Source: Rhynchopus sp. YZ270_cl-10 (Eukaryota). From it: a stretch of 64,000 nt of DNA. Below, piece by piece: positions 1-64,000 of this stretch. The position numbers and the translations under genes were made by a program. Each line of letters starts with the position of its first letter. Positions within the stretch are counted from its first letter, which is position 1. The stretch spans positions 1,736,001 through 1,800,000 of the forward strand of contig OZ037834.1 in assembly GCA_964035575.1 (NCBI GenBank). Reading direction: 5' to 3'. The notes below the pieces were generated by a model. That model was not told the origin of the DNA. It saw only the letters and a list, made by a program, of their open reading frames with translations, and did no database searches.

Positions 1-14
1 GTCTCAAGGGGGGT

Positions 15-487
15 TGGTGCTATAGGAAATGAGTCAACGACCTGTCAGCGACCTGTCAATATCGGGGGGGGGGAGGGTCATTTTTTGATAGTACTTTGCC
101 ATTTTTTCAGGTACACAGGTACACAGGTACACAGGTACACAGGTACACAGGTACACAGGTACACAGGTACACAGGTACACAGGTACACAGGTACACAGGT
201 ACACAGGTACACAGGTACACAGGTACACAGGTACACAGGTACACAGGTACACAGGTACACAGGTACACAGGTACACAGGTACACAGGTACACAGGTACAC
301 AGGTACACAGGTACACAGGTACACAGGTACACAGGTACACAGGTACACAGGTACACAGGTACACAGGTACACATGTGCACAGGTACACAGGCCACCAAAA
401 AATCGCGAAGGGCCGTTAAAAAATGACCCCCCCCTATGGCAACGACCTGTCAGCGACCTGTCAATATCGGCCCCCCCTGGAGCACCA
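15..487. mobile_element. MITE-like module carrying a (CAGGTACA)n minisatellite (array 108-390)
   Basis: Short terminal IR TGGTGCT (15-21)/AGCACCA (481-487). 31-bp direct repeat CAACGACCTGTCAGCGACCTGTCAATATCGG at 35-65 and 440-470. Inner IR GGGTCATTTTTT/AAAAAATGACCC flanks the 8-bp tandem array. Confidence 0.6.
108..390 (+). repeat. 8-bp tandem repeat (CAGGTACA)n, about 35 copies
   Basis: Read directly from the sequence. Confidence 0.98.
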
Positions 488-555
488 GGGGTGTTTTTTT
501 TTTGACAACAAACTTATGGAAATCCACGCAGCTGATGCTCCGATAACGAAAAAAA

Positions 556-589
556 GGTGACTAAGCAATGAGAGGCTTAGGGTCATCTT
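556..589 (+). repeat. Dispersed ~33-bp hairpin repeat family A (GGTGACTAAGCACGAGAGGCTTAGGGTCATCTT)
   Basis: Further copies at 722-754, 23924-23956, 43190-43222, 45941-45974 and 49549-49581. Degenerate copies at 48121-48154, 54583-54616, 55011-55039 and 56878-56907. Confidence 0.9.
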
Positions 590-1369
590 ATAAAATTTTT
601 CTTCTTACTTTTTCTCTTATTTGATTGAAATCAAGGTGACCGTGGGAAGCTGAGGGTTTCTCGAGGGTTTTGCACTTTTTCGCAACTTCTCTTCTTTTCT
701 GTACTCTCCACTTATTCATTAGGTGGCTAAGCACAGAGGCTTCAGGTTCATCTTAAACACTCAAACATTTTCTTCTACTTTCATCCAGATGGCTGGCACC
801 GTACAGTGGGTCAGTCGGAGGTGCCTGCATTAATAACAACCACAATTTCCATACCATTTCCTTTACCACAGTTACAACGATGTTGGGGTTGATATGCTAA
901 CAAAATGAGAGCACGAGACAGAAGAGACTTGCATTAGGGACGGGTTGGTCACGCCGGATATACGTAAGGAGGCTACGTCTGTGTGTGGAAGGGGGGGAAA
1001 GGGGAAGGGAGGGTGTGTGTGTGTTTGTTAAGAGCACGCTGTCTTTTAAAAGGTGTATGCACGCAAGGGATCCATCTTTTTCAACTTATCTTTTCTTTGC
1101 TGATTTTCTGCCACCCCCCGCGCTCTAACTGCCTCCGCACCACTAAGGTTATTTTTTTTTTTTTGCATAAATAGACAAAACTGCCCCCCTTTTAACCCCA
1201 GCGTCACTATCGATTTTTTTGCTGCCACTCCATTTTTCAGATTCTCATTATATATTTTTAAAAAAACTCCTTTCGATGCGTTCAATGTGAGCATCTCGCA
1301 AAAGAGAAAAAAAAAAACAAAAGCAGACACCGTATTGCACGCGTGAGCCTAAAAGCTATTTACTATTTT

Positions 1370-1473
1370 AATAGCCGTAAAATTATTTCCTCAAGCCAAA
1401 ATCCTTCTAGGAGCGGAGTTTTAAGAATGCCATAATTGACGTCTGGAAATAATTGCAGTGGAGGTATTTTAGC
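1370..1473 (+). repeat. ~100-bp dispersed repeat with an inverted copy at 47913-48014
   Basis: AATAGCCGTAAAATTATTTCCTCAAGCC...GAAATAATTGCAGTGGAG(G/C)TATTTTAGC matches the reverse complement of 47913-48014. Confidence 0.85.
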
Positions 1474-1562
1474 CGGGTTTCCCACACAAAAAATAATTAC
1501 CGTGTAATTATAGGAAATAATTACACGGTAATTATTTTTTGTGTGGGAAACCCGGCTAAAAA
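1467..1562. repeat. Near-perfect ~96-bp palindrome
   Basis: TTTTAGCCGGGTTTCCCACACAAAAAATAATTACCGTGTAATTAT is followed by its reverse complement after a few-nt loop. Confidence 0.9.
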
Positions 1563-1888
1563 AAAATCGCGATTTTTTTTCTTTTTTTCTTTTGCAGGGT
1601 TTTTTCTAGGATTTTTTTTTTCAGATCTGGGGGGGGACGCAAAAAAACCACCCAAAAAAATTTTTTTTTCGCAGGTGCAAGCAGGGTTTCCGCTTATCTT
1701 CATGGAAATTTTTTCCAAAACCGTGAAGATATGTCCAAAAAGGGGTCTATAGTTTTCGCGCTCCGCGCAAAAAAGCCCGTTCATTTCACGTAAATACGTG
1801 ATAACGTGGGATGGTAACGAACATCAAGAACCAAACCAACCCTTTTTCTCATGTTCCACATCCTACGGAGTCATGATATCAGAACTTT

Positions 1889-2038
1889 CTGGCGAAGCCA
1901 CGGTACGCAACATTTCAAAAAATTGTGACCTAAAATTGAACATTTGTACGGCCAAACTATGGTAGAGGGCTGTGGTATTCCGCTCATAAGTTTTGAGTTG
2001 CGCCGCAGGCGCACGGTACGCTACTTTTTTATTTTTGC
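1889..2038 (+). repeat. ~150-bp dispersed repeat, second copy at ~14501-14637
   Basis: CTGGCGAAGCCACGGTACGCAACATTTCAAAAA...TTGCGCCGCAGGCGCACGGTACGCTACTTTT is shared by both loci. Confidence 0.85.
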
Positions 2039-2228
2039 CGATCCCTTATTCTCACTCTTTTGTTCGGTCCGTCAAATGGTGCAAAGGTTGAGTGAATTGG
2101 GGGCACGGTCTGAAACTTCACCTCGCTATATCCTCTTCACAATGATGCCAGAAAGGGGATAAGACGCGCTTCGCGTCTTATCCCCTTCCTGCCTCCCCTT
2201 TTTTTTTCTGGTGCGGGTTACGTACGTT

Positions 2229-2837
2229 CAGGGGTTAAGTTAGCTTTTTTTTTTTCTCGCTGAGTCGGGTTTTCTGGGTTTTTTTCGATTTTTCTGGATT
2301 TTGCGAAAAATAACCAATCCCCTCCGCGAGCGCAGCGAGCGGGAAAATTTTAAGGTGCACCTCCGCGAGCGTAGCGAGCGAAAAAAAAATTCCGCGATTT
2401 TTGGGCAAAGTTCAAAAATCCCACCAAAAAATGGGGGGCTGGGGATTTTTGGATTTGTCCTAACAATTTTGGAGCATAAATTTGAAGAACAGGACTGGTG
2501 TACCCCTCACCGACCTCAGTTCCCACGTCCTGCTTCACCCGCACTCTCGCAACACTAGTACTGAACCCGAAGTTCGCCAGAGATCCCTGTTGCCTCTTCA
2601 TATGAATAATTCCCAGTTCTGACCGGGGGTTTGTTTGGGTCGGGAGGATATTTTTTTTCTTAGAGGGTGGGGTGGGGGCTCCGCCCCCACCCCTACCCCA
2701 CCTTCCCAGCCTACACCACCCAAAAATTTGGATTTTTTTTTTTCGGATTCCATTTTTTTTTTTTTTTTTTTTGAAAAACCCGAAAACCCGAAAACCGGGT
2801 TTTGAAAACCCAGAAACCCGCCCTAACTTAACCCCTG
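2229..2837. mobile_element. hAT-type MITE
   Basis: 15-bp TIR CAGGGGTTAAGTTAG/CTAACTTAACCCCTG. 8-bp TSD CGTACGTT at 2221-2228 and 2838-2845. Subterminal AAACCCG-type repeats. Confidence 0.88.
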
Positions 2838-3021
2838 CGTACGTTGTGTCCCAAATGGGGGTCTGTGCGGGTGACCCCCAACCACCCCCCCCACATCCTT
2901 TTTTCCCAAGTCAAAATGCGTCCCCCCCCCGGGGGGGGACGCGTTTCCCCCAAAAATCTGGGGGGGGACGCCGTCCCCCCCCCGCTCCCCCTAGAAAAAA
3001 CCCTGTTTTGTGAACACCCCG

Positions 3022-3614
3022 GGTTTGATACCTGTACCGCAGGCATTCCTCTGAGTCTAACGATTGATAATCAGAGCTCGGTTTGTTGTCAAAGACATCT
3101 TCCACCATGCATTGAGGAGGGTAAGACAGTGGTCGCAGTTTGTACTTGATAGCATTACAACATTTAACTTCTCCACGGGGGTCTTGGGCCGTTCACTCGG
3201 TTATACCTTGACCAGCGGAAGAGGCCTTTTTGGTCTCTAGAATATCCGGTATTCCCGAACGGAGGCACACTTTGTGTGTTACTACGACCTGGCAACTTCC
3301 AGCAGTAGGTTAAGTAATGCTTTCTTGTAAATTGTTGGATCATTTATCTCCTCAGTGCATGAATGCCCCACGTGACTGGACACTTTTGTGTTTGTCAAGT
3401 GGACTGTCTGGTCACTTCTCAGTGACTGGCGGGTTGGCTGTGGTTGCCCTGTCACGACTTACCTGTGTACCTGTGTACCTGTGTACCTGTGTACCTGTGT
3501 ACCTGTGTACCTGTGTACCTGTGTACCTGTGTACCTGTGTACCTGGGTGACTGGGTACGTACCTGGGTAAATGTGACCAGGTGACCTGGTCAGACCTCTG
3601 ACCAGCGCACCGTG
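3022..3614. mobile_element. Right arm of a CAC-terminated transposon family with a (ACCTGTGT)n array at 3461-3545
   Basis: 3022-3397 aligns with 13043-13082 plus 13244-13566. It is followed by a GTAC-core array, palindromic subterminal repeats and the end GCACCGTG, as in the element ending at 14124. Confidence 0.7.
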
Positions 3615-3684
3615 ACAGCACAGGCTGCCGAAAACGGATTTTGGCTTTCGGAAATAATTTTACGGCAATTAAATATCAAATTCC

Positions 3685-3821
3685 ATGCAATTATTTCACA
3701 GAAAATTGCACTCGGAGGTGTATTTTTCACTCGTTTTGTTAATTGCACTCGCTGCGCTCGTGCAATTAACCACTCGTGAAAAAAACACCTCCTCGTAGCA
3801 ATTATGGTGAAATAATTGCAT
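3685..3821. mobile_element. Palindromic non-autonomous element
   Basis: ATGCAATTATTTCAC...GTGAAATAATTGCAT arms with a central AATTGCACTCGCTGCGCTCGTGCAATT hairpin. Confidence 0.65.
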
Positions 3822-4955
3822 AGTAATTAAATACTAAGGTTTTCAGAATAAAAAATAAATTTACCTGTTTTTATATACGGGAAAAATAGGGGGCAGGAAA
3901 AAAATACCTGCTTTTTTTCTGAGGGGAATTTCAATCTTTGAGTGGCTCTGTAGTGTAAAAGCTGCATTTTTACACTGTACCCTAATTTTTTTTCGCCTGC
4001 GGCGCCATCAATATTATTTTTTTGCTCCGCAAAAAAATAGAGGTCCGAATATCTTCGCCTACATTTTGCGGCCGAAAAAGACAACTTTGACCAAAGCTGC
4101 AAAAAGGTCGGCGCACGTAGCGCGCCCGGGTTTGGGACCTTTTTGCATTTCGAGGGGCCGGTGGCCCAGAATCATAGTTACATTTTACCCTGTGAATCTC
4201 ACTGGTGTAATGGCCAAAAATTGTATCAACCATAAACTTGTCCATTATTTTCGAAATAACCCGCTACAGTGAGGTGAATGCTCGCAAAACCCTCTACAAC
4301 CCGTCGGTAGATATACAACCCCTACCCCCGCCAGAGGACAAATCCCCACAAAAACATACTGCCAAAAGTTACTGCAAACTAGATACTTGGCACTTCCCAA
4401 AAATTTAAGTGATGGAAATTTTGGCCATTTTTTTAAAGTGACCCCAACACAGGCTGGGATTGGCCCAAAAATGCAAGAAACAGCGCTTTTGGGTGGTACC
4501 CTGCCTCGAAAATGTGAAAAGTGGGAAAATCACAAGGTAATAAAAACAGGTAAATTTGTCTATTAGGTTAAGGAAAATCTGGAAAATAGGTACTATTTAG
4601 CCGCATGCGTGCCGTATTGGGATCTTTCTTGCGATGCGTAAACATTGTGTTATTACAGAAAAAAAATCACACCTCCTATGGACATCGTTTTCTCTGTGGT
4701 GCATCTTGTGTTCTCGTTTGAAGCGTTCTCCTCTTCGTACTCTGAAACTACAGTAGTTTCCAACTCCTCTTTTGCAGTTCAATCAGGGTCACTTTGTTAC
4801 GACCTAGCGTGCAGCCCCCATCCCATCCCCCACCCTTCTTCCACCTCACAACCCCCACCACCACCACAGACCCCAACATTTAGGGGGGGGGGGGGGTTCT
4901 TTGAGTAAATCCCCTTTCCCCCCTTCCCTCCCCTCCCCCCCCCCTTTTTTTTACA

Positions 4956-7900
4956 ATGATGTACGAGGAGGCGCAGACGGATTGCAGGGTAGCCGATTTG
5001 AAGACTAGCCTGCGTGAATCTGCTCGACGTGGAAGCATTGCAGAACCGCAGTCGGAGGAGCTTGTACAGGAGTATGTTACTCGCATTTTGTCCGGCGCGA
5101 GGCAGGCTATTGAAGACCAAGGCGCGTTTTCTCAGGCGGAGAAGTGGTTGCGTGAAGCAGAACACATTACAAGAGAGGAGTCGAGATGGTTTGATGCGGT
5201 TAGTGGAACGCGAGGACTGCGTTCCGCGCTGCGCGCTGAAACCTTTTGCCTTCTCGCACGCCACGCTCAGGTCACCCGCCAGCGTGACAGCACCGTCTTC
5301 GAATATATTGACTTCGCCACAATGGAGAGCGCGACGCTCCCTGGAACCCTCAATGCACTGTCAGAGGTGTGTCTCTCTATGAAATGCCCTGAGCGTGCCA
5401 TTGCGCCTGCCCAAACCGCGGTATACACTTTAGCAAAGGAGACGGAGAAGATCCGCAAAGAAATCAGCAACATAACAAAACACACGATGCGCGCCGACAA
5501 GCAGAGCCGTGCAGCGTTGGTGGAGCGGCTGGGGGATGGGTACGGGGTGTTGGCGTATTCATACTTTTTGATGGGAAGTGCAGCCTTGTTAACCGACAAA
5601 GCGACAAAGGGGGTTGCTGCATTGAAGAAAGCCGAGGCATTCGCGGGATTCAACGTGAATGCAGTGTTTGCAGCATTTCTCCGAGGTGAAGAAGGCTTCC
5701 TTGCAGACGAAACTGATGCATACTGGCAGAACGGCGTTGTCGACTACGAAACAGCAACCCCAGCCTTACCCCGCCACATCCGTCGCACCGTCAACGTCCT
5801 CGCTGCAGCCAACATCGCTGCCTCCCCACCACCACGCGAAACATTGTTAGCCCGTGCCCGGGAAGACCTGGAAGATGCAACAAAAGCAACCCCCTGCCAG
5901 CTTCCCAGCATTGCCAGCACCCCACCCAAGCGAAAGATCTCCCCACGACTGAACTCAGCGAAATCAGTCAAGGTTCCCCTCCCACCCCCTCTATGCCATA
6001 AGAAGGTGGGGAAGGAGACTTTCGCGCATGTTCCGGTACCTCCTGGGAGGAAGGGGGAGACACCACATTGTCCGAAGGAGGCTGTAGGTTTGGATAACAG
6101 CGTGAAGAAGCATCAAAGGAGGCACGGTCCATTCTCCTGTGTCGATTTTGGGTCGCGCCCAGCAAAGTGTGTAGCAAAGCTTTGTCTGCAGGGAAGCAGC
6201 GCCCCAATGTCCCTCGAGGTCTCCACCGGTGTTCTCAGCGTCGGGTCTGCCAGCATCATCCACGCCCATTTGGGGGAGTTTTCACAGAAAAGGGTGGACG
6301 GTGTGTTGGACGGTCTGCTTCCTATTCACTGCCTCTTTGCGTGCAGCGCGGACAACGAAATCTTTGTGACCTCCCCCTACGCCAATGCGACCATAATGTG
6401 CAACGACAAACTCATTGGCACCATGGTACACAAAGTGACCATTGGGGATACAATCTGTCTGTTCTCAGGGGATAGCGCAAAGTATTCCTTCAAGCTGAAA
6501 AAACAAAAGAAAAAGAGCGCACCAAAGATACCCCATGCACCACCAAAGAAGAAGGTCATCGATGAGAGCAGTGAACCCGCCATATTACCTCCCCCTCGTA
6601 CACACATCATCGCTGCAAACCATGAGCCTGAAGAGGCCTGGCTTTCATTGAAATCGGAGTCCATTAATTCGTACATAAAGCACCTTAAGAAGGAGGTGCA
6701 CGAAGAGGAAGTATTATTACAGAGGAAGCCACGAAAGGCGGATGGAAATTTATCAGCGCTTCGCGCGGTTTGTTGTATTGAAGAGGATATGCCGTGCCTT
6801 TGGGCGGAAGGGGTGCTTGCTTTGGGTAATACAGCTGCAGAAGAGAAACCGGTTGTACCAATGCAAACAGCGGTGCTATCGTTTACAGAGAAAAGCAGTA
6901 TATTATACCCCATCATTCCTATGGTGCGTGATGATGGGAGTGTAGTTGCCCCAGCTGCCCCAGCATTGAACGCTACCTCCGCATCGGACGACGTAGATGA
7001 AGAAGAGGAAGACGATTCTGCCACACCATTGTCCCCAGCGGAAGGGGAGTTTCCTTGTCTCCAGGTTTTGCTGTTAGGATCGGAGATGGAAGGGGGGCAA
7101 AAGACGGAGGAACAGCAGGGAGAATATAATTCTCTGGCAGCAGTCTCGTTGGCGTGCAATATGACGGAGCCTCCGAGGGCTCATAGAATTTCCTCGGAAT
7201 GTACGTTTTCGCCTCATGAGACTTCGAAGGAGGATGTGGAAGGTTCTGGTGGAGGGTCCTGCAGTTCGTCACCCCGCTCAATGCATGGAGGCAAGGTGTG
7301 TGAGGAGGCGGCCTTGGGGTATTCTACAGCAGCGGTTGCGTCTGAATCGAGCGAAGTGTTTTCTACAGCATTAGCAGCAGTGTGTGCAGCCTTTGAAGAT
7401 GTCTGGTGGGAGGAAACCTGGGTCGGCAGAATAGAGAGATTTGGAGCAGAGCAGGAAACCGTGTTGGTAGATGAAATTTCTCCCCCTCCTCCTCCTCCTC
7501 CTCCTGCCCGCGACCCAGATTTGACTGCATTGCTCTGCACCGAAGCGGCGGACGACTCTGGAGAAGCTACCGCATGGCTAAACGGCGTGCGTGCGATCGG
7601 CCTCTCCAATTTCGTTCCCTCCATTTCACCCCGTTCCTCGGTGATGGTTGCGTTGGAAATGGAGGATGCAGACGTTTTCGATGATGAAGACGGACCACCT
7701 CCTATGGCGGTTACGTTCTTAGAGGACGAGGAAGAGGAAAAGCCGGTAGAAGGTCTGTCACGGCTGAAGTCGACTGTGAAGATGAATATAAGCGTGCCAA
7801 CAGAGGAGGTCCCCGAGGATGCGAAGGATGTCACCCCGCAGAATCGTGGCGAAAGAGAGGCCCTCCTCTCTAAGGCGTCCTTCAGAAAAGAGATGGGGCT

Positions 7901-8033
7901 GTCGCCGGACACAACAGGGTTGTCGCCAGTAGGGCGTGCGCCAGAAGGCAGTGCAATAGAAGAGCTGAAAACCATCGCACAGCCAGAGGGGATCGAGCAC
8001 TATCCATCGCTTGCGATGTTGATGAAATATTAG
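4956..8033 (+). CDS. Hypothetical 1025-aa protein: helical TPR-like N-terminus, possible FHA-like domain, acidic/Pro-rich tail
   Basis: Long intronless ORF with coding-like composition between AT-rich flanks. HCLF..EIFVTSPYANATIMCNDKLI..IGDTICL resembles an FHA fold (weak). Confidence 0.85.
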   Translation: MMYEEAQTDCRVADLKTSLRESARRGSIAEPQSEELVQEYVTRILSGARQAIEDQGAFSQAEKWLREAEHITREESRWFDAVSGTRGLRSALRAETFCLLARHAQVTRQRDSTVFEYIDFATMESATLPGTLNALSEVCLSMKCPERAIAPAQTAVYTLAKETEKIRKEISNITKHTMRADKQSRAALVERLGDGYGVLAYSYFLMGSAALLTDKATKGVAALKKAEAFAGFNVNAVFAAFLRGEEGFLADETDAYWQNGVVDYETATPALPRHIRRTVNVLAAANIAASPPPRETLLARAREDLEDATKATPCQLPSIASTPPKRKISPRLNSAKSVKVPLPPPLCHKKVGKETFAHVPVPPGRKGETPHCPKEAVGLDNSVKKHQRRHGPFSCVDFGSRPAKCVAKLCLQGSSAPMSLEVSTGVLSVGSASIIHAHLGEFSQKRVDGVLDGLLPIHCLFACSADNEIFVTSPYANATIMCNDKLIGTMVHKVTIGDTICLFSGDSAKYSFKLKKQKKKSAPKIPHAPPKKKVIDESSEPAILPPPRTHIIAANHEPEEAWLSLKSESINSYIKHLKKEVHEEEVLLQRKPRKADGNLSALRAVCCIEEDMPCLWAEGVLALGNTAAEEKPVVPMQTAVLSFTEKSSILYPIIPMVRDDGSVVAPAAPALNATSASDDVDEEEEDDSATPLSPAEGEFPCLQVLLLGSEMEGGQKTEEQQGEYNSLAAVSLACNMTEPPRAHRISSECTFSPHETSKEDVEGSGGGSCSSSPRSMHGGKVCEEAALGYSTAAVASESSEVFSTALAAVCAAFEDVWWEETWVGRIERFGAEQETVLVDEISPPPPPPPPARDPDLTALLCTEAADDSGEATAWLNGVRAIGLSNFVPSISPRSSVMVALEMEDADVFDDEDGPPPMAVTFLEDEEEEKPVEGLSRLKSTVKMNISVPTEEVPEDAKDVTPQNRGEREALLSKASFRKEMGLSPDTTGLSPVGRAPEGSAIEELKTIAQPEGIEHYPSLAMLMKY

Positions 8034-8123
8034 CTGTTTTTTTTTTACAATGTTGAGTGCATTTTTTACCTCAATTTTTTCACCCTGGACTGTCTAGGGT
8101 TTCCCTTTTCAAAAATGTGGTGT

Positions 8124-8125
<2 letters not shown>

Positions 8126-8207
<82 letters not shown>
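8126..8207 (+). repeat. (GA)n microsatellite
   Basis: Read directly from the sequence. Confidence 0.98.
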
Positions 8208-8211
<4 letters not shown>

Positions 8212-8412
8212 TTTATCTTCCCAAAAAATTTTCAACAAAAAAAAAAAAATTATGGAGAATATTTGGTGGAGTGTGCAAAGTTCTCCCCCTCCCCTTTTCC
8301 CCCCTCATTTATTTTTACACCCGCAGAGAAGCAGTCCCCCATCTGCCTCTGCCGAACGGTGGGGAGGTTTTTTTTGCAATTTTTAGTTCTTTTTTTTAGT
8401 CGCAACGGTAGC

Positions 8413-8537
8413 AAAATGATGTGGAGGTGACTAAATGAGAGTCGAAGAAAGTGCAGAACTGCAGTCGGAGGGGCTTGTACAGGAGTATATTGTCGACACA
8501 TTTTTTGTCCGGCGCAAGGCAGAACATTGAAGACCAC
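8413..8537 (+). pseudogene. Degenerate duplicate of the 5' end of the 4956-8033 gene
   Basis: 8453-8537 aligns to 5040-5119 (GCAGAAC.GCAGTCGGAGG.GCTTGTACAGGAGTAT...TTTTGTCCGGCGC.AGGCAG...ATTGAAGACCA) with indels. Confidence 0.8.
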
Positions 8538-8588
8538 TATGCACTACCCCCGAGGATGAAGTACGAAAAAAAAACGATTCTTTTGTTT

Positions 8589-8631
8589 CAGTGCCTGCGT
8601 CCCAGAGGCGTTTGCACTATCAACTTCACTT
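8589..8631 (+). repeat. Dispersed ~43-bp hairpin repeat family B (CAGTGCCTGCGTCCCAGAGGCGTTTGCACTATCAACTTCAC)
   Basis: Copies at 46630-46673, 49635-49676 and 54224-54271, plus a degenerate copy at 8641-8685. Confidence 0.85.
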
Positions 8632-9494
8632 TGTTTTGGGGTGCCTGCCTCAGAGTCCGGTGAGGTGTTTGCAGCTTCAAAACTTCTCTCTTTTTTGTTT
8701 TGTTTTTGGTTTTTTTTGTTTTTACAACGTGGACAAAGATCCATCCTGTAGTTACAATTTTATCTTATTCTTTTCAACGTGGTGTCATATTTGTCCTATT
8801 TTCTTGAACAGGAATAAATGCAAATTATTTTTTGCGTTTTTGGTGTGCTTTTTTTTTGTCCACAAACAAAAAAGAGAACGTACACAAAATCCTGGGCAGG
8901 CATATTGCTAACTTTGCCGAAAGTGGAAAAAAGCAAAACGGCGACACTTTTTTTTTTTTTTTCCACACGGTGCGGTCTGTCGTGCTTGGAGTGTGTAAAT
9001 AACGGACTTACCCCCTGAGTCCGACAGTCGGACCCCCTGAGTCCGACAGACGGACTCAGGGGTCCGTCTGTCGGACTCTGGGGTCCGACAGTCGGACCCA
9101 AAAAAAAAATTTTTTTTTTTTTTGGGCCGAAAAAAAAAATTTTTTTTTTGGCCAAAAAAATTTTTTTGGCCGAAAATCGCCTTGTATAGCCACTACAGTA
9201 CACATGGTTTTACCAAAATAGCCGTATTTTGGCTGAAAATTTGACTTGAAAATTTTTTTCATTGTTTGGTCAATCTGAGGTTTTCTTTGAATTTTTTGGG
9301 CCATTTTATGACCTACTACACCCAATTTTTGGGGGATTTTTTTTTTCTTGGTCAAAAAATAGCGCTTGTTGCCTACTACTGGGTATAGGCTTGTTCAGAG
9401 GTGTGTATTTGGTGTACCCAGACATGGTCAAAACACATGAATTTTGCGTTTTTTTGCATTTTTAGGTTCTCGACCAACCAGGGGGCGACCAATT

Positions 9495-9753
9495 TGGGTA
9501 CTGGGTACTGGGTACTGGGTACTGGGTACTGGGTACTGGGTACTGGGTACTGGGTACTGGGTACTGGGTACTGGGTACTGGGTACTGGGTACTGGGTACT
9601 GGGTACTGGGTACTGGGTACTGGGTACTGGGTACTGGGTACTGGGTACTGGGTACTGGGTACTGGGTACTGGGTACTGGGTACTGGGTACTGGGTACTGG
9701 GTACTGGGTACTGGGTACTGGGTACTGGGTACTGGGTACTGGGTACTGGGTAC
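9495..9753 (+). repeat. 7-bp tandem repeat (TGGGTAC)n
   Basis: Read directly from the sequence. Confidence 0.98.
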
Positions 9754-10162
9754 CAAGAGAAGGCAGCTTGACAGCAGCGAAGGCGGAGGCTACGGGGAAG
9801 ACAAGGTATGTAAATGTTTAACTTTCAGTTACTTGTGTAGATGCAAACAACACACCCAGTGGTTTGCAGCATTTTATTTTCTTGTGTGCTTTCTCTTCTT
9901 TGAATCGAAAGTATGTGAACCTTATTACATCATGATACAATGCAACGAGGCCGAAACAGCCTCACTAAGGCCTCTGAAAATAAATGTTCAGACTTGGCAC
10001 TTACTTATGTTTAGGTGCGCCTCAACCACACGCTTGAATATATTTAATTTGCCACACCTCAGATAGATTTTCCAGATATGCCTATGTTCAGGTGTTCCAG
10101 GCCTCGTCACAAATAGACAAAAAAACAAAAGCCAAAACAACAGAGAGAGAGCCAACAATTTT

Positions 10163-11300
10163 TTATCTCACTTGTGTAATAATGTTTAGCCGCGTTTTCG
10201 AAATTCCTTCCTGGAGATTACACAAAATACAGTAGACATTATCTCCGCACACAAAGAACAAAACAAAACCCATGCCGAGAGTAGGCGCAAAAGCAATGTG
10301 GAGGAGATCTGCGCATGCAACCAAAAGGGTTGCAGTCATAGGACTTCGAGGAACTGTTCACCATACCCAACCTTGACGCCCCGTACTAGGTGGTCATACA
10401 TCATTTGTCAAATATACTGTAGGAATTTCGAAAACGCAGCACAACATTATTGCCCGTGAGATAATAACTATTTATTCGAGTGAAATAAGAACTATTTTAT
10501 TTCACGCGCCACTAAAAAGGTGCCCGAGTGCGTTATTTCCCGAGCGAAGCGAGGGGAATAAGAGTGAGAGAGTCACGAGGGTGCCTTTTTAGTGGCAAGT
10601 GCAAGAAAATGTTCTTATTTCACTCAATATGTAATTTTATTCCACAAGTGAAAAACGTATTTATAGGTGTAAACAGTGGAACGTTGAGCCCACGCTCCAC
10701 CCCTCACACCACCACACTTCAAATTACAGATTATTTATTGCCTCTTACACACATGCCTAAACCCACGCGCAAGTTTGCGGAGATGGAGGATGCATATGAC
10801 AACTTGTTCGACGACATGAACAGTGGTGTGCAGTACAGGAAAACATGGGACGATTTCCTCCGTTTCAACAGACTTTCAGGAGCGAACGAGCCCAGGGAAG
10901 AACACGTCGTGTCCTTCAGATCACTCCGTGATCTTTTATTTCACTCCCCCACCCAATCCTTCACGATTTGCGTGAAATAAAACGTGAAATAAAACGAATC
11001 TTATTTCACTCACTTTTTCACCTGTTTACGTTTTTCACGCGTGGTATAAAATTACGTATCGAAAACTAAAGTGAACATTATTTAACTGATGGGTGATTCA
11101 CAAACTGGAATACGTGATACCCACTCGCTATCGCTCGTGACATCACTTTTATGATTACACTCACTTCACTCATGAAATCAAAATGCTGAACTCCACTCGC
11201 TTCGTGAAGTTGAGCCCCAGTTTGAGTCACCCACCACCTCGTGAAATAATGTTCACTTTATTTCATGAGATAATAATTATCTAACTCAGTGAAATAAAAC
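10163..11300. mobile_element. Cluster of nested palindromes, probably Crypton-like (tyrosine recombinase transposon) derivatives
   Basis: IR pairs span 10163-10464, 10478-10626 and 11068-11259, with GAGCGAAGCGAG and CACTCGCTATCGCTCGTG cores. The cluster encloses a truncated integrase-N-like ORF. Confidence 0.5.
10753..10980 (+). pseudogene. Truncated ORF resembling a tyrosine recombinase N-terminal (core-binding) domain
   Basis: MNSGVQYRKTWDDFLRFNRLSGANEPREEHVVSF, a Y-x3-W-x2-F-x2-F pattern. A homologous remnant lies on the - strand at 11482-11640. Confidence 0.45.
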
Positions 11301-11481
11301 TCGTGTAATTTTGCAGATTATATGCCCTTTGTGTCACTCAATTGTAACCGAGAATGTAAGGCAGTGAGTATTTGATCTGCCCTTTATGTCGCGAAATACT
11401 ATGTTTGGTGTTTTGACGTCTTCCAAGCAGATGGATATTCCCTCACTTGCACGCAATCTACCGAGGAACCGACTGCCTTTC

Positions 11482-11640
11482 TCAAAAGCCAGTACATGTC
11501 GGGGTGTCGAGGTCCGTGTCAATACAAAGCGGACCAAGTCGCTCGAGGTTTGAAAACCGCAAGAACTCGTCCCATTTCTTCTTGTACACCTCCTTGCTTC
11601 TCATACCCGCTGAGACTTGGTATCCGTAAGTGTCATACAT
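11482..11640 (-). pseudogene. Second, frameshifted homolog of the same recombinase-like N-terminus
   Basis: Manual translation MYDTYGYQVSAGMRSKEVYKKKWDEFLRFSNLERL, then TPRHVLAF in another frame. Confidence 0.45.
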
Positions 11641-13632
11641 CCTGTCCTTCTTCGTTTTGGCAGTGTTTGAGGGGAGCGATGAAAAAGTTCTTTTTTTTAC
11701 TGAGTGATTTTTTTAACCAAAAGAAAACCGACGCAGGAGCTTTTCTGGAACTGTTTTATTCTCCCCACCCCAACAACATCACATTTCAGAAAAACATTGT
11801 TTTTTCGTTTTTGTTCACTTTCTTTTCTTCTCCCTCACACCTGTTTGCTGTGAATTAAATTTTTTCGTTTCGGCCTGGTCGCAAACGCGAGTTTTCCTGG
11901 AAGCGCAGGAAAAATGACTGGGGAGTGTTGGTGGCTCCGTGACGCCACAGAGCCGGCACACTCGTTGAGTGCCTCACAAAACCTCAAATTTATTCCGCTT
12001 TGATTTCATTTATTGTCTTCACGCTTTATCGTTGTTGTTGGGTTGGGAAATAATATTTCATTCTCCCATACATTCTCGGTTACAATTGAGTGACAAAGGG
12101 CACATTATCACCCACCTTTGTGGGAATTCACAAAATTACACGAGTTTTATCCCCTTTTTTTACCACATTAACCTCACCTTTCCCGATAACTGCGTTTCTA
12201 CACCATACATTTCATTCATTAATCACACTCCACATTTACACTCATCACAGGATCGTGAAATCTGAACTGCATCTGCGATTGTGATGAGAAGCCTCGCCGC
12301 GTCTCCGACATTCAGCAACTCAAAATCCAAAGAGTATCACCCGCATCAATCCATTCTGAGTTTGCGGACTAAGATCTGGGGTGGAAGGGGGATGGGTACA
12401 CTTTGTCAGTCACTGCTATTGCCATTTAACCCAGGGAGCATAGCTAGTGCAAGAAATTCGACTTTGGAAACCTTCCGGAAAGTCTGTCCTCTGCTTGCGG
12501 AGGACGAGGCACAAGAAAATATTGCGTTCCCCCAGAAAACCAGTGCACATTTCACACTCCTTGTGGGTGGTCTTGTTGCCTTTTTGTCACAGTAATTTTG
12601 GCCCAGGCATGCTCTTGAAGCATGACAATTTAGTGTGTATGGGGCAGGGTGTTGTTTTGTTCTGAATTCTCTTTGTTATAACATCTAAGTCAATCGCGGG
12701 TGGTGGTTTGTGTAGCGTGAGGCACTCTTTTTAACAAACTTCCTGCGGCTGCTAAAGCGTTATTTCTTCGGATTTAACAACGTACAGCGTAACATAGTGG
12801 ATTCGCCTGGTCGACACAACCTTTGATAGATATGGGATAACCAACCCCCTTCGACCCCTCGTGGGTTCACTAAACAAGCCCTCGTGGTAGTTAAACGCGA
12901 TTGACATTTACATTCCTAGAGATGAAAGAACAAGACAACACTTCTGTACCCGCGCATCAAAATTGTGGAAAACTTTGCACCCCAAACACCCTCAACAACG
13001 CCCGCCAAAAGGCGCCCCTTGTTGCTGGGAGTTGGTTCTCATGTTTGATACCTGCACAGCGGGCATTCCTCTGAGTCCAACGCATGTTTGGCCTGTCTGC
13101 GGCGTTGTACTTCAGGTGCACGAAGACAGGGTCTGGTGGTAAATTTTGCGTAGTGTCGCATTCCCTCATGTGTGGGTCACTCACACTTGGCGGTCATGTG
13201 CCACTGCGTGGGTCTGGGAATTTGGGTACCTGGGTACAGGAAATTTGTTGTGGAAGACATCAACCACCATGCATTGAGGAGGGTAAGACAGTGTTCGCAG
13301 TTTCTACCTGATAGCATTACAACATTTAACTTCTCCACGGGGGTCTTGGGCCGTTCACTCGGTTCTACCTTGACTACCGGAAGATATTCTTGAGGCCTTT
13401 CTGGTCTCTAGAATATCCGGTCTTCCCGAACGGAGGCACACTTTGTGTGTTACTACGACCTGGCAATTTCCAGCAGTAGGTTAAGTAATCTTTCTTGTAA
13501 ATTGTTGGATCATTATCTCCTCAGTGCATGAATGCCCCACGTGACTGGACACTTTTGTGTTTGTCATGTGGAGCTGTGGTTGCTCTTTCACGACTTTTTT
13601 CCTGTTCCTGGGTACCTGTTCCTGGACCTGGA

Positions 13633-14014
13633 CCTGGGTACCTGGGTACCTGGGTACCTGGGTACCTGGGTACCTGGGTACCTGGGTACCTGGGTACCTG
13701 GGTACCTGGGTACCTGGGTACCTGGGTACCTGGGTACCTGGGTACCTGGGTACCTGGGTACCTGGGTACCTGGGTACCTGGGTACCTGGGTACCTGGGTA
13801 CCTGGGTACCTGGGTACCTGGGTACCTGGGTACCTGGGTACCTGGGTACCTGGGTACCTGGGTACCTGGGTACCTGGGTACCTGGGTACCTGGGTACCTG
13901 GGTACCTGGGTACCTGGGTACCTGGGTACCTGGGTACCTGGGTACCTGGGTACCTGGGTACCTGGGTACCTGGGTACCTGGGCACCTGGGTACCTGGGCA
14001 CCTGGGCACCTGGG
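13633..14014 (+). repeat. 8-bp tandem repeat (CCTGGGTA)n
   Basis: Read directly from the sequence. Confidence 0.98.
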
Positions 14015-15599
14015 TGTGCCTGTCGGACCCCTGAGTCCGACTGTCGGACTCAGGGGGTCCGACTGTCGGACCCCCTCGGACTCCGACAAAAGGGTCCGAC
14101 ATTTCCAGGACAGACTGCACCGTGCAGGCCAAAAAAATATTTTCCCCCCGTTGAAAGCGGTCGTCGCGCGCTTCGCGCGCGCCTCCCTGCCAACCACAGA
14201 GGGTATTATATAGCCCCCCTAGCCTCCACCAAAAAGGTGGTTTTGTGTGAGGCAGTCATTTTTTTCTGTGCGGAAAACTCAGCGGAAAAATTCTCGGCAT
14301 TTTGTGATGCACGGCCAACCTACACCACCCCAACCCTTCTCTGCGGGAAAGCTTCCCTCCTCTGTGCCTTGGTAGATTTCAGCCACTGGTAATCCGCAAT
14401 CCGTAGTGGGTGTCCGCCTTCTTATCAGTAACCTTAGTAAATTTATAAAAGAAATGGTGGCTATGGACTAACCAAAGGTTAGTCAGGTAACCAAAGGTTC
14501 CTGGCGAAGCCACGGTACGCAACATTTCAAAAATCGTGCTTAAAATTGCACTATTTTACAGCCAAACTATGTCATGGGAAGGGTGGGTTGCAAGCTTGCG
14601 CCGCAGGCGCACGGTACGCTACTTTTATGATTTTGCCAGATCCTTTTTCTCAAAAAATGACGGCAGGAAACGGCGTTTTGTCGCGTTGAAAACGCCGTTT
14701 TCTCGGGGGGAACAGCGCTTCGCCAATTTTGAAAACGGCGTTTTTTTAAAAGGCAAAACGGCGAAACGGCGTTCTCAAAAAAATTTTTTTTTGTGATTTT
14801 GGCCAAAAAGGCAAAACGGCGAAACGGCACTTAGCAATATGCCTGATCCTGGGGACGTTTTTTTTTTTTTTCTATACCTTGGAAAAAAAAGACCCCATCA
14901 GTTGGTCATCAGAAAAAGAAAAATGTGATGGACAGTTTCAACAAGCATTTCCCTTCCCGACTACCATTTTTTGAGGTACACTGTCACGAGCGGGCTTTTG
15001 TATTTCAAGTCTGGTTGTTTTGTTTGGTGAACTTAGCACAGCAAAGGTTCGGTTCATCTTCCCCTTTTTTTTACCAAACCTTCCCTTTTTTTCATGCGAC
15101 CCAAGCAAACGCAAGGCTTAGAGTCTCATCATCACAACTTTTCTCTTTTCCTTTACCGCTCCCCCTTTCCCTTCCCTTCCCCTTCCTTCAAAAAAAGCGC
15201 GGAGATCACACGAGAAAAAAAAAACGAGGTGACTGCACTGGTGCTTTCGGAAATCGGTCAACGACCTGTCAATATCGACCCCTCCCGGAGCTCCATACAC
15301 GTTATCAATTTTTCAAAAAGAAAAACGAAGAAGAAAAAAAAAGAGCAAAACTAAAACGCATTTTTGTTCCCTTGTCGCACCTTTTTACAAAGGTGAAGCA
15401 TATTTATGCATCTCTCATCTTTTCAACTTTTCTTTTCTTTTTCTCCAATATTTTTGTACATTCAATTTTGACAACAGAAAAGGAAAACGCCAGGGCGTAG
15501 TACTGTGGTTTTATTGTTGTATTTTGTTCTCTTTTCCCCTTCCAATTCCACCAATTTTACTTCGAAAATCAATGAAAAATATAGAGCACTTCAGGCCAG

Positions 15600-15737
15600 T
15601 ATGTCGACAGCAATATGGGGTAGTACGAGAGGAACTCCCATTTCTCCCTGGTATCTACGGTTGTCCGATCGGACAGTGCCGTGATGCTACCACTGGAATG
15701 GATTATGGCTGAACGCCTCTAAGCCAGAACCCAGTCT
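15600..15737 (+). rRNA. Isolated LSU (28S) rRNA 3'-domain fragment including the sarcin-ricin loop, probably a pseudogene
   Basis: AGTACGAGAGGAAC (15622-15635) and GATTATGGCTGAACGCCTCTAAGCCAGAA (15701-15729) occur in canonical order. No rDNA context on either side. Confidence 0.85.
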
Positions 15738-16436
15738 CGTCCTCCCACGCAACTCACAATGGGGAACGCAAAAAAAAAAACACAAAAATTCTTATCAAAG
15801 AGAAAAAGAGAGTACTGTATTCGTACAAATTATCGATCGTAATAATGTTCGACCTTTCAAGATTTTTATGGAAGTTCGACCTTTTTTGCGGAACATTTTT
15901 TTACGAAGACGGTATTACCATCTGAAGACGCATATCAAGACACAGGCAAATGGCCAGCTCTTAGGCACTGCCTATACCTCTGCTTCCAACCCCTCCCACC
16001 CCACCCCTCACAATTCGCGATTCTGTTTTTTTGTTTTGTTTTGTTTTGCTGTTTACACACCAAATCAAATGAAACAGACCGCCCCCCTCTCCTTTTCTCT
16101 CCTATCCCACTGGCACCCTGCAGATCTACGCGGGTCCCGATTTATGCGTTTTTTTTTTTTTTTTCAAAAAAAAACCTTTTTCCCCTTTTCCAAAAAGAAT
16201 TCCATCCCTCATTTTTTTTTTTTTTTTACCTCCCGCCCTCTCTCTCTGTCTTCTTCCCCTCCACCTCCACCACCCCAGGGTGTTACACAAAACAAAACTA
16301 CACCAAAAAACCTACACGAGATAACAGAAAAAAACCCCTTCTCTTTTCTCTTCTCTCATCACCCCCCTCCCTCTTGGGGGGTTTTCATGTCTCGCAAGGT
16401 TAGAACTAGATCTACTCTAGACTTCTTCTGTTTCCC

Positions 16437-19400
16437 ATGCATCTCTTTGCAATAACCTTGTTGTTATATTTCAGCGATTCTGATGCAACAGCAGTGGTGG
16501 TGGGGTCTGATATTATTCGGAGTGAGTACAACCTAGAAGAATATGCAGAAGAAAGGGACAGTGAACACATGCACTTCTGGGACGGCAGATGCAACCCTTT
16601 GAAGTACCGTGACTGGGATTACCTCTCTACGGGGGTCTCCTCCTTGCAAGACGTCGCTTGGGATCGCGATGAAGGGTTCGAACTGACACAACGGGACAGA
16701 AGTATTGCGTCACCACATCTCCGCATGCGTTCTCTCGCTATGGATGAATATGGGGCATCGTGGATTAAATATACGAACGGCCCTTCAACCGATGTGTGGG
16801 TCACCATAAAGGAAAAACTCTCAGAGCTGCATCTGTCCGACTCAGACCAAGGGAGTTTATACTCAAAGCCGTGGTATGAGTTCAGCACCTTTGAGCATTG
16901 GTCGTTCTATAAGAGGGATTTTCCGGAGGTGTCGTTCCCTATTGCGAGGAATGTACGGAGAGCGGCGGATCTATCGTCAGATGGACGGCATTTGATTTTT
17001 ACGCATGAAGTGGCAGTAGGGGAGGAGGATGAGTATGACGCATGGAAGTTCAAGACACCAGCGTTGCAGCGGACCTTTACGCTGATTGACATTCAAAAAA
17101 AGCTGAAAATTGCGTTAGAATCTCCGTGCATCGGCGCAGACACAGAGAACACCAAATACTACATATTATCGCCTGCTGTCGTTGGGGATTGGGTTTTGCT
17201 TGAAAAATGGGATGCTGACGCAAAGGTGCTGAACATCTTACTCTATAATATCGACCGTGGTACACGAAAGGTGGTGACGCATTATGCTGGGTTGAACCAC
17301 GTTATTTTCCAGGCAAATCTTTGGAACGCAACGAATGGGGTAGTGACGGGCACAGCCCCGCATGCCTTTTTTCTTTTTTTGGATGTAGAATTTGCAGGGG
17401 AAACACCGCTGTCGCTAGCTTCTTATGGGGAAGCGGTGTACGGCATTCACCTTGACTGGACGAATGTCAGGCAGGTCTCCATTGTGTACACAGAGCTGCC
17501 TTCGGGGCTTCGGTGCTTTATCCCTGCAGAGGAGTTGGTGCAGATCCTTCATGCTGTGACGTATTCGTATAACGGTGAGTCAGTGGTGCAGTCTGCGACC
17601 TCGAGGAATTTCTCTAGGGTTCTCTCCTCTGTTGGTGCAGGAAATTGGATTTTTTCGATTCTGCATTCTCCAGAAGACCCGCCATTATATACTGTCGCTG
17701 CAACCCAGATTTACTCTGAGGATTGGACAGAAGGGGAACGGCGGGGTTGTCTTGAGTCACCAGAAACGCACGTTGTCGACTCTGTCACCACTGCAGACAC
17801 CGTCACCTTTGTGTCCAGCTTTCACACCGGGGTGGTGATCTCTGTTGGAAAGAACAATACACGGTATCTCATTGGGGAATATACAGACCGAAATGAGGGG
17901 GAAGGGTTTTCTGTATGCCGGCTGTTTGACCCTGCAGAGGAGGGAGAGGTGGGGGAGGCAGTGGTCTTTCATGATGTGGTGCTGTACCAGAGAGAGGACA
18001 ACGGGAGCGTTCGGTTGATGATGGCGGATTTGAACAAGGACAACGATGCGGCGTGGGATATTGTCGATAGGTTTCCTTTGCGCAACCAGTTTGTGAATGA
18101 TACTGACAATGATGGGATAGGTGACGCAGGGGACCTCGTTGAGGTGCATGGACGCTGTACGGACCACCTCCGAACGGACCCCTCAGAGTGTGTCAACGAC
18201 CTGGTGATTCTCTACTCAGCATGGGGTGCGTTCGTTGTTGTCATGGTGTCCGTCTGTCTTGCCGTAGGGTGCTACCGCAAGAAACACCTAGACGATCTCT
18301 ACCTAAAGCGGCAGGCTACTGCGCGTGAATGGATAGATCGGCAGTGGCGTGAGTCTGCACGTCACGACATCCCCGAGCAAGAGCTCTTCACGTTAATGGC
18401 AGAAATAGATGAAAGGATTCAAAGGCAGGAAGGGTTCCGGGTATGTAAAAGGGGGATGTGGGGGGGGAGTGTTTGGAAAAAAGAGTTGGGAAGGAATGAA
18501 CACAGACCGGGGGCAGCTATGCAATTTATCTGGACAAAATTGTTGTAAATAATATTATCTCAAAAAGAAAAACCCATTTCCTTTTGCAGGGAGAATTGGT
18601 CATGCAGTCACTGCTGTTCTTGCTGACGATCATCTCGGTTGGGTTGTGGATTGTGTCGATGTGGCGTTCAAATCCGTCCCTCAAGGTGTGTACTCTGGTT
18701 TTTTTCTTTCTGAAGCCTTGTATTACTGGGGATCCTCAGTAACACTCCTGAGGTCACACCCTTTTCTCCTTTGCCCATCATATGCCACACATTTCGTCAG
18801 TTGCTCAAATAACCACTACATGTTATTGGCTTTAGCAAACCAACACCAAAACCTACAACAGTTTGAACGCACCCTTGCGTGGATAGACTTCTTCACGTCC
18901 ACTGTGTTTCTCATGGATTTGGTGTACCGCTGGTTCTTCCGTATTGAAGGCGAGTATAAATCCTTCAAGGACTACTGCATCAAGAACTGGTACGACTTCC
19001 CAAGCCTCATCTCCGACATCCCGGGACTTACCGGGGCCGGCACACTGAGCATCCTTGTTGTCGCCCGATTGATCCGTGTTTTGCGCATCTTTAAGGTACG
19101 GCCCCTATTGAATCTAACCACACACCATTTCTTCTTGCACAGATGTTCCGTGTCGTCCGCCTATACCACAGGGTGACGCAGCAGCAGGCGATTCTTGCAC
19201 TCATTCTCCGTTACGACACCATGTGGCAGACGGTGTTTGTGTGCGGGTTGATTCTGTCGCTGGGTGTGGTGATCAAGCTTATTGAGCAGAATGAGCAGGC
19301 CGTGTTTGACCCGTATGAGAACGTGTTGTGGTTCTGTGTCGTGACAGTGACCACCATAGGGTATGGGGATATGGTGCCGGAGAACCCTGTTTCACGGATC

Positions 19401-21359
19401 ATCGCCGTCTTCCTTATGGTGTCCGGGATTGGCATCATTGGAGTGCTGACGGCGTCGATGGGCGAGAGTGTGCGCGACTCCGGCATCGACAAGAGCATGC
19501 TGAATGATAAGGTGCGTCGTGTGCAGCAAGGCAAATGGCGGCTTTCCCTAGAAGTCCTGCGGTACTCCGTGCTCTACAACCCGATACTAGCGCTGTTCAA
19601 GCCGTACGAAAGGGGGACCTGCTCGCATCCGCACTGCCTTCGCTCGTCGCGTGTGATCACTGCGGAGGACAGCGTTGTGACGGTGACGTATCAGAACTCG
19701 AGGTACCATGCGTCGTGCTTTCGATGTGCCGACTGTGGGAAGACCCGCACTGAAGCGGACGGTGCGTGCTGGGTGGTGCCTGAATACGCGAAGGCGAACC
19801 AATCTGTGAAGCGCCGTCGCCGCACTGCCTCTGTCCTGGGTGCGGCGTACAAAGACACGGGGAGTGCAACCACGGCGTCTGTGTTCCTCCACAAGCGCTG
19901 CCTCCGGCGTGCACGTGGCGGTGATCACGCCGAGGTCCAGCCCAGCCCCTGCAGCGATAAGTCTGCCATGCGCACCGAAGACGACGCCGCCTCGACCGTG
20001 GACTCCATCATATCCCAAGCAAGCACCCGCGAGTCTGAAGGAGCGATGCTCATCGAGGAGCTCTCCGTGCAGGGCCTCTTCGGCGTAGCTGAGCGCTACA
20101 ACGGTTCCTACACACGGCGGATGGCGGGGAATGAGTTCAGCCCGGTGCTCTTTGACCACGATGTGTCGGGGCTTGCCATTATCACCTACGACGATGGGCA
20201 ATGGCAGCTTTTGTTCCGTCTTTCAGACCAGATTGAGACGTGCGCTGCGTCGTCGAAGTTTTTGGTTGGGGTGTGGGCGACGCCGACGGAACTTTCAAAA
20301 CTGTACGGGACACCTGTTGTGGAGGACGTTGGCTCGCAGCTGCACTACTGGCACGTTGTGTACGACCCGCTGGACATGCCCGTACGCAACCTTGTCATCA
20401 ACTATGCCTCACACCGCACACGGCAACAGTTCTCCAACCTCCTCGAGAGCCTCACCGAGGAGGGCAACGCCTCCCAAGGTGTCTCCATGGGGATGGGCAA
20501 GTTTGGTGCTGCTGTCGACATGCCGCGCCGCTCCACCACCGCAGAGCATATACAGTGCATGGAGCGGCTGCGCTACCAGATCAAGGTCGTCACCGAGCTC
20601 GACGAAAAACGAACAAAACTCCGCACACCGTGCGAGCCCGGCGAGAAGCTGACCCTCCTCCTCCGCACCCACAAGCTCCGAGAGAGCGGCAAGGTGACCA
20701 GCTTCGACCTCATGCGCGACCACCTTGAGTACCTCATCTTCAAGAAGAACGCCACCCGGCCGTGCGGCACGTCCCTCGAAAAGGTCTTCGCCATCCAAGC
20801 CATGCAAGAAGCCTCCCACGCAGGCAACCGATACCGCACCGACGACCAAGGCCTGGCGGCAGAGATGCGGCCATGGGACGAGAACGACCTGGACTGGACG
20901 GACACCGTGGAGTGGACCATGCATGAGGTGGAGCGCTGTCTCTGCGACCACGGTGTGGACCGGCTGCCACAGTACAACAGTGTACGCATCGAGCTCGAGA
21001 ACCTGGTACTGAGTTACGACAGGGTGTTGATGTGCCAGTGGGCGTGGCAGCATTTATCTTGGAAAAACTGGCAAGAAGGTGCGGTACGTCCCCTCAAGCT
21101 GCGTGTACAGCTCACCGACATGCCCGTCCCCCCAGGTGGCCGCACCCAATACGCTCAATACGAGACCTCCCTCCTCGACCCCCTCGCAGACAACCTCGAA
21201 CGCCATCAGCTCGAGACCGGCAAGGAGCTCGCCGCCTCCTCCCTCCTCCACGCAAGCAGCACCAACTCTGCGAACATCCGCCGTGCAAGCTCGATGGAAA
21301 GCGTGATGACAACTGGAATGGACCAGAAATGCACCCCCATGGGAAGAACAAGTTTTTAG
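16437..21359 (+). CDS. Voltage-gated K+ channel with a large ectodomain and LIM-like Zn finger, ~1516 aa; join(16437..18440,18590..18685,18862..19095,19143..21359)
   Basis: Three phase-0 GT-AG introns give a continuous frame. Signal peptide, extra TM helix, S1-S3, S4 ARLIRVLRIFKMFRVVRLYHR, pore VTVTTIGYGD, S6, then CSHPHC...YHASCFRCADCGK...HKRC. Confidence 0.92.
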
Positions 21360-21581
21360 TAGTAGTAAGGGGAGGGGAAAGGAGGAGGAGGAGTCCTGTT
21401 CCAAAAAAAAAAAAACAACCAAAAATATCGCTAGAGGCTAACTTTATAGCAATGAAAAAGTACAGTTTTTTTTCATTTTTTTTACCCCAAAATTCACTAA
21501 AACACTCCTTCCCATGGCACAAAGGTCTTACACAAGAAAAAAAACCTATTATTTCTCAATGCAATAAAAAATTGTACAAAA

Positions 21582-23191
21582 ATGTCTCGAACGGTTGCAG
21601 TGACCCTTGCGGAAGCGAGCTGTACATTCACTCGGGAGACTCCTTTACCTGAGGGGTGTTCCTTCGAGGAGTTCAAGGATGCTGTAGAACGAGCTTTTGA
21701 CCAGCGTTTGCAGCTTTCCTTCGAACGCATCGTGGAGCAACGCGGCCACGCTGCGCTGAGTGCTGGGAAAACTGGACTGAGTGCCGAAGTGGTTGCCTTA
21801 TTAGCGAAATCGCGCCACCCTCGCACCTCCCGCCACGTTGTCGCCCTCACAAACAAAACCTGGGAGACTTTCATCAAAGCGGACGACAAGAAGCCTCTCA
21901 AATGCCGTGCCTGGTCTGTCTTTGCTGGGAATGTACAGCTCTCTGCTGCGACTGAAGGGAAAGACACTATACCACGATTTGTCAGCGGGACGGAAACGTT
22001 GCCGGCAGAGAAGAGGCTGGGAATGCTGCGGAAGCGGCTGACCGCGATGTCCGCACAGCATCGGGCGACGCGGAGTGAGAAGGGGCCGGATCTGTTTCGC
22101 ACCTTATCTCGCGAACAGTGTAATGGAACGGTTGCGCGGTTGTGGCAGCACGCATCGAACAGAAACACCAAGCGTGCTGAAGACGAAAAGCTCGAATCCC
22201 TGCGCCTAGCAGCGAAGCTCCGCCTCCCCCCACGTCGTGTAGAACGCACCCCAGAGGAGGAGGCCATGGTCGACACACTCCTAGACGAGCCTCTCTCAAA
22301 GCGCGGGGCCCTGGCAGAAGAGCTGGACGCCAAGTACGAAAGCCTCGCACCACAGCCAAAAGCAGTCGCGCAGCTCACTCCAGATGAGATGCGGGTACGT
22401 TTTTTTTTCATATACCCCAAAGGTGCACTGTGAGAGGGTTTTTGCATTTAGTAAATTTTTACGATGTGGGTAGATAATTTTGCTTCGTTTCTCGGCGATG
22501 ACCTTTAAATTCAAAAAGGGAAAGTGGGTACATTATGGAAGAATGTGTGTTTTTTTAAAGATAGAGATTGTGGGTAATTTCATTTTCTTCCAAAATAATT
22601 TGTATCATATTATCAGGAAACGGTGACCCGTCTGTACTCCTCGACGGATGCAACGGGGCGCAAGCAGGAAGAGGCACGGCGGCGAATATACGGCGAACCC
22701 CGCCCAGAGAAGAAGCTAGCGAAGGGAGAGTTGGAGACGCGCATCGCAAGCGTATGTAAAACATCAATATCCCCAGGTGATACAACGCAAGACGAGGTTT
22801 ATCTTGTCCACCTTGCTCTCTGCAAATATTGGTTGTATTTCATTGACACCTTTTGTACCTACCACAAATGCACTTTTCTTTTTATAGAAATTTGTTGTAC
22901 ACCAAACTGTATTCTATCACCTTAGAGAACCGGATGTATACACACCTCCGATCTATGTAGGTGCACTGTCCTGAGAAGGGCTTATTTCAAATTAATTTTG
23001 TTCTAAAATATTTTTTTTTGAATACCACCGAACCCTCTGCTTCCCTTCAGCTCTATGATACTGCAATTAAAAAACGCGAGGACAGTATACAGCGGCTTGC
23101 AGGCGCACATTGTGCACCACAGGTGGTGACCAAGAAGATGGCGCCCAAGAAGATCCAGGAGGTGGCCAATCGACTGTCTTCGCGACCGTAA
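21582..23191 (+). CDS. Hypothetical ~362-aa basic helical protein with RL(Y/W/S) repeats; join(21582..22394,22617..22751,23051..23191)
   Basis: GTACGT and GTATGT donors with CAG acceptors keep the frame. Recurrent VARLW/VTRLY/IASLY/ANRLS motif. Confidence 0.8.
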
Positions 23192-23291
23192 GGCCATTTT
23201 TATTATTATTTTGGCACCACAAAATAGGCTTCAATGAAGCAGCTTCAAAGCGTGTCTTCAACCCTTTAGAAAGGGTACCGTATAGCGTAGG

Positions 23292-23396
23292 TGGGAAATC
23301 TTTTGAAAACTGCGTCGTGATGAGGATCGATGCTTTGCAATTCTCCTTGAATGAGGAATGCCTAATAGGCGCAAGCCATCAGCTGTTGCACTGATT
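23292..23396 (+). rRNA. Degenerate SSU (18S) rRNA fragment (pseudogene)
   Basis: GGGAAATCTTTTGAAAACTGCGTCGTGATGAGGATCGATGCTTTGCAATT...GAGGAATGCCTAATAGGCGCAAGCCATCAGC...TGATT follows the conserved 3' region of eukaryotic SSU. Confidence 0.75.
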
Positions 23397-23736
23397 GGAG
23401 CATTTTTCTGTTTCTGACAGCAATTTTTTTTGACCAATGAGACAATAGTTTCCACAGAGGATTCTCTCCCTTCCGGGACGGTCCGCTGTGAAATTGGGCG
23501 CAAAAAGGGGGGTAGATAAGAAAAGCAATAAAAAAAAATGGACTCATTTTTTTCCCCTCTAATTTATCAATGATTTCCTCTAATTTACTACATATTTTCA
23601 CCTTTTTTTTCACCAGGAAAAAAAAAACAAACACACACACTAAAACATTCCTTTTAGCCGAGAAAAAGGGCGGAAAAAAAAAGGTTGAATGCACGTTGAT
23701 AAGTAGCAGCAAACCTAAAGAAAAAGAAGGGGTACT

Positions 23737-26700
23737 ATGTCCGAGCTTTTTAAAGCCATGGTGCGACTGAGCAATGGGACTGATGCGAGTGGCTTTACCG
23801 CGAAGAGTGACGGTGTGACCTCCGTTTTGAACAGGGTATGGCAAAAAAAAAAATTGCACCACAACGGGGTTTTCAGTAAAAAGCCGCGGTAAAACTTACT
23901 AAAGAGGGGGGTTTTTATTTTAAGGTGACTAAGCACGAGAGGCTTAGGATCATCTTGTAAACTTTTCTTTTATTTTGATGGTGTTGCGTCGTTTTTCTAG
24001 ACTCCTGGGTGTCGTTAACGCTGCATCTTAATACAAACTGTTCTATCAAAAGGGGTTTCCTTTAGACACATCTTCACTCTTTTTCGTTTATTTCACAACG
24101 CCACCCTGCCCCGTACCCACAGAACCAGCTCCTCACCTACGGTGGTGTGGTGACCGACAAGGTGTGGGGCCTGAATCTAACCACACTGAAGTGGGTGCAA
24201 TACCAATGCACGGGGTGGATCCCGCTGGCAAGAACCTTTCATTCCGCTGCAGTCTATGGCCAGCATATGGTATGCAGCTCACTTTCCGTTCTGTGGTGAG
24301 CGTTTTTGTTTTTTCGGATGGGGGAATGACTGTGTGCCTGCTTACAGTTTCCCTGTAGGCAACTTCCAAACACAACACTCCGGGGCTCGATATCCCGTTT
24401 AAAAGACAGCGGTGCTTACACAGCTTGGCAACTACACTATTTCAACAATTCTTCTAAAACATAATACAACTCCTCACACAGCTTGTCTACGGCGGGGTGT
24501 TGGAAGGTCTTGCCACCGAACCCGACTCCTCACCTTACTACGAACTGGACCTGGAGACGTACGACTGGATGCGTGTACAGACCTCTGGGGAGGCACCGGG
24601 GGTGCGTGCGTATCACACTGCGGTTGTGCATGGGGGGCGGATGATTGTCTTTGGTGGGCAGGATTTGTCACATGGTCCGGACCATGCGGTCACTGCCGCC
24701 GATGTGCAGCAGGCGAAGGCGGGGGGCTTCTTTGACCTCTTCGTCTTGGATATTGCGTCGCGCACGTGGTCGCGTATAGCCGTTGCACAGGAGGCACCCA
24801 TGCTGTGGGGGCACAGTGCAGTGCTCTTCAACAACTACATGCTTGTCTACGGCGGCTTCGATGTCACACCCGAGGAGGCCAGCAGCGGGGTCGTCACCTC
24901 TGCACCCGACGCGCCACCGAGCTGCTCCCTCAACGAGAAGGTCTACATCCTTGACCTCACGACGAATGAGTGGAAGATCTCTACCCCGTCCCCCCACGCA
25001 CCACACCCAGTACCACGTGGTCTCCATGTTGCAGAGGTGGTGGGGGCAGAGCTGCTCATCTTCGGTGGCATGACCTTCGACGACGCAGGGCGTGCCATCA
25101 ACGTCAACGACGCGTGGGTCTGGGACATCGCGATTGGCCGCTGGTCGCAGGTGGAGTTCTGCATTCCCTACTGGCCGAGCAAGCAGCTTCTCAGTGCGGT
25201 GCACGAAGGTCGCCTCATGGTGTGCAGCGACCTCACTGCGGTTCACGTTCTCGACTTCAACGACCGCCGCAAAGGATGGGTTAAGTACGCCACCGACCCT
25301 AGCCTTATGTTTGAAGACCGTCCTCAGCCACCACTACAGATCCCTGCCAATCCCATCCTACCCCCTCCAGCAGCGACACCACCGGTTGAGACACCGGCAG
25401 TAGTAAACACATCGCCGATGGTGTCGCCGGCAAGGGTGGAGGCAACCCCGGCGCGGTACTCTCCTGAACCAGCAACGTTGACACCACCGTTGCATCCACA
25501 GCCACAACCACAGCCACAGCCTCCACAGGGTTATTATGAAACGCAACCACAAAGACCTGTCAGACACATTGCGTCTCCTACCGTTCCTATGGTCGCACCA
25601 TTGCCGCCGGCGCCTGCATTAGCAAGAGCGCCGCCTCCACCGGGGCCTAGTCCAAGAGCACAGCAAGCGCAGGAGGAGGCAATGGAAAGACAGCGTATGC
25701 TACTGGAGGATGCGCGCAAGGCAAGGCAGGAGGAGGCGGTGCGGAAGCTGCAGAGGGAGATGAACACCTTGCAGGGTGAGTTGGGCGACCTGGCCGCGTT
25801 GAAGGAGAAGCTAGGTACGTCGACGCTGGCGCACAATGCGAACATCGGAGGCCCCTCTGTGTCGCCGCATCGTACGCACAACGTTGCATATCCTCCAGTC
25901 CCCTTGGGGGATGATCCCAGAGGGGCCAACCACTCCCTCCAGGTCAACGCCTTGACGAGCTATCTCGATAAGCTGCAAACACACCAAAAGTCTGTCATGC
26001 AGGAGCAAAAGAAGCGCCACAACGATTACCTCGGGGATCTGAACGACACGCATGCGGAGCATGTTAAGATGCTGAAACAGCGTGCAGACAGCCAGATCAC
26101 CGCGCAGCAGCAGATTGAAGCCATTTCGCAGACAGTCGACGTTGAGGAAAAGCTTCGCGAACAGATGGAAGCGATCCAGAAGACATACGCCTCCATGATG
26201 GAACTGCAACGCGAGCCCGAAAAGCTTCCATCACGCACACAAACACTCTACCCCGACGGTGCGGTGCCCATGGTGGAGATGCTCGGACGCCTCTCAAAGA
26301 TCAACCGCCAACCTATCGTCGAGCCTCAACGCGGCTGGGGTCCTCAAGCAAACTCTGCACCCCCTCCACCCGGCTACGCATCACGCGCCCCCTCCGCTTC
26401 AGTACCTTACAGCACCGTCCCCGCATCACCCATGGCTATCCCCCAGGTCTACCCACCTGCCCCAGCACCCACCCTACATACCTACCAGACCGCCCCACTA
26501 ACAAGCCTTCCCGCAAAGCCTCCAGGCAACCCCATGCTGGCAATGCTTGGCAAGACCGCAACTGGAGGCGCGTTTCCGGTGCCACAGACAGTTCCATCGA
26601 CCCCGGTTGGTCAAATGGGGGCAGGTGGACCGATAGGGTACGGACCTGGAGGGGTACCACCTGGGGGGCATGCGGATTTGATCAACCAAAAGGCAAGCCA

Positions 26701-26974
26701 TCTGCAGGATATGCGTGGCTCCCTCCAATCCATGCGGGACACAGTAAAGTCACCGAACACCTGGGAGGATGCGAAGCTCAGCCCCGCACGCTACTCCCGC
26801 GCCTCCTCCAGTCCAGGGGCATACTGGGAGAAGCTCAAAGGCATCATGGGTGACGACTACGTCGCAATAGAAGGCGACGGTGTCGGCAACATGGGCAACC
26901 TCCTCTCCCCTTCCCACTCAGGGTCGCCACTCCCAAGGGGCGACACCTCCCTAGAGGCTGGGTATCGAATGTGA
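23737..26974 (+). CDS. Kelch-repeat beta-propeller protein with Pro-rich and coiled-coil C-terminus; join(23737..23835,24123..24161,24482..26974)
   Basis: RAYHTAVVHGGRMIVFGG, WGHSAVLFNNYMLVYGG and RGLHVAEVVGAELLIFGG Kelch motifs. The two upstream exons are inferred from phase-0 GT-AG junctions and are less certain. Confidence 0.88.
23924..23956 (+). repeat. Hairpin repeat family A copy in Kelch gene intron 1
   Basis: GGTGACTAAGCACGAGAGGCTTAGGATCATCTT. Confidence 0.9.
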
Positions 26975-27210
26975 GATAGAACCAGCTTTTTTTTTTTTTT
27001 TGCGAGATCTGTAGACATGGCACATCTTGATATTTTGTGCGAATTTTAGAAGACTTCCTTTCCCCTCCCCCTGCCCCGTCTCCCTCCCAAAAAAAAACCA
27101 TGTATTTTCTGTAAAATGGCTGAATAAGATAGTGGGAGGGTGTTGTTTTTATCCTTTTCCTCCCCTGACATCATGTAACAACTCATCTCACAATACAGGG
27201 CCACAACACG

Positions 27211-30200
27211 ATGGCTGGGGCAATCGCCCTCGTCGTGCTTGCGGTTGTCGGTGATCTGCCTATATACTCAGACTTGACACCGCCGGCGCCGTATGTTAGT
27301 GTGAACAGCACATGGAACACTTCGAATTTTGCGTCGAATTTGCAGAGGCCGTTCCCGACCGGGCAGTGGTGGACGGCGTTCGCAGACCCAACGGGCACTG
27401 TAGACCCTGTGATCAACGCACTGCCCCTGCTTGTTAAGAGGATTGAGTGTGGGTTCGCCTTGGCACCCCCGACACTGACGTTTTCTAATGTGAATCGTGC
27501 TGCGTCGCACAGCTTCACCGACGACGTGACAGTGCGGGTGAGTACAAGCGCAACCGGGTGTGCGTCGTCGATCACCGGATGGGATTCATACTCAGTGACG
27601 ATGCTGCAGAGCGTGCCGCAGGGGTTGAGTGCGGGTGACGGGATTGAGTCGATCTTCGCGCGTGGGTCACCCTTCGCGTCGTTCAGGGCTGTGGGAGGTA
27701 CGTTTGCGGAGATCACCTTCAAGGACCGCATCCGGCAGGTCTCGAATGTGCAGATCAACGGTGCAGTGCCCGTCACGGCAAGCATGCTTAACATCACCAC
27801 AGAGGAAGGCGACGCGTGGCTCGTGTTGCTCCCACAAAAGACGCAGCTCACGATCACACGCACCAGTGTTGTCTACACAGAAGCAATGGACGGCTGGGTG
27901 CGTATCGCATACATCCCCACCACAGGAGGCTCGATCGCTGCCGCGTCCGAGTACCTCGTTGAGCACGGCAGCTGTGTCGCCCAAGGTGGTTCGCCCAACA
28001 CAGACATACGCGGCACAACACTGACAGTGGAACACAAATGGAACGGGGCAGGCAACACCTGCAACCCGCTGATGCTCACTGCGCCCCACCACAGGACATT
28101 CTGGAAAGACACGTGGTCGACTGCGTGGCTCAGCAGCCCGCTGCAGTACGAGACGCTGATGGGGGTGCTCATGCCTGCGCCCGCACGCTTCACGTCGTTC
28201 ACGCTTGCGCATGACGTTGTGGCCGGGTTTGACGACCTTACCACACGGGCGACAAACCTGCAGCTGTGCGAGGAGTACTTCCTTCACAACAAGGTGCTTG
28301 TGGACGATGCGTACCTCCTGGGCACCGTCCAGACAGACTCGAAGAACGCAACCGGAGAGGACGAATCCCTTCGGGTCAAGAGTCAGGAGCTCTACGGGCT
28401 GGCGAAGACGTACCGTGTGGCACGCCGTCTGAGTGCAGTGAAGATGGGACAACGTCTGCAGACGCGGATGTTTGAGGTGCTGTCAGGCATGACTTCGCTT
28501 GCTGCATACGACTCGACGTGGGGTGGCATGGTCATCTCGCCCCCAGACAGGCCCCTCTCCGAGAGCATCACCGACCAGTACGAGAACAACACAAAGATCT
28601 TCGGACGCATCCTCTATGGGTACGCAGAGCTCTACGGCACCCCGCCTGGGAGCGTCAAGCCTGCACCGACACCGCCAGCCTCTATCTCCGTCTTCATCAC
28701 GGCGCTGCTGCGCACGGTCATGTTCTCCGGCACCTCCGATTGGTACCCACAGCTGCGCAACTACGACTTCTACACGGCGCTGTCCTTCTCAGGTGGGCTT
28801 GTGGCCGACACCGAGGAGGGGAGGGTGTTGTCGGCCCCGTCAGATGCGCTGATTCAGTGGCAGGCTGCACGCGATGTGTCGACGCTGCTGGGCATTGCGA
28901 ACGCGACACAGCTGGCAACGATTCTGTTCACAATGGAGGCTGCCTCTGTGGGGGAGTACTGGCTGGCGCTCAACAGCAAGGTGGGAACGTCTTCTGTTGC
29001 AGTGGCGACGTACGGAACGATGAGCCTGTCGTCGCAGGACCAGCTCACAACACTGTCGCCTGTGGGCGAGCATCTGACGTCCCTGCGGACGGAGATTGCT
29101 TTGGTGGGGCGTACCACACAGATCATGACGAACCTGCTGCAGACGGTGCCGTCGACACTGCAGGACACAGCACGCCCCCTCGAGACGAACACATACGACC
29201 TCACGCTCCTCGGCATCATCAACGGCACGCACACGCTGCAGCTCCTCGAGAACGGCGTCAGCGTGAACTACACAGTCATGGAGCCGCTCTTCTCCATTGT
29301 TGAGTACGCCGTGCTCTCCGCCGACCCCTTCGCACTCATCCCCTGCAGCGAGATGTTCAGCACCTGGAACGGCTCACTCCCACTGACAGTGGTCGGACGC
29401 CAGCTGTGGTACAAAGACTCCTTCAACTACCAAGTGCGCTCCATCGACTACGTCCCCGGAGTGATCTACCGTGAGCCCACCCAGACCAACATCTACGGTT
29501 CTGTGTACGAGCGGATCTTCAAGCGTGACTTCCCGCGTATCAAAGACGCAGGGTTCAACACCCTGAAGGTGCGGTGGTTTTCGAGCAAATCTGTGTTGGG
29601 GATGACGGAGTTTGTGAACCTTGCGGCGGAGTTCGACTTGAACATTATTTTCACGTTTTCGGCGAGTGAGGATGAGGTGCTGAACAACAGGCATTTGACG
29701 GAGCAGCGTTTCATCGATGCGATGGATGCGATGGCCGACAAGTCAAACGTGATCATGTGGAACCTTGAGTCGACCTCCTTCGTGAGCATCTCTGTCGACG
29801 GTGCCTACAACTACCTGACGCTGTTCCGCCAGCTGCTGCGTATCCGTAACAAGTACGACTACTACCTGCGCCGCCCTCTGGCCCTCTCGCTTCTGCCCTT
29901 CTACGCCGATGCCTTGGCCGTGGGTGGACTCAACCCTGTCGACATTTACACCGACGGAGTTGAGATTGTCATCATGACGGTGTACGAACTGAACCTGACC
30001 TCCACACGAGAGCTGCTCGCAAAGGTCGCCCACCCCATCCACATCAACCTGCAGTCGGACTCGTACCACGGGATCAACGAGACGCAGGATGCTGTGTACC
30101 GTTCAGAGTTGCTGTTCAACCAGACGCAGATGGTGTTGGCATTGCACCACGAACACGAGGTGTGTGGTGTTGGTGTCATTGAGTGGGTGGACGAGTGGTG

Positions 30201-33200
30201 GCGTGGTGAGGACTCTGACTCTGACAACGACTGTTCGGACCCATCTCCCGGGCGTCACAGCCACTGTGCGACGCGCGTGATCGACTTCCACGACGGAGAG
30301 ATCAACCTTGAGCACCAAGGTCTGCACTTCCAAGAGGACAAGTGGCTGCTGCACTGCATCTCCCCGAAGCCGTCCTACAACGCTGTGTCGCGTGCGCTGA
30401 CCGGCACTTCTGTGGACCACGGCGAGTCGTGCCTCTTCATCCCCCTCGACAACTTCTGGGCCTGGTTCGTCATGATCGCGTCTGCAGCCTTCTTCATTGC
30501 AGGTATCGTCCTCTGCACCTCCATGCGTGTCCTTGCCTCCCGCAAGAAGCGCCGTGCCGAGAACAAAGGTGCCCAGTCGGGCACCCGCTGGCTCCAACCA
30601 GACATCTCAAAGATCTCGCGTATCATCGTGAAGCGTACCTGCACCCTCCCGCACACACAGACACCCTTCCAACGCATTGCCATCCAAACCGAGTCGGGTC
30701 TCTCCTCCAAGGACCCAGCCCCGCTCTCGGGGGAGTGGGAAGGCGAGGTGCTGTGGTCCGAGCTGGACCAGGTGCGCGAGCTTGGGGTGTTCCTCCAGTT
30801 TTCGGCCCTGCCAAACAATATTGGGTACACGATCCAAGGACAGGATGTTGGGAACAAATACAAGATCACTGGACAGACACGGTCGCTTGATGTTGCGCAG
30901 ACCTCTGGGATGCCGCGTACGAAGGAAGACGGGTCGAAGCTGCTTGTTGAGCGCTACTTGGTTGAGTTTGTTGCGAAGAACATGATCCCGGACCAGGACG
31001 GTGGGGTGGACGAGGACCTTGAGTTTGTTGGTGTGTGGGAGAAGTGGGAGTCGCTCCCGAACGAGGACGGCGCCACACGCATCTCTGAGGTCATTGCTGG
31101 CGGTGCTGCTGCAGCCCCTACCATCCCACGCGGCATTCAGACTGGGTGCAGAGTCATCGACCACGGCGAACCCTTCGTCGAGTTTGCCGGATCCTTCAAA
31201 CTCAGCCCACAGCCCGAGATCGACCCCTGGTGTTACAACAGATGGCAGTGTGTACGTCTCCAGCTGGAACGCCTGCAGATGCTTATCTACGACGAGATGC
31301 TCTGCCAAGGCCGCTGGGGGACAGAGGCCAAGTACCAAGAGACCGACGCTGCCTTTGACTACGCAGTGAGCACCCTGCACTACCGTTACATGCATTCTTT
31401 CTACGGATGGTGCCACGCGCAGGGGCAGGTCGGCGGGATCCTCGACATCCCAGACGAGGCGCAAGAGAAGCGGACCGACGAGCAGCTGACGGAGCTGCTT
31501 GCGCTCTTCACGCTGTGGCAGCTGGGTGAGCAGATGACGCTGTTTGCGGGACACTGGCTGAGTTGGAACTTCCACTACTTCATGAAGTTCAAGAAGTTCC
31601 CACCGACACACGTGATCAACGATGGGCGGCACTTCATGGAGACCAACCTCACATTTGACGACCTGAACGAATCATGTGCGTTGATGCCGTACTACGATGT
31701 GCCGCATCAGTGTAACGAGTACTGCCAGGAAGTGTGCTCGATTGCGCTTGAGGAGAAGGGCCAGCGTGCGATGCCGAAGCTGCTCCTTCCCGACGGCAAC
31801 GTCGACAAGAACGAGACCATGCGCTACCCCTTCTTCAAGACGTTCCGTGAGCCGCGCAAGTGGGGTGTCGTGTTCTACATGCTGCACGATGGGTTCTTCA
31901 TCCTGCACACAACGATCCTCATGTTCTTCTTCTGGGCACTTGTCGTACACTTCTCCGACGACAACGGCAGCCACGCCCTTGGCGAGGTCATGGAGCGCTC
32001 CTACAACGTGTGGAGTGGACAGCCGGACTCAATGCGCTTCATCTTCCTGGTGCTGTGCAAGATCGACTTCTGGATGGTCATCATCCACGAGTCGCTTGAT
32101 CTGTGGATCCTTTCTGGTATCACACAAAGCCCTGCGCTTGGTGTCCTGGGGACACGTGTGTGCAGCATGTTCGGTCTGATGGTGTGCTACTGCCGGTGCT
32201 GCTGCAAGCGGCAGAGGGGCGCGACAGACATCCGTGAGATCTCATGCCAAACGTTCTGGACGGACACGACGTGTCGCCGTATCCGACTGCGTCCGTTCTT
32301 CCAGCTGCGGTGGTCGTCGTACGTTGCGCTGGTGTCGTTTGCCATCTTCTTGGGTGAGTCGCTCTTTGAGAACGACGCAACCGTGTCGAGCATCCGCATC
32401 ACAGGGCACCTTCTCGTCCGCATCGGCTTCCTGCTGATCTTCAACGCCGTCATCACACTGTGGCCGCACAGACTGCACGGTTCCCCTGTACCGGCCGATG
32501 GGACGTCGCGCATCAACCACACTGCGTTGGTCATTTCGTTCTTCTTCTGGCTTCTCATTTACTCAGGCGCGTCGGTGTTCATGGCATGGACGATGTACCG
32601 CACGGAGAATACAGGGTTTTCGTTCTGTGACTGTGATGGGTTGCAGTCGGACATTGAGGACCACGGTGCGACTGAGTTTGGACGGGACTTACTGAGCAAG
32701 GTGTACTCTTGCGTGCGTGACCAGCCACGTTGCTTTACGGCAGTGTTTTTCATCTGGCTGTCGACGTGCGTGATGTTTGCGATCTCTGTCCACGGGGTGT
32801 TCCTGCTGGGTGTCGTCTTCCTTGGCGGTGTGAAGCACCTTCTCATGCAGTGGCAGAACAAGAAGTCGCGCAACCTGCGCTCCCACAAGATGGAGACGAA
32901 GTTCATCCTCTCCGCAATCAACGTCAAGCTGCTGTCCTTCTCAGACCCGCGAGACAACAAGCTTGCTATGCGCGTCTGGAACAGAGTCATCGAGGTCATG
33001 CACGAAGAGGACCTGCTCACATCATACGAAAGCGAGACCCTGCAGATCCACCCGCATATCGTCGACATCCAGTTCACACTCGAAAACGCCTTTGCAAAGG
33101 AACGCATGTCAGGCTTCCTTGAGTACCTTCAGAGCTCTACTGAGTTTGACGAGACGTTAGGCCCCGTGCAGTGCTACCCATCTGTGTCGGTGATCGTGCC

Positions 33201-36200
33201 TGTGTACGGTGAGAACGTCCTTGCCGACAAACGTGCCCTTCGTCTCAAGGCGCGTGGCGACCACCAGCAGCAGTCGCAGCTGCACTTCCTCGTTGAGTGC
33301 TACGAAGACGAATGGAACAACTTCATCGAGCGCTGTGTCAATGAACAGCGTCTCTTCCGTGGCGCGCTGCTTGAGGACCAGATTGTTGCCCTGCTGCAGG
33401 ACAAACAGACCCTGCAGGAGGAGTTCGACTACATCAAGAAGCGTGCCCTCAAGCCTGACCAGCGTCTGCGTGAGGTCTGCGGGAAGCGTGTTCTCGAGCT
33501 CTTCCACACGCGCCCGAAGCTCTTCAGCGACGAGGAGTTCGACGCTGTGTGGTGGTGGGCGTCGATGCGCATGCAGACTGTGGGCCGCACCATCCGTGGT
33601 ATCGAGCGCAACCGTGAGGCGATGCGCTTCCTTCTGGAGCTTGAGTCGGACTACACGCAGTCTGCGACCATCACCCCGACGTACATCGACATGATGTCTT
33701 CGGACAAGCTGCAGATTGTGATGGCCCTCCAGCGCATGTCGAACAGCAAATGGTACGACTCCAACAAAGAGGCGCTTGCAGCTGCGTGGCGGCGCTTCCC
33801 TAAGATGCAGGTGGTCTTCGACGTGGAGACGGCAGACTACCGCATGGCACCCGAGGTGTACCAGAAGAGCACGTACCTGATGCAGGACCTGTGGGACTGC
33901 ATGGAGTTCGCCTCTTGTGTTGCGCTGTGGGACGTCACGACTGAGGACTGGTATGTGAACCAGGTGGTGGGCAGGCGTCTGCCGCTGCGTATGACTAAGT
34001 CGGACCAAGTCAAGTGGAGCATCCCCGGCCCCATGCAAGGCAAGTCCGTGAACCAGGCACACTGTCTCCCCTTCTGCAAGGGGCAGGTCATCCAGACCGT
34101 CGACTGCAACCAGGACGGCTACTTCGAGGAGTCCCTCAAGATGCGGTCCCTCCTTGGGAAGTTCTTCCCGAGGGAGGACAGAAGGTGGTCGGAGTACAAG
34201 GTGGTGGGCCACCCGGAGTACGTCATCACGATGCAGTCGGGCACAGTCGGACGCTACGCAGGGTACGCTGAGTACATCTTCAACACGCTCTTCCAGCGTG
34301 TGCTCTCTACCCTTGGGGCACGCATGCACTACGGGCACCCCGACTACTTCGATGCCTCATGGGTGGTCACGCAAGGTGGGCTGTCGAAACCCAACCCCCG
34401 CCTGAACCTGAACGAAGATATCTTCGCCGGCTACCACATCAAAGCCTCTAAGGAGCACACCATCCACATGGACGACATGAAGAGCGGAAAGGGGCGTGAA
34501 ACGAACTTCGACGGCGCAATGGGTTTCGAGCAGAAGCTTGGCATGGGTGCGGCAATGCAGTACCGTTCCCGCGATGTGTTTGAGCTGTCGCGGTACTCAA
34601 ACTTTTTGGAGCGGCATTCGATTTTCTTTGGGTCGATTGGGATGTACGTTTACTTGGGACTTGTGTTCTCGCAGATCTTCACCACGATGATCCTGCACAT
34701 CTCCTTGCAGCTTGCAGGGAAGACCGAGTACGAGCTGAGCGGGACTCCTTACGGAAGCGAGTGGATGCTTCAGGTGACGTTGCTCGAGGCTCTGCCGCTT
34801 GGAGTGCAGCTTATCCTTGACTACGGCGTGTGGGGGCTGTTCCAGTGGTTCTGGGACTTCACCGGTGTGACGTGGTTCTTCTTGTTTGTATTCCTGACCA
34901 AATACCAGGCGTTCTGGGGCTCTGTTGTGCAGGGCAACGGGACGTACGTTGCTACAGGCCGTGTGGACCCGCTGTACCGCCGTTCATTCCGCCACATGTG
35001 GCGTCTCTACTCGCACTCCCACTTCATGTACGGCTCTCTGCTGCTCGCATTGGTAGTCCTCTTCATGGACATCACCAGCCTGAGTGGCTGGCGTGCGTTC
35101 ATTCGCTCGATCTTCCATTGGATGGTTGCCTTTGCTTGGATGGTCACACCATGTCTTTTCAACCCCTCTCTGACGATCCGTGGTTTGTTGAAGGACATTG
35201 TGCGGTTCTTTTTGTGGGTGTGGGGCGACGCCATTCAGAAGGTGAAGGGAACAGAAGACAGCCATACCCTTGGGGAGGGGCAACACAACGACAGAGGTGG
35301 CGAGAAGAAGAAGCTGGGTGAACTGTTCAACACTCTTGTCCGCAAGAACCGTGGTGATGCCGAAGGGGACGAGGCTGCGCAGTCTGGCGCCTTGGTGAGC
35401 AAATCACAGCGTGACGATGCGAAGACGCTTACTGCGTCACCATCGACCGAGTTTGGCGACAAGGACTCCTTCTTGGGCCTGCCTGCTGCAGAGGAGGAGC
35501 AACTAGAGAAGGACTTTGGTGTGAACGTGCTTTCCGAGCAGTCCTCTGAGGTTGTCGACGACTTTGGGGAGATGGAGATTGGCGACAACAAGCCGATTGC
35601 TGCTTCTACCGAGCATTCCTTTTCTCCACGCAACTTGCGTGGCTTTGAAGAATTCTACGACGCTGATGCACATCGCCCCACTGTGGGCACACGCCTCAAG
35701 AAGTTCGAAGACGACGACGAAGGCCTACGCGACTCAGACGAGCTCACCATGGAGCACTTCATCGACCGCGGTGTCGACCCCCGCACCCTCGACAACCTTG
35801 AAGACGTTTTCAACAAGCTCGATGCACGCAATCAATACCGTGGTCTCATTGGCCCCGAGCTCATCTTCCTTGGCTTCCTCAGTCGTGGTATCCGAGTAAA
35901 GCCCAGCGACGTCGAAGAGCACCTCCACGCACTGAACGTAACGGAGGTGACCCTCGAAGAGTTCTGTCTGATCTACTTCATGGTGGAGGGCACCAGCGCG
36001 CAGCTGGACAACTATGGGATTGACTATGCGATTGAGAATCTGCCGCAGGAGAAGTACGACTCAATTCTGAAGCAGCAGGAGGAGATGAAGAAGTACCGTC
36101 AGTACGACGACCCGCGCGATTTGCAGGCAGAATCCTACATTCAGTTTGCCTACGCGCTGAGACGCAGCAAGGCGGTGCGTGAGGTGCAGTTCTACGACTC

Positions 36201-39200
36201 AACACACAACCTGGACCGTGTCCGCACAGAGTCTCTTCTGCACCACTACAAGGTGGCGCTGGTTCTCGAGCACAGAGGGAACTCTACCACCGGCCGCTTC
36301 CTCTGGTGCCTCGCAACCATGGGTCTCTGGCTCTTCGCATACTTCGCACTGTGGCAGGACATCCTCTGGGAGGTGTTCTACTTCATCCTCATCTTCGCCT
36401 GGGAGTACGTTGTGTGCCTCCCCAACGTCGTGCCCATTGTGATCCTCACCAAGGTATTGGTGCACGTTTTTGTGTTTGTACGTCTGATCCTCATGCTTGG
36501 ACAAACAAACGTCTTCTTCCCAACGATCTTTATGACCTATTGGTTTGTGCACTCAGTCATTGCGTTGAAGCTCTCCTTCTGGTCCGCGTATGGACCGTAC
36601 ATCATGGGGCGTGATGCGTTCCGTGCGAAGCAGATTGACCAGCAGAGGGAGCGTGCGCTCTTGATGTTGCTGAAGGACTCCCGCGAGCAGTACCTCTTTG
36701 CGTTCAGCTACTATGTGTTCTGCAGGCGGATCCTTGCGATGATCATTGTGACGTTCCAGTTCCTCTTCTGCATCTTGGTGTTGCTGGTGAAGGCGATTAT
36801 TGCGCTGATCAGCTGGCTTATTTGGAACGTTGGGAAGTACTTTGCGAGACGCAATGCTACGCAGACGACGTACATCTCTTCAAGAGGGAAGGCGGAGGAG
36901 GAGAACAAGCAGCGGGGGCGCACCTCCTTTGATATGATGACACAAACCGACGATGGTGCCACGGGACGCGGCACGCATATGTGGGGTGAGGAGATGGGGA
37001 CACAGATCTACCTGCCTGGCGACGACGGCTTTGAAGATTTGATGCTTGTCCCGCCGGATATGCAGTACCTCCCGCAGCTCGGCTTTGGGCTGCCTGACGG
37101 CTTCAACCCTGAGGACTGGCCGCCAGAGTGGCTCGACCTTGCCTTCCCTGACGGCAAGGCGGCCTCGTGGCTGCCCGTTGCACTCAACGACGATCTCCCC
37201 CCAGCAGAATGGCTCAAAATTGCTTTCGGTGATGATGAGCTCCCTGCTGACTGGCTTGATGTCTGCCCACCCGACGAGCTTGGCTGGGAGTGGCCAGAAA
37301 AGCCGCCGAAGAACTGGCCTGAACGTCTCTCCTGGCCACCGCCACGCCCTGGAAAGAAGCAAACTGATGAGATTGACCCGGAGTGGCTGAAGTTCCTTGT
37401 TGCTGCGGACGACCTGGACCCGGAATACATCAAGAAGGCGTTGAAGAACGACCTGCCTGCGGCGGAGTGGCTGAAGATTGCGTTTGGTGGAGACGACTTC
37501 CCTGCGGAGTGGCTGGACATTGCACCGCCACCGGGTGGGTTGTGGCCTACCGAACCGCCACTGAACTGGCCCAAGGACGCACCATGGCCGCCACCACGAC
37601 CAAAGGCTGCCAAGCCCGGCGAACTGGACCCCCACTGGATCCGCAAGCTGATGGACCCCAAGAACGACGACACCCTCCGCAAGGTCCTCGAACAAGAGGA
37701 CGAACCGGTCGACTGGCTCAACCTCGCTGCCGGGAACGACCCCCCCGCAGACTGGCTCAACTTCCCAGGCGGCGGTCTTCCTAACAAACCTCCAAAACTA
37801 TGGCCCAAGCGTCTTCCTTACCCTCCTCCTAAGGGCAAAGACTTGCCAGATGACTTACCTGTTGATTGGCTTAAATTCGGGCTTGACAAAAAGGTGGATG
37901 ACGACAAACTGATTCACATTAGGGATCTTGACTTGCAGCCGGTTGATTGGTTGAAGCTTGCGTATGATGATGATGACTTGTCTCCTGAGATTCTTGGGTT
38001 TGCGCCGGAGCCGGGAAAACCTTGGCCTGAGAAGCCTCCACCGGGGTACCCAAGCGATGCACCGTGGCCTCCACCACGCACCTTCCTGGACGATGACGAC
38101 GATGATGTTGATGTAAAGTGGCTCAAGCTTGCCTTCGACGACGACGAACTCACCCCAGAGATGCTCAAGGCCGCTGTCGACGGTGACCTCGACCCCGCAG
38201 AATGGCTTAGGATCGCTCGCGGTGGCGACCCCAACGCAGAATGGCTCAACATGATCCCCGAACCTGGCAAGCTCTGGGCAAAACGCCCACCAAAAGACTA
38301 TCCCAAAGAAATGCCCTGGCCACCACCGAAGGTTCCAACAAACCCTACCAGACGACCTGTTGAAGGAGGGGAAATCCCTCCGGAATGGCTTGAAATTGCG
38401 TTAAATGATGGAGAAGATACTCTTGACCGCGCGCTTCGTGGTGAGTTGGATCCTTTCGATTGGCTCAAACTGGCGCGTGGTGCGGATCCTGACCCGGAGT
38501 GGCTGACATTGGGAGAGGACGGTGAATTTCCTTCAAAACCGCCTGCAAACTACCCTGCAGGACTGCCTTGGCCACCACCCAAGCGGAAGAAGGAGAACGA
38601 CGTATCTGCAGAGTGGCTTGCCTTTGCCATGGAACACCCCGACCTCGACGATGCTGGCAAACAACGTGCCCTGGATGGCGATCTCGACACAGTAGAATGG
38701 CTTAACCTCGCGGCCGGAGGCGACCCTGACCCAGACTGGCTCAAACTCGACTCTGATGGAGAATACAAAAAGGAGCGTCCAAAGAACTATCCTGCCAATG
38801 CACCATGGCCGCCACCAAAGCCAAAATCCGCTCCAGGAGCAGATGTACCAGAAGCCTGGCTGAACATTGCAATGAACTCTGACGCACCCATCGATGTCAA
38901 ACGACGTGCGTTCGAGGGTGACCTGCTCCCTGCAGAGTGGTTGAAGCTGGCGACGGGGGATAACCTTGACCCCGATTGGCTGTCGCTTGGACCTGATGGT
39001 GAGTTCCCTTTGGAACGCCCTGATAACTATCCTGTGGAGCTTCCATGGCCGCCGCCGAAGAATGCGGACTTTGATTTGCCAATTGATTGGATAAGGTTTG
39101 CGGCACTGCATCCAACAGCGCCGCCAGCATTGAAGAAAAAGGCAATGAACAATGACCTGGACCCTGTAGAGTGGTTGGCGTTGGCAGCAGGGGAAGACCC

Positions 39201-42200
39201 TGATGCGGATTGGTTGAAGCTCGGACCGGATGGTGAATACCCAACAGAACGTCCAAAGAATTATCCTCCAAACGCACCATGGCCGCCGCCGAAGGTAAAG
39301 GCACGCCCCGATACAGATGTCCCGCAGGAGTGGATTAACATCGCAATGAACGCAGACGCGCCGCTCGCAGTGAAGAAGCGTGCGATGTACGGACAGCTCC
39401 TGCCAACGGATTGGCTGCGTCTCTCTACAGGTGATATGAGTCCGCGGAATTCTTGGATGTCCTTCGGAAAGGATGGAAGCTTTGCAAAGCAACGTCCAAA
39501 GGATTACCCAGCGTCTGCACCATGGCCGCCACCGAAGCCTCGTGCAGGACCGCTCCCAAATTGGCTTGCATTCGCAGTGCAAAACCCGGACATCCCAACC
39601 GACCTCAAGAAGCGTGCCCTCGATGACGAACTCGATGTGATTGATTGGCTGCAGATTGCGGCGGGGGACAACCCGGTGGACCCGGATTGGTTGAAGTTGG
39701 GACCGGATAGGGAGTACCCTCTGGCTCGTCCACAGAACTACCCGCCGTATGCTCCGTGGCCACCGCCGAAGGCGAAGGCAGCACCTGGCGCAGACGTGCC
39801 TGAGGAGTGGCTCAACATCGCAATGAACGCAGACGCAACGCTGGATACAAAGAAGCGCTCTCTTGGGGCAGACCTCTTACCCGCAGAGTGGCTCAAGCTT
39901 GCAACAGGAAACGAACCAGACCCACGCTGGCTTGCCCTCGGCCCTGATGGCGAGCTTCCCAAGACACGCCCACCAGGCTACCCAGCGCACCTCCCATGGC
40001 CGCCTCCAAAGCGTCGTGGTGGCGACCTCCCGATCGACTGGATCAAATTCGCTCTCGCCAAACCGGACCTCCCGGAGGCAACCCGGAAGCGTGTTCTCTC
40101 GACACCTGGTGATATCCCCTCGGTGGAGTGGTTGCAGATTGCGGCTGGGAACGACCCGGTTGACCCGGCTTGGTTGAAGTTAGGACCGGACGGTGAGTTC
40201 GCGAAGGAGCGTCCAAAGAACTACCCAGCTGATGCGCCGTGGCCACCTCCCAAGCCGAAGACAAAGGAGGCAGCGAGCATTCCACCGGAGTGGCAGATGC
40301 TGCTGACGGATGCAGACTGCCCGCCGGATGCGAAGCGACGTGGCTTTGATGGAGACATGCTGAGTGCAGAGTGGCTGCAGATCGCGACCGGGGACGACCC
40401 GGACCCGAGCTGGCTGTCGCTTGGCCCAGATGGAAACTTCCCCGACGAACGCCCTGCGACGTACCCTGCAGACAAGCCGTGGCCACCACCTCCTCCTCCT
40501 CCGGTTCTGAAACCACGTACAAAGAAGCGTTCTACGGACTATGACCTGCCTGCAGAATGGCTCCAGGTGGCGTTGGATAAGAAGGTACCCGACGACACCC
40601 TCCGCCGTGCGCACCGTGGTGACATCAAACCGCAAGAATGGATCCGCATTGCGCTCGACGGCAAGGACCCACCCGCCACCTGGCTCTCTCTCGGTCCCGA
40701 TGGGAAGTTCCCCGCCACCCGCCCAGAAGGCTACCCAAAGAACCTCCCATGGCCGCCACCTGACGGAAAGAAGGGCGTTGCAGACGCGAACCTCCCTGCA
40801 GAGTGGCTGAAGATTGCAGTAGACCGTGGTGCATACGGCATGATCGACGACGCTGCGAACGACAAGCTTGACCCTGTGGAGTGGCTCAACCTTGCTATGG
40901 ATGGCAAGCAGATCGACCCAAAATGGCTCAAACTTGGCCCCGACGGAAAGTACCCCAAACACCCCCCTGTGGGCTATCCCAAAAACGTTCCGTGGCCGCC
41001 ACTGTACAAACGCCCTGACGAGGATCTGGACGCAACCATGATGAACGCACCTGAACGTCCCTTCGATTTGCCTCCAGAGTGGCTGGCGATGGCGTTGGAG
41101 CAGAATGTGCCGCTGGAGACCATTGAGCGTGCGAAGCGTGGTGAGCTGTCTGAGGTGGAGTGGCTCCGCATTGCGAACAACGGAGACGAGCCGCCACCGC
41201 TGTGGATGGACAAGAACGTGAAGGGCGACTGGCCGGCGGAGAGACCTGCCGACTACCCTGCGGATAGGCCGTGGCCACCACCGACCAATGCAAAGGACTA
41301 CGACCTGGACCCAGAGTGGCTTGCGATTGCCTTTGAAAGGAAGGCAACCAAGGCACAAATCAAGCGTGTCATCGAGGGCGAGATGCTCCCTGCAGAAATC
41401 CTCGAGCTTGCCCTCGGTGAAGACTCAATCAACCCAAGCTGGCTCACCGTCGACCAGAACGGCAACTACGCTGAGTCACGCCCTGCAGACTACCCCCCGA
41501 ACCTGCCGTGGCCCCCACCAAAGACAAAGGCAGCCACTACAGCGATTGCCGCCAGCGAAGTCCCCGTGGACTGGGCATCGTACACCCTAGGCCGGAAGGA
41601 CACCGAGAAGAACATGAAGGACCGCGCCCTTAAGGGTGAGCTCCGCCCGATCGACTGGCTCAAGCTTGTCAATGGAGGAGAGACGCCGCCTGAGGAGTGG
41701 CTTGATTTGAGTGGCGGGCGTCCTCCGGGGTACCCGCCGAATGCTCCGTGGCCTCCACCATCACAAAAATTCAACCCGAACTGGGAATACAAGAATAAAT
41801 GGATTAAATTTGCTTTGGCGCGGTGCGGCAGCAAGGCGGTGTTCACAGGCATGCAGAACGAAATGAAGCCCGAGGATTGGTTAACCCTCGCACGTGGCGG
41901 CCAGCCCCCTCCGAAGGAGTGGCTTCAAACAAACGCAGACGGCAACTTCCCCGAGAAGCCACCGGAGGACTATCCAAAGGACATGCCTTGGCCACCACCA
42001 CAGACCACCCCGGCTTTGATCCCTGCAAAGGAGAAGGCTTCGCCTGCAAGACGCAAGAAGCGTGCACCTACCATTGGAAAGAAGCAACAGAAGGCTGGGG
42101 TCAGCTTTGCCCCGAGCGGCAGTGCTATGAACGACGAAGATGCGGGGGTACCGACAGAATGGTTGAATCTCGCTTTCCACGCTCAGCCGCCGATGGACGA

Positions 42201-45200
42201 AGACAAGCTGAAGCTCGCGTTGAAGGGGGAGCTTCTCCCGCGGGAGTGGCTGCAGCTTGCGGCTGGTGGTGGAGAGATCCCTGCAGAGTGGTTGAAGCAT
42301 ATGCCCAACCCTGGAGAGGCGTGGCCAGCACAGCGTCCTGTAGGATACCCAGGGGATATGCCGTGGCCGCCACCGAGGACAAAGAAGGGAGATCTGTCGC
42401 CTCCGGTGTCGCCAAGCAGAAACCGTGCGCCGCCAAAATCGGATCAATTCCTGTCAGCGCCTGGAGGCGGGCGTGACGAGGAGAACCTTCCGGCAGTGTG
42501 GCTCAACTTCGCCTTTGGGAAGATCTCGCAGGATACTGGAGGGGGGCAGAAGGAGCTTGCCGCATCGCAGCTCCCGGACGTCATCAACAACGACCTGCCG
42601 CCAGCGGAGTGGCTCAAGATGGCGAACCGCGGAGAAGAGATCCCCGAGTCCTGGCATGCCATCATCCCAGCCCCAGGTGAGTCCTGGCCGCAGCTTGCAC
42701 CAGAAGGATACCCCATCGAAGCGCCTTGGCCACCTCCAAAACCAAAGACGTATGTTTCCTTTTATGAGATCTGATGTGAGAAGTGAGTCAGAAAACTCAA
42801 AAAAAAAAAAGCAATAAGAACCGGCTTTAAAGGGAGGTTGTTAAACTAGATTTTGTGTGATAACGATGATGGGGTGTGAGAGAGAGGAAAAAAAGCCGCA
42901 CCTACCCATGATGTAGTGGTGAATGGTGAAATATGTATGGGGGGTGTGCCAGAGGGTTGTCTCGAGGTGGACGGCAATGAAACATAGTGGAGGGAGTGGT
43001 TCGTGTTCTGTGGGTTATTAGGTGCACTAAATGAAACAGATTATAAATGAAAACAACACACCAAAAACAGGAACGGATTCGCATGCGAGGTGTGGGGAGA
43101 AGAGGGACCGACCTCAGCCAGGTCGAACCAGATCCAAGACGAGTATGTCAAAAAAAAATTTTTTGCTGCGCGATAACGAATGTGATCACGGTGACTAAGC
43201 ACGAAAGGCTTAGGGTCATCTTATTTAGCTCAACACTTTGCACCTTTAGAATTTTGGGCGACATGATATGGGAGGGCTTTTGTCAATTCCAATAAACATT
43301 ACACACAACAGACTTATGATTGGAACTGTCCCCAACGTGCAAGGATATGCCCCTGGTACTGAGGAGCCCAAGGAGAAGGTATGCTCTCGCTCCCTCACCC
43401 TCACCCCCACTCTCTACGAGCACGGTAAATAGTCGTGACTCAGCACGAAATGCTGCTAACTTTTTCTTCCTTTTTTTGCGCCCACGAAGGTGTCTGCAGG
43501 TTAGACTTTTTTTCCCTTCAGACTGTCATCAGACCATCATACACATATCATCCACCACGACAACAGAAACCGGCAGCCTGGACGAACAACGGTCTGCAGG
43601 AGTTCCAAGACCAACTCATCATGGGGTCGAACATCGCCCCGCAAGAGGAGCAGGAGAAGCCACGCAGGCCAGAGGAGTCGCACCTCATCTACTTCAAGGA
43701 GAACGTGCCGGGGGATGTGTCCAAGCCGGTCCATTTCGTGGACGCTGAAAACTTCCAGAACGTATGCCACAAAGCTTGACACTAGGTTTTGATTCATCGG
43801 TTTTTGTTTGTGTGTGTTTTTTATTTTTGGAGGCTGACAAAGATTCGTAGGTTTTCATAGCAGCGTGTCTCTTTAATTTTCACCCCACCACAGATTGCCG
43901 AGTTCCGTGCAGGAGTGCGCCACTTCTTGCAGTTCCGCGGACCTGTCGACCAGGTTCTTCTCCAGGTCAAGAAACGGGGTGACTTCACTGACTTGGTATG
44001 AATCAAACCCTGCTTGCTGCATCCCCTACCCTTGGTAGGGGATGACACGTTTTCTTCATTTAGTGCGCTGCACAGCATGCAGCTCTTTTCAATATTTTTT
44101 TTGCTGTGTTTGGCCTCACCGAGCACACCTTATTAGGATCATCCCTTTGTTTCCTGATTGTACTTTAGTCACACAACACCCCACCTTCAGGAGGAGATTG
44201 AAAACCACCACCAATGGCCTCTGCGCACATCGCATCAGAGCCCTGTGTTGGTGACAATCTTTGATCTGTACAAGCCGCGGATGAAGAAGCAGACGCTGAA
44301 GGTGAGGGGGAACCAGCTGAGGCTGGGGCTTTCGACGGATATTAATAGGCGTGCGATGACTGCGGCTGGGCGGAGGGACAACACGCAGAAGCCTGCTGTG
44401 CGGAACTTGATGAAGCAGGCATCGTCTCGCATGCTGAAGGCAGCGGCAGCAGCACCCGTGGTCGCTCCGTCGCAACGTGCACGCCACGGCAGAGTTGTCC
44501 AGGAGGACCTGGCGACCGTGCACGAGCCCCGCTCCTCCAGGCGCACGAACTCCCCCAAGAAGAAGCCCGCCGTCGCCAAGACCAAGGCAGAGTACTCAGA
44601 CTCCTCCGATTCCGAAACTGCAGGCGACGTCTTCGTCCCAGACATTGGTGTCACCTTAGAGACCGCAGAGCAGCACCGCAAGAACGTTGCAACAAGCGGA
44701 CTCAAGGTTGCAGCTTCGGTAGGCCCTGCACATGAGGGAGGCATCCGGGCGGGTATGTTATTTGGTTTATTTTCCCCCAATGAAGTCAACCCCCCTTTCC
44801 CCCCTGCATATCCGTTGATATGTTTTGCACCTTTTTTTGTATTCAAGATGAGCGGATCTCAGAAAAAAAATATTCAAAAGAGGAGACGACACTGATGGAC
44901 AAAACCCCATCTTTCGATTGAAAATATTATCTTACTCATGTTACCAACTGTCAATCTTCGCTAACCCTATGCATATTTCCCCTCATAGGTGACGTGATCC
45001 TCAGCATGAACGGACGCATCATGAACACAACCAGCGACGTCACAAAGCTTGTGAAACAGCTTAAGAAGGAGGAAAACAAAGACCCGCTTACTGTTGTCGT
45101 TAACCGCAGCGGTGCGGGTGGACGCGCGACACTTCTTGTCAAGATGTTCAACGAGCTGCCCGCGAAGACTCAACTTCAAGCAGACTTTAAGCTGCCCACT

Positions 45201-45671
45201 TTAGGGGATATGTTCAAGAAGATGGCAGGCAGCAGTAGTCCTAACATCACAGCGAACCGCTCGGCGACTGCGATTCCTATGATACAACCACCGACACCGA
45301 GGGGCATTGTACCGCCACCTGCTACCACGAACATGGCGTCGAGCAGCAGTCTCAACATCCCTATGCAAGCTGCACCGGGTCTGACCCCTGCAGGAGGGGG
45401 TGCCCAACCAGGTCTGGTCTCCCCGGCCATTCCTCGGAGAAACTCCTTCAACCCGTCCGTCCAAAGGCGGGGCTCCATTGCGATGTCCCGACGTGGTTCC
45501 AACGCTGGCATGCTCGGCATGCCCCGTCCTACAGTGATGGAGGCTACACCGCGTACAATTCACGGAATGCTCGCAGCACCAGAAGGTCTAGACGCGCAAC
45601 CCGCACCCCCTTCCGCCCCTCAACCCCCTGAGGGAAGCATTTCGCTGACCCTCCCAACCCCTAGGGAGTGA
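27211..45671 (+). CDS. FKS1: Giant multidomain 1,3-beta-glucan synthase (GT48, FKS/callose/paramylon synthase family), ~5715 aa; join(27211..42749,43312..43378,43567..43761,43894..43995,44191..44752,44989..45671)
   Basis: GT48 motifs WASMRMQTVGRTIRG, GKSVNQAH...QTVDCNQDGYFEESLKMRSLL, RMHYGHPD, LNEDIFAG, GKGRE, YVATGR, LYSHSHF. N-terminal GH81-like and TIM-barrel domains. Five GT-AG introns preserve the frame to a PDZ motif (GPAHEGGIRAGDVILSMNG). The symbol is family-level only. Confidence 0.93.
43190..43222 (+). repeat. Hairpin repeat family A copy in glucan synthase intron 1
   Basis: GGTGACTAAGCACGAAAGGCTTAGGGTCATCTT. Confidence 0.9.
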
Positions 45672-48600
45672 AAAAAACAAAGTAGGTTAAAAATAAAATT
45701 CTCATTCTTTTGTCGCTAAGCATGGCTTGGTTTCAATTTTTTTCTTTTCTTTTTCAGTGCATTTTTTTTTGCCTTGGGGCGTTTTGTACAAAAAAAAATT
45801 CTGCCAGTGTTGTCTCAAAAAGGGGGGTGGGTGGTGTTTTTTACGTTAGGTTCGGTCTTTCCCAGATATGGTAGCTTCTTTTGTGTTTTTTTTTTTTTTT
45901 AACTACAAAATGTAGTGTTGCAGTAGCAGCTTTTTTCAAAGGTGACTAAGCACAGAGAGGCTTAGGTTCATCTTACCAAACTTTTCTGACATTTTTTTTT
46001 TCTTCTCTTCAACAGTTTAGATATGTTCCTGGCAGGGTGAGGGCGCTCTTTTTGAACTCAAAGTTTGTCATTTATTTATTATACCTTCTATTCAGTAGAA
46101 TAGTTAGTATATGTCATTATTATGAAACATTTTTTTTTTTTTTTTTTGCTCATGCGGTCCATCGGTACTCTTGTGTTTGATGTCTAGTGCCCTTGAGGCC
46201 ATTCGTCTTGCAAAGTGTTTCTCTTTTCCCCTTTTCTTTTCATGCTTGAGGTGAACCATTCTATTCTTTGGTTAGAATAGAAAAGTTTATTTCTTTTCAA
46301 CAAAAAAAAAAATACATGATCTAGTTAGTTCATCTGTCCCCCTTGTATTTTATTCCTGGTGTCCTGCGTCAAAGCAAAAGGCGTTCACTTTTGAAGTTTC
46401 ATCCTTTTTTTTTTCAGATTTGTGTGCACAAGAAGGTGCATTCATCTTTCAAAAATTCTATTTTTTTTTTTTTTAAACTCACAGAAGATTTAGTGGGTCA
46501 TTACAAGACTTCCTTTAGCCTATTTTCTTCGTTTCTGTCTATCTTTGGTATTTTGTGTGCATGAGGGACACATTCATTTTCCAAATTCGTTTTTTTTTTC
46601 CCCCCCCTTCCTTTTCTTCACGGAGGCGTCAGTGCCTGCGTCCCAGAGGCGTTTTGCACTATCAACTTCACTTTTTTGATTATGTGGGTCTTACCAAACC
46701 CTCAAATTCTCTCCCTTTGGTGTCTCCCCCCCCCTAAAGGTCGGTCTTTCAATCCTAGAAAACTCTAAGGGGTTTGAATTTAAATAGAATGACAAAAAAA
46801 AAAACCAAAAAAAAAATTTGCGAAAAGCGATAGTTTATACCACTGCAAATTATTTTTATCCCACTTCAAAAAGGTATTTCTCAACCTGGGTGGTTTTTTT
46901 CTTTTTTCTTTTTTCTTTTACGCCTACCTGCCTGCCCTTTCCCCCCCTCCCTTTTCTCCCGAACAAAACAAGAGGTAACGCTCTTCTGAATAAAACAAAG
47001 CTTGGGGGTTAATCCAACACTTTCAGTAGTTCACTTTTTTTTTTGTGTGTGAGTTATCTGGGGAACCTTCTTATGTTCTGTTAAGAGAACGTTATTTTGG
47101 AACCCCTTTTTTTAACCATTTCCCCCCCTTTTCGGGGGAGCATTTATTTTATAGACTAACAGATGGAATCGATCGGGTTGAAGATAAAACACCATTTTGT
47201 TGGAATGGTATTTTATTCAATTCGATTAGTCAAAAAACGGTTGCATACGGGGAAGCTTGGTGGGGGGTAGAAAAAAACGTGCGTTCTGCATACCGGAGGG
47301 GGCCCTGCGCGTTATTCGACCTTCACTTTGTGCACTGTGAAGCACATCCCATCTTTTAAAACTTTTGGCAAGAATGGAGTTAAGAAACGCGTATCTACAG
47401 CATATCTGTAGCAAAGTGTTGAATCTTCTTCTCAGCCTTTTCTTACAATTTTTTATGTACAAAAAAAAGGGGGCTTTTTTTTTTCAAAGTTTTTACAATT
47501 CACCAAACCTGTCTTCTTCCGTAGCCCAACACCCCCCTTTATTTTTCCGTAACCGACCCAATATGGTCTTTTTTTCAAAATGGTCCTTCTGAATACTTTT
47601 TCTCTCCTTCTTGCAGGAGAACCTCTCACTTTACGATTCCTCCCTTCAGCGGGGCCAACTATTTGAAAATCTGTGTTTTTTCCCCCACCCTAAGATTGGT
47701 GAGGCCTATGTGAGGCCCGTTCATATCTTCCAAAAAAAAAATAAAACAATTATCCCCTCTTTCTGCCTTTTTAGAACGGAGATTCCCTACCCATGATAGC
47801 CCATATTCACCTCTGTTCAGTTCTTCTTCTTCTTCTTTTTTTTGATTTTTCCTCTGGTGACCTGAGTTTCCAAGGGTGTCACTGAAAGGGGACGTGACGT
47901 GAATTATTATTTGCTAAAATAGCTCCACTGCAATTATTTCCAGATGCCAATTATGGCTTAAAACACCACTCCTAGAAAGGATTATTGGCTTGAGGAAATA
48001 ATTTTACGGCTATTTTTTTTTTTTTTTTTTTGCATTTTATGGCAGAGAGAAGTACGAAAAAAAAAATGGTATTGAAAGAATACCTCTAGAGACAACACAA
48101 TGATGGCAATATCTGTGCAAGGTGGTCAAGCATGGTGGGCTTGTCGTTCATCTTACAACCCCCTTTTTTCTTTCTTCTTTTGTGGGAGCGGGAGGGTTGT
48201 TTTCTTACAAAGTTTTAGTATTACAAAATGTACAAGCTGGCAGTTAGTGTGAGTACGGTGGTGAAAGAGGAAAACAAAAGAGGGATTATTTTTACAATTT
48301 CAAAATTTCTAATTTCCCTCCACCCCTCCTCAACAAGAGCACACTGGCCACAGGTGTCGGAGATCCGCCCAAAACAGCATTTTCGGAGTCTTCAGTTAAG
48401 CACATCGTGCATGACCACCTCCGCTTGCTTCCAGGAGTTTGCAAGCATTTTTTCTTCCCCCTTACCATTCGTTTAACAGTGTCCCTCACTGGCTTTGCGC
48501 TTCAATTTTGCGACAGGATTTTTTTTCTTTGAAATAAATTCCTCCGACTACTTCACACCTTCAATACATACTCCCCCCGACACGAAACAGAAGCTTTTTT

Positions 48601-48680
48601 TTTTCACTTTTTGTCCCTCCTCTTTTTTTTTTCTTACAATCCCCTCGACACGAAAACTTTTTTTAGGTGAATTCAAAACC

Positions 48681-49355
48681 ATGCCATCCCTTCTGTACGA
48701 AGCAGGGGTGACGTACCTCGCAGACAATCCTCTTTTGTGCATCGCCGTATGCCTGCTGGTTGTGAACCTGACTTTCACGAGGCTGGGGTTTCTTCGGACT
48801 AAGACCCCTCACGACCACACTGTTCTGTGGCAGCGCATGGGGTACGCAGACATCACAGCACCGTCACCACCACCACCCTCCTACACCATCCGCAGCACCA
48901 TCGCCTCAACCACTTCCCCTGCGGAGGGTAGGGGGGAAGTACCCGCTACTCCGGTTGCTTCTGTTGTGGTCCCGGCTGTTGTCCCGCAGAGGATAGCGCT
49001 GACGGCAGAGCAAGCGAATAAGAAGAAGGCAAAAGAGATGAAGGCAGAGAGGAGACGGCGGCGTGAGGCCGGGCTGAGTGCCTCCGAGGTCGCAAAGCAC
49101 GTCAATGAGGAGAGCCTCTGGCTTGTATTGAACGGCCGAGTGATTGACGCAACGTCGTTCATAGAGGAGCACTCAGGGGGCGCAGCGGCACTCCTGCGCA
49201 ACGGAGGAAAGGACATCACCGCGCGCTTCATGCGTGTACCAGAGCACCGTGCTGACTACAACAGAGACAGCATTGAAAACACCCTCCGTGAAATGTACCT
49301 CGGCAATCTCAACACACGATACGAAACCAGCCCTACCCCCATGCTAGAGTGGTGA
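48681..49355 (+). CDS. Cytochrome b5-like heme-binding domain protein with N-terminal membrane anchor (224 aa)
   Basis: EVAKHVNEESLWLVLNGRVIDATSFIEEHSGG...GGKDITARFMRVPEH. The ATG lies 14 nt after a TTTTTAG acceptor. Confidence 0.9.
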   Translation: MPSLLYEAGVTYLADNPLLCIAVCLLVVNLTFTRLGFLRTKTPHDHTVLWQRMGYADITAPSPPPPSYTIRSTIASTTSPAEGRGEVPATPVASVVVPAVVPQRIALTAEQANKKKAKEMKAERRRRREAGLSASEVAKHVNEESLWLVLNGRVIDATSFIEEHSGGAAALLRNGGKDITARFMRVPEHRADYNRDSIENTLREMYLGNLNTRYETSPTPMLEW

Positions 49356-49842
49356 AAGCGTTTGTGTGAGAGGGGGCAAAAAAAAAAAACACAGTGGAGA
49401 TTGCACAACTGTGGCAACACAACCGAGACAGCTACACTACTCCAACAATTTTTCAAAAAAAATGGATTTTTTTTTTGAAACCCTATTCTTTACAGAATGG
49501 GGTGGATTGGTTTCCCCTTATATGGTATAGGAGGGTAATATTTTACAAGATGACTCAGTACGAGAGGCTTAGGGTCATCTTATAAACTTTTTTGCTTTTA
49601 CAATGCGGGCCTGGATAATTTTTGTTTGCCATTTAGTGCCTGCATCCCAGGGGGGTGTTTTGCACTACTTCACCTTTTGTGTTATACCTTAATGATTCTC
49701 TTAAACGATAACAAGACACTGCAACCCCACCCCCTTTTCTTTTGACAGTTTCCAACACACGGCACAGCATTCCCCAAAACTGAGTACCTTTTGCAGATAA
49801 CGGAATCCAACAGAACCTTTTGTTTTATAGATGGAAACCCGT

Positions 49843-49993
49843 TCCACAAATTTTGATGTTCGCTTGTGCTTCACATCAATAGCCAATTGCAAAGGCGAAC
49901 GCCCGTTGTCGTTCTTTGTCTCAGTGTCTGCCCCTGCACCGATGAATACCTGACACACTGCAGGGTCCTCCCACATGGCTGGACATAGGTGCG
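49843..49993 (-). pseudogene. Ankyrin-repeat fragment
   Basis: VCQVFIGAGADTETKNDNGRSPLQLAIDVKH on the - strand, with no convincing full gene around it. Confidence 0.6.
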
Positions 49994-50367
49994 ACATCTT
50001 TTTATCCATCACGCAACCCCCCACACCTTCTATCCCACACCTTAGTAGGCCCTCCCCCTTACCCCCCTCTTCTACTTTCAACCTCACTTCAAGGGAGGGG
50101 GAAGGAAAAGACATAATTATCTACCACTGTTCTCCCTTACCCCCGCCTTCTTCATTCATTCATTTCTTTTCAAGGTATTGTACATAAGCAAAGAGAAGTA
50201 CTTAGGGGGTCTCTATAAAAAAAACCTTTTCTTTCTTTTCCCCCCCCTCTTGCTCAGCCCTTTTTTCTTCTTCTTCTTCTCACCTCCGGGGTTTTTTTTT
50301 GTTTTTCGCATGCCCCCTCAGTTTTGAGGCATAGTTTTTTTTTTTCCTTTTCCCTCTTTATTTTATT

Positions 50368-51663
50368 ATGGGAAACGCTTTTTCAAAAAAGGGGAAGAAA
50401 CCGAAGCCTAGTAGCACCACTCCTCCTCCTCCTCCACCCCCTGCATCCGAACCTCCAAAATCAGAGGAGAAACCTGAGGTGGATAGTGCCCCGGTATCGT
50501 CATCACCGCCACCGCCGTCTCCTCCGCCTCCTTCTCCTCCTCCGAGGGGGGTGCCTCCTCCGGAGAACATCGATGAACTGCCATATTACCGAGAACTGTA
50601 CAACGGGGGAAGTGTCGATGCGATGGTGGATGTGGATGTAGCATTTTTAGGTCGCGTGGTGGAGGAAGGGTTTTTAAATGGGGCACCCGCTCCAGGGTAT
50701 TCGGCAAACCCTGAGATGGTGTCGTTGCTGCAGCCTGGGGAGGAGGTGGCAGTAGACCACATTCTGTTTCGACGCAAGCTCTTTGTGCGGTCCTCTGAAG
50801 GGGGCCGTACAATTTTTATTGTGGATCCAAAAACAGCGGAGGTTACGCGAAAAATAGAGATGAAAAATTTGTTTAAAGTGGTGGTCTGTTCTGATGCGGT
50901 GGATGTGGATGGAAATGCGGGGGCGTCGATTTATGGGGGGTGTGTATTGTTTGATGTTAGAGAGAAGGATACCGAGGACTCTGTATCGTATCATGTATTG
51001 GTTCGGGTTAATTCGGTTGAAGGGAATTTTCCGGAAACGGAAAATGCTGCGGATTTGGTGAAATGGTTGTTGGAGAAGGGAGAGAAGTTGCATAGGACGG
51101 AACGGTTTGAAGGGCATGTGAACACTGCGTTTGAAGCTTCGTTATTGTCTCATGCGATAGACGTAGCAGTAGTGGACGAAATGCTTCTGAGCGAAGTGAC
51201 GCCGGAGGAGGTGGGGCTTGAGGATGTGCTGCCAGAGATCGCAGTGGAGCTGGCGAGTCAAAGAACCGTTCCGCATGTGGAGAGCAGTGGGGGGTTGAGC
51301 GTGGAGCCGGTGCAACGCTCCCCACCGATGCCGCCCGCGTCGTTTCAGTTGGATGCTACAGAGCCAATGATGGTGCCTTCAAAGAAGCCTTCATTCCAGC
51401 GCTTCGTCTCGCATGCTCTCTCTGCGCAAAAAATTCAACGTGTCGGGGGGAGTAGGGTAAACCAGCCGGTCTCACCCCAGGGGGCTGCGGGGTCACCCTC
51501 AAAGACGCGAAGACCTGTCGCAGTCGTGACGTTGAACGTCAGCAAACCGCACTTTGAACAGGACCTTTCGCTCGCAGTGAAGGAGCAGATGAAGTGCTAT
51601 ATGGACAGAAGGGGCGCCTCCCCTCCGAGAGGGCTGCACCCGAGCGCGCTTTCTGTGGCATGA
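50368..51663 (+). CDS. Hypothetical 431-aa protein: N-myristoylation plus polybasic motif, Pro-rich segment, possible PH-like domain
   Basis: MGNAFSKKGKK start. RRKLFV...IFIVDPKTAEVTRKIEMKNLFKVVV beta-rich segment. Intronless ORF. Confidence 0.85.
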   Translation: MGNAFSKKGKKPKPSSTTPPPPPPPASEPPKSEEKPEVDSAPVSSSPPPPSPPPPSPPPRGVPPPENIDELPYYRELYNGGSVDAMVDVDVAFLGRVVEEGFLNGAPAPGYSANPEMVSLLQPGEEVAVDHILFRRKLFVRSSEGGRTIFIVDPKTAEVTRKIEMKNLFKVVVCSDAVDVDGNAGASIYGGCVLFDVREKDTEDSVSYHVLVRVNSVEGNFPETENAADLVKWLLEKGEKLHRTERFEGHVNTAFEASLLSHAIDVAVVDEMLLSEVTPEEVGLEDVLPEIAVELASQRTVPHVESSGGLSVEPVQRSPPMPPASFQLDATEPMMVPSKKPSFQRFVSHALSAQKIQRVGGSRVNQPVSPQGAAGSPSKTRRPVAVVTLNVSKPHFEQDLSLAVKEQMKCYMDRRGASPPRGLHPSALSVA

Positions 51664-52569
51664 TTTCTTTTTCTCTCCGCTAACACATATTGTACGAAAC
51701 TATACAAAAAAAAAGAAGTGCCAATACTCAGATCTTGTATAACATTACCCTTGAATCCTATCACCTTTGCGCCAGATTTTTTTTTTTGCCTCTATTTGGC
51801 TTGTGTTTTTCTCAACGAAAAAAAACACTGTTATTTTTGTTATCAAGATCAGTTGGATTATATTGTCTAGTTTTGTTAGTTCATGGGAGTGGGGGTGGTG
51901 TGTGCCGTTCTGTATAGTCTAGCCCTTTTATTGGTGATTTGAGTATAGAACCCAACTCTGGGTGGACAGTTTCTTTTTGATGCAAAGAGGAGTCCTTTCT
52001 TCTTTGTGTCTTATAGAGGGTTTCATTACCCTATGCTTTTTGTACCAGATCTAGTCTGTGTGTTGACCTGTTTCGTTCAAAAGAACCACCTGCTGATGCT
52101 GAGAAATTTTTCTGGCTTTTTTTTTGGAGGTATATATCTCAGTACGACACCTGAGGGGAGGGTGTTGTGTTGTGTTGGGCTCCTTGCATTTATGTGTCTA
52201 GTTAATCTTACAAACGTTTTTTTTTTCCCTTTCATTTCCTTTATTGTACAGAACCTGTGTATTGTGGGCAAAAGTGTCTATACCTTCCGTAGTACATAAA
52301 GGCTTCGGCAGATATTGAGGGCAGATCTTTATACTGGTAGTGTGTAAAGTGATTGTCCATGCAGCAACAAAACGTAAACGTAAATGCAATCGTCTTCGTT
52401 CTGAACGGTAACAAAAAAAAACAAAGGTCAACCAAAAAAGGCGTTGTTTCTTGAAAGATGTATCAGAACGGAAATCCGAAAAGCTTTTTTCGCACTTCCC
52501 CCTAGCCCTCTCTTCTTCTCCCCATTTTTTTTTTTTGTTGTAAACCTGGTTTTTTTTGTTTTGTTTTTT

Positions 52570-53303
52570 GGGGAGATCCGGGTGCCCGCAACAACAATAT
52601 TCACAAGCAATCACAAAAAAAAAATCCTCTTCACAAAAAATCACAAACAATCACAAACAAAAAATCTTATTCACACAAAATCACACAAAATCACAAAAAA
52701 TAAATCCTATTCACAAAAAATCACAAACAATCACAAAAAATAAATCCTATTCGCAAAAAAACACAAACGATCACAAAAAATCACAAAAATCACAAAAAAT
52801 CACAAAAAAAAAATCCTATTCACAAACAATCACAAAAAATCACAAACAAAAAATCTTATTCACAAAAAATCACACAAAATCACAAAAAATAAATCCTATT
52901 CACAAAAAATCACAAACAATCACAAAAAATCACAAAAAATCACATCCACTTTTTGTGATTTTTTGTGATTTTTTGTGATTGTTTGTGATTTTTTGTGAAT
53001 AGGATTTTTTTTTTGTGATTGCTTGTGATTTTTTGTGAATAGGATTTATTTTTTTGTGATTTTGTGTGATTTTTTGTGAATAAGATTTTTTGTTTGTGAT
53101 TTTTTGTGATTTTTTGTGAATAGGATTTTTTTTTTGTGATTGCTTGTGATTTTTTGTGATTTTTTGTGATTTTTTGTGATTTGTTGTGAATAGAATTTTT
53201 TTTTTGTGATTTTTTGTATTTATTTTGTGTGATTTTGTGTGATTTGTTGTGATTTTTTGTGATTTTTTGTGAATATTGTTGTTGCGGGCACCCGGATCTC
53301 CCC
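52570..53303. mobile_element. Foldback-type element: ~370-bp inverted arms built from TCACAAAAAA-type subrepeats
   Basis: Termini GGGGAGATCCGGGTGCCCGCAACAACAATATTCACAA and its exact reverse complement. Centre near 52945. Confidence 0.85.
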
Positions 53304-55172
53304 ATTTTTGTTCTTTTTTACACTCATCATCTCCATGGATAGACAAACTCCCAGCAGATGTTCATTTCAAATCACATTCACGACGTTTTTGTTTCTTTTT
53401 TTCAAGATGTAAAAAAAGAAGAATTTTTTGAGATTGCTGGGATGTGTTTTTTTTGTAAAGATCTTTGTCTACCCATGCATCTCTTCAACTTTTTTTTCTT
53501 TTGAAAGTTTTGCATGATAGAAAGTTTCCTCGTTTGGTCCCCTAGGTATACTGTGCAGACGAACGAAAAATTTTTTCGATGTTCGTCGACGAACATCGAC
53601 GAACGAAAAGTGTCACTTTTTTAAGTGCGCCTCCCACACGACAAACCAATGGTTCACAGTAGTGGCAGTGGTCTGCACAGTATGCTTAGGCGGGTTAGGT
53701 GGATTCGTAGTTTCACGGTGACCATGTGGTCCCATTGCGTGATATGCTATTTTCCTTGTTACGTAACATGCTAAAACGGTGTCATTGCTAAGGATGCGTT
53801 TTGCATGAAAGTAAAAAGCGATGCAAAAAAAAAAAAATCATGTTATTTAGCAATGTAACCCGGGGTACCATAGTCATGGAGGGAATTGTATTGAATATTG
53901 TGCAGGGAAACGTAGTGCGTGTTGCTACAGAAGATGTGTCGAACATCGTTTGATATGGTGTCTTTTTTTGGTTTTATTGCACAGTTGGTGCTATGCGGGG
54001 GGGTTTTTTTTCACAACATTTCACAACTTTCCCCAACTTTTCACACCCACATATGTCAAGCAAAGCTGTGTCAGTATTTGACTTTTGTATTCCACCCGAA
54101 GGGCCTCACTCTTTGAGACCCCCACATTTACTTCACAAATTCCTCGTCGCTTTCCAAGATGGGCTCAGCGGGGCTCATCCTTCTCTCAGGGTTTCTTCTT
54201 TTTCTTTTTTTCCTTTTTTTTGGCAGTGCCTGCGTCCGCTGATGTACGGTGAGGCGTTTGTACTTTCAACTCCTTTTTTTTATACCTACAACGCGTAGCT
54301 TAAAGGAGAAATAGTTCCCCCGATACAGTCGCCAATTACCCCGACAGGGTAATCGAGCAAACGAAAACAACCTTTTCCCCCTTTTACTTATCAGAGTTAC
54401 TATTTTTTGTTGCTTCACACGACGCAGCACCCGTACATGCGTACCTTTCTTTTGCTGAAGATTCTTTTGTGTTAGGCGTTTTGCAAACACACACACACAC
54501 ATACCCCAAAAAACCCACACAGTATTTGTTCGCTCTTTTCAAGTTTTTGTCTTTTTAGTCCAGTCTTTTTATGTTTACGAAGGGTGACTAAGTAGTGGCG
54601 AGGCTTAAGTTGCATTGCAATTTTTTTTCTCTTGTTTTGGGGGAGTACATGGTGCAGCCTTTTAATGCTTGCTGTTGTACTAAAGTAGTAGCCCCGGCAA
54701 ATGAATTTGTTTGCTTTAGTTTCTCGAGCACGAAACCACCAAAACGACCCCTGGCCTATCGTATACTACATGACCACATCACACCTTCCCCACCACATAC
54801 ACTCGTCCCCAACTCGTCTTCAAAAAAACGACGTTTTCTGCCACCTCCCACTCCTTTATTCCAGCGTTCCCCCACACCCTCCTCCTCCTCCTCCTCAACC
54901 AGCCTCTGACAGATCCTTTTGTACACCCATTTCCCTTTTTTTTGCGCAGTCATGTACAAACGACATCCATAAATTCTCGCCTCATTTTCTGACAAATTGC
55001 CTCTAGTATCGTCGAAGCACACGAGGCTTAGGTTCATCTCAACCTTTTCCTCCTTTTCTTTCTCTCCCTTCCTCTTTCCCCTTTAGTGTGACTTTTCTGG
55101 CCGGATTATCTCACATTATCTCACCATTTACCCCCTTTATCCCCTGAGGTTTTTTTTGCACCAACCCCAACC

Positions 55173-56606
55173 ATGGTGCATCTATGGCTCCAGCAGCATA
55201 TGATCAAACAGAGGCCTCCCAAACTGAAGCAAGGATACCTCTTGGCAAGAGGGGCGCCAGTACAGGAGGGGGACTCGCTGGAGGTGTACGCGGTTATTAG
55301 TGGGGAAATGAGCACACGAGATCGGGTGGTGCGGGTGGAGCAGACACATCGGGAGAGCATAACGAAGTATTTCCTCCTTGCTGATAGGAATGTGAGGACA
55401 GCTGATGCCAAATTAACAACAACGCCAGCACCATCCAAAGCACGTAGTGCTGTAGAAGATCCGCACGTCTTAGATATGAATAATCTCAAATTAATTGAAC
55501 AGCTCCAATCCCGAAAGCGCAAGCTGCAAACCCAACGTCGTGCAATATACCGCACGAAAACTACCCCTCAGGCGGACCTCCACAACCTTTCGCTCGCAGA
55601 GCAAGCAATCCCCCGGAAGGACAGCGCCTATGCGCAAAGGGTGCTCCGCGATCCGGACTCCTCACATCCGGTTTCAAAATTTCAGGCGGGGTTTATTGGG
55701 AACGGCCTTTTTGCGAAGGAACACCACCCACACCACCACCCTGCCTCCCGTAGCGAAATCGAATCTACCTGGAAAGGCTATCACGGTCTGCATGATGGTG
55801 CCTTAGGGGATCACCATGTGGTTACTTCGTTGACGCCATATCTCTATAGGGAGTACCTTTATTCAGCACGGCTTGAGAAGGTGCGAAAGGAGGAACGTCA
55901 GGTACTGGAAGATGAACAGGCTCATGGTGCCGCGGATATAGCGTTATCTGAAGGGGGTGCTGCGGAAATAATTCGAAAAAGCATGCAGGCGGAGCGGACC
56001 TATTTGGACTATCTACGCAACACTGTGACAGAAGAGGCAAGAATGAAGCGGTGTGGCATCTCCTTTGCGGAGGAGACGGCAAGGGAAGGGGTGGTTCAGG
56101 ATGCGCTGCGAGGGTTTATGGTGATTACGACTGCCTTTGTGGAGTCAGTGGAGATGAACAGCGATTCGGTGTTGCGTGGCAATGTAATGGCCGCATTGCA
56201 TGCAGCAGAGCGTGCACGGTATTGGCGGCTTTTTGAAGAGGAGGTAAGTGGAAGGGGGAAAATTGCAGAAGGGTTTTCGGAAGCAGTGTGTGCCTACACC
56301 GTGACCACAAAGCGGCGCGTCTTTGCGGCAGATGAAGTGCGTCTGTCGGTCCTCCGTTGCTCCCTGACCGCGCACCCACAGCAGGAAAGTATAGAGCGTG
56401 ACTACCTCGCCCAAGCAGAAAGTCTCGCCTGGGTGAGTCTAAGGAAAAGCTGTGCAACGGTCTTCGTCTCATTTCTGGACAGGAGTGCGGCCGATATGAT
56501 CGTACTCCAGCATGATCGGCGTGTGTGTATTGCTGCCTCGGAGGAAACTGAAAGGTCGCAGGTGCAAAAAAGCATTAATTTTGCCATAATGTATCTATCT
56601 GTATAA
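55173..56606 (+). CDS. Hypothetical 477-aa protein with E/R-rich helical C-terminus
   Basis: Long ORF with coding-like composition. A terminal intron at 56591-56646 ending in MQQIGL* at 56665 is possible. Confidence 0.8.
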   Translation: MVHLWLQQHMIKQRPPKLKQGYLLARGAPVQEGDSLEVYAVISGEMSTRDRVVRVEQTHRESITKYFLLADRNVRTADAKLTTTPAPSKARSAVEDPHVLDMNNLKLIEQLQSRKRKLQTQRRAIYRTKTTPQADLHNLSLAEQAIPRKDSAYAQRVLRDPDSSHPVSKFQAGFIGNGLFAKEHHPHHHPASRSEIESTWKGYHGLHDGALGDHHVVTSLTPYLYREYLYSARLEKVRKEERQVLEDEQAHGAADIALSEGGAAEIIRKSMQAERTYLDYLRNTVTEEARMKRCGISFAEETAREGVVQDALRGFMVITTAFVESVEMNSDSVLRGNVMAALHAAERARYWRLFEEEVSGRGKIAEGFSEAVCAYTVTTKRRVFAADEVRLSVLRCSLTAHPQQESIERDYLAQAESLAWVSLRKSCATVFVSFLDRSAADMIVLQHDRRVCIAASEETERSQVQKSINFAIMYLSV

Positions 56607-57239
56607 AGAAAAGGAGAGCAGGTTTTACCTTATTTTTTTTTTTCAGGCAACAGATCGGCTTGTGAGGGAAGGGGAAAGGGAGGTAGGGGGGGGGGGGGGA
56701 GGGGGGCTTTTTATGAGATATGCTGTGCTTTGCATTTTATCTATATTTTTTTTTTTGAAAAATGTTCATTCGTCTTTCATTGGAGGGAGTTGTGAAGAGA
56801 TCTCCCTTTTTTTTTTTGGTTCAGTGTCTGTCTTCTCTAGAGATGTTGGTATCATCAAAACTCCTTATTTGTTTTAGGTGCTCAAACACAACGGGGCTTA
56901 GGCTCTTACTTTATTTTTTTGACATTTCTCCTCCTTTTTTTTTATCTCTCTCCACTTCCGTGGCGGGGCCAGTTTCTCTCTTTTTTTTCCAGCTGGTATT
57001 TGCTGTGTTTACTCACTGCATGCACACTTACCTCCTTCTTCTTCTTTTTTGTCAAACAAACCCAAACCAAAAAACGTACCTTTTTTCATCCCCTCCTCCT
57101 TCTCCTCCTCCCCCTTTCTTCCACCAACCCGCCCCAACAGACTACACAAAAAAGGACCCCGCCTTTCCTCTAAAAGGGGTCTCTTTTTTTTTGGGTTTTT
57201 TTTTCCCTCCGTACCTTTTTTTTTTTTTGCTCCGCACAG

Positions 57240-60200
57240 ATGGCAGTCCGCTTGCTGCGGGCTGTGGCTGTGCTGGCATTGTTGGCACCTGCCACTGCGG
57301 CGCCAAATGCCATCGGGAATGGTAACGTGCAGGGACGCTTCCGTGGTACCGGCCCTGGAGTGCGTCTCACGATGAACGCTGCCCCACAGAACCTGCAATG
57401 GGACAACGAGCCGACGATCAACAGCGGTATCTTTGACGACGGAACCGACGTGCTGCCTGCTACCCCGTCTGTCTTCAATGATGGACCTGGACTCTGCACC
57501 TGCACCGGATGCAGCCAGGGTGCCCTGGTTGTGACAGCGGGTGTGTGTTTCTGCGGCGGACAGGCCCTGTTGGATGTTGCTGCAACAAACTACGACTTCA
57601 ACCCCCCGCAGATGACAGTGCAGTTCAAGACCGCTCCTGCAGGGACGAACCTCGCAGCGCCACGCACCTTGACGCTGAGCTGCCGTGTGGAGGATGACAC
57701 GAACCGTGTTGCAGGAACCTTTGACATGAAGGTCGAGCTGCACCCACAGACCAACCAGCCCCCGATCCTCACATCTGCGTACACCGCAACGACGAACCCG
57801 ATTTACATCTGGGAGGACCTGCAGCAGCTCCCCCCTATCCGAGGTGTGGCGCCAGCGAAGTGCGGGACGCTGACAAACGCTGCGAACATTGCAGCGGGGC
57901 CTGAGTGGGAGTTGGTCCCCAACGGCGCGAACCAGGGTGTTCCGGACTACAACACTGTCGGTGACCGTGTGCAGTTTGTTGGGTGCGCTGTGGACGCCGC
58001 GCGGACAACATGCTTCTCTGCGACAGGGAACTGTCTGAACAACCTCGCAGGGACCACGGCGCCACCGCTTCCTGCCGGCTCAGTGCGCTTTGATATGACG
58101 TACTGTGTGGAGCCCGACGCAGTGGGAACTGTCGTGGTGCAGTGCACCTTCCGCGACACAGGCCCGCACTGCTGCCAGGGTGCCCTCTCTGCCAACGATG
58201 CAACCAAATGCCCTGCCGAGCTGCTCGCACACTGCAACGCTCTGACCCCCTCCCCGGACGTCATTGCCGAGTACCAATTCGTCATCCAAGAGGTCAACGA
58301 CGTTCCGGTCGGGTACTTCGATGCGGCAACGTTCACGGCGCTCAACGGAGGTACCTTCCGCTGGCAGGAGGACTGCGGCCTTAGTGGCTACGAGCTCGAC
58401 TGTGTGACCGGCGTTGCTCTCGGAGCGGTGCGGCCGAACCACGAAACAGGTCGACTCATCGTCGAGAACATGGTCTGCGATGAGGTGTCCGCTGCACAGC
58501 CGAAGTTCCCCGGTCTGACTCTCTACAACAGATGCACCGGAGGTGGCACCCTCAACTCCGTGTCGACTCCAGATGGCAAGGCGCAGGCGCATGACATCGC
58601 AACGTCGGAGAACGTTGCGGCAGGTGCCGACCAGACGTACATCATTGCGTGCAGGACCACAAACGATGCGTTGTTTATGAATGCAGGGACAAATGGGTGC
58701 CCGGACTGCGGCGGGCTTGCGGACTGTGGATGCCCGAAGATGGGGCAGGGGACGTTCCCGCATGACTCCGGGCTGAACTACATGCCTGCACGCCATGCAG
58801 TGGGGTCGGCAGACGTGGTGTGCTATCTGGAGGATGTGAACCCCGCGGCACCCCTTGCAGCGCACGTCCTCAACGCTGGTACCGGGAACGCTGTCGGTGG
58901 CGCCACGGCAGCAGAGGGTGGCGTGCAGCGCCGTATGCTCGCAGAGTTCAGCATCGTGATCGCAGAAGTGAACGACCCGCCCTCCCTCCAGACCGACCCA
59001 CGCAACGTCTTCACCCCCACCCCCCTTATCGGCTCCACAGACCCCGTCGACGCACTCCCCCGTGTGCTCTTCAGAAAGGACCCTTCCTGGGTGGGCCCCA
59101 CCCAAACCCTCTGGCCCGTCGGTGTCAACCCCGACCCAGATGGTTGCACAGTCGTCGACTGCTGTGAGGAGAACGGCAACTGGCTTGCCGCCGCCGTCAC
59201 CGTGACAGGGAAGGAGCCGAACCCGGCGAACCTTGCCGGCGCAACGGGGTCGATCCGTGTGCAGGACTGCCCAGCGGACAGACAGCAGAAGTGTTGTGCG
59301 ATGGACAACGTCTGGATGGAGTCGGTCTGGGTGACAGACGCAAACACGATGCTTGGGTGTGGTGCGCGAGTGACCCCGGCTCTGTGCGTTGCGGGTATCC
59401 CTGGGTGTGGGTGGACTGGGCCGCTGCCTCCTGCTGCGGGAGGCAGCTGCATCCACGTTGGGTACGGCCCCCCTGCTGACACCGCTGCCAAGCGCGCCCT
59501 CACCGGCGCACCGACGTTTGCCGGATACGTGGGCACTCTTGCGGGGCCACTCTCTGAGCAGGGCAGCTTCCTCAGCACGGGTGCACAGCCGCGTTGGGAC
59601 CAGCAGTGGAACGTGAAGTGCAAGGTCGCCTGCGACGCCACGAAGAAGCCGCTCAGCTACTACGGACCCGGTCTCTGCGAGGCCGAGATGTTCGAGGCTG
59701 CCGTCCTCCCGTACACGCTGTCCAGCCACTGCCACGACACCACCACGAAGGCTAACTGCGACCCTCTCACGACGCCGTGGCCGTCCGCTGGGCATGTCCC
59801 CCACCAGCTTGTCTTCAGAGCCAGCGAGAACACAGGCTTCGGCAGAAAGTACAAGCGTGGTGCAGTTCGTGTGCAGTGCACCATGGTCGATGAGTACATG
59901 CCCGACGCAACTGTGGAGTGCAAGACCCCTCCAGTGGAAGGTGCCCAGAACCTCTACGGAGAGTACATCTCTGGGTGTGTCAATGACGACAACCCGGTGC
60001 TGAACCAGGCTTGCTACGGCACACTTCTGACTGAGCAGGGCCTGCCGTGCCCTTCTGCTGTGGTGGAGGACAACCTTGTGAGCCCCATCATGGACTTCAT
60101 CATTGAGTTCACTGCACCGAACTACACGCTCTCAGACTACCCCACTGCGAACGGCCTGTTCGACAACATCAAGGACCCGTGGTGGGAGATCTCCGTCTCT

Positions 60201-63200
60201 GAGGACGAGGCCCTCAAAACCATCAGAAACTACCTGCGCGACCCCAGCACCTGGGCGACTGGAGCCGAGATTGATGCCATGAAGGGTCTCATCACCAGTG
60301 TCACACACGACACAGCTCTCTTCACCTCCACTGGTGCACCTATCATTGCGAACCTGCTCCCCCCGGACGGTGGTGACGTTGTCTTTGAGATGGAGAAGGA
60401 CATGTCTGGACACACCTGGGTCGTCATCGGCATTCGCGATGACGGAGGTGGCGACCCGACCCTCGTCAACGGACCGGCGTACGAGGAGTACCTGTTCTGG
60501 ATTGAGGAGGTCAACGACCCGCCGATTGCCACGCTCGATCCGTCCGTTGCGCCCTCCGGAGTGATCCACGTCGACGAGGACACGCTGATCCGCACTGGGG
60601 GACACGCGCTCCTTCTCTTCCCCGACGCCGCTGCGGGTCCGCCCCGTGAGCTGCGCGACATGCCAAGCGCCCTCGTGACCAGCACCTGCCCGCTCACCAA
60701 CACCTTCCCCGGGTGCGGTGTGATCCCCATCACCGCTGCTGACGCCACCACGCTGAAGTACAACCGTGAGCTCTGCGCCACCACCTGCGGTACCGGTGCG
60801 ACCTGCGGATGTGGACAGCAGCTGCAGATTACGTGCACCAGCGACCACCCCGAGTTCTTCAACGTTGAGCCCAGCGTCGACTTCACAGGGACTGACGTAG
60901 GAATGCTGAGGTTCACATTGAAGGAGGAGGCCGCCGGGGACGTGAAAGTGACGTGCGCGTTCAAGGACTGTGTCGATGCCTTGGGTGTGCCGTGCACGCT
61001 GACCACGGATGGAGAGGCTGCGCTCACAACGGTTCGCGAGTTTGTGATCTCGATCAGAGACATCAACGACCCGCCTACGATTGAGCTGACGAACCCGACG
61101 CTGCAGATCATTGTTGATGAGGACTCTCCTATCCACACAGCGACGGTGCTGCAGAACCTTGCACCTGGGCCTGCGTCGGAGCTGTTGACACAGATTGTGG
61201 ACGCAAAGTGCACTGTCAAGCAGGGGTCGACGCAGCTGTTCGAGAACGAGCTCATCACGACGACACAGCTTGGCAACCAGGGGACGATCCAGCAGGGTGC
61301 GGTGACCTTCACCCCTGCAAAGGATGCTGCGGGACAGGTGGCGGTGGTGTGCCAGGCGTCGGACAACGGCAGCCCTGTGATGACGTCGCACTCACAGTCC
61401 TTTGAGATCATCATCAGAGAGATCAACGACCCGCCTTCCGGAACACTCCTCATGACGGAGATCGAGGTGGAGGAGGACCGTGGTGCCTACAGCGTCAAGC
61501 TCATCGACAACCTCATCCCCGGCCCGCCCTCTGAGCTCTCGCAGACCCTCACCATCGTGTGCAAAGCAACCAACACCGTTCTGCTCACAGGCGACCCGAC
61601 CATCAACTCCGCAGGAACACTCACCTTCACCCCCGCACCCGACGCAGTTGGGGTCACCTCAGTGAACTGCGTGTTCACGGATGACGGTGTCAACCCAGCC
61701 GCACTCACATGGCAGACGACATTCACCATCAAGGTTACGGAAGTGAACGACCCGCCAACCGTGACCGTCAACGGTGTGATGATGAGCCCTACGATCACCG
61801 TCAGCGAGGACACAGGCAAGGTGGAGGAGTCGACGTTCCTCATCGACCTGTCCCCAGGGCCGCTCAGCGAGCATGCGACACAGAGCACCAGCTTTGCGTG
61901 CTCGGCCGCCAACCCAGAGCTCTTTTCACAGCAGCCAAGCATTGTGCCGCAGGGCTCGACAGGAACAGTGCTGTTCTTCACGGAGCAGGACATGGCGGGC
62001 AGGACGACGGTGTCGTGTGTGATGACTGATACGGGGGTGCCGGCCAAGTCGACGTCGTTCTCATTCTTTGTTGTCATTAACGAGATCAACGACCCGCCGA
62101 TTGCGACCGTCACAGAGAACCCCCTGCGTGTCAACGAGGACGACCCGCCCGTCATCAGAACAGGCTTCCTCTCTCCCCTTGCAGCTGGTCCGCCACAGGA
62201 GGCGGGACAGTCGTTCTCAACCACATGCACAAACAACCCGGCCTTCTTCCTGATCCGTCCCGAAGTCGACACATCGGGTACCCTCACATTCACCCTCCAG
62301 CCAGACGTGTCCGGCACAGTCTCCGTCACATGCTCAGTGGTCGATGCAGGTGGGCTCCAAGAGGACGTGACCTTCACCGTCGAGATCGATGAGGTGAACG
62401 ACCCGCCAATCGTCCTTCAGACCCTCAGCATGGTTCTTGTCGACGAAGACACCGGTGCCTACGACAGAGTGCAGTGGACAAAACTTGCACCCGGTCCTGC
62501 CAACGAGGTTGCTGCGGGGCAGATTTTCACGTACACCTGCAGCCACACCAACCCACAGCTGTTCGTGCTCGGGAAGACCCCGGAAGTGGTGAGAACCTCG
62601 TCTATTGCACGTCTCTCGTTTGAGCCGTCCCCAGACCAGGCTGGAGAGTCGAAGGTGACATGCCAGCTGACGGACACGGGCAGCCCCCCTGCTAGCACGG
62701 AGGTCGAGTTTACCATTGTCATCCGTGACCTGAACGACGCACCCACCGCAACGTGCACGCTGTGCGCAACAGGCATCACCGTGCAGGAGGACTCCGGCTG
62801 GCACTCATCCATGAACTTCCTGACACTCATCTCCGCCGGGCCTGTCTCTGAGGCAGACCAGACGCTGACCACGACATGCACCACGTCGGGAGCAGACACG
62901 TTGTGGTACAAGGACAGCACCGTCACGCCTGCTATCGACGGACGCCCCAGGATTGACCCTCTGACAGGCGCACTCACATTCCAGCCGAACACGGATACTA
63001 GCGGCTCTTCGACAGTGTCGTGCACATTGACCGACAACGGTACCCCACAGGGCCTCCTCACGCTGACGTCGTTTGTGATCACGGTGGAGGAGGTGAACGA
63101 CCCGCCACTTGGCACTGTCGACCCGAGTGGACGCGCCTCTGTTGCTGTCGGGTCTGGCTCGACCACGATGAGCGCGTGGGTGACAGGCATCGCACCGGGA

Positions 63201-64000
63201 CCTCCGCAGGAGTCGACACAGAGTGTGCGGATCACATGCGTTGCCGACACACCGGCGCTGTTCACGACAACGGGACAGCCGACGCTGGACCGTGTGAGTG
63301 GGGACTTGACGTTCACGGCTGCGACGGACAACAGCGAGGGAAACTCGTTGGTGACATGCACGCTGACGGACAACGGCCTGCCTACAGTGGAGACACTGAC
63401 ACTGTCGTTCGTGGTCGCGTTTGAGAACCAGCCGCCAACGGCGACAGCGACACAGGAGTTCGTGGTCGTTGCAGAGGAGAGCGGACCGTACACGCTGGCG
63501 TCCTTCCTGACGAACCTTGCTGCAGGACCCGCCGTCGAGGTGGCGAAGGGGCAGTCCATCGCGACCATCGTCTGCACACCGACCGACACCTCGCTGTTCT
63601 CGGTCTCGCCGGTCATCAACAACCAAGGCGTGCTTGAGTTCACCCCCGCTGTGGACGCAGCTGGCAGCACCTTTGTTGACTGTCTCGTCAACGACAACGG
63701 CCAGCCGCAGAAGGTATGATACACTACTTTTGAAATACAATAAAATAACCCACTACCACAGTCTGTTGGCCTGAACTTCACCGTGAACGTGACCGAGGTG
63801 AACGACCCCCCGGTCGTGACCGTGAACCAGGGCTCCGTCACTGCCCCTGAGGGAGGTGACAAGGTGCTTATCCCCTCCTTCGTCAGTGTCTCTGCGGGGC
63901 CGCCGTCGGAGAACCTGCAGACCGTGCGTGGGTCCTGTGTCGCGAACATCCCGGAGCTTGTGGAGGGCACCATCGTGCTTGGCCTCAGCGGCTTCTCCCT
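57240..64000 (+). CDS. Giant secreted/surface protein with tandem cadherin/bacterial-Ig-like (E-V/I-N-D-P-P) repeats, 3'-partial; join(57240..63713,63762..>64000)
   Basis: Signal peptide MAVRLLRAVAVLALLAPATA. About 13 NDPP-type junctions, ~105 aa apart in the regular part. A 48-nt GT-AG intron restores the frame (QK|SVGLNFTVNVTEVNDPP). Confidence 0.92.

Follow-up and report, generated by a model that had tools for sequence, protein, structure and literature searches.

Voltage-gated K+ (Kv) channels have a cytosolic N-terminus, and large outer domains are, in the textbook view, supplied to them only by separate auxiliary subunits; the locus described here combines a predicted outer domain with the channel in one chain. 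In the window, which is the whole 64,000-nucleotide stretch of DNA analysed here from the diplonemid flagellate Rhynchopus sp. YZ270_cl-10, positions 16437-21359 of the forward strand form a single four-exon gene encoding 1516 aa (Table 1). Three open frames cover the region (16410-18548, 18553-19176 and 19095-21359), and the joined coding sequence of 4551 nt (1516 codons and a stop), in which the length of each exon is divisible by 3, starts at the first in-frame ATG downstream of a stop at 16407. The three introns (149, 176 and 47 nt) all have GT..AG ends and all lie in phase 0. The first-pass annotation had proposed this splice model from the letters alone and had named the junctions 18440/18590, 18685/18862 and 19095/19143 as the place to check it. 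One 2779-nt contig of the public run X5 consists of 18219-18439, 18589-18683, 18860-19093 and 19141-21366 with GT..AG ends; it skips introns 1, 2 and 3, and its joints are the three predicted junctions within the cut tolerance of the tool. A single contig from a single run thus shows the spliced form; the record gives no library type for this run, which is probably cDNA, and among the contigs of runs X1, X2, X3 and X4 none has a joint at these junctions. The contigs of every run break at 18219-18248, so mRNA continuity across the extra transmembrane helix upstream of S1 (TM0) rests on a 30-nt overlap between two X5 contigs. From the pyrimidine-rich tract ahead of exon 1 we infer a candidate spliced-leader acceptor and the beginning of the 5' UTR; contigs fit from 16279 onward, which may not be the true 5' end, since 16200-16278 is masked as a repeat.

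The four exon pieces also align end to end with two full-length proteins of other species, P0001 (the "putative potassium channel protein 2" of Diplonema papillatum, 1486 aa) and P0002 (a transcript ORF of Flectonema neradi, 1480 aa, marked complete by its source), in which the domain order is identical to that of the window gene. Exon 1 is 34% identical to P0001 over 93% of the exon length and 40% identical to P0005, a protein from a fourth genome; exon 3 is 72% identical to P0001; and exon 4 is 50% identical to P0001 over 96% of its length and 46% identical to P0002. Across the intron 3 junction, S4 of the window protein is identical to that of these homologues. These collinear homologues, together with the X5 contig, bear out the four-exon model. 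The records of both proteins are named only as potassium channels, and Pfam marks their channel part only. In the assembly's annotation the gene is called as P0004, a 703-aa protein that terminates at the intron 1 stop; P0005 likewise continues into intron 1 from the same residue onward and ends in a tail that matches exon 3 out of frame, with 17 of 20 residues identical.

Table 1. Features of the gene and of its predicted protein, in positions of the window
Feature	Positions	Strand	Details
Pyrimidine-rich tract ending AG (16277-16278)	16200..16278	+	candidate spliced-leader acceptor, 5' UTR start
Exon 1	16437..18440	+	aa 1-668: signal-like start, N-terminal domain, TM0, cytosolic linker
Signal-peptide-like hydrophobic start	16437..16487	+	aa 1-17; cleavage predicted
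Beta-rich region	16947..18041	+	aa 171-535; six- or seven-bladed beta-propeller model, low confidence
Two thrombospondin-type-3-like Asp-rich motifs	18027..18134	+	aa 531-566; invariant D/N columns
Juxtamembrane stalk, Cys pair C574 and C585	18156..18191	+	conserved
TM0, extra transmembrane helix	18201..18272	+	aa 589-612; hydropathy
Cytosolic linker, conserved	18273..18440	+	aa 613-668
Intron 1	18441..18589	+	149 nt, GTATGT..GCAG; contains in-frame stop 18546-18548
Exon 2	18590..18685	+	32 aa: S1
Intron 2	18686..18861	+	176 nt, GTGTGT..ACAG
Exon 3	18862..19095	+	78 aa: S2, S3, first four S4 charges
Intron 3	19096..19142	+	47 nt, GTACGG..ACAG; splits S4
Exon 4	19143..21359	+	738 aa and stop: rest of S4, S5, pore, S6, cytosolic tail
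K+ selectivity filter TTIGYGD	19350..19370	+	sequence
LIM-like Cys/His cluster	19620..19901	+	aa 938-1031; Pfam and invariant C/H columns
Conserved tail	19914..21248	+	aa 1036-1480; 32-49% identity to orthologues

Judged by its sequence features, the window protein would be placed in the voltage-gated K+ channel superfamily. Hydropathy peaks fall on S1 (672-690), S4, S5 (807-825), the pore (839-857) and S6 (864-882), and hydropathy and the family profile alignment together place the six helices S1-S6 and a pore loop in the expected order. The basic residues of S4 are R, R, R and K in exon 3, followed by R, R and H-R in exon 4, which makes seven charges at three-residue spacing. The S4 stretch of P0001 aligns with the S4 arginines of KCNQ2, and the basic pattern is conserved in most of the 20 members of the wider family that were aligned; acidic and aromatic positions of S2 and S3 are conserved across these 20 members from distant groups, and the filter reads [TS][VI]GYGD in all of them. 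In Pfam, where the gathering score served as the criterion of membership, exon 4 matches Ion_trans_2 (PF07885; 1.5e-16, 60.5 bits against a cut-off of 22.5) and Ion_trans (PF00520; 7.6e-07, 29.0 bits against 25), full-length P0001 scores 44.7 and 57.7 for the two, and exon 3 alone stays below the cut-off for Ion_trans (4.6e-04, 19.9 bits). The S1-S6 unit with an Arg-rich S4 and TTIGYGD was thus recovered at the positions first assigned to it. KCNQ2 and KvAP match P0001 with E values of 1.3e-12 and 4.6e-11, and the family profile, whose positions 644-848 align with KCNQ2 residues 26-235, matches them from S1 to the pore at 1.4e-11 and 1.7e-11, respectively; KCNQ/Kv7 channels are marked by C-terminal calmodulin-binding and tetramerising helices, and the HMMER alignment to KCNQ2 ends about 50 residues beyond S6. 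Because KCNQ and KvAP tie, the subfamily is not assigned, and membership of KCNQ/Kv7 is not claimed.

Upstream of TM0 lies an N-terminal domain of about 570-590 aa. A hydropathy peak at aa 4-22 marks the signal-like start, and a hydrophobic start is common to all of the close homologues compared (3-4). Five NxS/T sequons are present in the domain, two of which are conserved in both full-length homologues (P0001 and P0002); the sequon at N297 and four Cys of the domain are conserved. The early description of a beta-rich ectodomain agrees with the AlphaFold2 model, which is beta-rich over aa 170-535 at low pLDDT: about 26 strands are formed over aa 173-531, with a pLDDT of 50-74 there and a mean pLDDT of 44.9. 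The fold comparison suggested along with that description gave 51 Foldseek matches at E<=0.001 (TM 0.2-0.29), and the best 50 VIA-align matches were propellers with Z 14.9-11.8. Among the matches listed by the two programs, the rows that we recognised are all proteins which we take to contain propellers. The list is flat over unrelated propeller families, and a search of solved structures with an ectodomain profile built from seven sequences gave no match at E<=10. On this poor model, the domain of about 570 aa may be propeller-like, an assignment of low confidence. A CatSpermasome chain is among the VIA-align matches (Z 13.3); this match is generic, and homology is accordingly not claimed. 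The propeller-like part is only 24-28% identical to its orthologues, against 71-87% for the channel.

The Asp-rich motif region, in contrast to the propeller-like part, is 62-76% identical to the orthologues, and its D/N columns are invariant in seven of seven sequences. The DxDxDG motif that had been noted near 18099 as Ca-binding-like is found as the Asp-rich NDTDNDGIGDAGD, which starts at 18096. At E<=5, Pfam TSP_3 (PF02412) matches neither the window protein nor P0001, P0002 or P0005. The likeness between the Asp-rich motif and TSP_3 repeats is reciprocal by way of profile matches: positions ~480-525 of the ectodomain profile match proteins in 5-26 stretches each, and 11 of the 13 such repeat-matching proteins scanned contain TSP_3 or TSP3_bac (P0044, one of the 11, below the cut-off), with neither in P0057 and P0063. 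The Asp-rich motifs are likely to be a Ca2+-binding site. C574 and C585 are invariant in the window protein, P0001 and P0002, and the Cys pair occurs in 19 of the 20 family members aligned. TM0 itself has a hydropathy peak of 2.31 at aa 589-607, is modelled by AlphaFold2 as part of a long helix (586-641), and is followed by five K/R in 15 residues, compared with one before it. The linker behind TM0 is 54-59% identical to orthologues and variable over the wider family; that its conservation is confined to close orthologues weakens the case for a family-wide coupling role of the linker.

By searching with the ectodomain profile alone, 61 proteins were found, and a Pfam scan of 27 of them showed Ion_trans and/or Ion_trans_2 on the C-terminal side of the ectodomain match in 22; the proteins with both parts in one chain (P0001, P0002 and these 22) include several from transcript assemblies. 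The sources are diplonemids, prokinetoplastids, Cyanophora (a glaucophyte), a pedinophyte green alga and environmental records. In 20 full-length members, the filter follows the last Asp-rich motif at a distance of 259-397 aa. We define the ectodomain-TM0-Kv family as single chains in which an ectodomain match precedes an Asp-rich motif, the Cys pair, TM0 and Ion_trans, and the window gene has all of these. The order first annotated (signal-like start, domain of ~570 aa, transmembrane helix, S1-S6, Cys/His cluster) is that of the homologues and the wider family, and it is conserved in at least 22 other proteins. By sequence, the layout is that of a widespread channel family, whose database name is just the generic "potassium channel". 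The family is invisible to keyword and Pfam surveys because automatic annotation truncates the gene at the stop inside the intron (P0004, P0005) and the intact proteins are named "potassium channel"; a literature search found no paper describing an outer domain, TM0 and a Kv channel in this layout.

Based on these results, it is probable that a single spliced mRNA encodes the outer domain, TM0 and a six-helix K+ channel, and the domain would serve the voltage sensor as an auxiliary or receptor module built into the same chain. The first-pass annotation had taken the protein for a ligand- or adhesion-coupled K+ channel, a role that is at present hypothetical. If the signal peptide is cleaved and TM0 crosses the membrane, the outer (or luminal) face would carry the propeller-like domain, the Asp-rich repeats and the Cys pair, and the linker, the start of S1 and the long tail would be cytosolic, as they must be in a channel of normal orientation. 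By analogy with known channels, four subunits would assemble around a K+-selective pore opened by voltage. TM0 may pack on S1-S4, like S0 of BK or the single helices of DPP6 and LRRC26, and the outer domain may bind Ca2+, perhaps also a surface ligand, and so set where or when the channel works.

KCNQ2 (Kv7.2) and KvAP, the nearest known channels by sequence, share the helices S1-S6, the charges of S4 and the GYGD filter with the window protein, which differs from both in its signal-like start, its outer domain of ~570 aa, TM0 before S1 and an unrelated tail of ~630 aa. BK (Slo1) has S0 before S1, comparable to TM0, and its N-terminus is outside, as predicted here for the window protein. The outer tail of BK is short, however, and BK has cytosolic RCK domains, for which Pfam gave no match on exon 4 at E<=0.1 or on P0001 and P0002 at E<=5. 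Polycystin-1 likewise joins a giant, receptor-like ectodomain to a channel-like domain of six helices from the same superfamily, but it differs in having eleven helices, a TRP-type non-K+ pore and other ectodomain modules. According to passages of PMC10950684, a big outer domain with one helix by the voltage sensor, as here, is found in DPP6/DPP10 (Kv4), LRRC26 (Slo1) and the CatSper accessory subunits; the outer domain is a propeller in DPP6 and the CatSper subunits, and the auxiliary-subunit helices bind voltage-sensor domains in Kv4-DPP6 and Slo1-LRRC26. DPP6, LRRC26 and the CatSper subunits are separate polypeptides, whereas the window module is covalently fused upstream of S1, and DPP6 is oriented oppositely, with its C-terminus outside (same passages of PMC10950684).

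The same layout could also house an outer domain that does not gate, serving instead in anchoring, sorting, assembly or adhesion, with TM0 alone tuning the sensor; we regard this as possible but doubtful. In the part of PMC10950684 that treats Kv4-DPP6, deletion of the DPP6 ectodomain leaves modulation unchanged and the helix is essential, and the low identity of the propeller-like part relative to the channel is as expected for a surface recognition or scaffold domain. LRRC26, on the other hand, needs its ectodomain for modulation (PMC10950684). The Asp-rich motifs and the Cys pair by the membrane are moreover nearly invariant in distant members (19/20), which indicates a conserved role near the channel. 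The predicted topology would be the same if the channel sat in an internal membrane (a vacuole, a lysosome-like or a secretory compartment), its N-terminal domain facing a lumen and not sea water, and the long conserved tail with its Zn-finger-like cluster could hold sorting or docking signals. Such a location is unlikely: no targeting motif was identified, and thrombospondin-type-3 repeats are typical of extracellular proteins. Somewhat less likely again is that S1-S4 are a relic and that the tail or the outer domain gates the pore instead of voltage; the tail is large and voltage dependence is not readable from sequence, but the seven basic S4 positions are kept, as are the acidic and aromatic positions of S2 and S3 in 20 members. 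It is scarcely credible that the locus makes two products, a 703-aa ectodomain-TM0 protein ending in intron 1 and a channel mRNA from exon 2 with its own spliced leader, since, even though P0004 and P0005 both end in intron 1 in that way and an intron-retaining isoform is compatible with contigs from which rare variants drop out, the X5 contig runs from position 18219 in exon 1 through exons 2-4 and skips all three introns, both parts stand in one chain in P0001, P0002 and the 22 wider relatives, and exon 2 begins mid-alignment without a start codon context. Transcripts ending at the 18548 stop, with the channel trans-spliced apart, which the first-pass annotation had set against its own model, are not what the only spliced evidence available shows.

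Channel and outer domain stand in one chain here, and the recurrence of this layout in diplonemids, prokinetoplastids, a glaucophyte and a green alga offers a natural system for studying the action of an extra helix and an outer domain on a voltage sensor; the layout would also couple the channel directly to the cell surface. A bolder view, to which we give little weight at present, is that of an old, overlooked eukaryotic "receptor-Kv" family, in which a covalently attached helix connects a Ca2+-binding propeller on the outside to the voltage sensor, so that contact, a ligand or external Ca2+ directly shifts the opening of the K+ channel; if true, it would give Kv channels a mode of gating not yet described, and it would be a natural case of a pore subunit fused with an auxiliary one. 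The layout also points to an unstudied surface-sensing route in diplonemids, which the abstract of the D. papillatum genome paper ranks among the most abundant marine microeukaryotes.

The cytosolic tail of about 630 aa has the LIM-like Cys/His cluster at its beginning. For its remaining part (1036-1480), searches of Pfam, PDB and Atlas gave no match, and AlphaFold2 yielded a model of the tail too poor to use (pLDDT 35.6). The cluster had been called a LIM-like finger; the Cys/His cluster itself is present, but the Pfam LIM profile (PF00412), of which half is matched, scores 22.5 bits against a cut-off of 22.9, the score in P0001 is 17.8 bits, also below the cut-off, and P0002 has no Pfam LIM match. 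Set against the eight Zn ligands of a LIM domain in their canonical spacing, the ligands here are unusually spaced: the cluster has the central H-x2-C-x2-C-x2-C, its first two ligands form C-x4-C, and 40-50 residues intervene before the last two. Ten C/H positions are invariant in three sequences, namely C938, H940, C943, H967, C970, C973, C976, C987, H1028 and C1031.

By joining exons 16437-18440, 18590-18685, 18862-19095 and 19143-21359, the three long open frames that the ORF listing of the window places at 16410-21359 (+), in two reading frames, are united into a coding sequence of 4551 nt (1516 codons plus the stop codon). The introns are all canonical and all placed between codons, and intron 3 splits S4 directly past its fourth charge. 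The G+C content is 0.50-0.60 in the exons versus 0.40-0.47 in the introns and flanks. Upstream, an ATG starts a 22-codon frame (16387-16455, +), which overlaps the main start codon in a different frame.

Features of the four-exon gene (nt, window positions) and of its predicted product (aa)
Feature	Position	Strand	Detail or basis
Intron 1	18441-18589	+	149 nt, GTATGT..GCAG
Intron 2	18686-18861	+	176 nt, GTGTGT..ACAG
Intron 3	19096-19142	+	47 nt, GTACGG..ACAG
Signal-like hydrophobic start	aa 4-22		hydropathy
TM0	aa 589-607		hydropathy score 2.31
S1	aa 672-690		hydropathy
S4 stretch	aa 762-782		hydropathy
S5	aa 807-825		hydropathy
Pore	aa 839-857		hydropathy
S6	aa 864-882		hydropathy
K+ filter TTIGYGD	19350-19370	+	sequence

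The spliced four-exon gene proposed in the first-pass annotation is borne out over all three junctions by one assembled contig of the public sequencing run X5, together with the collinear homologues P0001 (Diplonema papillatum, 1486 aa) and P0002 (a Flectonema neradi transcript ORF, 1480 aa). This contig of 2779 nt fits 18219-18439, 18589-18683, 18860-19093 and 19141-21366, leaves out segments of exactly 149, 176 and 47 nt bounded by GT..AG, and so joins, within the cut tolerance of the mapping, the junctions 18440/18590, 18685/18862 and 19095/19143 in one contig. Nothing else in X5 covers the three introns, and the contigs of runs X1, X2, X3 and X4 show the unspliced form only, the X4 contig, for example, spanning 18219-19682. 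The library types of the five runs are not on record and no run is annotated as RNA; we infer that X5 is cDNA. In each of the five runs, which come from two studies, the long contigs listed break at 18219-18248, a 30-nt overlap within the codons of TM0, so that the X5 contig 16279-18248 is joined to the spliced contig by this overlap, with no spanning record; the cause of the break is likely a branching word (allele or repeat). In the contig mapping, 16200-16278 was masked as repeat and loose ends were dropped there, and the flanking cover, being mostly repeats, was excluded from use.

Exon 4 matches P0001, named 'putative potassium channel protein 2', at 50% identity with 96% of the exon aligned, and also matches P0002 at 46% identity, an ORF that is complete and from Flectonema neradi according to its source. 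Exon 1 aligns over 93% of its length with the first 640 residues of P0001, at 34% identity (E 3.6e-102). The four exon pieces are collinear end to end with both homologues; junctions 1 and 2 show only small indels, and junction 3 is free of them. The gene call of the source assembly itself, P0004 (16437-18548, 703 aa), reads exon 1 on to an in-frame stop inside intron 1; P0005, an 882-aa homologue from another genome, reads into intron 1 at the same residue and later holds exon 3 out of frame, with 17/20 residues identical. Based on these alignments and read-throughs, a single locus carries both halves in 4/4 close relatives. For two of the four (P0004 and P0005), the automatic gene call is truncated, and the family is mis-called wherever splicing is ignored.

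The spliced contig, the collinear homologues and the wider family described below support the order that had been claimed for the product: a signal-like start, a domain of about 570 residues, an extra TM helix, S1-S6 with an Arg-rich S4, and TTIGYGD. Around TM0, the extra helix before S1, five K/R occur in the 15 residues after it versus one in the 15 before; from this charge bias and the usual orientation of channels, the first ~570 residues would be outside and the linker inside. Cys 52, 494, 574 and 585 of the N-terminal domain are invariant in three sequences, and the sequons N297 and N554 are conserved. The channel part lies above Pfam cut-offs, and the family profile aligns S1 to pore with KCNQ2 (1.4e-11) and KvAP (1.7e-11). 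S4 is basic at seven positions, each three residues from the next; six of these align with S4 arginines in KCNQ2, and the remaining one precedes them. The HMMER alignment of P0001 with KCNQ2 extends about 50 residues beyond S6 (P0001 residues 860-910, encoded by exon 4). The corresponding KCNQ2 region is the first calmodulin-binding helix, and an element shared past S6 may be taken as a lead.

The outer domain is probably a propeller of six or seven blades, not assignable to any one family, as judged from a weak model. The AlphaFold2 model, built from four sequences, has a mean pLDDT of 44.9 (50-74 over aa 170-535), and aa 170-535 are modelled as all-beta with about 26 strands. With this model, Foldseek returned 51 solved chains at E<=0.001 with low TM-scores of 0.2-0.29, S9-type peptidase propellers first, and each recognised protein among the matches listed contains a propeller. 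VIA-align against 48,161 chains gave, among the matches listed, a flat list of propellers with Z from 14.9 to 11.8, including six-bladed sialidases, TolB, integrin alpha and a CatSpermasome chain. The best ESM Atlas score, 0.85 (WD40/PD40 and TSP_3 clusters), is a lead only. Self-BLAST found no internal repeats in the domain. Sequence searches of the PDB returned nothing beyond S1-S6 with P0001 or the full-length profile, no match at E<=1 with exon 3 alone, and no match at E<=10 with a seven-sequence ectodomain profile. A Pfam DUF3228 match on exon 1 (16.2 bits, cut-off 25) does not recur in the homologues and was set aside as chance.

Of the outer elements, conservation is highest (62-76% identity) in two Asp-rich motifs located past the predicted propeller and ahead of TM0. 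Pfam TSP_3 does not match them directly. The ectodomain profile matches many proteins at the positions of the motifs, in 5-26 stretches each. Thirteen of these proteins were scanned: TSP_3 or TSP3_bac occurs in 11, with P0044 under the cut-off and the other 10 above it, and in neither P0057 nor P0063. By analogy with what is known of TSP_3-type repeats, the Asp-rich motifs would bind Ca2+.

After S6, the product continues in a tail of ~630 aa, the start of which holds ten invariant Cys/His. The LIM-like finger claimed for this cluster is a loose match: the central H-x2-C-x2-C-x2-C of LIM domains is present, but the outer spacings are atypical and the Pfam LIM score of 22.5 falls under the cut-off of 22.9. 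The remaining tail is also conserved, with 45-49% identity over aa 1181-1480. Its AlphaFold2 model is unusable (pLDDT 35.6, pTM 0.21), the ESM Atlas gave no usable match to the tail, and NCBIfam gave weak channel matches alone.

Searched against 1.84 billion representatives, the ectodomain-only profile A2, which contains no channel sequence, matches 61 proteins at E<=0.001; 35 of the 61 reach 1e-10 and five reach 1e-30. A Pfam scan covered 27 of them, the longer proteins among P0006-P0042, with 18 short ones left out, and Ion_trans and/or Ion_trans_2 follows the ectodomain match in 22 of the 27. Those with no channel in the scan are short fragments (P0006, P0013 and P0028), a TSP_3-type protein (P0037) and P0017 (1181 aa), in which the ectodomain and TM0 are followed by TPR-type matches instead. 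In P0014 (1955 aa, a Cyanophora model), a peptidase M13 fragment stands ahead of the ectodomain-channel unit. P0017 and P0014 may be other fusions or merged or chimeric models. The members comprise, under the names given by their sources (lineages were verified for three member species), Diplonema papillatum with a second paralogue, KAJ9451282.1, labelled 'Shal'; D. ambulator, D. japonicum, Namystynia karyoxenos and Artemidia motanka; the prokinetoplastids Papus ankaliazontas and Apiculatamorpha spiralis; the glaucophyte Cyanophora paradoxa (five entries); the green alga Pedinophyceae sp. YPF-701; and an MMETSP transcript, TSA records and unnamed environmental records.

Twenty full-length members were picked in which a simple pattern found the Asp-rich motif and the filter, P0031 and the fragments being left out. 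In all 20, a distance of 259-397 residues separates the last Asp-rich motif from the [TS][VI]GYGD filter downstream, and the motif, the Cys pair and a hydrophobic TM0 are in register in 19, the MMETSP member P0042 having no Cys pair. The 20 have similar motifs in S2, S3 and S4, and the linker past TM0 is conserved among close orthologues only. Pattern scans of metagenomes gave 117 matches for the ectodomain and 352 for the tail, none of which tblastn confirmed.

One mRNA carries these domains in a fixed order, and that order is conserved. The product would form a K+-selective, voltage-dependent tetramer, in which TM0, by analogy, would pack on the voltage sensor and the four outer domains, likewise by analogy, might be arranged as a crown binding Ca2+ and perhaps a ligand or a surface. 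According to PMC10950684, the DPP6 helix sits on S1/S2 of Kv4 and the LRRC26 helix on Slo1, including S0; these helices lie on the voltage sensor, as would TM0. It is fairly probable that the architecture, with a built-in auxiliary element in this qualified sense, is correctly read. The outer domain could instead be a non-gating scaffold that merely places the channel, a reading favoured by the DPP6 ectodomain, which is dispensable for modulation, and opposed by that of LRRC26, which is needed (both according to PMC10950684); on balance, we regard such a scaffold as rather unlikely. True gating by ligand or Ca2+ through the outer domain appears more doubtful still.

Proteins of this family are present in public databases under generic names. 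Literature searches on diplonemid, protist and Cyanophora paradoxa channels turned up no account of a Kv subunit to which an outer domain and an extra helix are fused, and no such architecture was found under thrombospondin type 3 with a voltage-gated potassium channel or under an N-terminal ectodomain on a pore-forming potassium channel. In the accessible text of two channel-diversity surveys, whose supplements may list such proteins, 'diplonem-', 'Euglenozoa' and 'Discoba' do not occur; nor do 'extracellular' and 'N-terminal' in that of PMC7576140, or 'ectodomain' and 'extracellular domain' in that of bioRxiv 10.1101/2025.02.15.638427. The ectodomain-TM0-Kv architecture, known here from sequence, is of real interest for channel biologists and protistologists.

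The best relatives are diplonemid proteins, and the long frames of the window are all on one strand. D. papillatum, as described in its genome paper (PMC10161547), has its genes in unidirectional arrays, uses spliced-leader trans-splicing and carries GT-AG introns at 1.6 per gene, so three introns would be ordinary for such an organism. Downstream on the same strand are an 838-codon Kelch-propeller protein (24458-26974, +), a 5201-codon stop-free frame (27169-42774, +) that Pfam matches to Glucan_synthase (4.9e-87) and, weakly, to the GH81 C-terminal domain, a candidate giant beta-1,3-glucan synthase, and a surface-adhesin-like frame of 2181 codons with Big_9 and cadherin-like matches (57174-63719, +). 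The flanks of the gene, 14400-16100 and 23250-24600, are dispersed intergenic repeats, with a summed X4 word depth of 1e4-1e6 versus ~300-800 inside the gene and many foreign joints in X4. At 13607-14015, the 8-nt unit CCTGGGTA is repeated in tandem in about 52 copies (97% matching).

Follow-up and report, generated by a model that had tools for sequence, protein, structure and literature searches.

A single gene on the forward strand of the window, a 64,000-nucleotide stretch of contig OZ037834.1 from Rhynchopus sp. YZ270_cl-10 (a diplonemid, not a euglenid), is transcribed as one spliced message that encodes a glucan synthase of exceptional layout. Its seven exons yield an open frame of 5,739 residues (about 646 kDa) in which a GH81 fold, a TIM barrel, a GT48 core set among membrane helices, a long repeat array, a ubiquitin-like domain and a PDZ domain follow one another in that order. 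Somewhat better than an even chance is given to the full mechanism proposed here, in which this one protein would make storage glucan (paramylon) with the aid of non-catalytic luminal binders and a cytosolic scaffold.

Because the word content of sequencing run X5 against the region was 85%, near the exonic share, the X5 contig was aligned to the window. This 17,544-nt spliced contig spans positions 27198-45960 with zero differing letters and lacks six GT-AG introns, all six of which have a GTATG donor. The 15.5-kb coding part of exon 1 (27211-42749, residues 1-5180) is joined across a GT..AG intron to a 72-nt micro-exon 2 (43071-43142), the peptide of which aligns with both orthologues tested. 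Exons 3 (43312-43378), 4 (43567-43761), 5 (43894-43995) and 6 (44191-44752) continue the open frame into exon 7 (44989-45960), which codes over 44989-45671 and has its stop codon at 45669-45671. The splice evidence is a single contig of one run, an assembly rather than a long read; X5 belongs to the same coded study as X1-X3, and none of the five runs that cover the region, X5 included, is recorded as RNA. Coverage by runs X1-X4 was even and genomic-looking, with the intron joints absent among the 15 of 21 joints listed. Independent support for the exon-encoded tail comes from its collinear alignment with a complete Flectonema transcript product, Diplonema papillatum DIPPA_33377 and Namystynia transcripts.

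The first-pass annotation had predicted a polypeptide of about 5700 residues from one spliced message, with 27211-42749 linked to exons that the open reading frame track misses. The X5 contig carries both the polypeptide and the link, and the frame in question (27169-42774, 5,201 codons, ATG at 27211) does stop short of the exons beyond; two genomic gene calls from relatives likewise end at this point, after the last repeat, and lend further independent support. Of the five downstream exons that had been expected to end in a PDZ domain, the splicing and the PDZ end stand, but the count becomes six with the micro-exon. A six-exon model with an open frame of 5,730 residues was ruled out by the contig because it misses the micro-exon and takes the wrong exon 4 acceptor; the PDZ, EF-hand-like and ubiquitin-like alignments were made with that model, and the domains concerned are unaffected. 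At its 5′ end the contig has 22 extra letters, absent from the window, that adjoin an AG at 27197-27198 at the head of a short 5′ untranslated region (27197-27210). The extra letters are likely a spliced leader, and 27197-27198 the trans-splice site. Splicing of an upstream kelch gene into the synthase gene was rejected, as the test join halts at residue 860 and the contig starts at 27198.

The GT48 catalytic domain with its channel helices (33043-35250, residues 1945-2680) carries the ED motif E2402-D2403 at 34414 and scored 298 bits against PF02364 (Glucan_synthase; cut-off 37.2), with a match to Fks1 at E=1e-36. Hydropathy analysis placed transmembrane (TM) bundles on both sides of it. Active-site residues of yeast Fks1 named in its structure paper (PMC10499315) are E851, D1080, K1082, D1102, N1104, E1155, K1172, E1173, H1195, N1220, E1221, D1222, K1246 and R1248, and 12 of these 14 residues are kept in the phmmer alignment, in keeping with the intact-looking core noted at first pass. 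The two changes are D1080>Q and K1172>A, and the plant enzymes aligned also differ at both positions. Loss of D1080 disables yeast Fks1 (PMC10499315), and the Gln at the equivalent position counts against the mechanism. From the residues retained, the synthase is likely active; the core is the best-conserved part of the protein (55-87% among orthologues of clade A, defined below).

Ahead of the core, a single membrane helix (30457-30540), detected by hydropathy and present at the equivalent place in homologues, would part the luminal modules from the synthase. The putatively cytosolic region and first TM bundle that follow (30541-33042, by hydropathy) may be equivalent to the N-terminal part of Fks1, to which this region gave local, non-significant matches; Pfam yielded no match to FKS1 domain-1 (PF14288) in this protein or its homologues. 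Behind the core lie an EF-hand-like pair (35788-35985), identified by alignment, and a C-terminal TM cluster (36286-36840) conserved in both diplonemid paralogues by hydropathy and alignment. A canonical EF-hand loop has 12 residues and is acidic at positions 1, 3, 5 and 12. The pair is degenerate: the EF-hand-like segment of the first-pass annotation is present in the alignment, but its calcium loop is altered and lengthened and is not canonical. Pfam returned no EF-hand at 35788-35985 in the window protein and weak matches in homologues P0006 and P0008.

A homologue search returned 12 proteins of 2,852-9,078 residues, the window protein among them; those with a named source come from Rhynchopus euleeides (71%), R. 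humris, D. papillatum, Flectonema, Sulcionema, Namystynia and Papus. In a tree of 39 GT48 cores, the window and its nearest relative R. euleeides (87% identity) fell in clade A, clade B comprised a shorter diplonemid paralogue, and Papus plus Apiculatamorpha were sister to A+B (SH-aLRT 99-100). A separate GT48 clade that includes Hemistasia and D. ambulator contains two proteins with a TIM barrel and no GH81 ahead of GT48; its placement is tentative in this quick maximum-likelihood tree with SH-aLRT, and the fragment from D. ambulator does not extend far enough to reveal an N terminus. The same domain order recurs in other diplonemids, in full-length orthologues from D. papillatum (5,525 residues) and the Flectonema (5,505 residues) and Namystynia transcriptomes. 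A search with the luminal region of Papus gave five proteins, only Papus itself having GT48, a weak negative result as known diplonemid homologues were also missed.

The N terminus opens with a predicted signal peptide (27211-27267, residues 1-19), as judged by a hydropathy peak over residues 1-23 and hydrophobic N termini in homologues, and continues into a GH81-fold module (27268-29355, residues 20-715). Fold searches with a predicted model of residues 16-1070 (mean pLDDT 72) matched the three-domain GH81 fold of 5xbz (Z 31.5, rmsd 3.5, 631 aligned; Foldseek E 2e-25). The Pfam Glyco_hydro81C (GH81C) profile reached 23.5 bits, slightly below its cut-off of 25.6, and phmmer with the N-terminal 1,500 residues matched no solved structure, the GH81 structures being found by fold search alone. 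The second luminal module (29374-30414, residues 722-1068) is a clan GH-A barrel of a GH2/GH72-like, bacterial-type family. Its (β/α)8 fold was matched in the same model by GH157 (Z 19.6, rmsd 3.6, 261 aligned), tied with GH2, GH164 and GH5, and in the atlas with scores of 0.94-0.96; its nearest relatives are GH2/GH72-like proteins. Thus, the GH81-like domain, the clan-A barrel and a hydrolase match for the N-terminal third, as called at first pass, are all supported at the level of predicted fold.

Neither fold retains the residues expected of an enzyme. For GH81, the triad was mapped via Papus ankaliazontas P0012 to 4k35 and to the E515A site of 6fop; the Papus NDHHY and QESSSE motifs align with RmLam81A and with this site, which is the first Glu of the Glu-x3-Glu motif. 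Catalysis by GH81 enzymes further involves the Asp of the DHH motif and the second Glu of Glu-x3-Glu. The D/E/E positions read N459/S541/D545 in the window protein, and the complete triad occurs in none of 13 diplonemid-type rows, being complete in Papus and an unrelated GH81 control (two algal controls, P0162 and P0164, in which no anchor motif could be located, were left out of the count). The three positions vary freely among orthologues. Judged by these residues, the “GH81” part of the diplonemid fusion does not qualify as a glucanase.

Enzymes of clan GH-A have an Asn-Glu acid/base on strand 4 and a Glu nucleophile on strand 7. In the window barrel the acid/base NE reads S854-T855 and the nucleophile reads N946. 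Both glutamates are found in 0 of 11 GH81-TIM-GT48 fusion members, Papus included, and in 3/3 eukaryote-type outgroup barrels. Of 17 other hits, 13 were aligned, and 6 of those have both. The two hydrolase folds are thus, on residue evidence, very probably pseudo-enzymes devoid of catalytic residues. Residual glucanase or transglycosylase activity through non-canonical residues, by which the protein would both synthesise and trim glucan, might draw on E853, which sits two residues ahead of the acid/base site at a position where 8 of 10 diplonemid rows have an acidic residue, and on the full GH81 triad of Papus. However, with the nucleophile absent from 11/11 barrels and the GH81 triad positions free to vary, such activity is considered highly improbable.

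Read against the tree, these patterns suggest an order of events. Since the barrel glutamates are gone from every fusion member including Papus, the GH81 of which is intact, the barrel would have lost its catalytic residues before GH81 did, and the GH81 loss would belong to the diplonemid lineage. The GH81-TIM-GT48 fusion, with an active GH81, would then predate the split between diplonemids and prokinetoplastids, and in diplonemids it appears to have duplicated into the long A and short B forms, with the GH81 triad lost there.

The dead luminal modules are still conserved, a point in favor of the mechanism: identity to four orthologues is 37-51% for GH81 and 51-67% for the barrel. In seven A orthologues, 79 of 360 barrel positions are invariant (22%) versus 81 of 696 in the GH81 fold (12%), and the eroded GH81 cleft that this implies counts against it. 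Eight residues of the barrel (W850, E991, W992, D994, W997, R1022, E1034 and W1045) are kept in 11/11 rows, Papus included, which fits a retained sugar site. The hypothesis of luminal glucan binding builds on the behavior of active GH81 enzymes, which bind intertwined chains resembling a triple helix (reviews PMC7915573 and PMC8949617). The first-pass interpretation, a self-contained machine that grips its product on the luminal side, is supported in part: the loss of catalytic residues from the two hydrolase folds favors such a grip indirectly. The luminal modules contain 12 sequons, mostly shared among orthologues, and in 4 of 11 rows the catalytic Asp position of GH81 is itself an N-glycosylation sequon; as this could block the cleft, it counts against binding there. 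The chances that a luminal module binds glucan are judged to be evenly balanced. An active synthase whose dead folds served instead in folding, spacing or oligomerisation would account for the eroded cleft, for the sequon and for the many invariant residues of the luminal folds that are Cys, Gly or Pro. Retention of the eight Trp, Glu, Asp and Arg residues across all barrel rows speaks against this alternative, which is regarded as unlikely.

Exactly 22 copies of an ∼80-residue W/P repeat, the number given at first pass, were located at 37096-42738 (residues 3299-5176) with a profile derived from the units of the window itself, and that profile detected no copies elsewhere in six frames of the window. 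The repeat follows the pattern W-L-x-x-A ... EWL ... W-L ... P-x-x-x-P-x-x-Y-P-x-x-x-P-W-P-P-P. Among relatives, three orthologues have 23, 18 and 17 copies, a truncated orthologue has 9 and Namystynia has 2; the profile found none in B paralogues or in Papus, the sequence of which ends after the core. A modelled Flectonema unit (block pLDDT 71-95) consists of four short helices and a proline-rich arm. Pfam and PDB sequence searches returned nothing under E 0.1 for the repeat, the best atlas score was 0.75, and fold searches gave no match spanning it.

Between the repeats and the PDZ domain lies a ubiquitin-like (β-grasp) domain of ∼90 residues (43678-44265, residues 5264-5350, exons 4-6), common to the A and B paralogues. 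It was overlooked in the domain order of the first-pass annotation, which otherwise holds. In a model of the Flectonema orthologue its core has a block pLDDT of 84-97, and the matches listed are β-grasp folds (best Foldseek E 5.6e-4; best Z 9.2, rmsd 2.6, 78 aligned). Tubulin cofactor E supplied the best Z, through its ubiquitin-like domain, in a tie with numerous ubiquitin-like, PB1, RA and FERM chains. PB1 domains have a strand-1 lysine and an acidic OPCA motif; a partial G-D motif was discerned here, by eye only. The PDZ domain (44629-45146, residues 5472-5565) is split by the last intron. Exon 7 alone (frame 44922-45668) gave a weak PDZ_2 match under the cut-off (E=0.031), and the assignment made at first pass is supported by the PF17820 and PF13180 records of orthologues P0004 and P0005 and by alignment of the I-G-V loop. 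Given its domain types and a basic stretch after the last TM helix, the tail as a whole would be cytosolic. The repeat block and the PDZ domain are bordered by long linkers of low complexity; these and the sheer size of the product could point to a polyprotein that is cut into separate subunits after translation. That reading is held to be most improbable, as no recurring cleavage motif was seen between domains, and the modules are parted by TM helices and recur in an unchanging order in every homologue.

In the supplement of PMC10161547, the only GT48 rows for D. papillatum are DIPPA_09258 (B), labelled “GH81-GT48”, and DIPPA_33377 (A), labelled “GT48”; both are transcribed, with TPM-column values of 1.67 and 1.33 for A and B, respectively. 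The proteomics columns for the two genes are empty, an observation that is counted against the mechanism. The accessible portions of the main text report that D. papillatum makes paramylon and contain no mention of GT48 or GH81. As this paramylon maker has no GT48 rows other than A and B, storage should fall to one or both of the two, and a storage-glucan (paramylon) synthase role for the window protein is considered probable.

A PDZ domain combined with a long scaffold suits cortical anchoring. Consistent with this, the PDZ domain and the 1,900-residue scaffold could pin the enzyme to the cortex. Its product would in that case be a glucan for the cell surface or for secretion (a coat, mucus, cyst or extrusome material) in place of storage granules, made at the plasma membrane or in a secretory organelle. 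Fungal and plant GT48 enzymes export glucan at the plasma membrane, and some diplonemids have the third GT48 clade; the two-gene complement of D. papillatum stands against a surface role, which is judged unlikely. The third clade, with its intact TIM barrel, could be the paramylon synthase of Hemistasia and D. ambulator, a further point against the mechanism.

Under the storage reading, the signal peptide and single TM helix would place GH81 and the barrel in the lumen of a glucan granule, or outside the cell. Like Fks1, the core would polymerise UDP-glucose and drive the chain through its channel, and the barrel, with its kept Trp, Arg, Asp and Glu residues, would bind and order chains without cutting them. 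The GH81 fold may do likewise, its active relatives accommodating triple-helical glucan. Modules that ancestrally cut or remodelled glucan would in this way have become non-catalytic binders, and a scaffold on the cytosolic side, made up of the repeats, ubiquitin-like domain and PDZ domain, would position or regulate the enzyme. As a speculative extension, the dead folds might be a built-in spinneret that catches chains from the channel and templates the triple helix of crystalline paramylon, with the repeat arm, ubiquitin-like domain and PDZ domain arraying synthases on the granule membrane. Such a device would have evolved from a synthesise-and-trim fusion of which Papus, its GH81 triad still intact, is a reminder.

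The literature searched offers no explanation of how GT48 chains are ordered into triple-helical crystalline paramylon, and here a synthase brings its own candidate glucan-handling modules. Nature supplies matched states for comparison: GH81 intact in Papus versus dead in diplonemids, the barrel intact in the Hemistasia clade versus dead, and the tail long in A versus short in B. With only two GT48 genes in D. papillatum the question is directly approachable, and diplonemids are an abundant marine group. The annotation of the fusion is also corrected by the loss of its catalytic residues, and an 80-residue repeat without a family match is added.

Multi-domain enzymes of Euglena were reportedly described by O'Neill in 2015. 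The first-pass annotation had suspected that hydrolase-GT48 fusions were already reported in euglenids; one is indeed on record, but as the PMC10161547 supplement label for a diplonemid. Likewise, the architecture was already described to the extent of that label and of a GenBank orthologue entered as a hypothetical protein, but no paper on this architecture, its lost catalytic residues or its tail was found in the literature searched, beyond the reach of which euglenid fusions may be described. The features beyond the “GH81-GT48” label for which no earlier description was found in that literature are the dead sites, the TIM barrel, the repeats and the tail.

Among known systems, Euglena gracilis GSL2 is a euglenozoan glucan synthase required for paramylon, as cited in PMC6530250 and PMC8219788; no Euglena sequences were among the matches listed. 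Yeast Fks1 and plant callose synthases share the catalytic core and ED motif with the window protein and are about 1,900 residues long; the Pfam lists of the plant GT48 matches contain no luminal hydrolase folds and no PDZ domain, and plant callose synthases form a trimer (preprint 10.64898/2026.05.05.722910). The oomycete-type Achlya proteins P0116, P0074 and P0101, KRE6/SKN1(GH16)-GT48, also have a hydrolase fold ahead of GT48, but it is of the GH16 family and no repeat array is present. Hemistasia P0152 and P0026 (TIM-GT48) have an intact barrel, no GH81 and no repeat array. The prokinetoplastid Papus ankaliazontas EP00760_P027009 has the same luminal pair and synthase; unlike the window protein, its GH81 keeps D701/E778/E782. 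In D. papillatum, paralogue B (DIPPA_09258, KAJ9444635.1, 3,893 residues by length match) has the GH81-TIM-GT48 order, the EF-like pair, the TM cluster and a ubiquitin-like tail, but lacks the W/P repeats and the PDZ domain; its GH81 triad is also lost, a fact absent from its label. Closest of all is the orthologue DIPPA_33377 (KAJ9444596.1), which has 78% identity in the GT48 core and the same order throughout, including the ubiquitin-like and PDZ domains, with 17 repeats in place of 22.

Three proteins recovered by the homologue searches (P0152, P0026 and P0146), some of them diplonemid in origin, contain the same TIM barrel as the main GH81-TIM-GT48 protein but retain both catalytic glutamates. 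In P0152 and P0026, the intact barrel is accompanied by a GT48 domain. P0146 gave no GT48 match and displayed weak similarity to the transmembrane region. The searches also returned P0013, a 3,089-residue protein from Candidatus Omnitrophota with a GT48 domain scoring 218 bits, in which the ED motif is present and which occupies a long branch in the GT48 tree. P0013 is a putative bacterial member of this mainly eukaryotic family.

Inspection of the region following the ubiquitin-like domain revealed a short stretch of basic character at 44272-44330, with the pattern R-x-x-x-L-R ... T-x-(I/L)-x-x-R, which is kept by both the long (A) and the shorter (B) diplonemid paralogues and with which the B proteins end. 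This segment may be a binding motif.

A dispersed element of ∼45 nt was found in the window, in introns and 3′ regions and on the + strand throughout (23924, 43190 and 45941, and also 556, 722 and 54583). Seven matches with two or fewer mismatches were observed against 1.6 expected, all carried by the coding strand. Hairpin folding is possible, with z values of −2.9, −1.5 and −1.4, and no match to the element was found in Rfam. Summed contig depth near 45954 was ∼400,000, compared with 100 for single-copy DNA, implying that the element is very abundant in the genome. At 15609-15737, 129 nt match eukaryotic LSU rRNA with a score of 100 bits, as a fragment standing on its own.

The 2,181-codon ORF at 57174-63719 contains Big_9, cadherin-like and CshA-like repeats, and its predicted product is an adhesin-like protein with domains of bacterial type. 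Other genes in the window encode an ion-channel pore with a LIM-like segment (19095-21359), a kelch propeller with a proline-rich tail (24458-26974) and a cytochrome b5-like domain (48477-49355). All three lie on the + strand, the same arrangement as in diplonemid gene clusters.

Follow-up and report, generated by a model that had tools for sequence, protein, structure and literature searches.

The window analysed here, 64,000 nucleotides of contig OZ037834.1 of Rhynchopus sp. YZ270_cl-10, contains a very long open reading frame whose nearest relatives are proteins of diplonemids, which are marine single-celled flagellates. The gene and its features, numbered from the first letter of the window, are the following.

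27211..42774, + strand: open frame of 5,187 codons encoding a GH81-like domain, a TIM barrel and a GT48 beta-1,3-glucan synthase
27211-42749, + strand: predicted first exon of this GH81-like/TIM-barrel/GT48 gene
27211..27267, + strand: hydrophobic N-terminus (aa 1-19), a likely signal peptide by hydropathy; ortholog N-termini are also hydrophobic
27253..29346, + strand: GH81-like domain (aa 15-712; PF17652, E 1.7e-5), fold complete, catalytic motifs replaced
28582..28587, + strand: E458-N459, with N459 at the acid Asp position and E458 at the preceding conserved Asn position
28831..28833, + strand: S541, at the position of the GH81 catalytic Glu of NQES (CtLam81A E515; PDB title "Mutant E515A")
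28843..28845, + strand: D545, at the position of the second invariant GH81 Glu
29356..30456, + strand: clan GH-A-like (beta/alpha)8 barrel (aa 716-1082) with a Cys-rich C-terminal extension, closest to GH157/GH158/GH72
29767..29775, + strand: E853-S854-T855, where strand 4 ends, facing G-N-E, with T855 in place of the acid/base Glu
30046..30048, + strand: N946, where strand 7 ends, the nucleophile position according to alignments and model
30058..30312, + strand: residues that follow strands 7 and 8 and do not vary among the fused barrels (9/9), a candidate glucan-contact surface
30460..30516, + strand: predicted transmembrane helix (aa 1084-1102), followed by RKKRR
33028..35190, + strand: GT48 catalytic region and subsequent membrane helices (aa ~1940-2660; PF02364, E 5e-88)
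37078..42749, + strand: about 21 copies of an ~80-residue Trp/Pro-rich unit with a PWPPP end
43071..45671, + strand: predicted exons 2-7 with GT-AG introns (43071-43142; 43312-43336/43355/43378; 43505/43522-43761; 43894-43995; 44191-44752; 44989-45671)

The predicted spliced product has 5,740-5,754 aa and a PDZ-like end, and its C-terminal predicted exons are 52% identical to the C-terminus of the D. papillatum protein (E ~1e-80). The PF02364 domain, the FKS-type catalytic motifs and the flanking membrane helices are all present, and the alignment with Fks1/Gsc2 reaches E 2e-37 to 1e-36; judged by its sequence, the GT48 core looks intact. The stretch at aa 1331-1580, which we take to resemble FKS1-domain-1, and another that is presumably EF-hand-like gave no match in Pfam, and the PWPPP repeat unit matched no family in Atlas or Pfam. 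The helix at aa 1084-1102 is predicted to place both glycoside hydrolase-like domains on the non-cytosolic side, and 12 N-glycosylation sequons lie in aa 1-1085. The motifs on which the first-pass annotation based its reading are all encoded in frame within the first 1,085 residues and at the places quoted: FPTGQWW (27352), RGSPF (27661), YDSTWGGMV (28507), YENNTKIFGR (28579), RNYDFY (28756) and GRVLSAPSDA (28819) in the GH81 region, and RDFPRIKDAGFNTLKV (29524), PIHINLQSD (30034) and EWVDEWWRG (30181) in the barrel. It should be noted that an assembly or sequencing error behind the lost catalytic residues was ruled out, since contigs of two studies carry no sequence differences: positions 26500-43188 lie on a single contig in each of two sequencing runs with 0 letters different from the window, which may itself derive from one of these runs, and contigs of the second study cover 26500-31917, again with 0 letters different.

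The assignment of the first domain to GH81 is based on profile homology (hhalign probability 100%, E 1.4e-43) and on the presence of the full beta-sandwich and (alpha/alpha)6 fold; its model (pLDDT 81.7) gave Foldseek TM scores of 0.71-0.77 to GH81 structures, the stretch of the C-terminal loop being poorly modelled. The second domain is a (beta/alpha)8 barrel homologous to clan GH-A members (HMM E 1.5e-15; model pLDDT 80.8). Its structural ranking was headed by LaGH157 (VIA Z 27.2, rmsd 2.5, 296 aligned residues), with 25.2 for a GH2 and 24.4 for GH72; the top Foldseek match was GH158; of the families GH2/GH5/GH72 named at first for this barrel, GH72 is indeed close, and the nearest solved structures belong to GH157/GH158. 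These fold matches are partly by construction, because the input alignments of both models contained family members. Residue positions are taken from alignments and predicted secondary structure, since the models yielded neither distances nor a superposition at the level of residues. With the single barrel sequence no sequence match was found in the PDB, and a word-based protein search with the barrel alone recovered no homologs.

We compared the GH81-like domain with 82 stand-alone GH81-like relatives. The Asp of the GH81 NDHH motif is the general acid. This acid Asp is present in 82/82 relatives, the base Glu in 80/82 and the second Glu in 82/82, and the corresponding columns of the window protein read N459, S541 and D545 by alignment, in agreement with the catalytic loss proposed in the first-pass annotation; in hhalign a one-residue gap, not N459, faces the acid Asp. 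The acids left nearby (E458, D545, E853) are not conserved across the fused orthologs: E458 is retained in at most 5/8 fusions, and at the D545 column six orthologs have W, Y, D, A, Q and T, with E only in the fusion labelled Papus. E458/D545 were rejected as a substitute catalytic pair for this reason. D455 was considered as a shifted acid; it appears as such only in one pairwise phmmer alignment that opens a 4-residue gap, it is contradicted by two MAFFT alignments and by hhalign, and it is not conserved.

In clan GH-A the catalytic residues stand where strands 4 and 7 end, as described in PMC7157763, and the substituted barrel residues map to these places in our model. The absence of the nucleophile had been noticed from the motif, and the position is occupied by N946 or, in hhalign, by a one-residue gap. 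What had been missed is that the acid/base Glu is gone too (T855): E853 faces the Gly of WxIGNE, and S854-T855 stand where clan GH-A has Asn-Glu. E853 itself was discarded as acid/base, as it aligns to the Gly and its column reads E, E, E, T, D, N, D and G across the 8 fusions. None of the fused barrels has the nucleophile Glu (0/9) or the acid/base Glu (0/8; P0006 has an Asp at this column), and the four nearest intact-looking stand-alone relatives have them in 3/4 and 4/4 cases, respectively, the nucleophile Glu being missing also in P0076. Five stand-alone, membrane-anchored dead barrels were found, one of them labelled Arcella.

The domain order and the substitutions are shared by orthologs, and the open frame is maintained across diplonemids. 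A word-based protein search with aa 20-1085 recovered two homologs only, none among shorter proteins, and a metagenome scan gave 127 pattern matches with zero confirmed relatives. No GH81 fusion of the diplonemid clade has both acid and base (0/7), in contrast with the single kinetoplastid fusion labelled Papus (1/1), whose GH81 catalytic motifs are complete; the label stems from the transcriptome of a predator, and the sequence could presumably be that of its prey. D. papillatum DIPPA_33377 retains the base Glu, and the acid column of P0007 reads Glu in one alignment and Gly in another. Alignments, predicted folds, orthologs and the contrast with Papus all uphold the view of both domains as pseudo-enzymes. 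The GH81, TIM and GT48 trees have identical branching among the fusions. One ancient euglenozoan fusion may have joined an already dead barrel to an active GH81 domain able to trim the product, GH81 catalysis being lost later in the line from which both diplonemid paralog clades descend; for this single-loss history there is one outgroup fusion, with a support of 0.90 and long branches.

We consider it reasonably probable that the N-terminal part of this GT48 synthase consists of two glucanase-derived folds without canonical catalytic residues, serving as non-cutting accessories at the chain-exit side. The enzyme is likely a paramylon synthase of the diplonemid type: beta-1,3-glucan synthesis from UDP-glucose and the role in paramylon formation are inferred from the family and from D. 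papillatum, which stores paramylon (PMC10161547). The cytosolic GT48 core would add glucose from UDP-glucose and thread the chain across the membrane, and the signal peptide, together with the helix formed by aa 1084-1102, would keep both domains either within the storage compartment's lumen or outside the cell. Because both domains are without cutting residues, their likely role would be to act as a scaffold or guide for the growing chain of beta-1,3-glucan and not to cut it. The TIM barrel, adjoining the membrane, would be the one to touch or steer the new chain, whereas the GH81-like domain, with its cleft mostly eroded, may more likely be a scaffold, a spacer or a folding/trafficking module.

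That the barrel is the likelier of the two to contact the chain is suggested by its better conservation. Identity between orthologs is 28-66% for the TIM barrel and 17-56% for the GH81 barrel, which is the fastest-changing domain, and nine residues are invariant in 9/9 fused barrels (D950, E991, W992, D994, W997, C1008, C1019, R1022, E1034). Four of them (D950, D994, W997, E1034) are also found in the intact-looking relatives, and E991 stands in place of the Ala of all four. W997 was first guessed to be the equivalent of GH158 Tyr291, which the alignment does not support. Contact between barrel and glucan is uncertain because some active-site neighbours are lost, the strand-2 Arg, the strand-6 Tyr and the aromatic residue before G1037 being variable. 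This variation fits the reading that both domains are dead, do not contact glucan at all and are kept for folding, stability, trafficking, oligomerisation or partner binding, as does the fact that the degenerate GH81 domains share chiefly Gly, Pro, Cys and core residues; moreover, partners of fission yeast synthases are proposed to act in trafficking or stability (PMC13612389). We regard it nevertheless as unlikely, although worth serious attention, given the acidic and aromatic residues that stay invariant in the barrel after strands 7 and 8 and both ancestral families' specificity for beta-1,3-glucan.

The first-pass annotation had proposed that the domains are kept to bind beta-1,3-glucan or to template its helix; in this reading both domains bind glucan and the GH81 cleft templates a triple helix. 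The entire GH81 fold, with R538 invariant in 8/8 fusions, would agree with this, and BhGH81 is described as binding three intertwined, triple-helix-like chains (PMC8949617). However, the window protein keeps 13/36 conserved polar or aromatic positions of the GH81 barrel (Papus 31/36, six orthologs 10-16), V598 and Y601 stand where a conserved Trp and Lys are expected in the C-terminal loop, and the domain is the one that diverges most; N459 also lies in an N-N-T sequon, present at this site in 3/8 fusions, so a glycan could fill it. The proposal is only partly supported by the sequences, being weakened for the GH81-like domain, and as a whole it seems improbable to us. We give still less credit to the idea that non-canonical acids (for instance E991, D994, D950 and E1034 for the barrel, E458 and D545 for the GH81 fold) keep one domain enzymatic, so that it would transglycosylate or trim in the manner of fungal Ghs2 next to Bgs3: coupling between synthases and remodellers is known (PMC13612389) and the four barrel acids are invariant, but D950, D994 and E1034 need no new catalytic role because relatives with the canonical Glu pair have them, E458 and D545 are poorly kept, and in BuGH158 losing the Asn, the acid/base or the nucleophile each abolished activity (PMC7157763), all three being replaced here.

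Returning to non-cutting accessories as the preferred reading, a broader extension of it is doubtful in our judgement. The dead GH157-like barrel might be an ancient, dedicated cofactor of eukaryotic beta-1,3-glucan synthases that steers chains at the membrane exit, fused in Euglenozoa and stand-alone elsewhere, and the fused GH81 domain might be a built-in trimmer, intact in the kinetoplastid and off in diplonemids, whose live or dead state would set paramylon chain length and granule architecture. How GT48 enzymes control chain length, and how single chains become paramylon granules, is poorly understood, and a natural experiment is offered by one and the same synthase occurring with all GH81 motifs intact (the fusion labelled Papus) or with dead ones (diplonemids). 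Diplonemids rank among the most abundant marine microeukaryotes (PMC10161547). For annotation, a "GH81-GT48" label in diplonemids need not imply glucanase activity, and the conserved dead barrel goes unrecorded.

Among known systems, the closest is D. papillatum DIPPA_33377, an ortholog that is 44% identical across the N-terminal 1,066 aa and 80% identical in the GT48 region. The supplement of Valach et al. 2023 (PMC10161547) labels it GT48 and labels DIPPA_09258 "GH81-GT48"; the latter is likened to our protein by its table label alone, and a GH81-GT48 fusion was thus already recorded. We came across no account of either the dead sites or the TIM barrel, the D. papillatum rows of that supplement being silent on both, and PMC5745450 mentions neither GT48 nor GH81. 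Euglena GSL2 is described in a review as essential for paramylon synthesis; among the fusions whose labels were compared, none was labelled Euglena. The GH81 endo-beta-1,3-glucanases CtLam81A (6fop), RmLam81A (4k35) and BhGH81 (5t4a) share the whole fold and the structural motifs, whereas here the acid Asp and the base Glu are replaced, as are most of the conserved residues of cleft type, and the domain is fused to a synthase. With LaGH157 (9fz9), BuGH158 (6pal), Gel4 and Gas2 the barrel has in common the (beta/alpha)8 architecture, D-x-W-W after strand 8 and a later E-x-x-G, but it has no Asn-Glu after strand 4 and no Glu after strand 7, and at ~14% identity it is not assignable to a family. 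Fungal Fks1/Gsc2, chains of ~1,900 aa, have similar GT48 catalytic motifs and match the GT48 part only. Finally, S. pombe Bgs3-Ghs2, oomycete GT48-GH16 fusions and fungal Ags1 also place a glycoside hydrolase fold at the exit side of a synthase, in the same chain or as a partner, and are proposed in PMC13612389 to be active remodellers of other GH families; the protein described here differs from them in fusing two different folds, both without catalytic residues.

The protein under study is read from a single frame, in which a GH81-like domain (aa 15-712) and a TIM barrel (aa 716-1082) precede a GT48 core:

27211-42774, + strand: open frame of 5,187 codons, containing the GH81-like and barrel domains

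In this frame Pfam matched Glucan_synthase (PF02364, E 5e-88), and yeast Fks1/Gsc2 match the central part of the protein (E 2e-37 to 1e-36), the conserved GT48 motifs lining up in the alignment; the GH81 C-terminal Pfam match (aa 492-588, E 1.7e-5) lies below threshold. Hydropathy also gives 13 more candidate helices besides the one at aa 1084-1102, which RKKRR follows. From this helix, the hydrophobic N-terminus and 12 N-glycosylation sequons in aa 1-1085, we infer that both N-terminal domains face the lumen or the outside, the predicted chain-exit side. The stop of the frame probably sits inside an intron; a predicted model of seven exons, joined across six GT-AG introns, runs to 45671 (5,740-5,754 aa; three splice variants fit) and tracks the C-terminus of the D. 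papillatum protein at about 52% identity. The catalytic-site substitutions discussed here are real DNA, because contigs of several runs carry 0 other letters: 26500-43188 is spanned by single contigs in two runs, one of which may be the window's source, and 26500-31917 by a run from a second study.

The GH81-like domain was aligned by hhalign to a 40-sequence GH81 profile over 508 columns (probability 100%, E 1.4e-43). Its model (pLDDT 81.7, pTM 0.88, from a 66-row alignment) matches 12 GH81 chains among the matches listed with TM 0.71-0.77, a fold match that is not fully independent, because the alignment behind the model included GH81 relatives. The first-pass annotation had claimed that the catalytic residues are replaced, and this was confirmed against 82 stand-alone proteins (one cluster member and 81 GH81-part matches, picked by length from the 134): the Asp of NDHH, which we take to be the general acid, is present in 82/82, the NQES Glu in 80/82 and the second Glu in 82/82, while the window has N459, S541 and D545, S541 aligning with the CtLam81A mutation site E515A. 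Across eight fusions, in the same order, the acid column reads N,N,N,L,G,Q,E,D, the base column S,S,E,T,G,T,S,E and the second-Glu column D,W,Y,D,A,Q,T,E (the acid-column Glu of the fusion P0007 reads Gly in a second alignment). Only the Papus fusion keeps all three residues; in that of D. papillatum the base Glu is retained and the acid is absent. The acid position is now the Asn of an N-N-T sequon in three proteins, those of the window (28585-28593), Rhynchopus and D. papillatum, and a glycan there could fill the former active site.

The annotation had further proposed that both domains are kept as beta-1,3-glucan-binding or helix-templating modules. BhGH81 is described as binding three intertwined chains (PMC8949617). 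We counted 36 polar or aromatic barrel positions, up to aa 584, that are at least 80% conserved in 40 stand-alone proteins: 13 remain in the window and 31 in Papus, against 10-16 in the other six degenerate fusions. Of the Gly/Pro positions in the N-terminal part of the domain, 12 of 14 are retained. Beyond aa 584, a conserved Trp (29/40) is V598 and a conserved Lys (30/40) is Y601. Judged from these alignments, the cleft is eroded while the fold is kept, which counts against a triple-helix template in the GH81-like domain. The earlier interpretation is partly supported: well for the loss of catalytic residues in both domains, less so for the template.

For the TIM barrel, the Atlas grouping is with GH2_C/GH72-like clusters (score 0.94-0.96). 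The nearest structure to its model (pLDDT 80.8, pTM 0.85, from 20 rows) is LaGH157 (Z 27.2, rmsd 2.5, 296 aligned), followed by a GH2 (25.2), a GH5 (24.6) and GH72 (24.4); Foldseek ranks GH158, GH157 and GH72 at the top, and a 12-row barrel profile matches LaGH157 with E 1.5e-15. In this clan the acid/base follows strand 4 and the nucleophile strand 7, and loss of N136, E137 or E220 abolishes BuGH158 activity (PMC7157763). The modelled strands 4 and 7 are aa 847-853 and 943-947. Catalytic columns were set by sequence alignment to four stand-alone relatives that look intact, one of them labelled Ca. Magnetoglobus; their G-N-E aligns to E853-S854-T855. The acid/base Glu occurs in 0/8 fusions (one has Asp) versus 4/4 of these relatives. 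The nucleophile Glu, already reported missing by the first reading, is indeed absent: the column holds N946, or a one-residue gap in hhalign, and Glu is found in 0/9 fusions, Papus included, versus 3/4 relatives. Five stand-alone barrels of 430-490 aa (P0060, P0077, P0107, P0133, P0142; one labelled Arcella intermedia) also lack both residues (0/5), and most carry a C-terminal hydrophobic stretch, possibly pointing to a wider eukaryotic family of dead barrels.

Identities between fusions are 66, 52, 42, 34, 34 and 28% for the TIM barrel, 56, 42, 30, 19, 20 and 17% for the GH81 barrel and 89-48% for GT48. All 9 of 9 fused TIM barrels have D950, E991, W992, D994, W997, two Cys, R1022 and E1034; the strand-2 Arg and strand-6 Tyr vary. 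Being more conserved and having these invariant residues, the TIM barrel appears the better candidate for glucan contact; the same residues leave a small chance of non-canonical catalysis.

By word-based search, the full-length homologs are two proteins: P0002, which carries the label Rhynchopus euleeides (57%), and P0003, which is D. papillatum DIPPA_33377 (44%). Profile searching across 1.84 billion representatives yielded 442 matches at E<=0.001; among the 150 listed, 134 match the GH81 part, 9 the barrel part and 7 are fusions or fusion fragments: P0002, P0004 (Namystynia), P0005 (Artemidia), P0006, P0007 (stopping short of the GT48 region), P0008 (Papus ankaliazontas) and P0009 (a barrel fragment). 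PF17652 and PF02364 occur together in P0005, P0006 and P0008. The Papus transcriptome, we assume, may include prey sequences. Papus is a free-living prokinetoplastid (PMC8061765). The fusions branch alike in trees of GT48 (7 rows), barrel (18) and GH81 (48): the window pairs with Rhynchopus, joined next by D. papillatum and after it by Namystynia; Artemidia with P0006/P0007 forms a second clade; and Papus lies outside both. This branching fits one old fusion plus a diplonemid duplication, and it makes the window's source a probable diplonemid close to Rhynchopus. In two runs a separate 12.5-kb contig of single-copy depth resembles the GT48 motif stretch 34084-34145, from which it differs at 9 of 62 bases; this likeness suggests that the genome, like that of D. 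papillatum, has another GT48 paralog.

Several other elements were seen. About 21 copies of a Trp/Pro-rich unit of ~80 aa, without Pfam or Atlas match, lie at 37078-42749; PWPPP occurs 7 times in the Rhynchopus protein and 16 in that of D. papillatum, and 0 times in those of Namystynia, Artemidia, P0006 and Papus. At 23924-23948, 43190-43224 and 45941-45975 (weaker at 49549 and 556) lies a short interspersed repeat of about 35 bases, one copy of which falls within an intron predicted for the synthase gene; its 25-base pattern has 3 matches versus 0 by chance, and repeat contig depth is about 145,000 versus 96 for single-copy DNA at 43189. A second element lies near 44876-44939. Neighbouring genes encode an ion-channel protein with a LIM-like domain (18646-21359) and a Kelch-repeat protein with a Pro-rich tail (24497-26974), and the ORF at 57240-63719 (2,159 aa), with weak Ig/cadherin-like repeats (Big_9 E 8e-8, Cadherin_5, CshA_repeat), likely encodes a surface protein.

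We propose that the GT48 core would make beta-1,3-glucan, likely paramylon, and that the lumenal GH-like domains would not cut it, the TIM barrel likely guiding the chain and the GH81 fold likely serving as scaffold. We are highly confident that canonical catalysis is lost in both domains; glucan binding by the barrel is an even bet, and by the GH81 fold it is unlikely.

Paramylon is stored by D. papillatum (PMC10161547), and in Euglena it requires GSL2 (PMC6530250, PMC8219788). The GH81-GT48 fusion is already on record as a label, because DIPPA_09258 is given as GH81-GT48 in the D. papillatum supplement, where DIPPA_33377 appears as GT48 (PMC10161547). The literature covered, through titles, abstract openings and selected passages, gave no account of the barrel or of catalytically dead GH domains in GT48 proteins of Euglenozoa. 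Known examples of a glucan synthase coupled to a GH fold are Bgs3-Ghs2, the oomycete GT48-GH16 fusions and Ags1 (PMC13612389).

What the first reader, a model, noticed from the sequence alone, without database searches (positions are those of the whole stretch)
37100..42749. Unrecognised ~80-aa Trp/Pro repeat in 22 tandem copies
Each unit runs roughly PxEWLxxA...xKRALxGDLxPxEWLxLAxG.DPDPxWLxLGPDGxFPxxRPxNYPxxxPWPPP. I count 22 PWPPP-type ends. The units are diverged at DNA level but keep four Trp, which points to a folded domain rather than low-complexity sequence. I do not recognise the family. It could bind carbohydrate through aromatic stacking or present polyproline docking sites.
Basis: partly seen in the sequence, partly recalled or inferred. 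Interest (0 to 1): 0.72.

Follow-up and report, generated by a model that had tools for sequence, protein, structure and literature searches.

The report
New repeat on giant glucan synthase
In a marine single-celled eukaryote, a giant enzyme that likely makes the storage sugar paramylon carries 22 copies of a small protein module that matches no family in the libraries searched, is predicted to fold, and likely forms a long stalk inside the cell that anchors or positions the enzyme.

Summary
The repeat is real: 22 units of 69-86 aa at 37102-42741, mean identity 40%. It is not a free-standing gene. It fills the tail of a 5,739-aa, seven-exon diplonemid GT48 beta-1,3-glucan synthase, and one 17.5-kb spliced contig covers the whole model. 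Domain order: degenerate GH81, GH-A-like barrel, GT48 with its catalytic residues kept, EF-hand-like pair, extra membrane block, 22 repeats, a conserved ~95-aa domain, PDZ. Orthologues carry 17-23 copies, Namystynia one; the paralogue has none. End units keep their position across species, middle units vary. No Pfam, NCBIfam, PHROGs or PDB sequence match. AlphaFold2 gives a four-helix unit with an ordered Pro-rich arm (pLDDT 96), and three units are predicted to pack (pTM 0.78); fold searches gave no clear match. Topology is likely cytosolic, opposite the glucan product. Best reading: a semi-rigid stalk linking the synthase to terminal interaction domains (0.5). Glucan stacking and free polyproline docking are disfavoured. 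The enzyme is already listed as GT48 in a published supplement; I found no description of the repeat.

The parts
27199..45960 (+). Whole transcription unit, 7 exons, spliced CDS 17,220 nt = 5,739 aa
   Evidence: Model has one stop and six GT-AG introns; one 17,544-nt contig of run X5 covers 27198-45960 and skips all six
27211..42749 (+). Coding part of exon 1 (aa 1-5179); the ORF end at 42774 is read-through into intron 1
27268..29370 (+). GH81-like domain (aa ~20-720), catalytic motifs degenerate, likely luminal
   Evidence: PF17652 24.7 bits, cut-off 25.6; profile hits GH81 structures at E 3e-10; motif tally
29383..30435 (+). GH-A-like TIM barrel (aa ~725-1075), nucleophile Glu absent
   Evidence: Profile hits PDB 9g4n/9fz9 at E 1e-4 and 2e-4 over positions 9-279; no Pfam hit
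30451..30540 (+). First transmembrane helix (aa 1081-1110)
   Evidence: hydropathy
31198..35190 (+). GT48/FKS-type glucan synthase body (aa ~1330-2660) with Y1999, E2001, K2278, N2281, D2298 and E2402-D2403
   Evidence: PF02364 E 5e-88; alignment to yeast Fks1; positions; residue roles from PMC12715860
35788..36090 (+). Degenerate EF-hand-like pair (aa ~2860-2960)
   Evidence: Weak PF13499/PF13405 in two orthologues, below cut-off; centrin E 0.93; alignment
36292..36840 (+). Extra C-terminal membrane block (aa 3028-3210), followed by a K/R-rich stretch
37102..42741 (+). 22 Trp/Pro repeats (the finding). Units start at 37102, 37369, 37621, 37852, 38104, 38371, 38599, 38842, 39073, 39316, 39547, 39793, 40024, 40276, 40543, 40789, 41065, 41302, 41557, 41767, 42145, 42484
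43071..43142 (+). Exon 2
43312..43378 (+). Exon 3
43567..43761 (+). Exon 4; start of the conserved ~95-aa tail domain (aa 5263-5358, spread over exons 4-6, about 43675-44289)
43894..43995 (+). Exon 5
44191..44752 (+). Exon 6; end of the tail domain, linker, first half of the PDZ domain (from about 44638)
44989..45671 (+). Exon 7 coding part; second half of the PDZ domain (to about 45158), Pro/Ser-rich end, stop codon
   Evidence: PF17820/PF13180 listed for the D. papillatum and Flectonema orthologues

Best explanation
The 22 units form the tail of a diplonemid GT48 beta-1,3-glucan synthase that likely makes paramylon, and they are predicted to fold into small four-helix modules that pack on their neighbours, likely forming a long semi-rigid cytosolic stalk that holds a conserved ~95-aa domain and a PDZ domain away from the membrane and so would anchor or space the synthase. 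Shown: the gene model, domain order, copy numbers, and which units are conserved by position. Predicted: unit fold, ordered Pro-rich arm, unit-to-unit packing. Inferred: cytosolic side; a length of some tens of nanometres (22 units at 2.5-3 nm each, my estimate); that the conserved Trp and Pro are structural; that the degenerate glucanase domains on the far side of the membrane hold the emerging glucan and do not cut it; and the tethering role itself.
For: Same polypeptide and mRNA as the synthase. GT48 catalytic residues kept. D. papillatum makes paramylon and its CAZyme table lists two GT48 genes, this orthologue and the paralogue. AF2: one unit pLDDT 96.1, pTM 0.83; three units pLDDT 87.8, pTM 0.78. 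Over 94 units, the 13 columns at 80% or more are all W, L, A or P. Copy number varies (17, 18, 18, 22, 23). Unit 1 finds unit 1 as best match in 12 of 12 species pairs, unit 2 in 11 of 12, the last unit in 11 of 12, but units 8-12 in only 0-2 of 12. The slot between the last membrane block and the tail domain is 101-672 aa in 6 of 6 complete paralogue-B proteins and 1,708-2,221 aa in 5 of 5 complete paralogue-A proteins, with the tail domain kept in all 11. Cytosolic side: about 8 K/R per sequence after the last hydrophobic block; 1 N-glycosylation sequon in 1,966 aa against 12 in the 1,061-aa N-terminal part; PDZ at the end.
Against: No partner, location or activity was measured. The last hydrophobic block (aa 3161-3210) could cross the membrane once or twice, so the side is inferred. 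The three-unit alignment held window units only and was partly out of register, and pTM shows confident packing, not a rod: a curved or compact array is possible. One column is Asp or Glu in 94 of 94 units and 85 of 94 units are net acidic, which would also suit a repeated binding surface. Paralogue B does without the array, so it is not needed for catalysis as such. Which of the two paralogues makes paramylon is unknown.
Confidence: 0.5

Rival explanations
1. Each unit is a binding module and the array is a multivalent cytosolic scaffold for one partner (a regulator, UDP-glucose supply enzymes, or cytoskeleton); copy number tunes avidity, not length.
For: Invariant acidic column (94 of 94) and net negative charge in 85 of 94 units; a semi-conserved Arg (62%) before the invariant Pro; fungal Fks1 is controlled by a cytosolic partner, Rho1 (PMC12715860).
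Against: All columns at 80% or more are hydrophobic or Pro; the acidic column sits at a helix start where it may only cap the helix (inference); Namystynia has a single full unit.
Confidence: 0.25
2. The arrays of neighbouring synthases zip together and cluster several enzymes, so that glucan chains emerge together and form the paramylon triple helix.
For: Units are predicted to pack on each other in cis; paramylon is triple-helical (reference title seen in PMC8949617).
Against: Units are net acidic and would repel; paralogue B and Papus show no array (the Papus protein may be incomplete).
Confidence: 0.1
3. The units bind beta-1,3-glucan by Trp stacking, as a carbohydrate-binding array.
For: Six aromatic columns per unit at 81-100%, on a glucan synthase.
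Against: Helix Trp lie on the hydrophobic face; no conserved Asn, Gln, His, Ser or Thr column above 50%; likely on the side opposite the product; the luminal side already has two glucanase-derived domains.
Confidence: 0.1
4. The PWPPP ends are exposed polyproline ligands for SH3, WW, EVH1 or profilin-type partners.
For: P-x-x-Y-P-x-x-x-P-W-P-P-P is the best conserved part of the unit; likely cytosolic.
Against: The arm is predicted ordered at pLDDT 95-97 within a single unit, as expected if it packs on the helices; the truly free parts are the short, unconserved linkers.
Confidence: 0.05

Closest known systems
GT48 / FKS beta-1,3-glucan synthases (yeast Fks1 and Gsc2, plant callose synthases, Euglena EgGSL2)
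   Same: PF02364 domain, catalytic and UDP-glucose residues, multi-pass membrane body. EgGSL2 mutants change paramylon granules (PMC6790356 passages).
   Different: About three times the length of Fks1 (5,739 against 1,876 aa); N-terminal GH81-like and barrel domains, extra membrane block, repeat array, tail domain and PDZ. I did not have the EgGSL2 sequence and could not compare its architecture.
D. papillatum DIPPA_33377 (orthologue) and DIPPA_09258 (paralogue)
   Same: Listed as 'GT48, b-1,3-glucan synthase' (5,525 aa) and 'GH81-GT48' (3,893 aa) in supplementary table S1A of PMC10161547. The enzyme class and the GH81-GT48 fusion are therefore on record.
   Different: The table rows say nothing of the repeat, the barrel, the lost catalytic residues or the tail. 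The paper's Additional file 1 could not be read.
Papus ankaliazontas GT48 (P0024)
   Same: GH81, barrel and GT48 in the same order; sister to both diplonemid paralogues.
   Different: GH81 motifs intact; the sequence ends after the synthase body, with no array.
Fission yeast Bgs3-Ghs2 synthase-remodeller pair (PMC13612389, abstract only)
   Same: A glycoside-hydrolase-fold domain placed at the glucan exit of a GT48 synthase.
   Different: Separate GH16 protein proposed to be an active branching enzyme; here two fused domains of other families that have lost catalytic residues.
Trp-cage / polyproline-over-helix mini-folds (recalled, no call)
   Same: A Trp-bearing helix followed by a Pro-rich arm that may pack over it.
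   Different: 73-aa four-helix unit with three such Trp helices; no sequence or structure hit to such proteins appeared. A lead only.

Membership tests
GT48 beta-1,3-glucan synthase (host protein) | Glucan_synthase domain PF02364 above cut-off | tested here: met
   296.8 bits, cut-off 37.2; PDB Fks1/Gsc2 E 1e-39
GT48 beta-1,3-glucan synthase (host protein) | ED motif (Fks1 E1221-D1222) | tested here: met
   E2402-D2403, kept in 8 of 8 orthologues
GT48 beta-1,3-glucan synthase (host protein) | UDP-glucose residues Y849, E851, K1082, N1085 and D1102 | tested here: met
   Y1999, E2001, K2278, N2281, D2298; D-C-N in place of D-A-N
GT48 beta-1,3-glucan synthase (host protein) | FKS1_dom1 (PF14288) | tested here: inconclusive
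   No hit in the window protein or listed for diplonemid relatives; a diverged cytosolic domain occupies the place
GT48 beta-1,3-glucan synthase (host protein) | Glucan synthase activity | not testable with these tools
   needs an assay
GH81 endo-beta-1,3-glucanase | Homology to the GH81 N- and C-terminal domains | tested here: met
   Window 24.7 bits, just under 25.6; three of four orthologues scanned pass; six-plus GH81 structures hit, best E 3e-10
GH81 endo-beta-1,3-glucanase | Catalytic Asp of the NDHH motif and Glu residues of the NQESxSE motif (roles recalled; no paper found) | tested here: not met
   Window has N, S, D. 0 of 13 diplonemid sequences keep both the Asp and the first Glu; Papus keeps all three and aligns to PDB 4k35
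Clan GH-A TIM-barrel glycosidase (PDB 9fz9/9g4n; recalled as GH157, unverified) | Sequence homology over the barrel | tested here: met
   E 1e-4 over profile positions 9-279; further GH2 and GH5-type rows at E 0.006-0.04. Weak
Clan GH-A TIM-barrel glycosidase (PDB 9fz9/9g4n; recalled as GH157, unverified) | Nucleophile Glu on strand 7 (the position that is Glu in 9fz9 and Ala in 9g4n) | tested here: not met
   No Glu in that segment of the window protein; a conserved Asp lies next to it
Clan GH-A TIM-barrel glycosidase (PDB 9fz9/9g4n; recalled as GH157, unverified) | Acid/base Asn-Glu after strand 4 | tested here: inconclusive
   Ser aligns to the Glu; a Glu (E853) lies one residue earlier, so a one-residue shift would change the call
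Any described repeat family (the finding itself) | Profile match in Pfam, NCBIfam or PHROGs | tested here: not met
   0 Pfam families at E<=1, 0 NCBIfam at E<=10, one PHROG at E 0.27
Any described repeat family (the finding itself) | Structural match to a solved fold | tested here: inconclusive
   No listed family stands out; small helical domains can be missed
Carbohydrate-binding module | Exposed aromatic platform with conserved polar contacts | tested here: inconclusive
   Trp on the hydrophobic helix faces and no conserved polar column apart from one acidic site; solvent exposure not measured
Polyproline ligand (SH3/WW/EVH1/profilin) | Disordered, accessible Pro-rich segment | tested here: not met
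   Predicted ordered, pLDDT 95-97; prediction only
PDZ domain (tail) | PDZ profile match | tested here: met
   PF17820 and PF13180 listed for P0004 and P0006; spliced window model scores 54 bits on a two-sequence profile of those; exon pieces alone give no Pfam hit

The most novel reading that the evidence does not exclude
An undescribed fold, a helical Trp core clamped by its own polyproline arm, is stacked into a variable-length molecular ruler on a single-chain paramylon-building machine: the synthase extrudes glucan, two fused dead glucanases template the triple helix in the lumen, and the cytosolic stalk with its tail domain and PDZ sets the spacing or anchoring of synthases, and thereby granule number and shape.
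Probability: 0.2. Interest if true: 0.8.

Novelty: new variant of a known kind. Interest (0 to 1): 0.55.

Why it matters
Diplonemids are among the most abundant marine microeukaryotes (abstract of PMC10161547) and store carbon as paramylon, yet how a GT48 synthase builds a membrane-bound crystalline granule is not explained in the passages I read. This gene puts the synthase, two likely non-catalytic glucan-handling domains and a long cytosolic array on one chain, next to a paralogue without the array, in a genetically tractable organism (D. papillatum). That makes the roles directly testable by deletion. The unit is also a small domain that is predicted with high confidence, has no clear structural match, and is an easy target for a structure.

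Tried and rejected
Fold searches gave no clear match. One unit: Foldseek PDB 0 hits at E<=0.001; VIA-align over 48,161 chains best Z 2.4, rmsd 2.9, 50 aligned. Three units: Foldseek PDB and BFVD 0 hits; VIA best Z 3.0, rmsd 3.0, 48 aligned. This does not prove a new fold. ESM Atlas: best scores 0.75 for the repeat and 0.77 for the tail domain, leads only. Complex prediction of two three-unit chains: no answer, score 0.00, alignment not used. Four of six hits of the 1.84-billion search were rejected as compositional: a cadherin-like Ig repeat protein and three short xEW-type repeats, none with a unit at 30 bits. The word-based search for longer proteins found 1 among 7,994 scored candidates and is weak evidence. 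Scans of viral and prokaryote contigs with units 6-15 found nothing (close relatives only). The metagenome scan returned one unrelated GT48 contig without repeat. The tail domain looks like a beta-grasp by eye but has no PDB or Pfam support, so it is left unnamed. No RNA holder was listed as such. BLAST found no internal repeats in the slots of Namystynia A, Artemidia B or Namystynia B, although Namystynia A shows short helical motifs by eye. An IQ-TREE run on units timed out and was replaced by FastTree. Tanaka 2017 and Skodova-Sverakova 2020 are not held. No genome is held for the window. Earlier findings of the scan: one unrelated note and two empty look-ups. My first exon 4 start was one base off and was corrected.
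Full report
OBSERVATION. The region lies in one ORF, 27211-42774 (+), 5,187 codons. It holds 22 units, aa 3298-5177 (window 37102-42741), with cores of 69-86 aa and linkers of 4-47 aa. Mean identity is 40% (24-70%); fourfold third positions are 32% identical, so the units are old and kept at protein level. A profile from two other species alone recovers 22 of 22 units at 40-96 bits; the best score in 200 shuffles of the region is 9 bits.

THE GENE. The repeat is the tail of a GT48 beta-1,3-glucan synthase: PF02364 E 5e-88, yeast Fks1/Gsc2 E 1e-39. The residues that PMC12715860 names as catalytic or UDP-glucose binding (passages) are all present. Orthologue tails match downstream exons. A seven-exon model with six GT-AG introns gives 5,739 aa and one stop. 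One 17,544-nt contig of run X5 begins at the acceptor 12 bases before the ATG and skips all six introns to 45960. The run's kind is not on record; I infer RNA from the splicing, and 22 further 5' bases that were not shown may be a spliced leader. Three other runs were contiguous across introns where the listed pieces show it, and X6 gave nothing. Order of parts: weak signal peptide, GH81-like domain, GH-A-like barrel, membrane helix, synthase body, EF-hand-like pair, extra membrane block, 22 repeats, a ~95-aa domain, PDZ.

ORGANISM AND DISTRIBUTION. The GT core groups with Rhynchopus euleeides (90% identity, support 99/97) inside a diplonemid paralogue A clade; paralogue B is its sister and Papus ankaliazontas lies outside both (26 rows; names; tree; the tool warns of long branches near the root). 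Of 36 proteins scanned, 9 hold a unit at 30 bits or more, all paralogue A: window 22, P0010 (R. humris cluster) 23, D. papillatum 17, Flectonema 18, P0005 18, R. euleeides 9 and P0003 1 (both cut short), a Sulcionema fragment 4, Namystynia isoform P0011 1. P0007 ends before the slot and Namystynia P0008 has only partial units. None was found in 8 paralogue-B proteins (2 of them end before the slot), in Papus, in 12 other GT48 hits or in 4 non-GT48 hits. Among 1.84 billion representatives, 6 passed E 0.001; 2 are these proteins and 4 are compositional. Euglena and Bodo synthases did not come up and were not compared.

EVOLUTION OF THE ARRAY. Among four full arrays, unit 1 is best matched by unit 1 in 12 of 12 ordered pairs, unit 2 in 11, the last unit in 11, the next to last in 8, but units 8-12 in 0-2. 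FastTree groups first, second and last units across species (0.93-0.97). In the window, units 7-14 alternate (58% same parity, 50% other), the trace of a two-unit block duplication. The slot between membrane block and tail domain is 101-672 aa in six complete B proteins and 1,708-2,221 aa in five complete A proteins. Each unit carries three copies of a D/E-x-P-x-E-W-L helix start.

STRUCTURE. No Pfam, NCBIfam or PDB sequence match, one PHROG at E 0.27. AF2 on 22 units: pLDDT 96.1, pTM 0.83, helices 4-12, 17-24, 30-38, 44-47 and an ordered 26-residue arm. Three units: pLDDT 87.8, pTM 0.78, no low-confidence linker, from an alignment that was partly out of register. Over 94 units (P0005 and P0003 left out as near-duplicates) the 13 columns at 80% or more are W, L, A or P; one column is D or E in all 94. 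The three helix Trp lie 51-72 degrees from the centre of the hydrophobic face when they are left out of the moment. I had no coordinates, so burial and overall shape are inferred.

TOPOLOGY. The N-terminal 1,061 aa have 12 sequons, the 1,966 aa after the membrane block one. K/R-rich stretches flank the last hydrophobic block on both sides (about 8 per sequence, 8 orthologues), and a PDZ ends the chain. The array is likely cytosolic, the glucanase-like domains luminal. A single crossing of aa 3161-3210 would reverse this.

THE LUMINAL DOMAINS. Papus keeps the GH81 motifs and aligns to PDB 4k35; 0 of 13 diplonemid sequences keep both the Asp and the first Glu. The catalytic roles of these residues are recalled, as two searches found no paper. 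The barrel resembles 9fz9/9g4n (E 1e-4) and lacks the Glu that is Ala in 9g4n; the acid/base position is ambiguous by one residue. A GH81 is reported to bind triple-helical glucan (PMC8949617 passage), so non-catalytic glucan holding is a reasonable inference.

MECHANISM. Most likely (0.5) the array is a semi-rigid cytosolic stalk: conserved core, variable surface, variable middle copy number, fixed ends, and a conserved domain at the tip. A multivalent partner-binding scaffold is the main rival (0.25), then trans-zipping of synthases (0.1), glucan binding (0.1) and polyproline docking (0.05). D. papillatum makes paramylon (PMC10161547 passage) and lists two GT48 genes, so one or both paralogues likely make it; Euglena paramylon is made by a membrane-bound synthase and ends in membrane-bound grains (PMC6630311 passage).

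WHAT IS KNOWN. The orthologue is tabulated as GT48 and the paralogue as GH81-GT48 (supplement S1A). I found no description of the repeat in searches on paramylon, GT48, GH81, Diplonema, EgGSL2, callose synthase and PDZ. These cover open-access text only and did not query the repeat's sequence. Additional file 1 of PMC10161547 was too large to read, and Tanaka 2017 and Skodova-Sverakova 2020 were not held; any of them may bear on novelty. Seen as passages: PMC7965971, PMC10161547, PMC8061765, PMC8949617, PMC6630311, PMC5745450, PMC12715860, PMC8611851 (supplements searched, no hit), PMC6790356. Abstract only: PMC13612389.

VERDICT. A real, lineage-restricted repeat domain without a match in the libraries searched, on a known kind of enzyme with an unusual architecture. 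New variant of a known kind; interest 0.55.

Noticed in passing
window 23924-23948, 43190-43214 (intron 2 of the synthase), about 45931-45985, weak copy 49549: A ~50-nt dispersed element (3 pattern matches, 0 expected; the copy near 45940 seen by eye). Bins holding it have summed contig depth 100-fold or more above flanking single-copy DNA, and contigs of the spliced run X5 carry it too.
   Followed up: partly
window 23616-27124 (+): Kelch-repeat gene with a long Pro-rich coiled-coil tail; its spliced contig ends 74 bases before the synthase's 5' acceptor.
   Followed up: partly
window 57240-63719 (+): 2,159-aa ORF with Big_9, cadherin-like and CshA-like matches, a likely surface protein with bacterial-type Ig domains.
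   Followed up: no
window 108-391, 3460-3545, 9495-9753, 13607-14015: Near-perfect 7-8-nt tandem repeats sharing a GGTA core.
   Followed up: no
window 19143-21359 (+): Ion-channel pore domain followed by a weak LIM-like match.
   Followed up: no
window 43675-44289 (exons 4-6); P0004 4995-5088 and nine other relatives: A ~95-aa domain kept at the tail of both diplonemid GT48 paralogues, with no Pfam, PDB or Atlas match; looks like a beta-grasp by eye; not folded.
   Followed up: partly
P0008/P0011 (Namystynia), aa ~3550-5650: The slot holds about 2,000 aa of different, mostly helical-looking sequence with one full unit in isoform P0011 (aa 3979-4051) and only a partial one in P0008.
   Followed up: partly
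P0022/P0023 (Artemidia, Namystynia paralogue B): UVR coiled-coil matches before the EF-hand region and short beta-rich, SH3-like-looking segments in the slot (by eye; no BLAST self-match).
   Followed up: no
P0024 (Papus ankaliazontas): GH81-barrel-GT48 fusion with intact GH81 motifs, which suggests that the diplonemid domains lost activity after an active fusion arose.
   Followed up: partly
window 52601-53272: AT-rich arrays (periods 10-149) in facing orientation, TCACAAAAAA-type then TTTTTGTGA-type.
   Followed up: no
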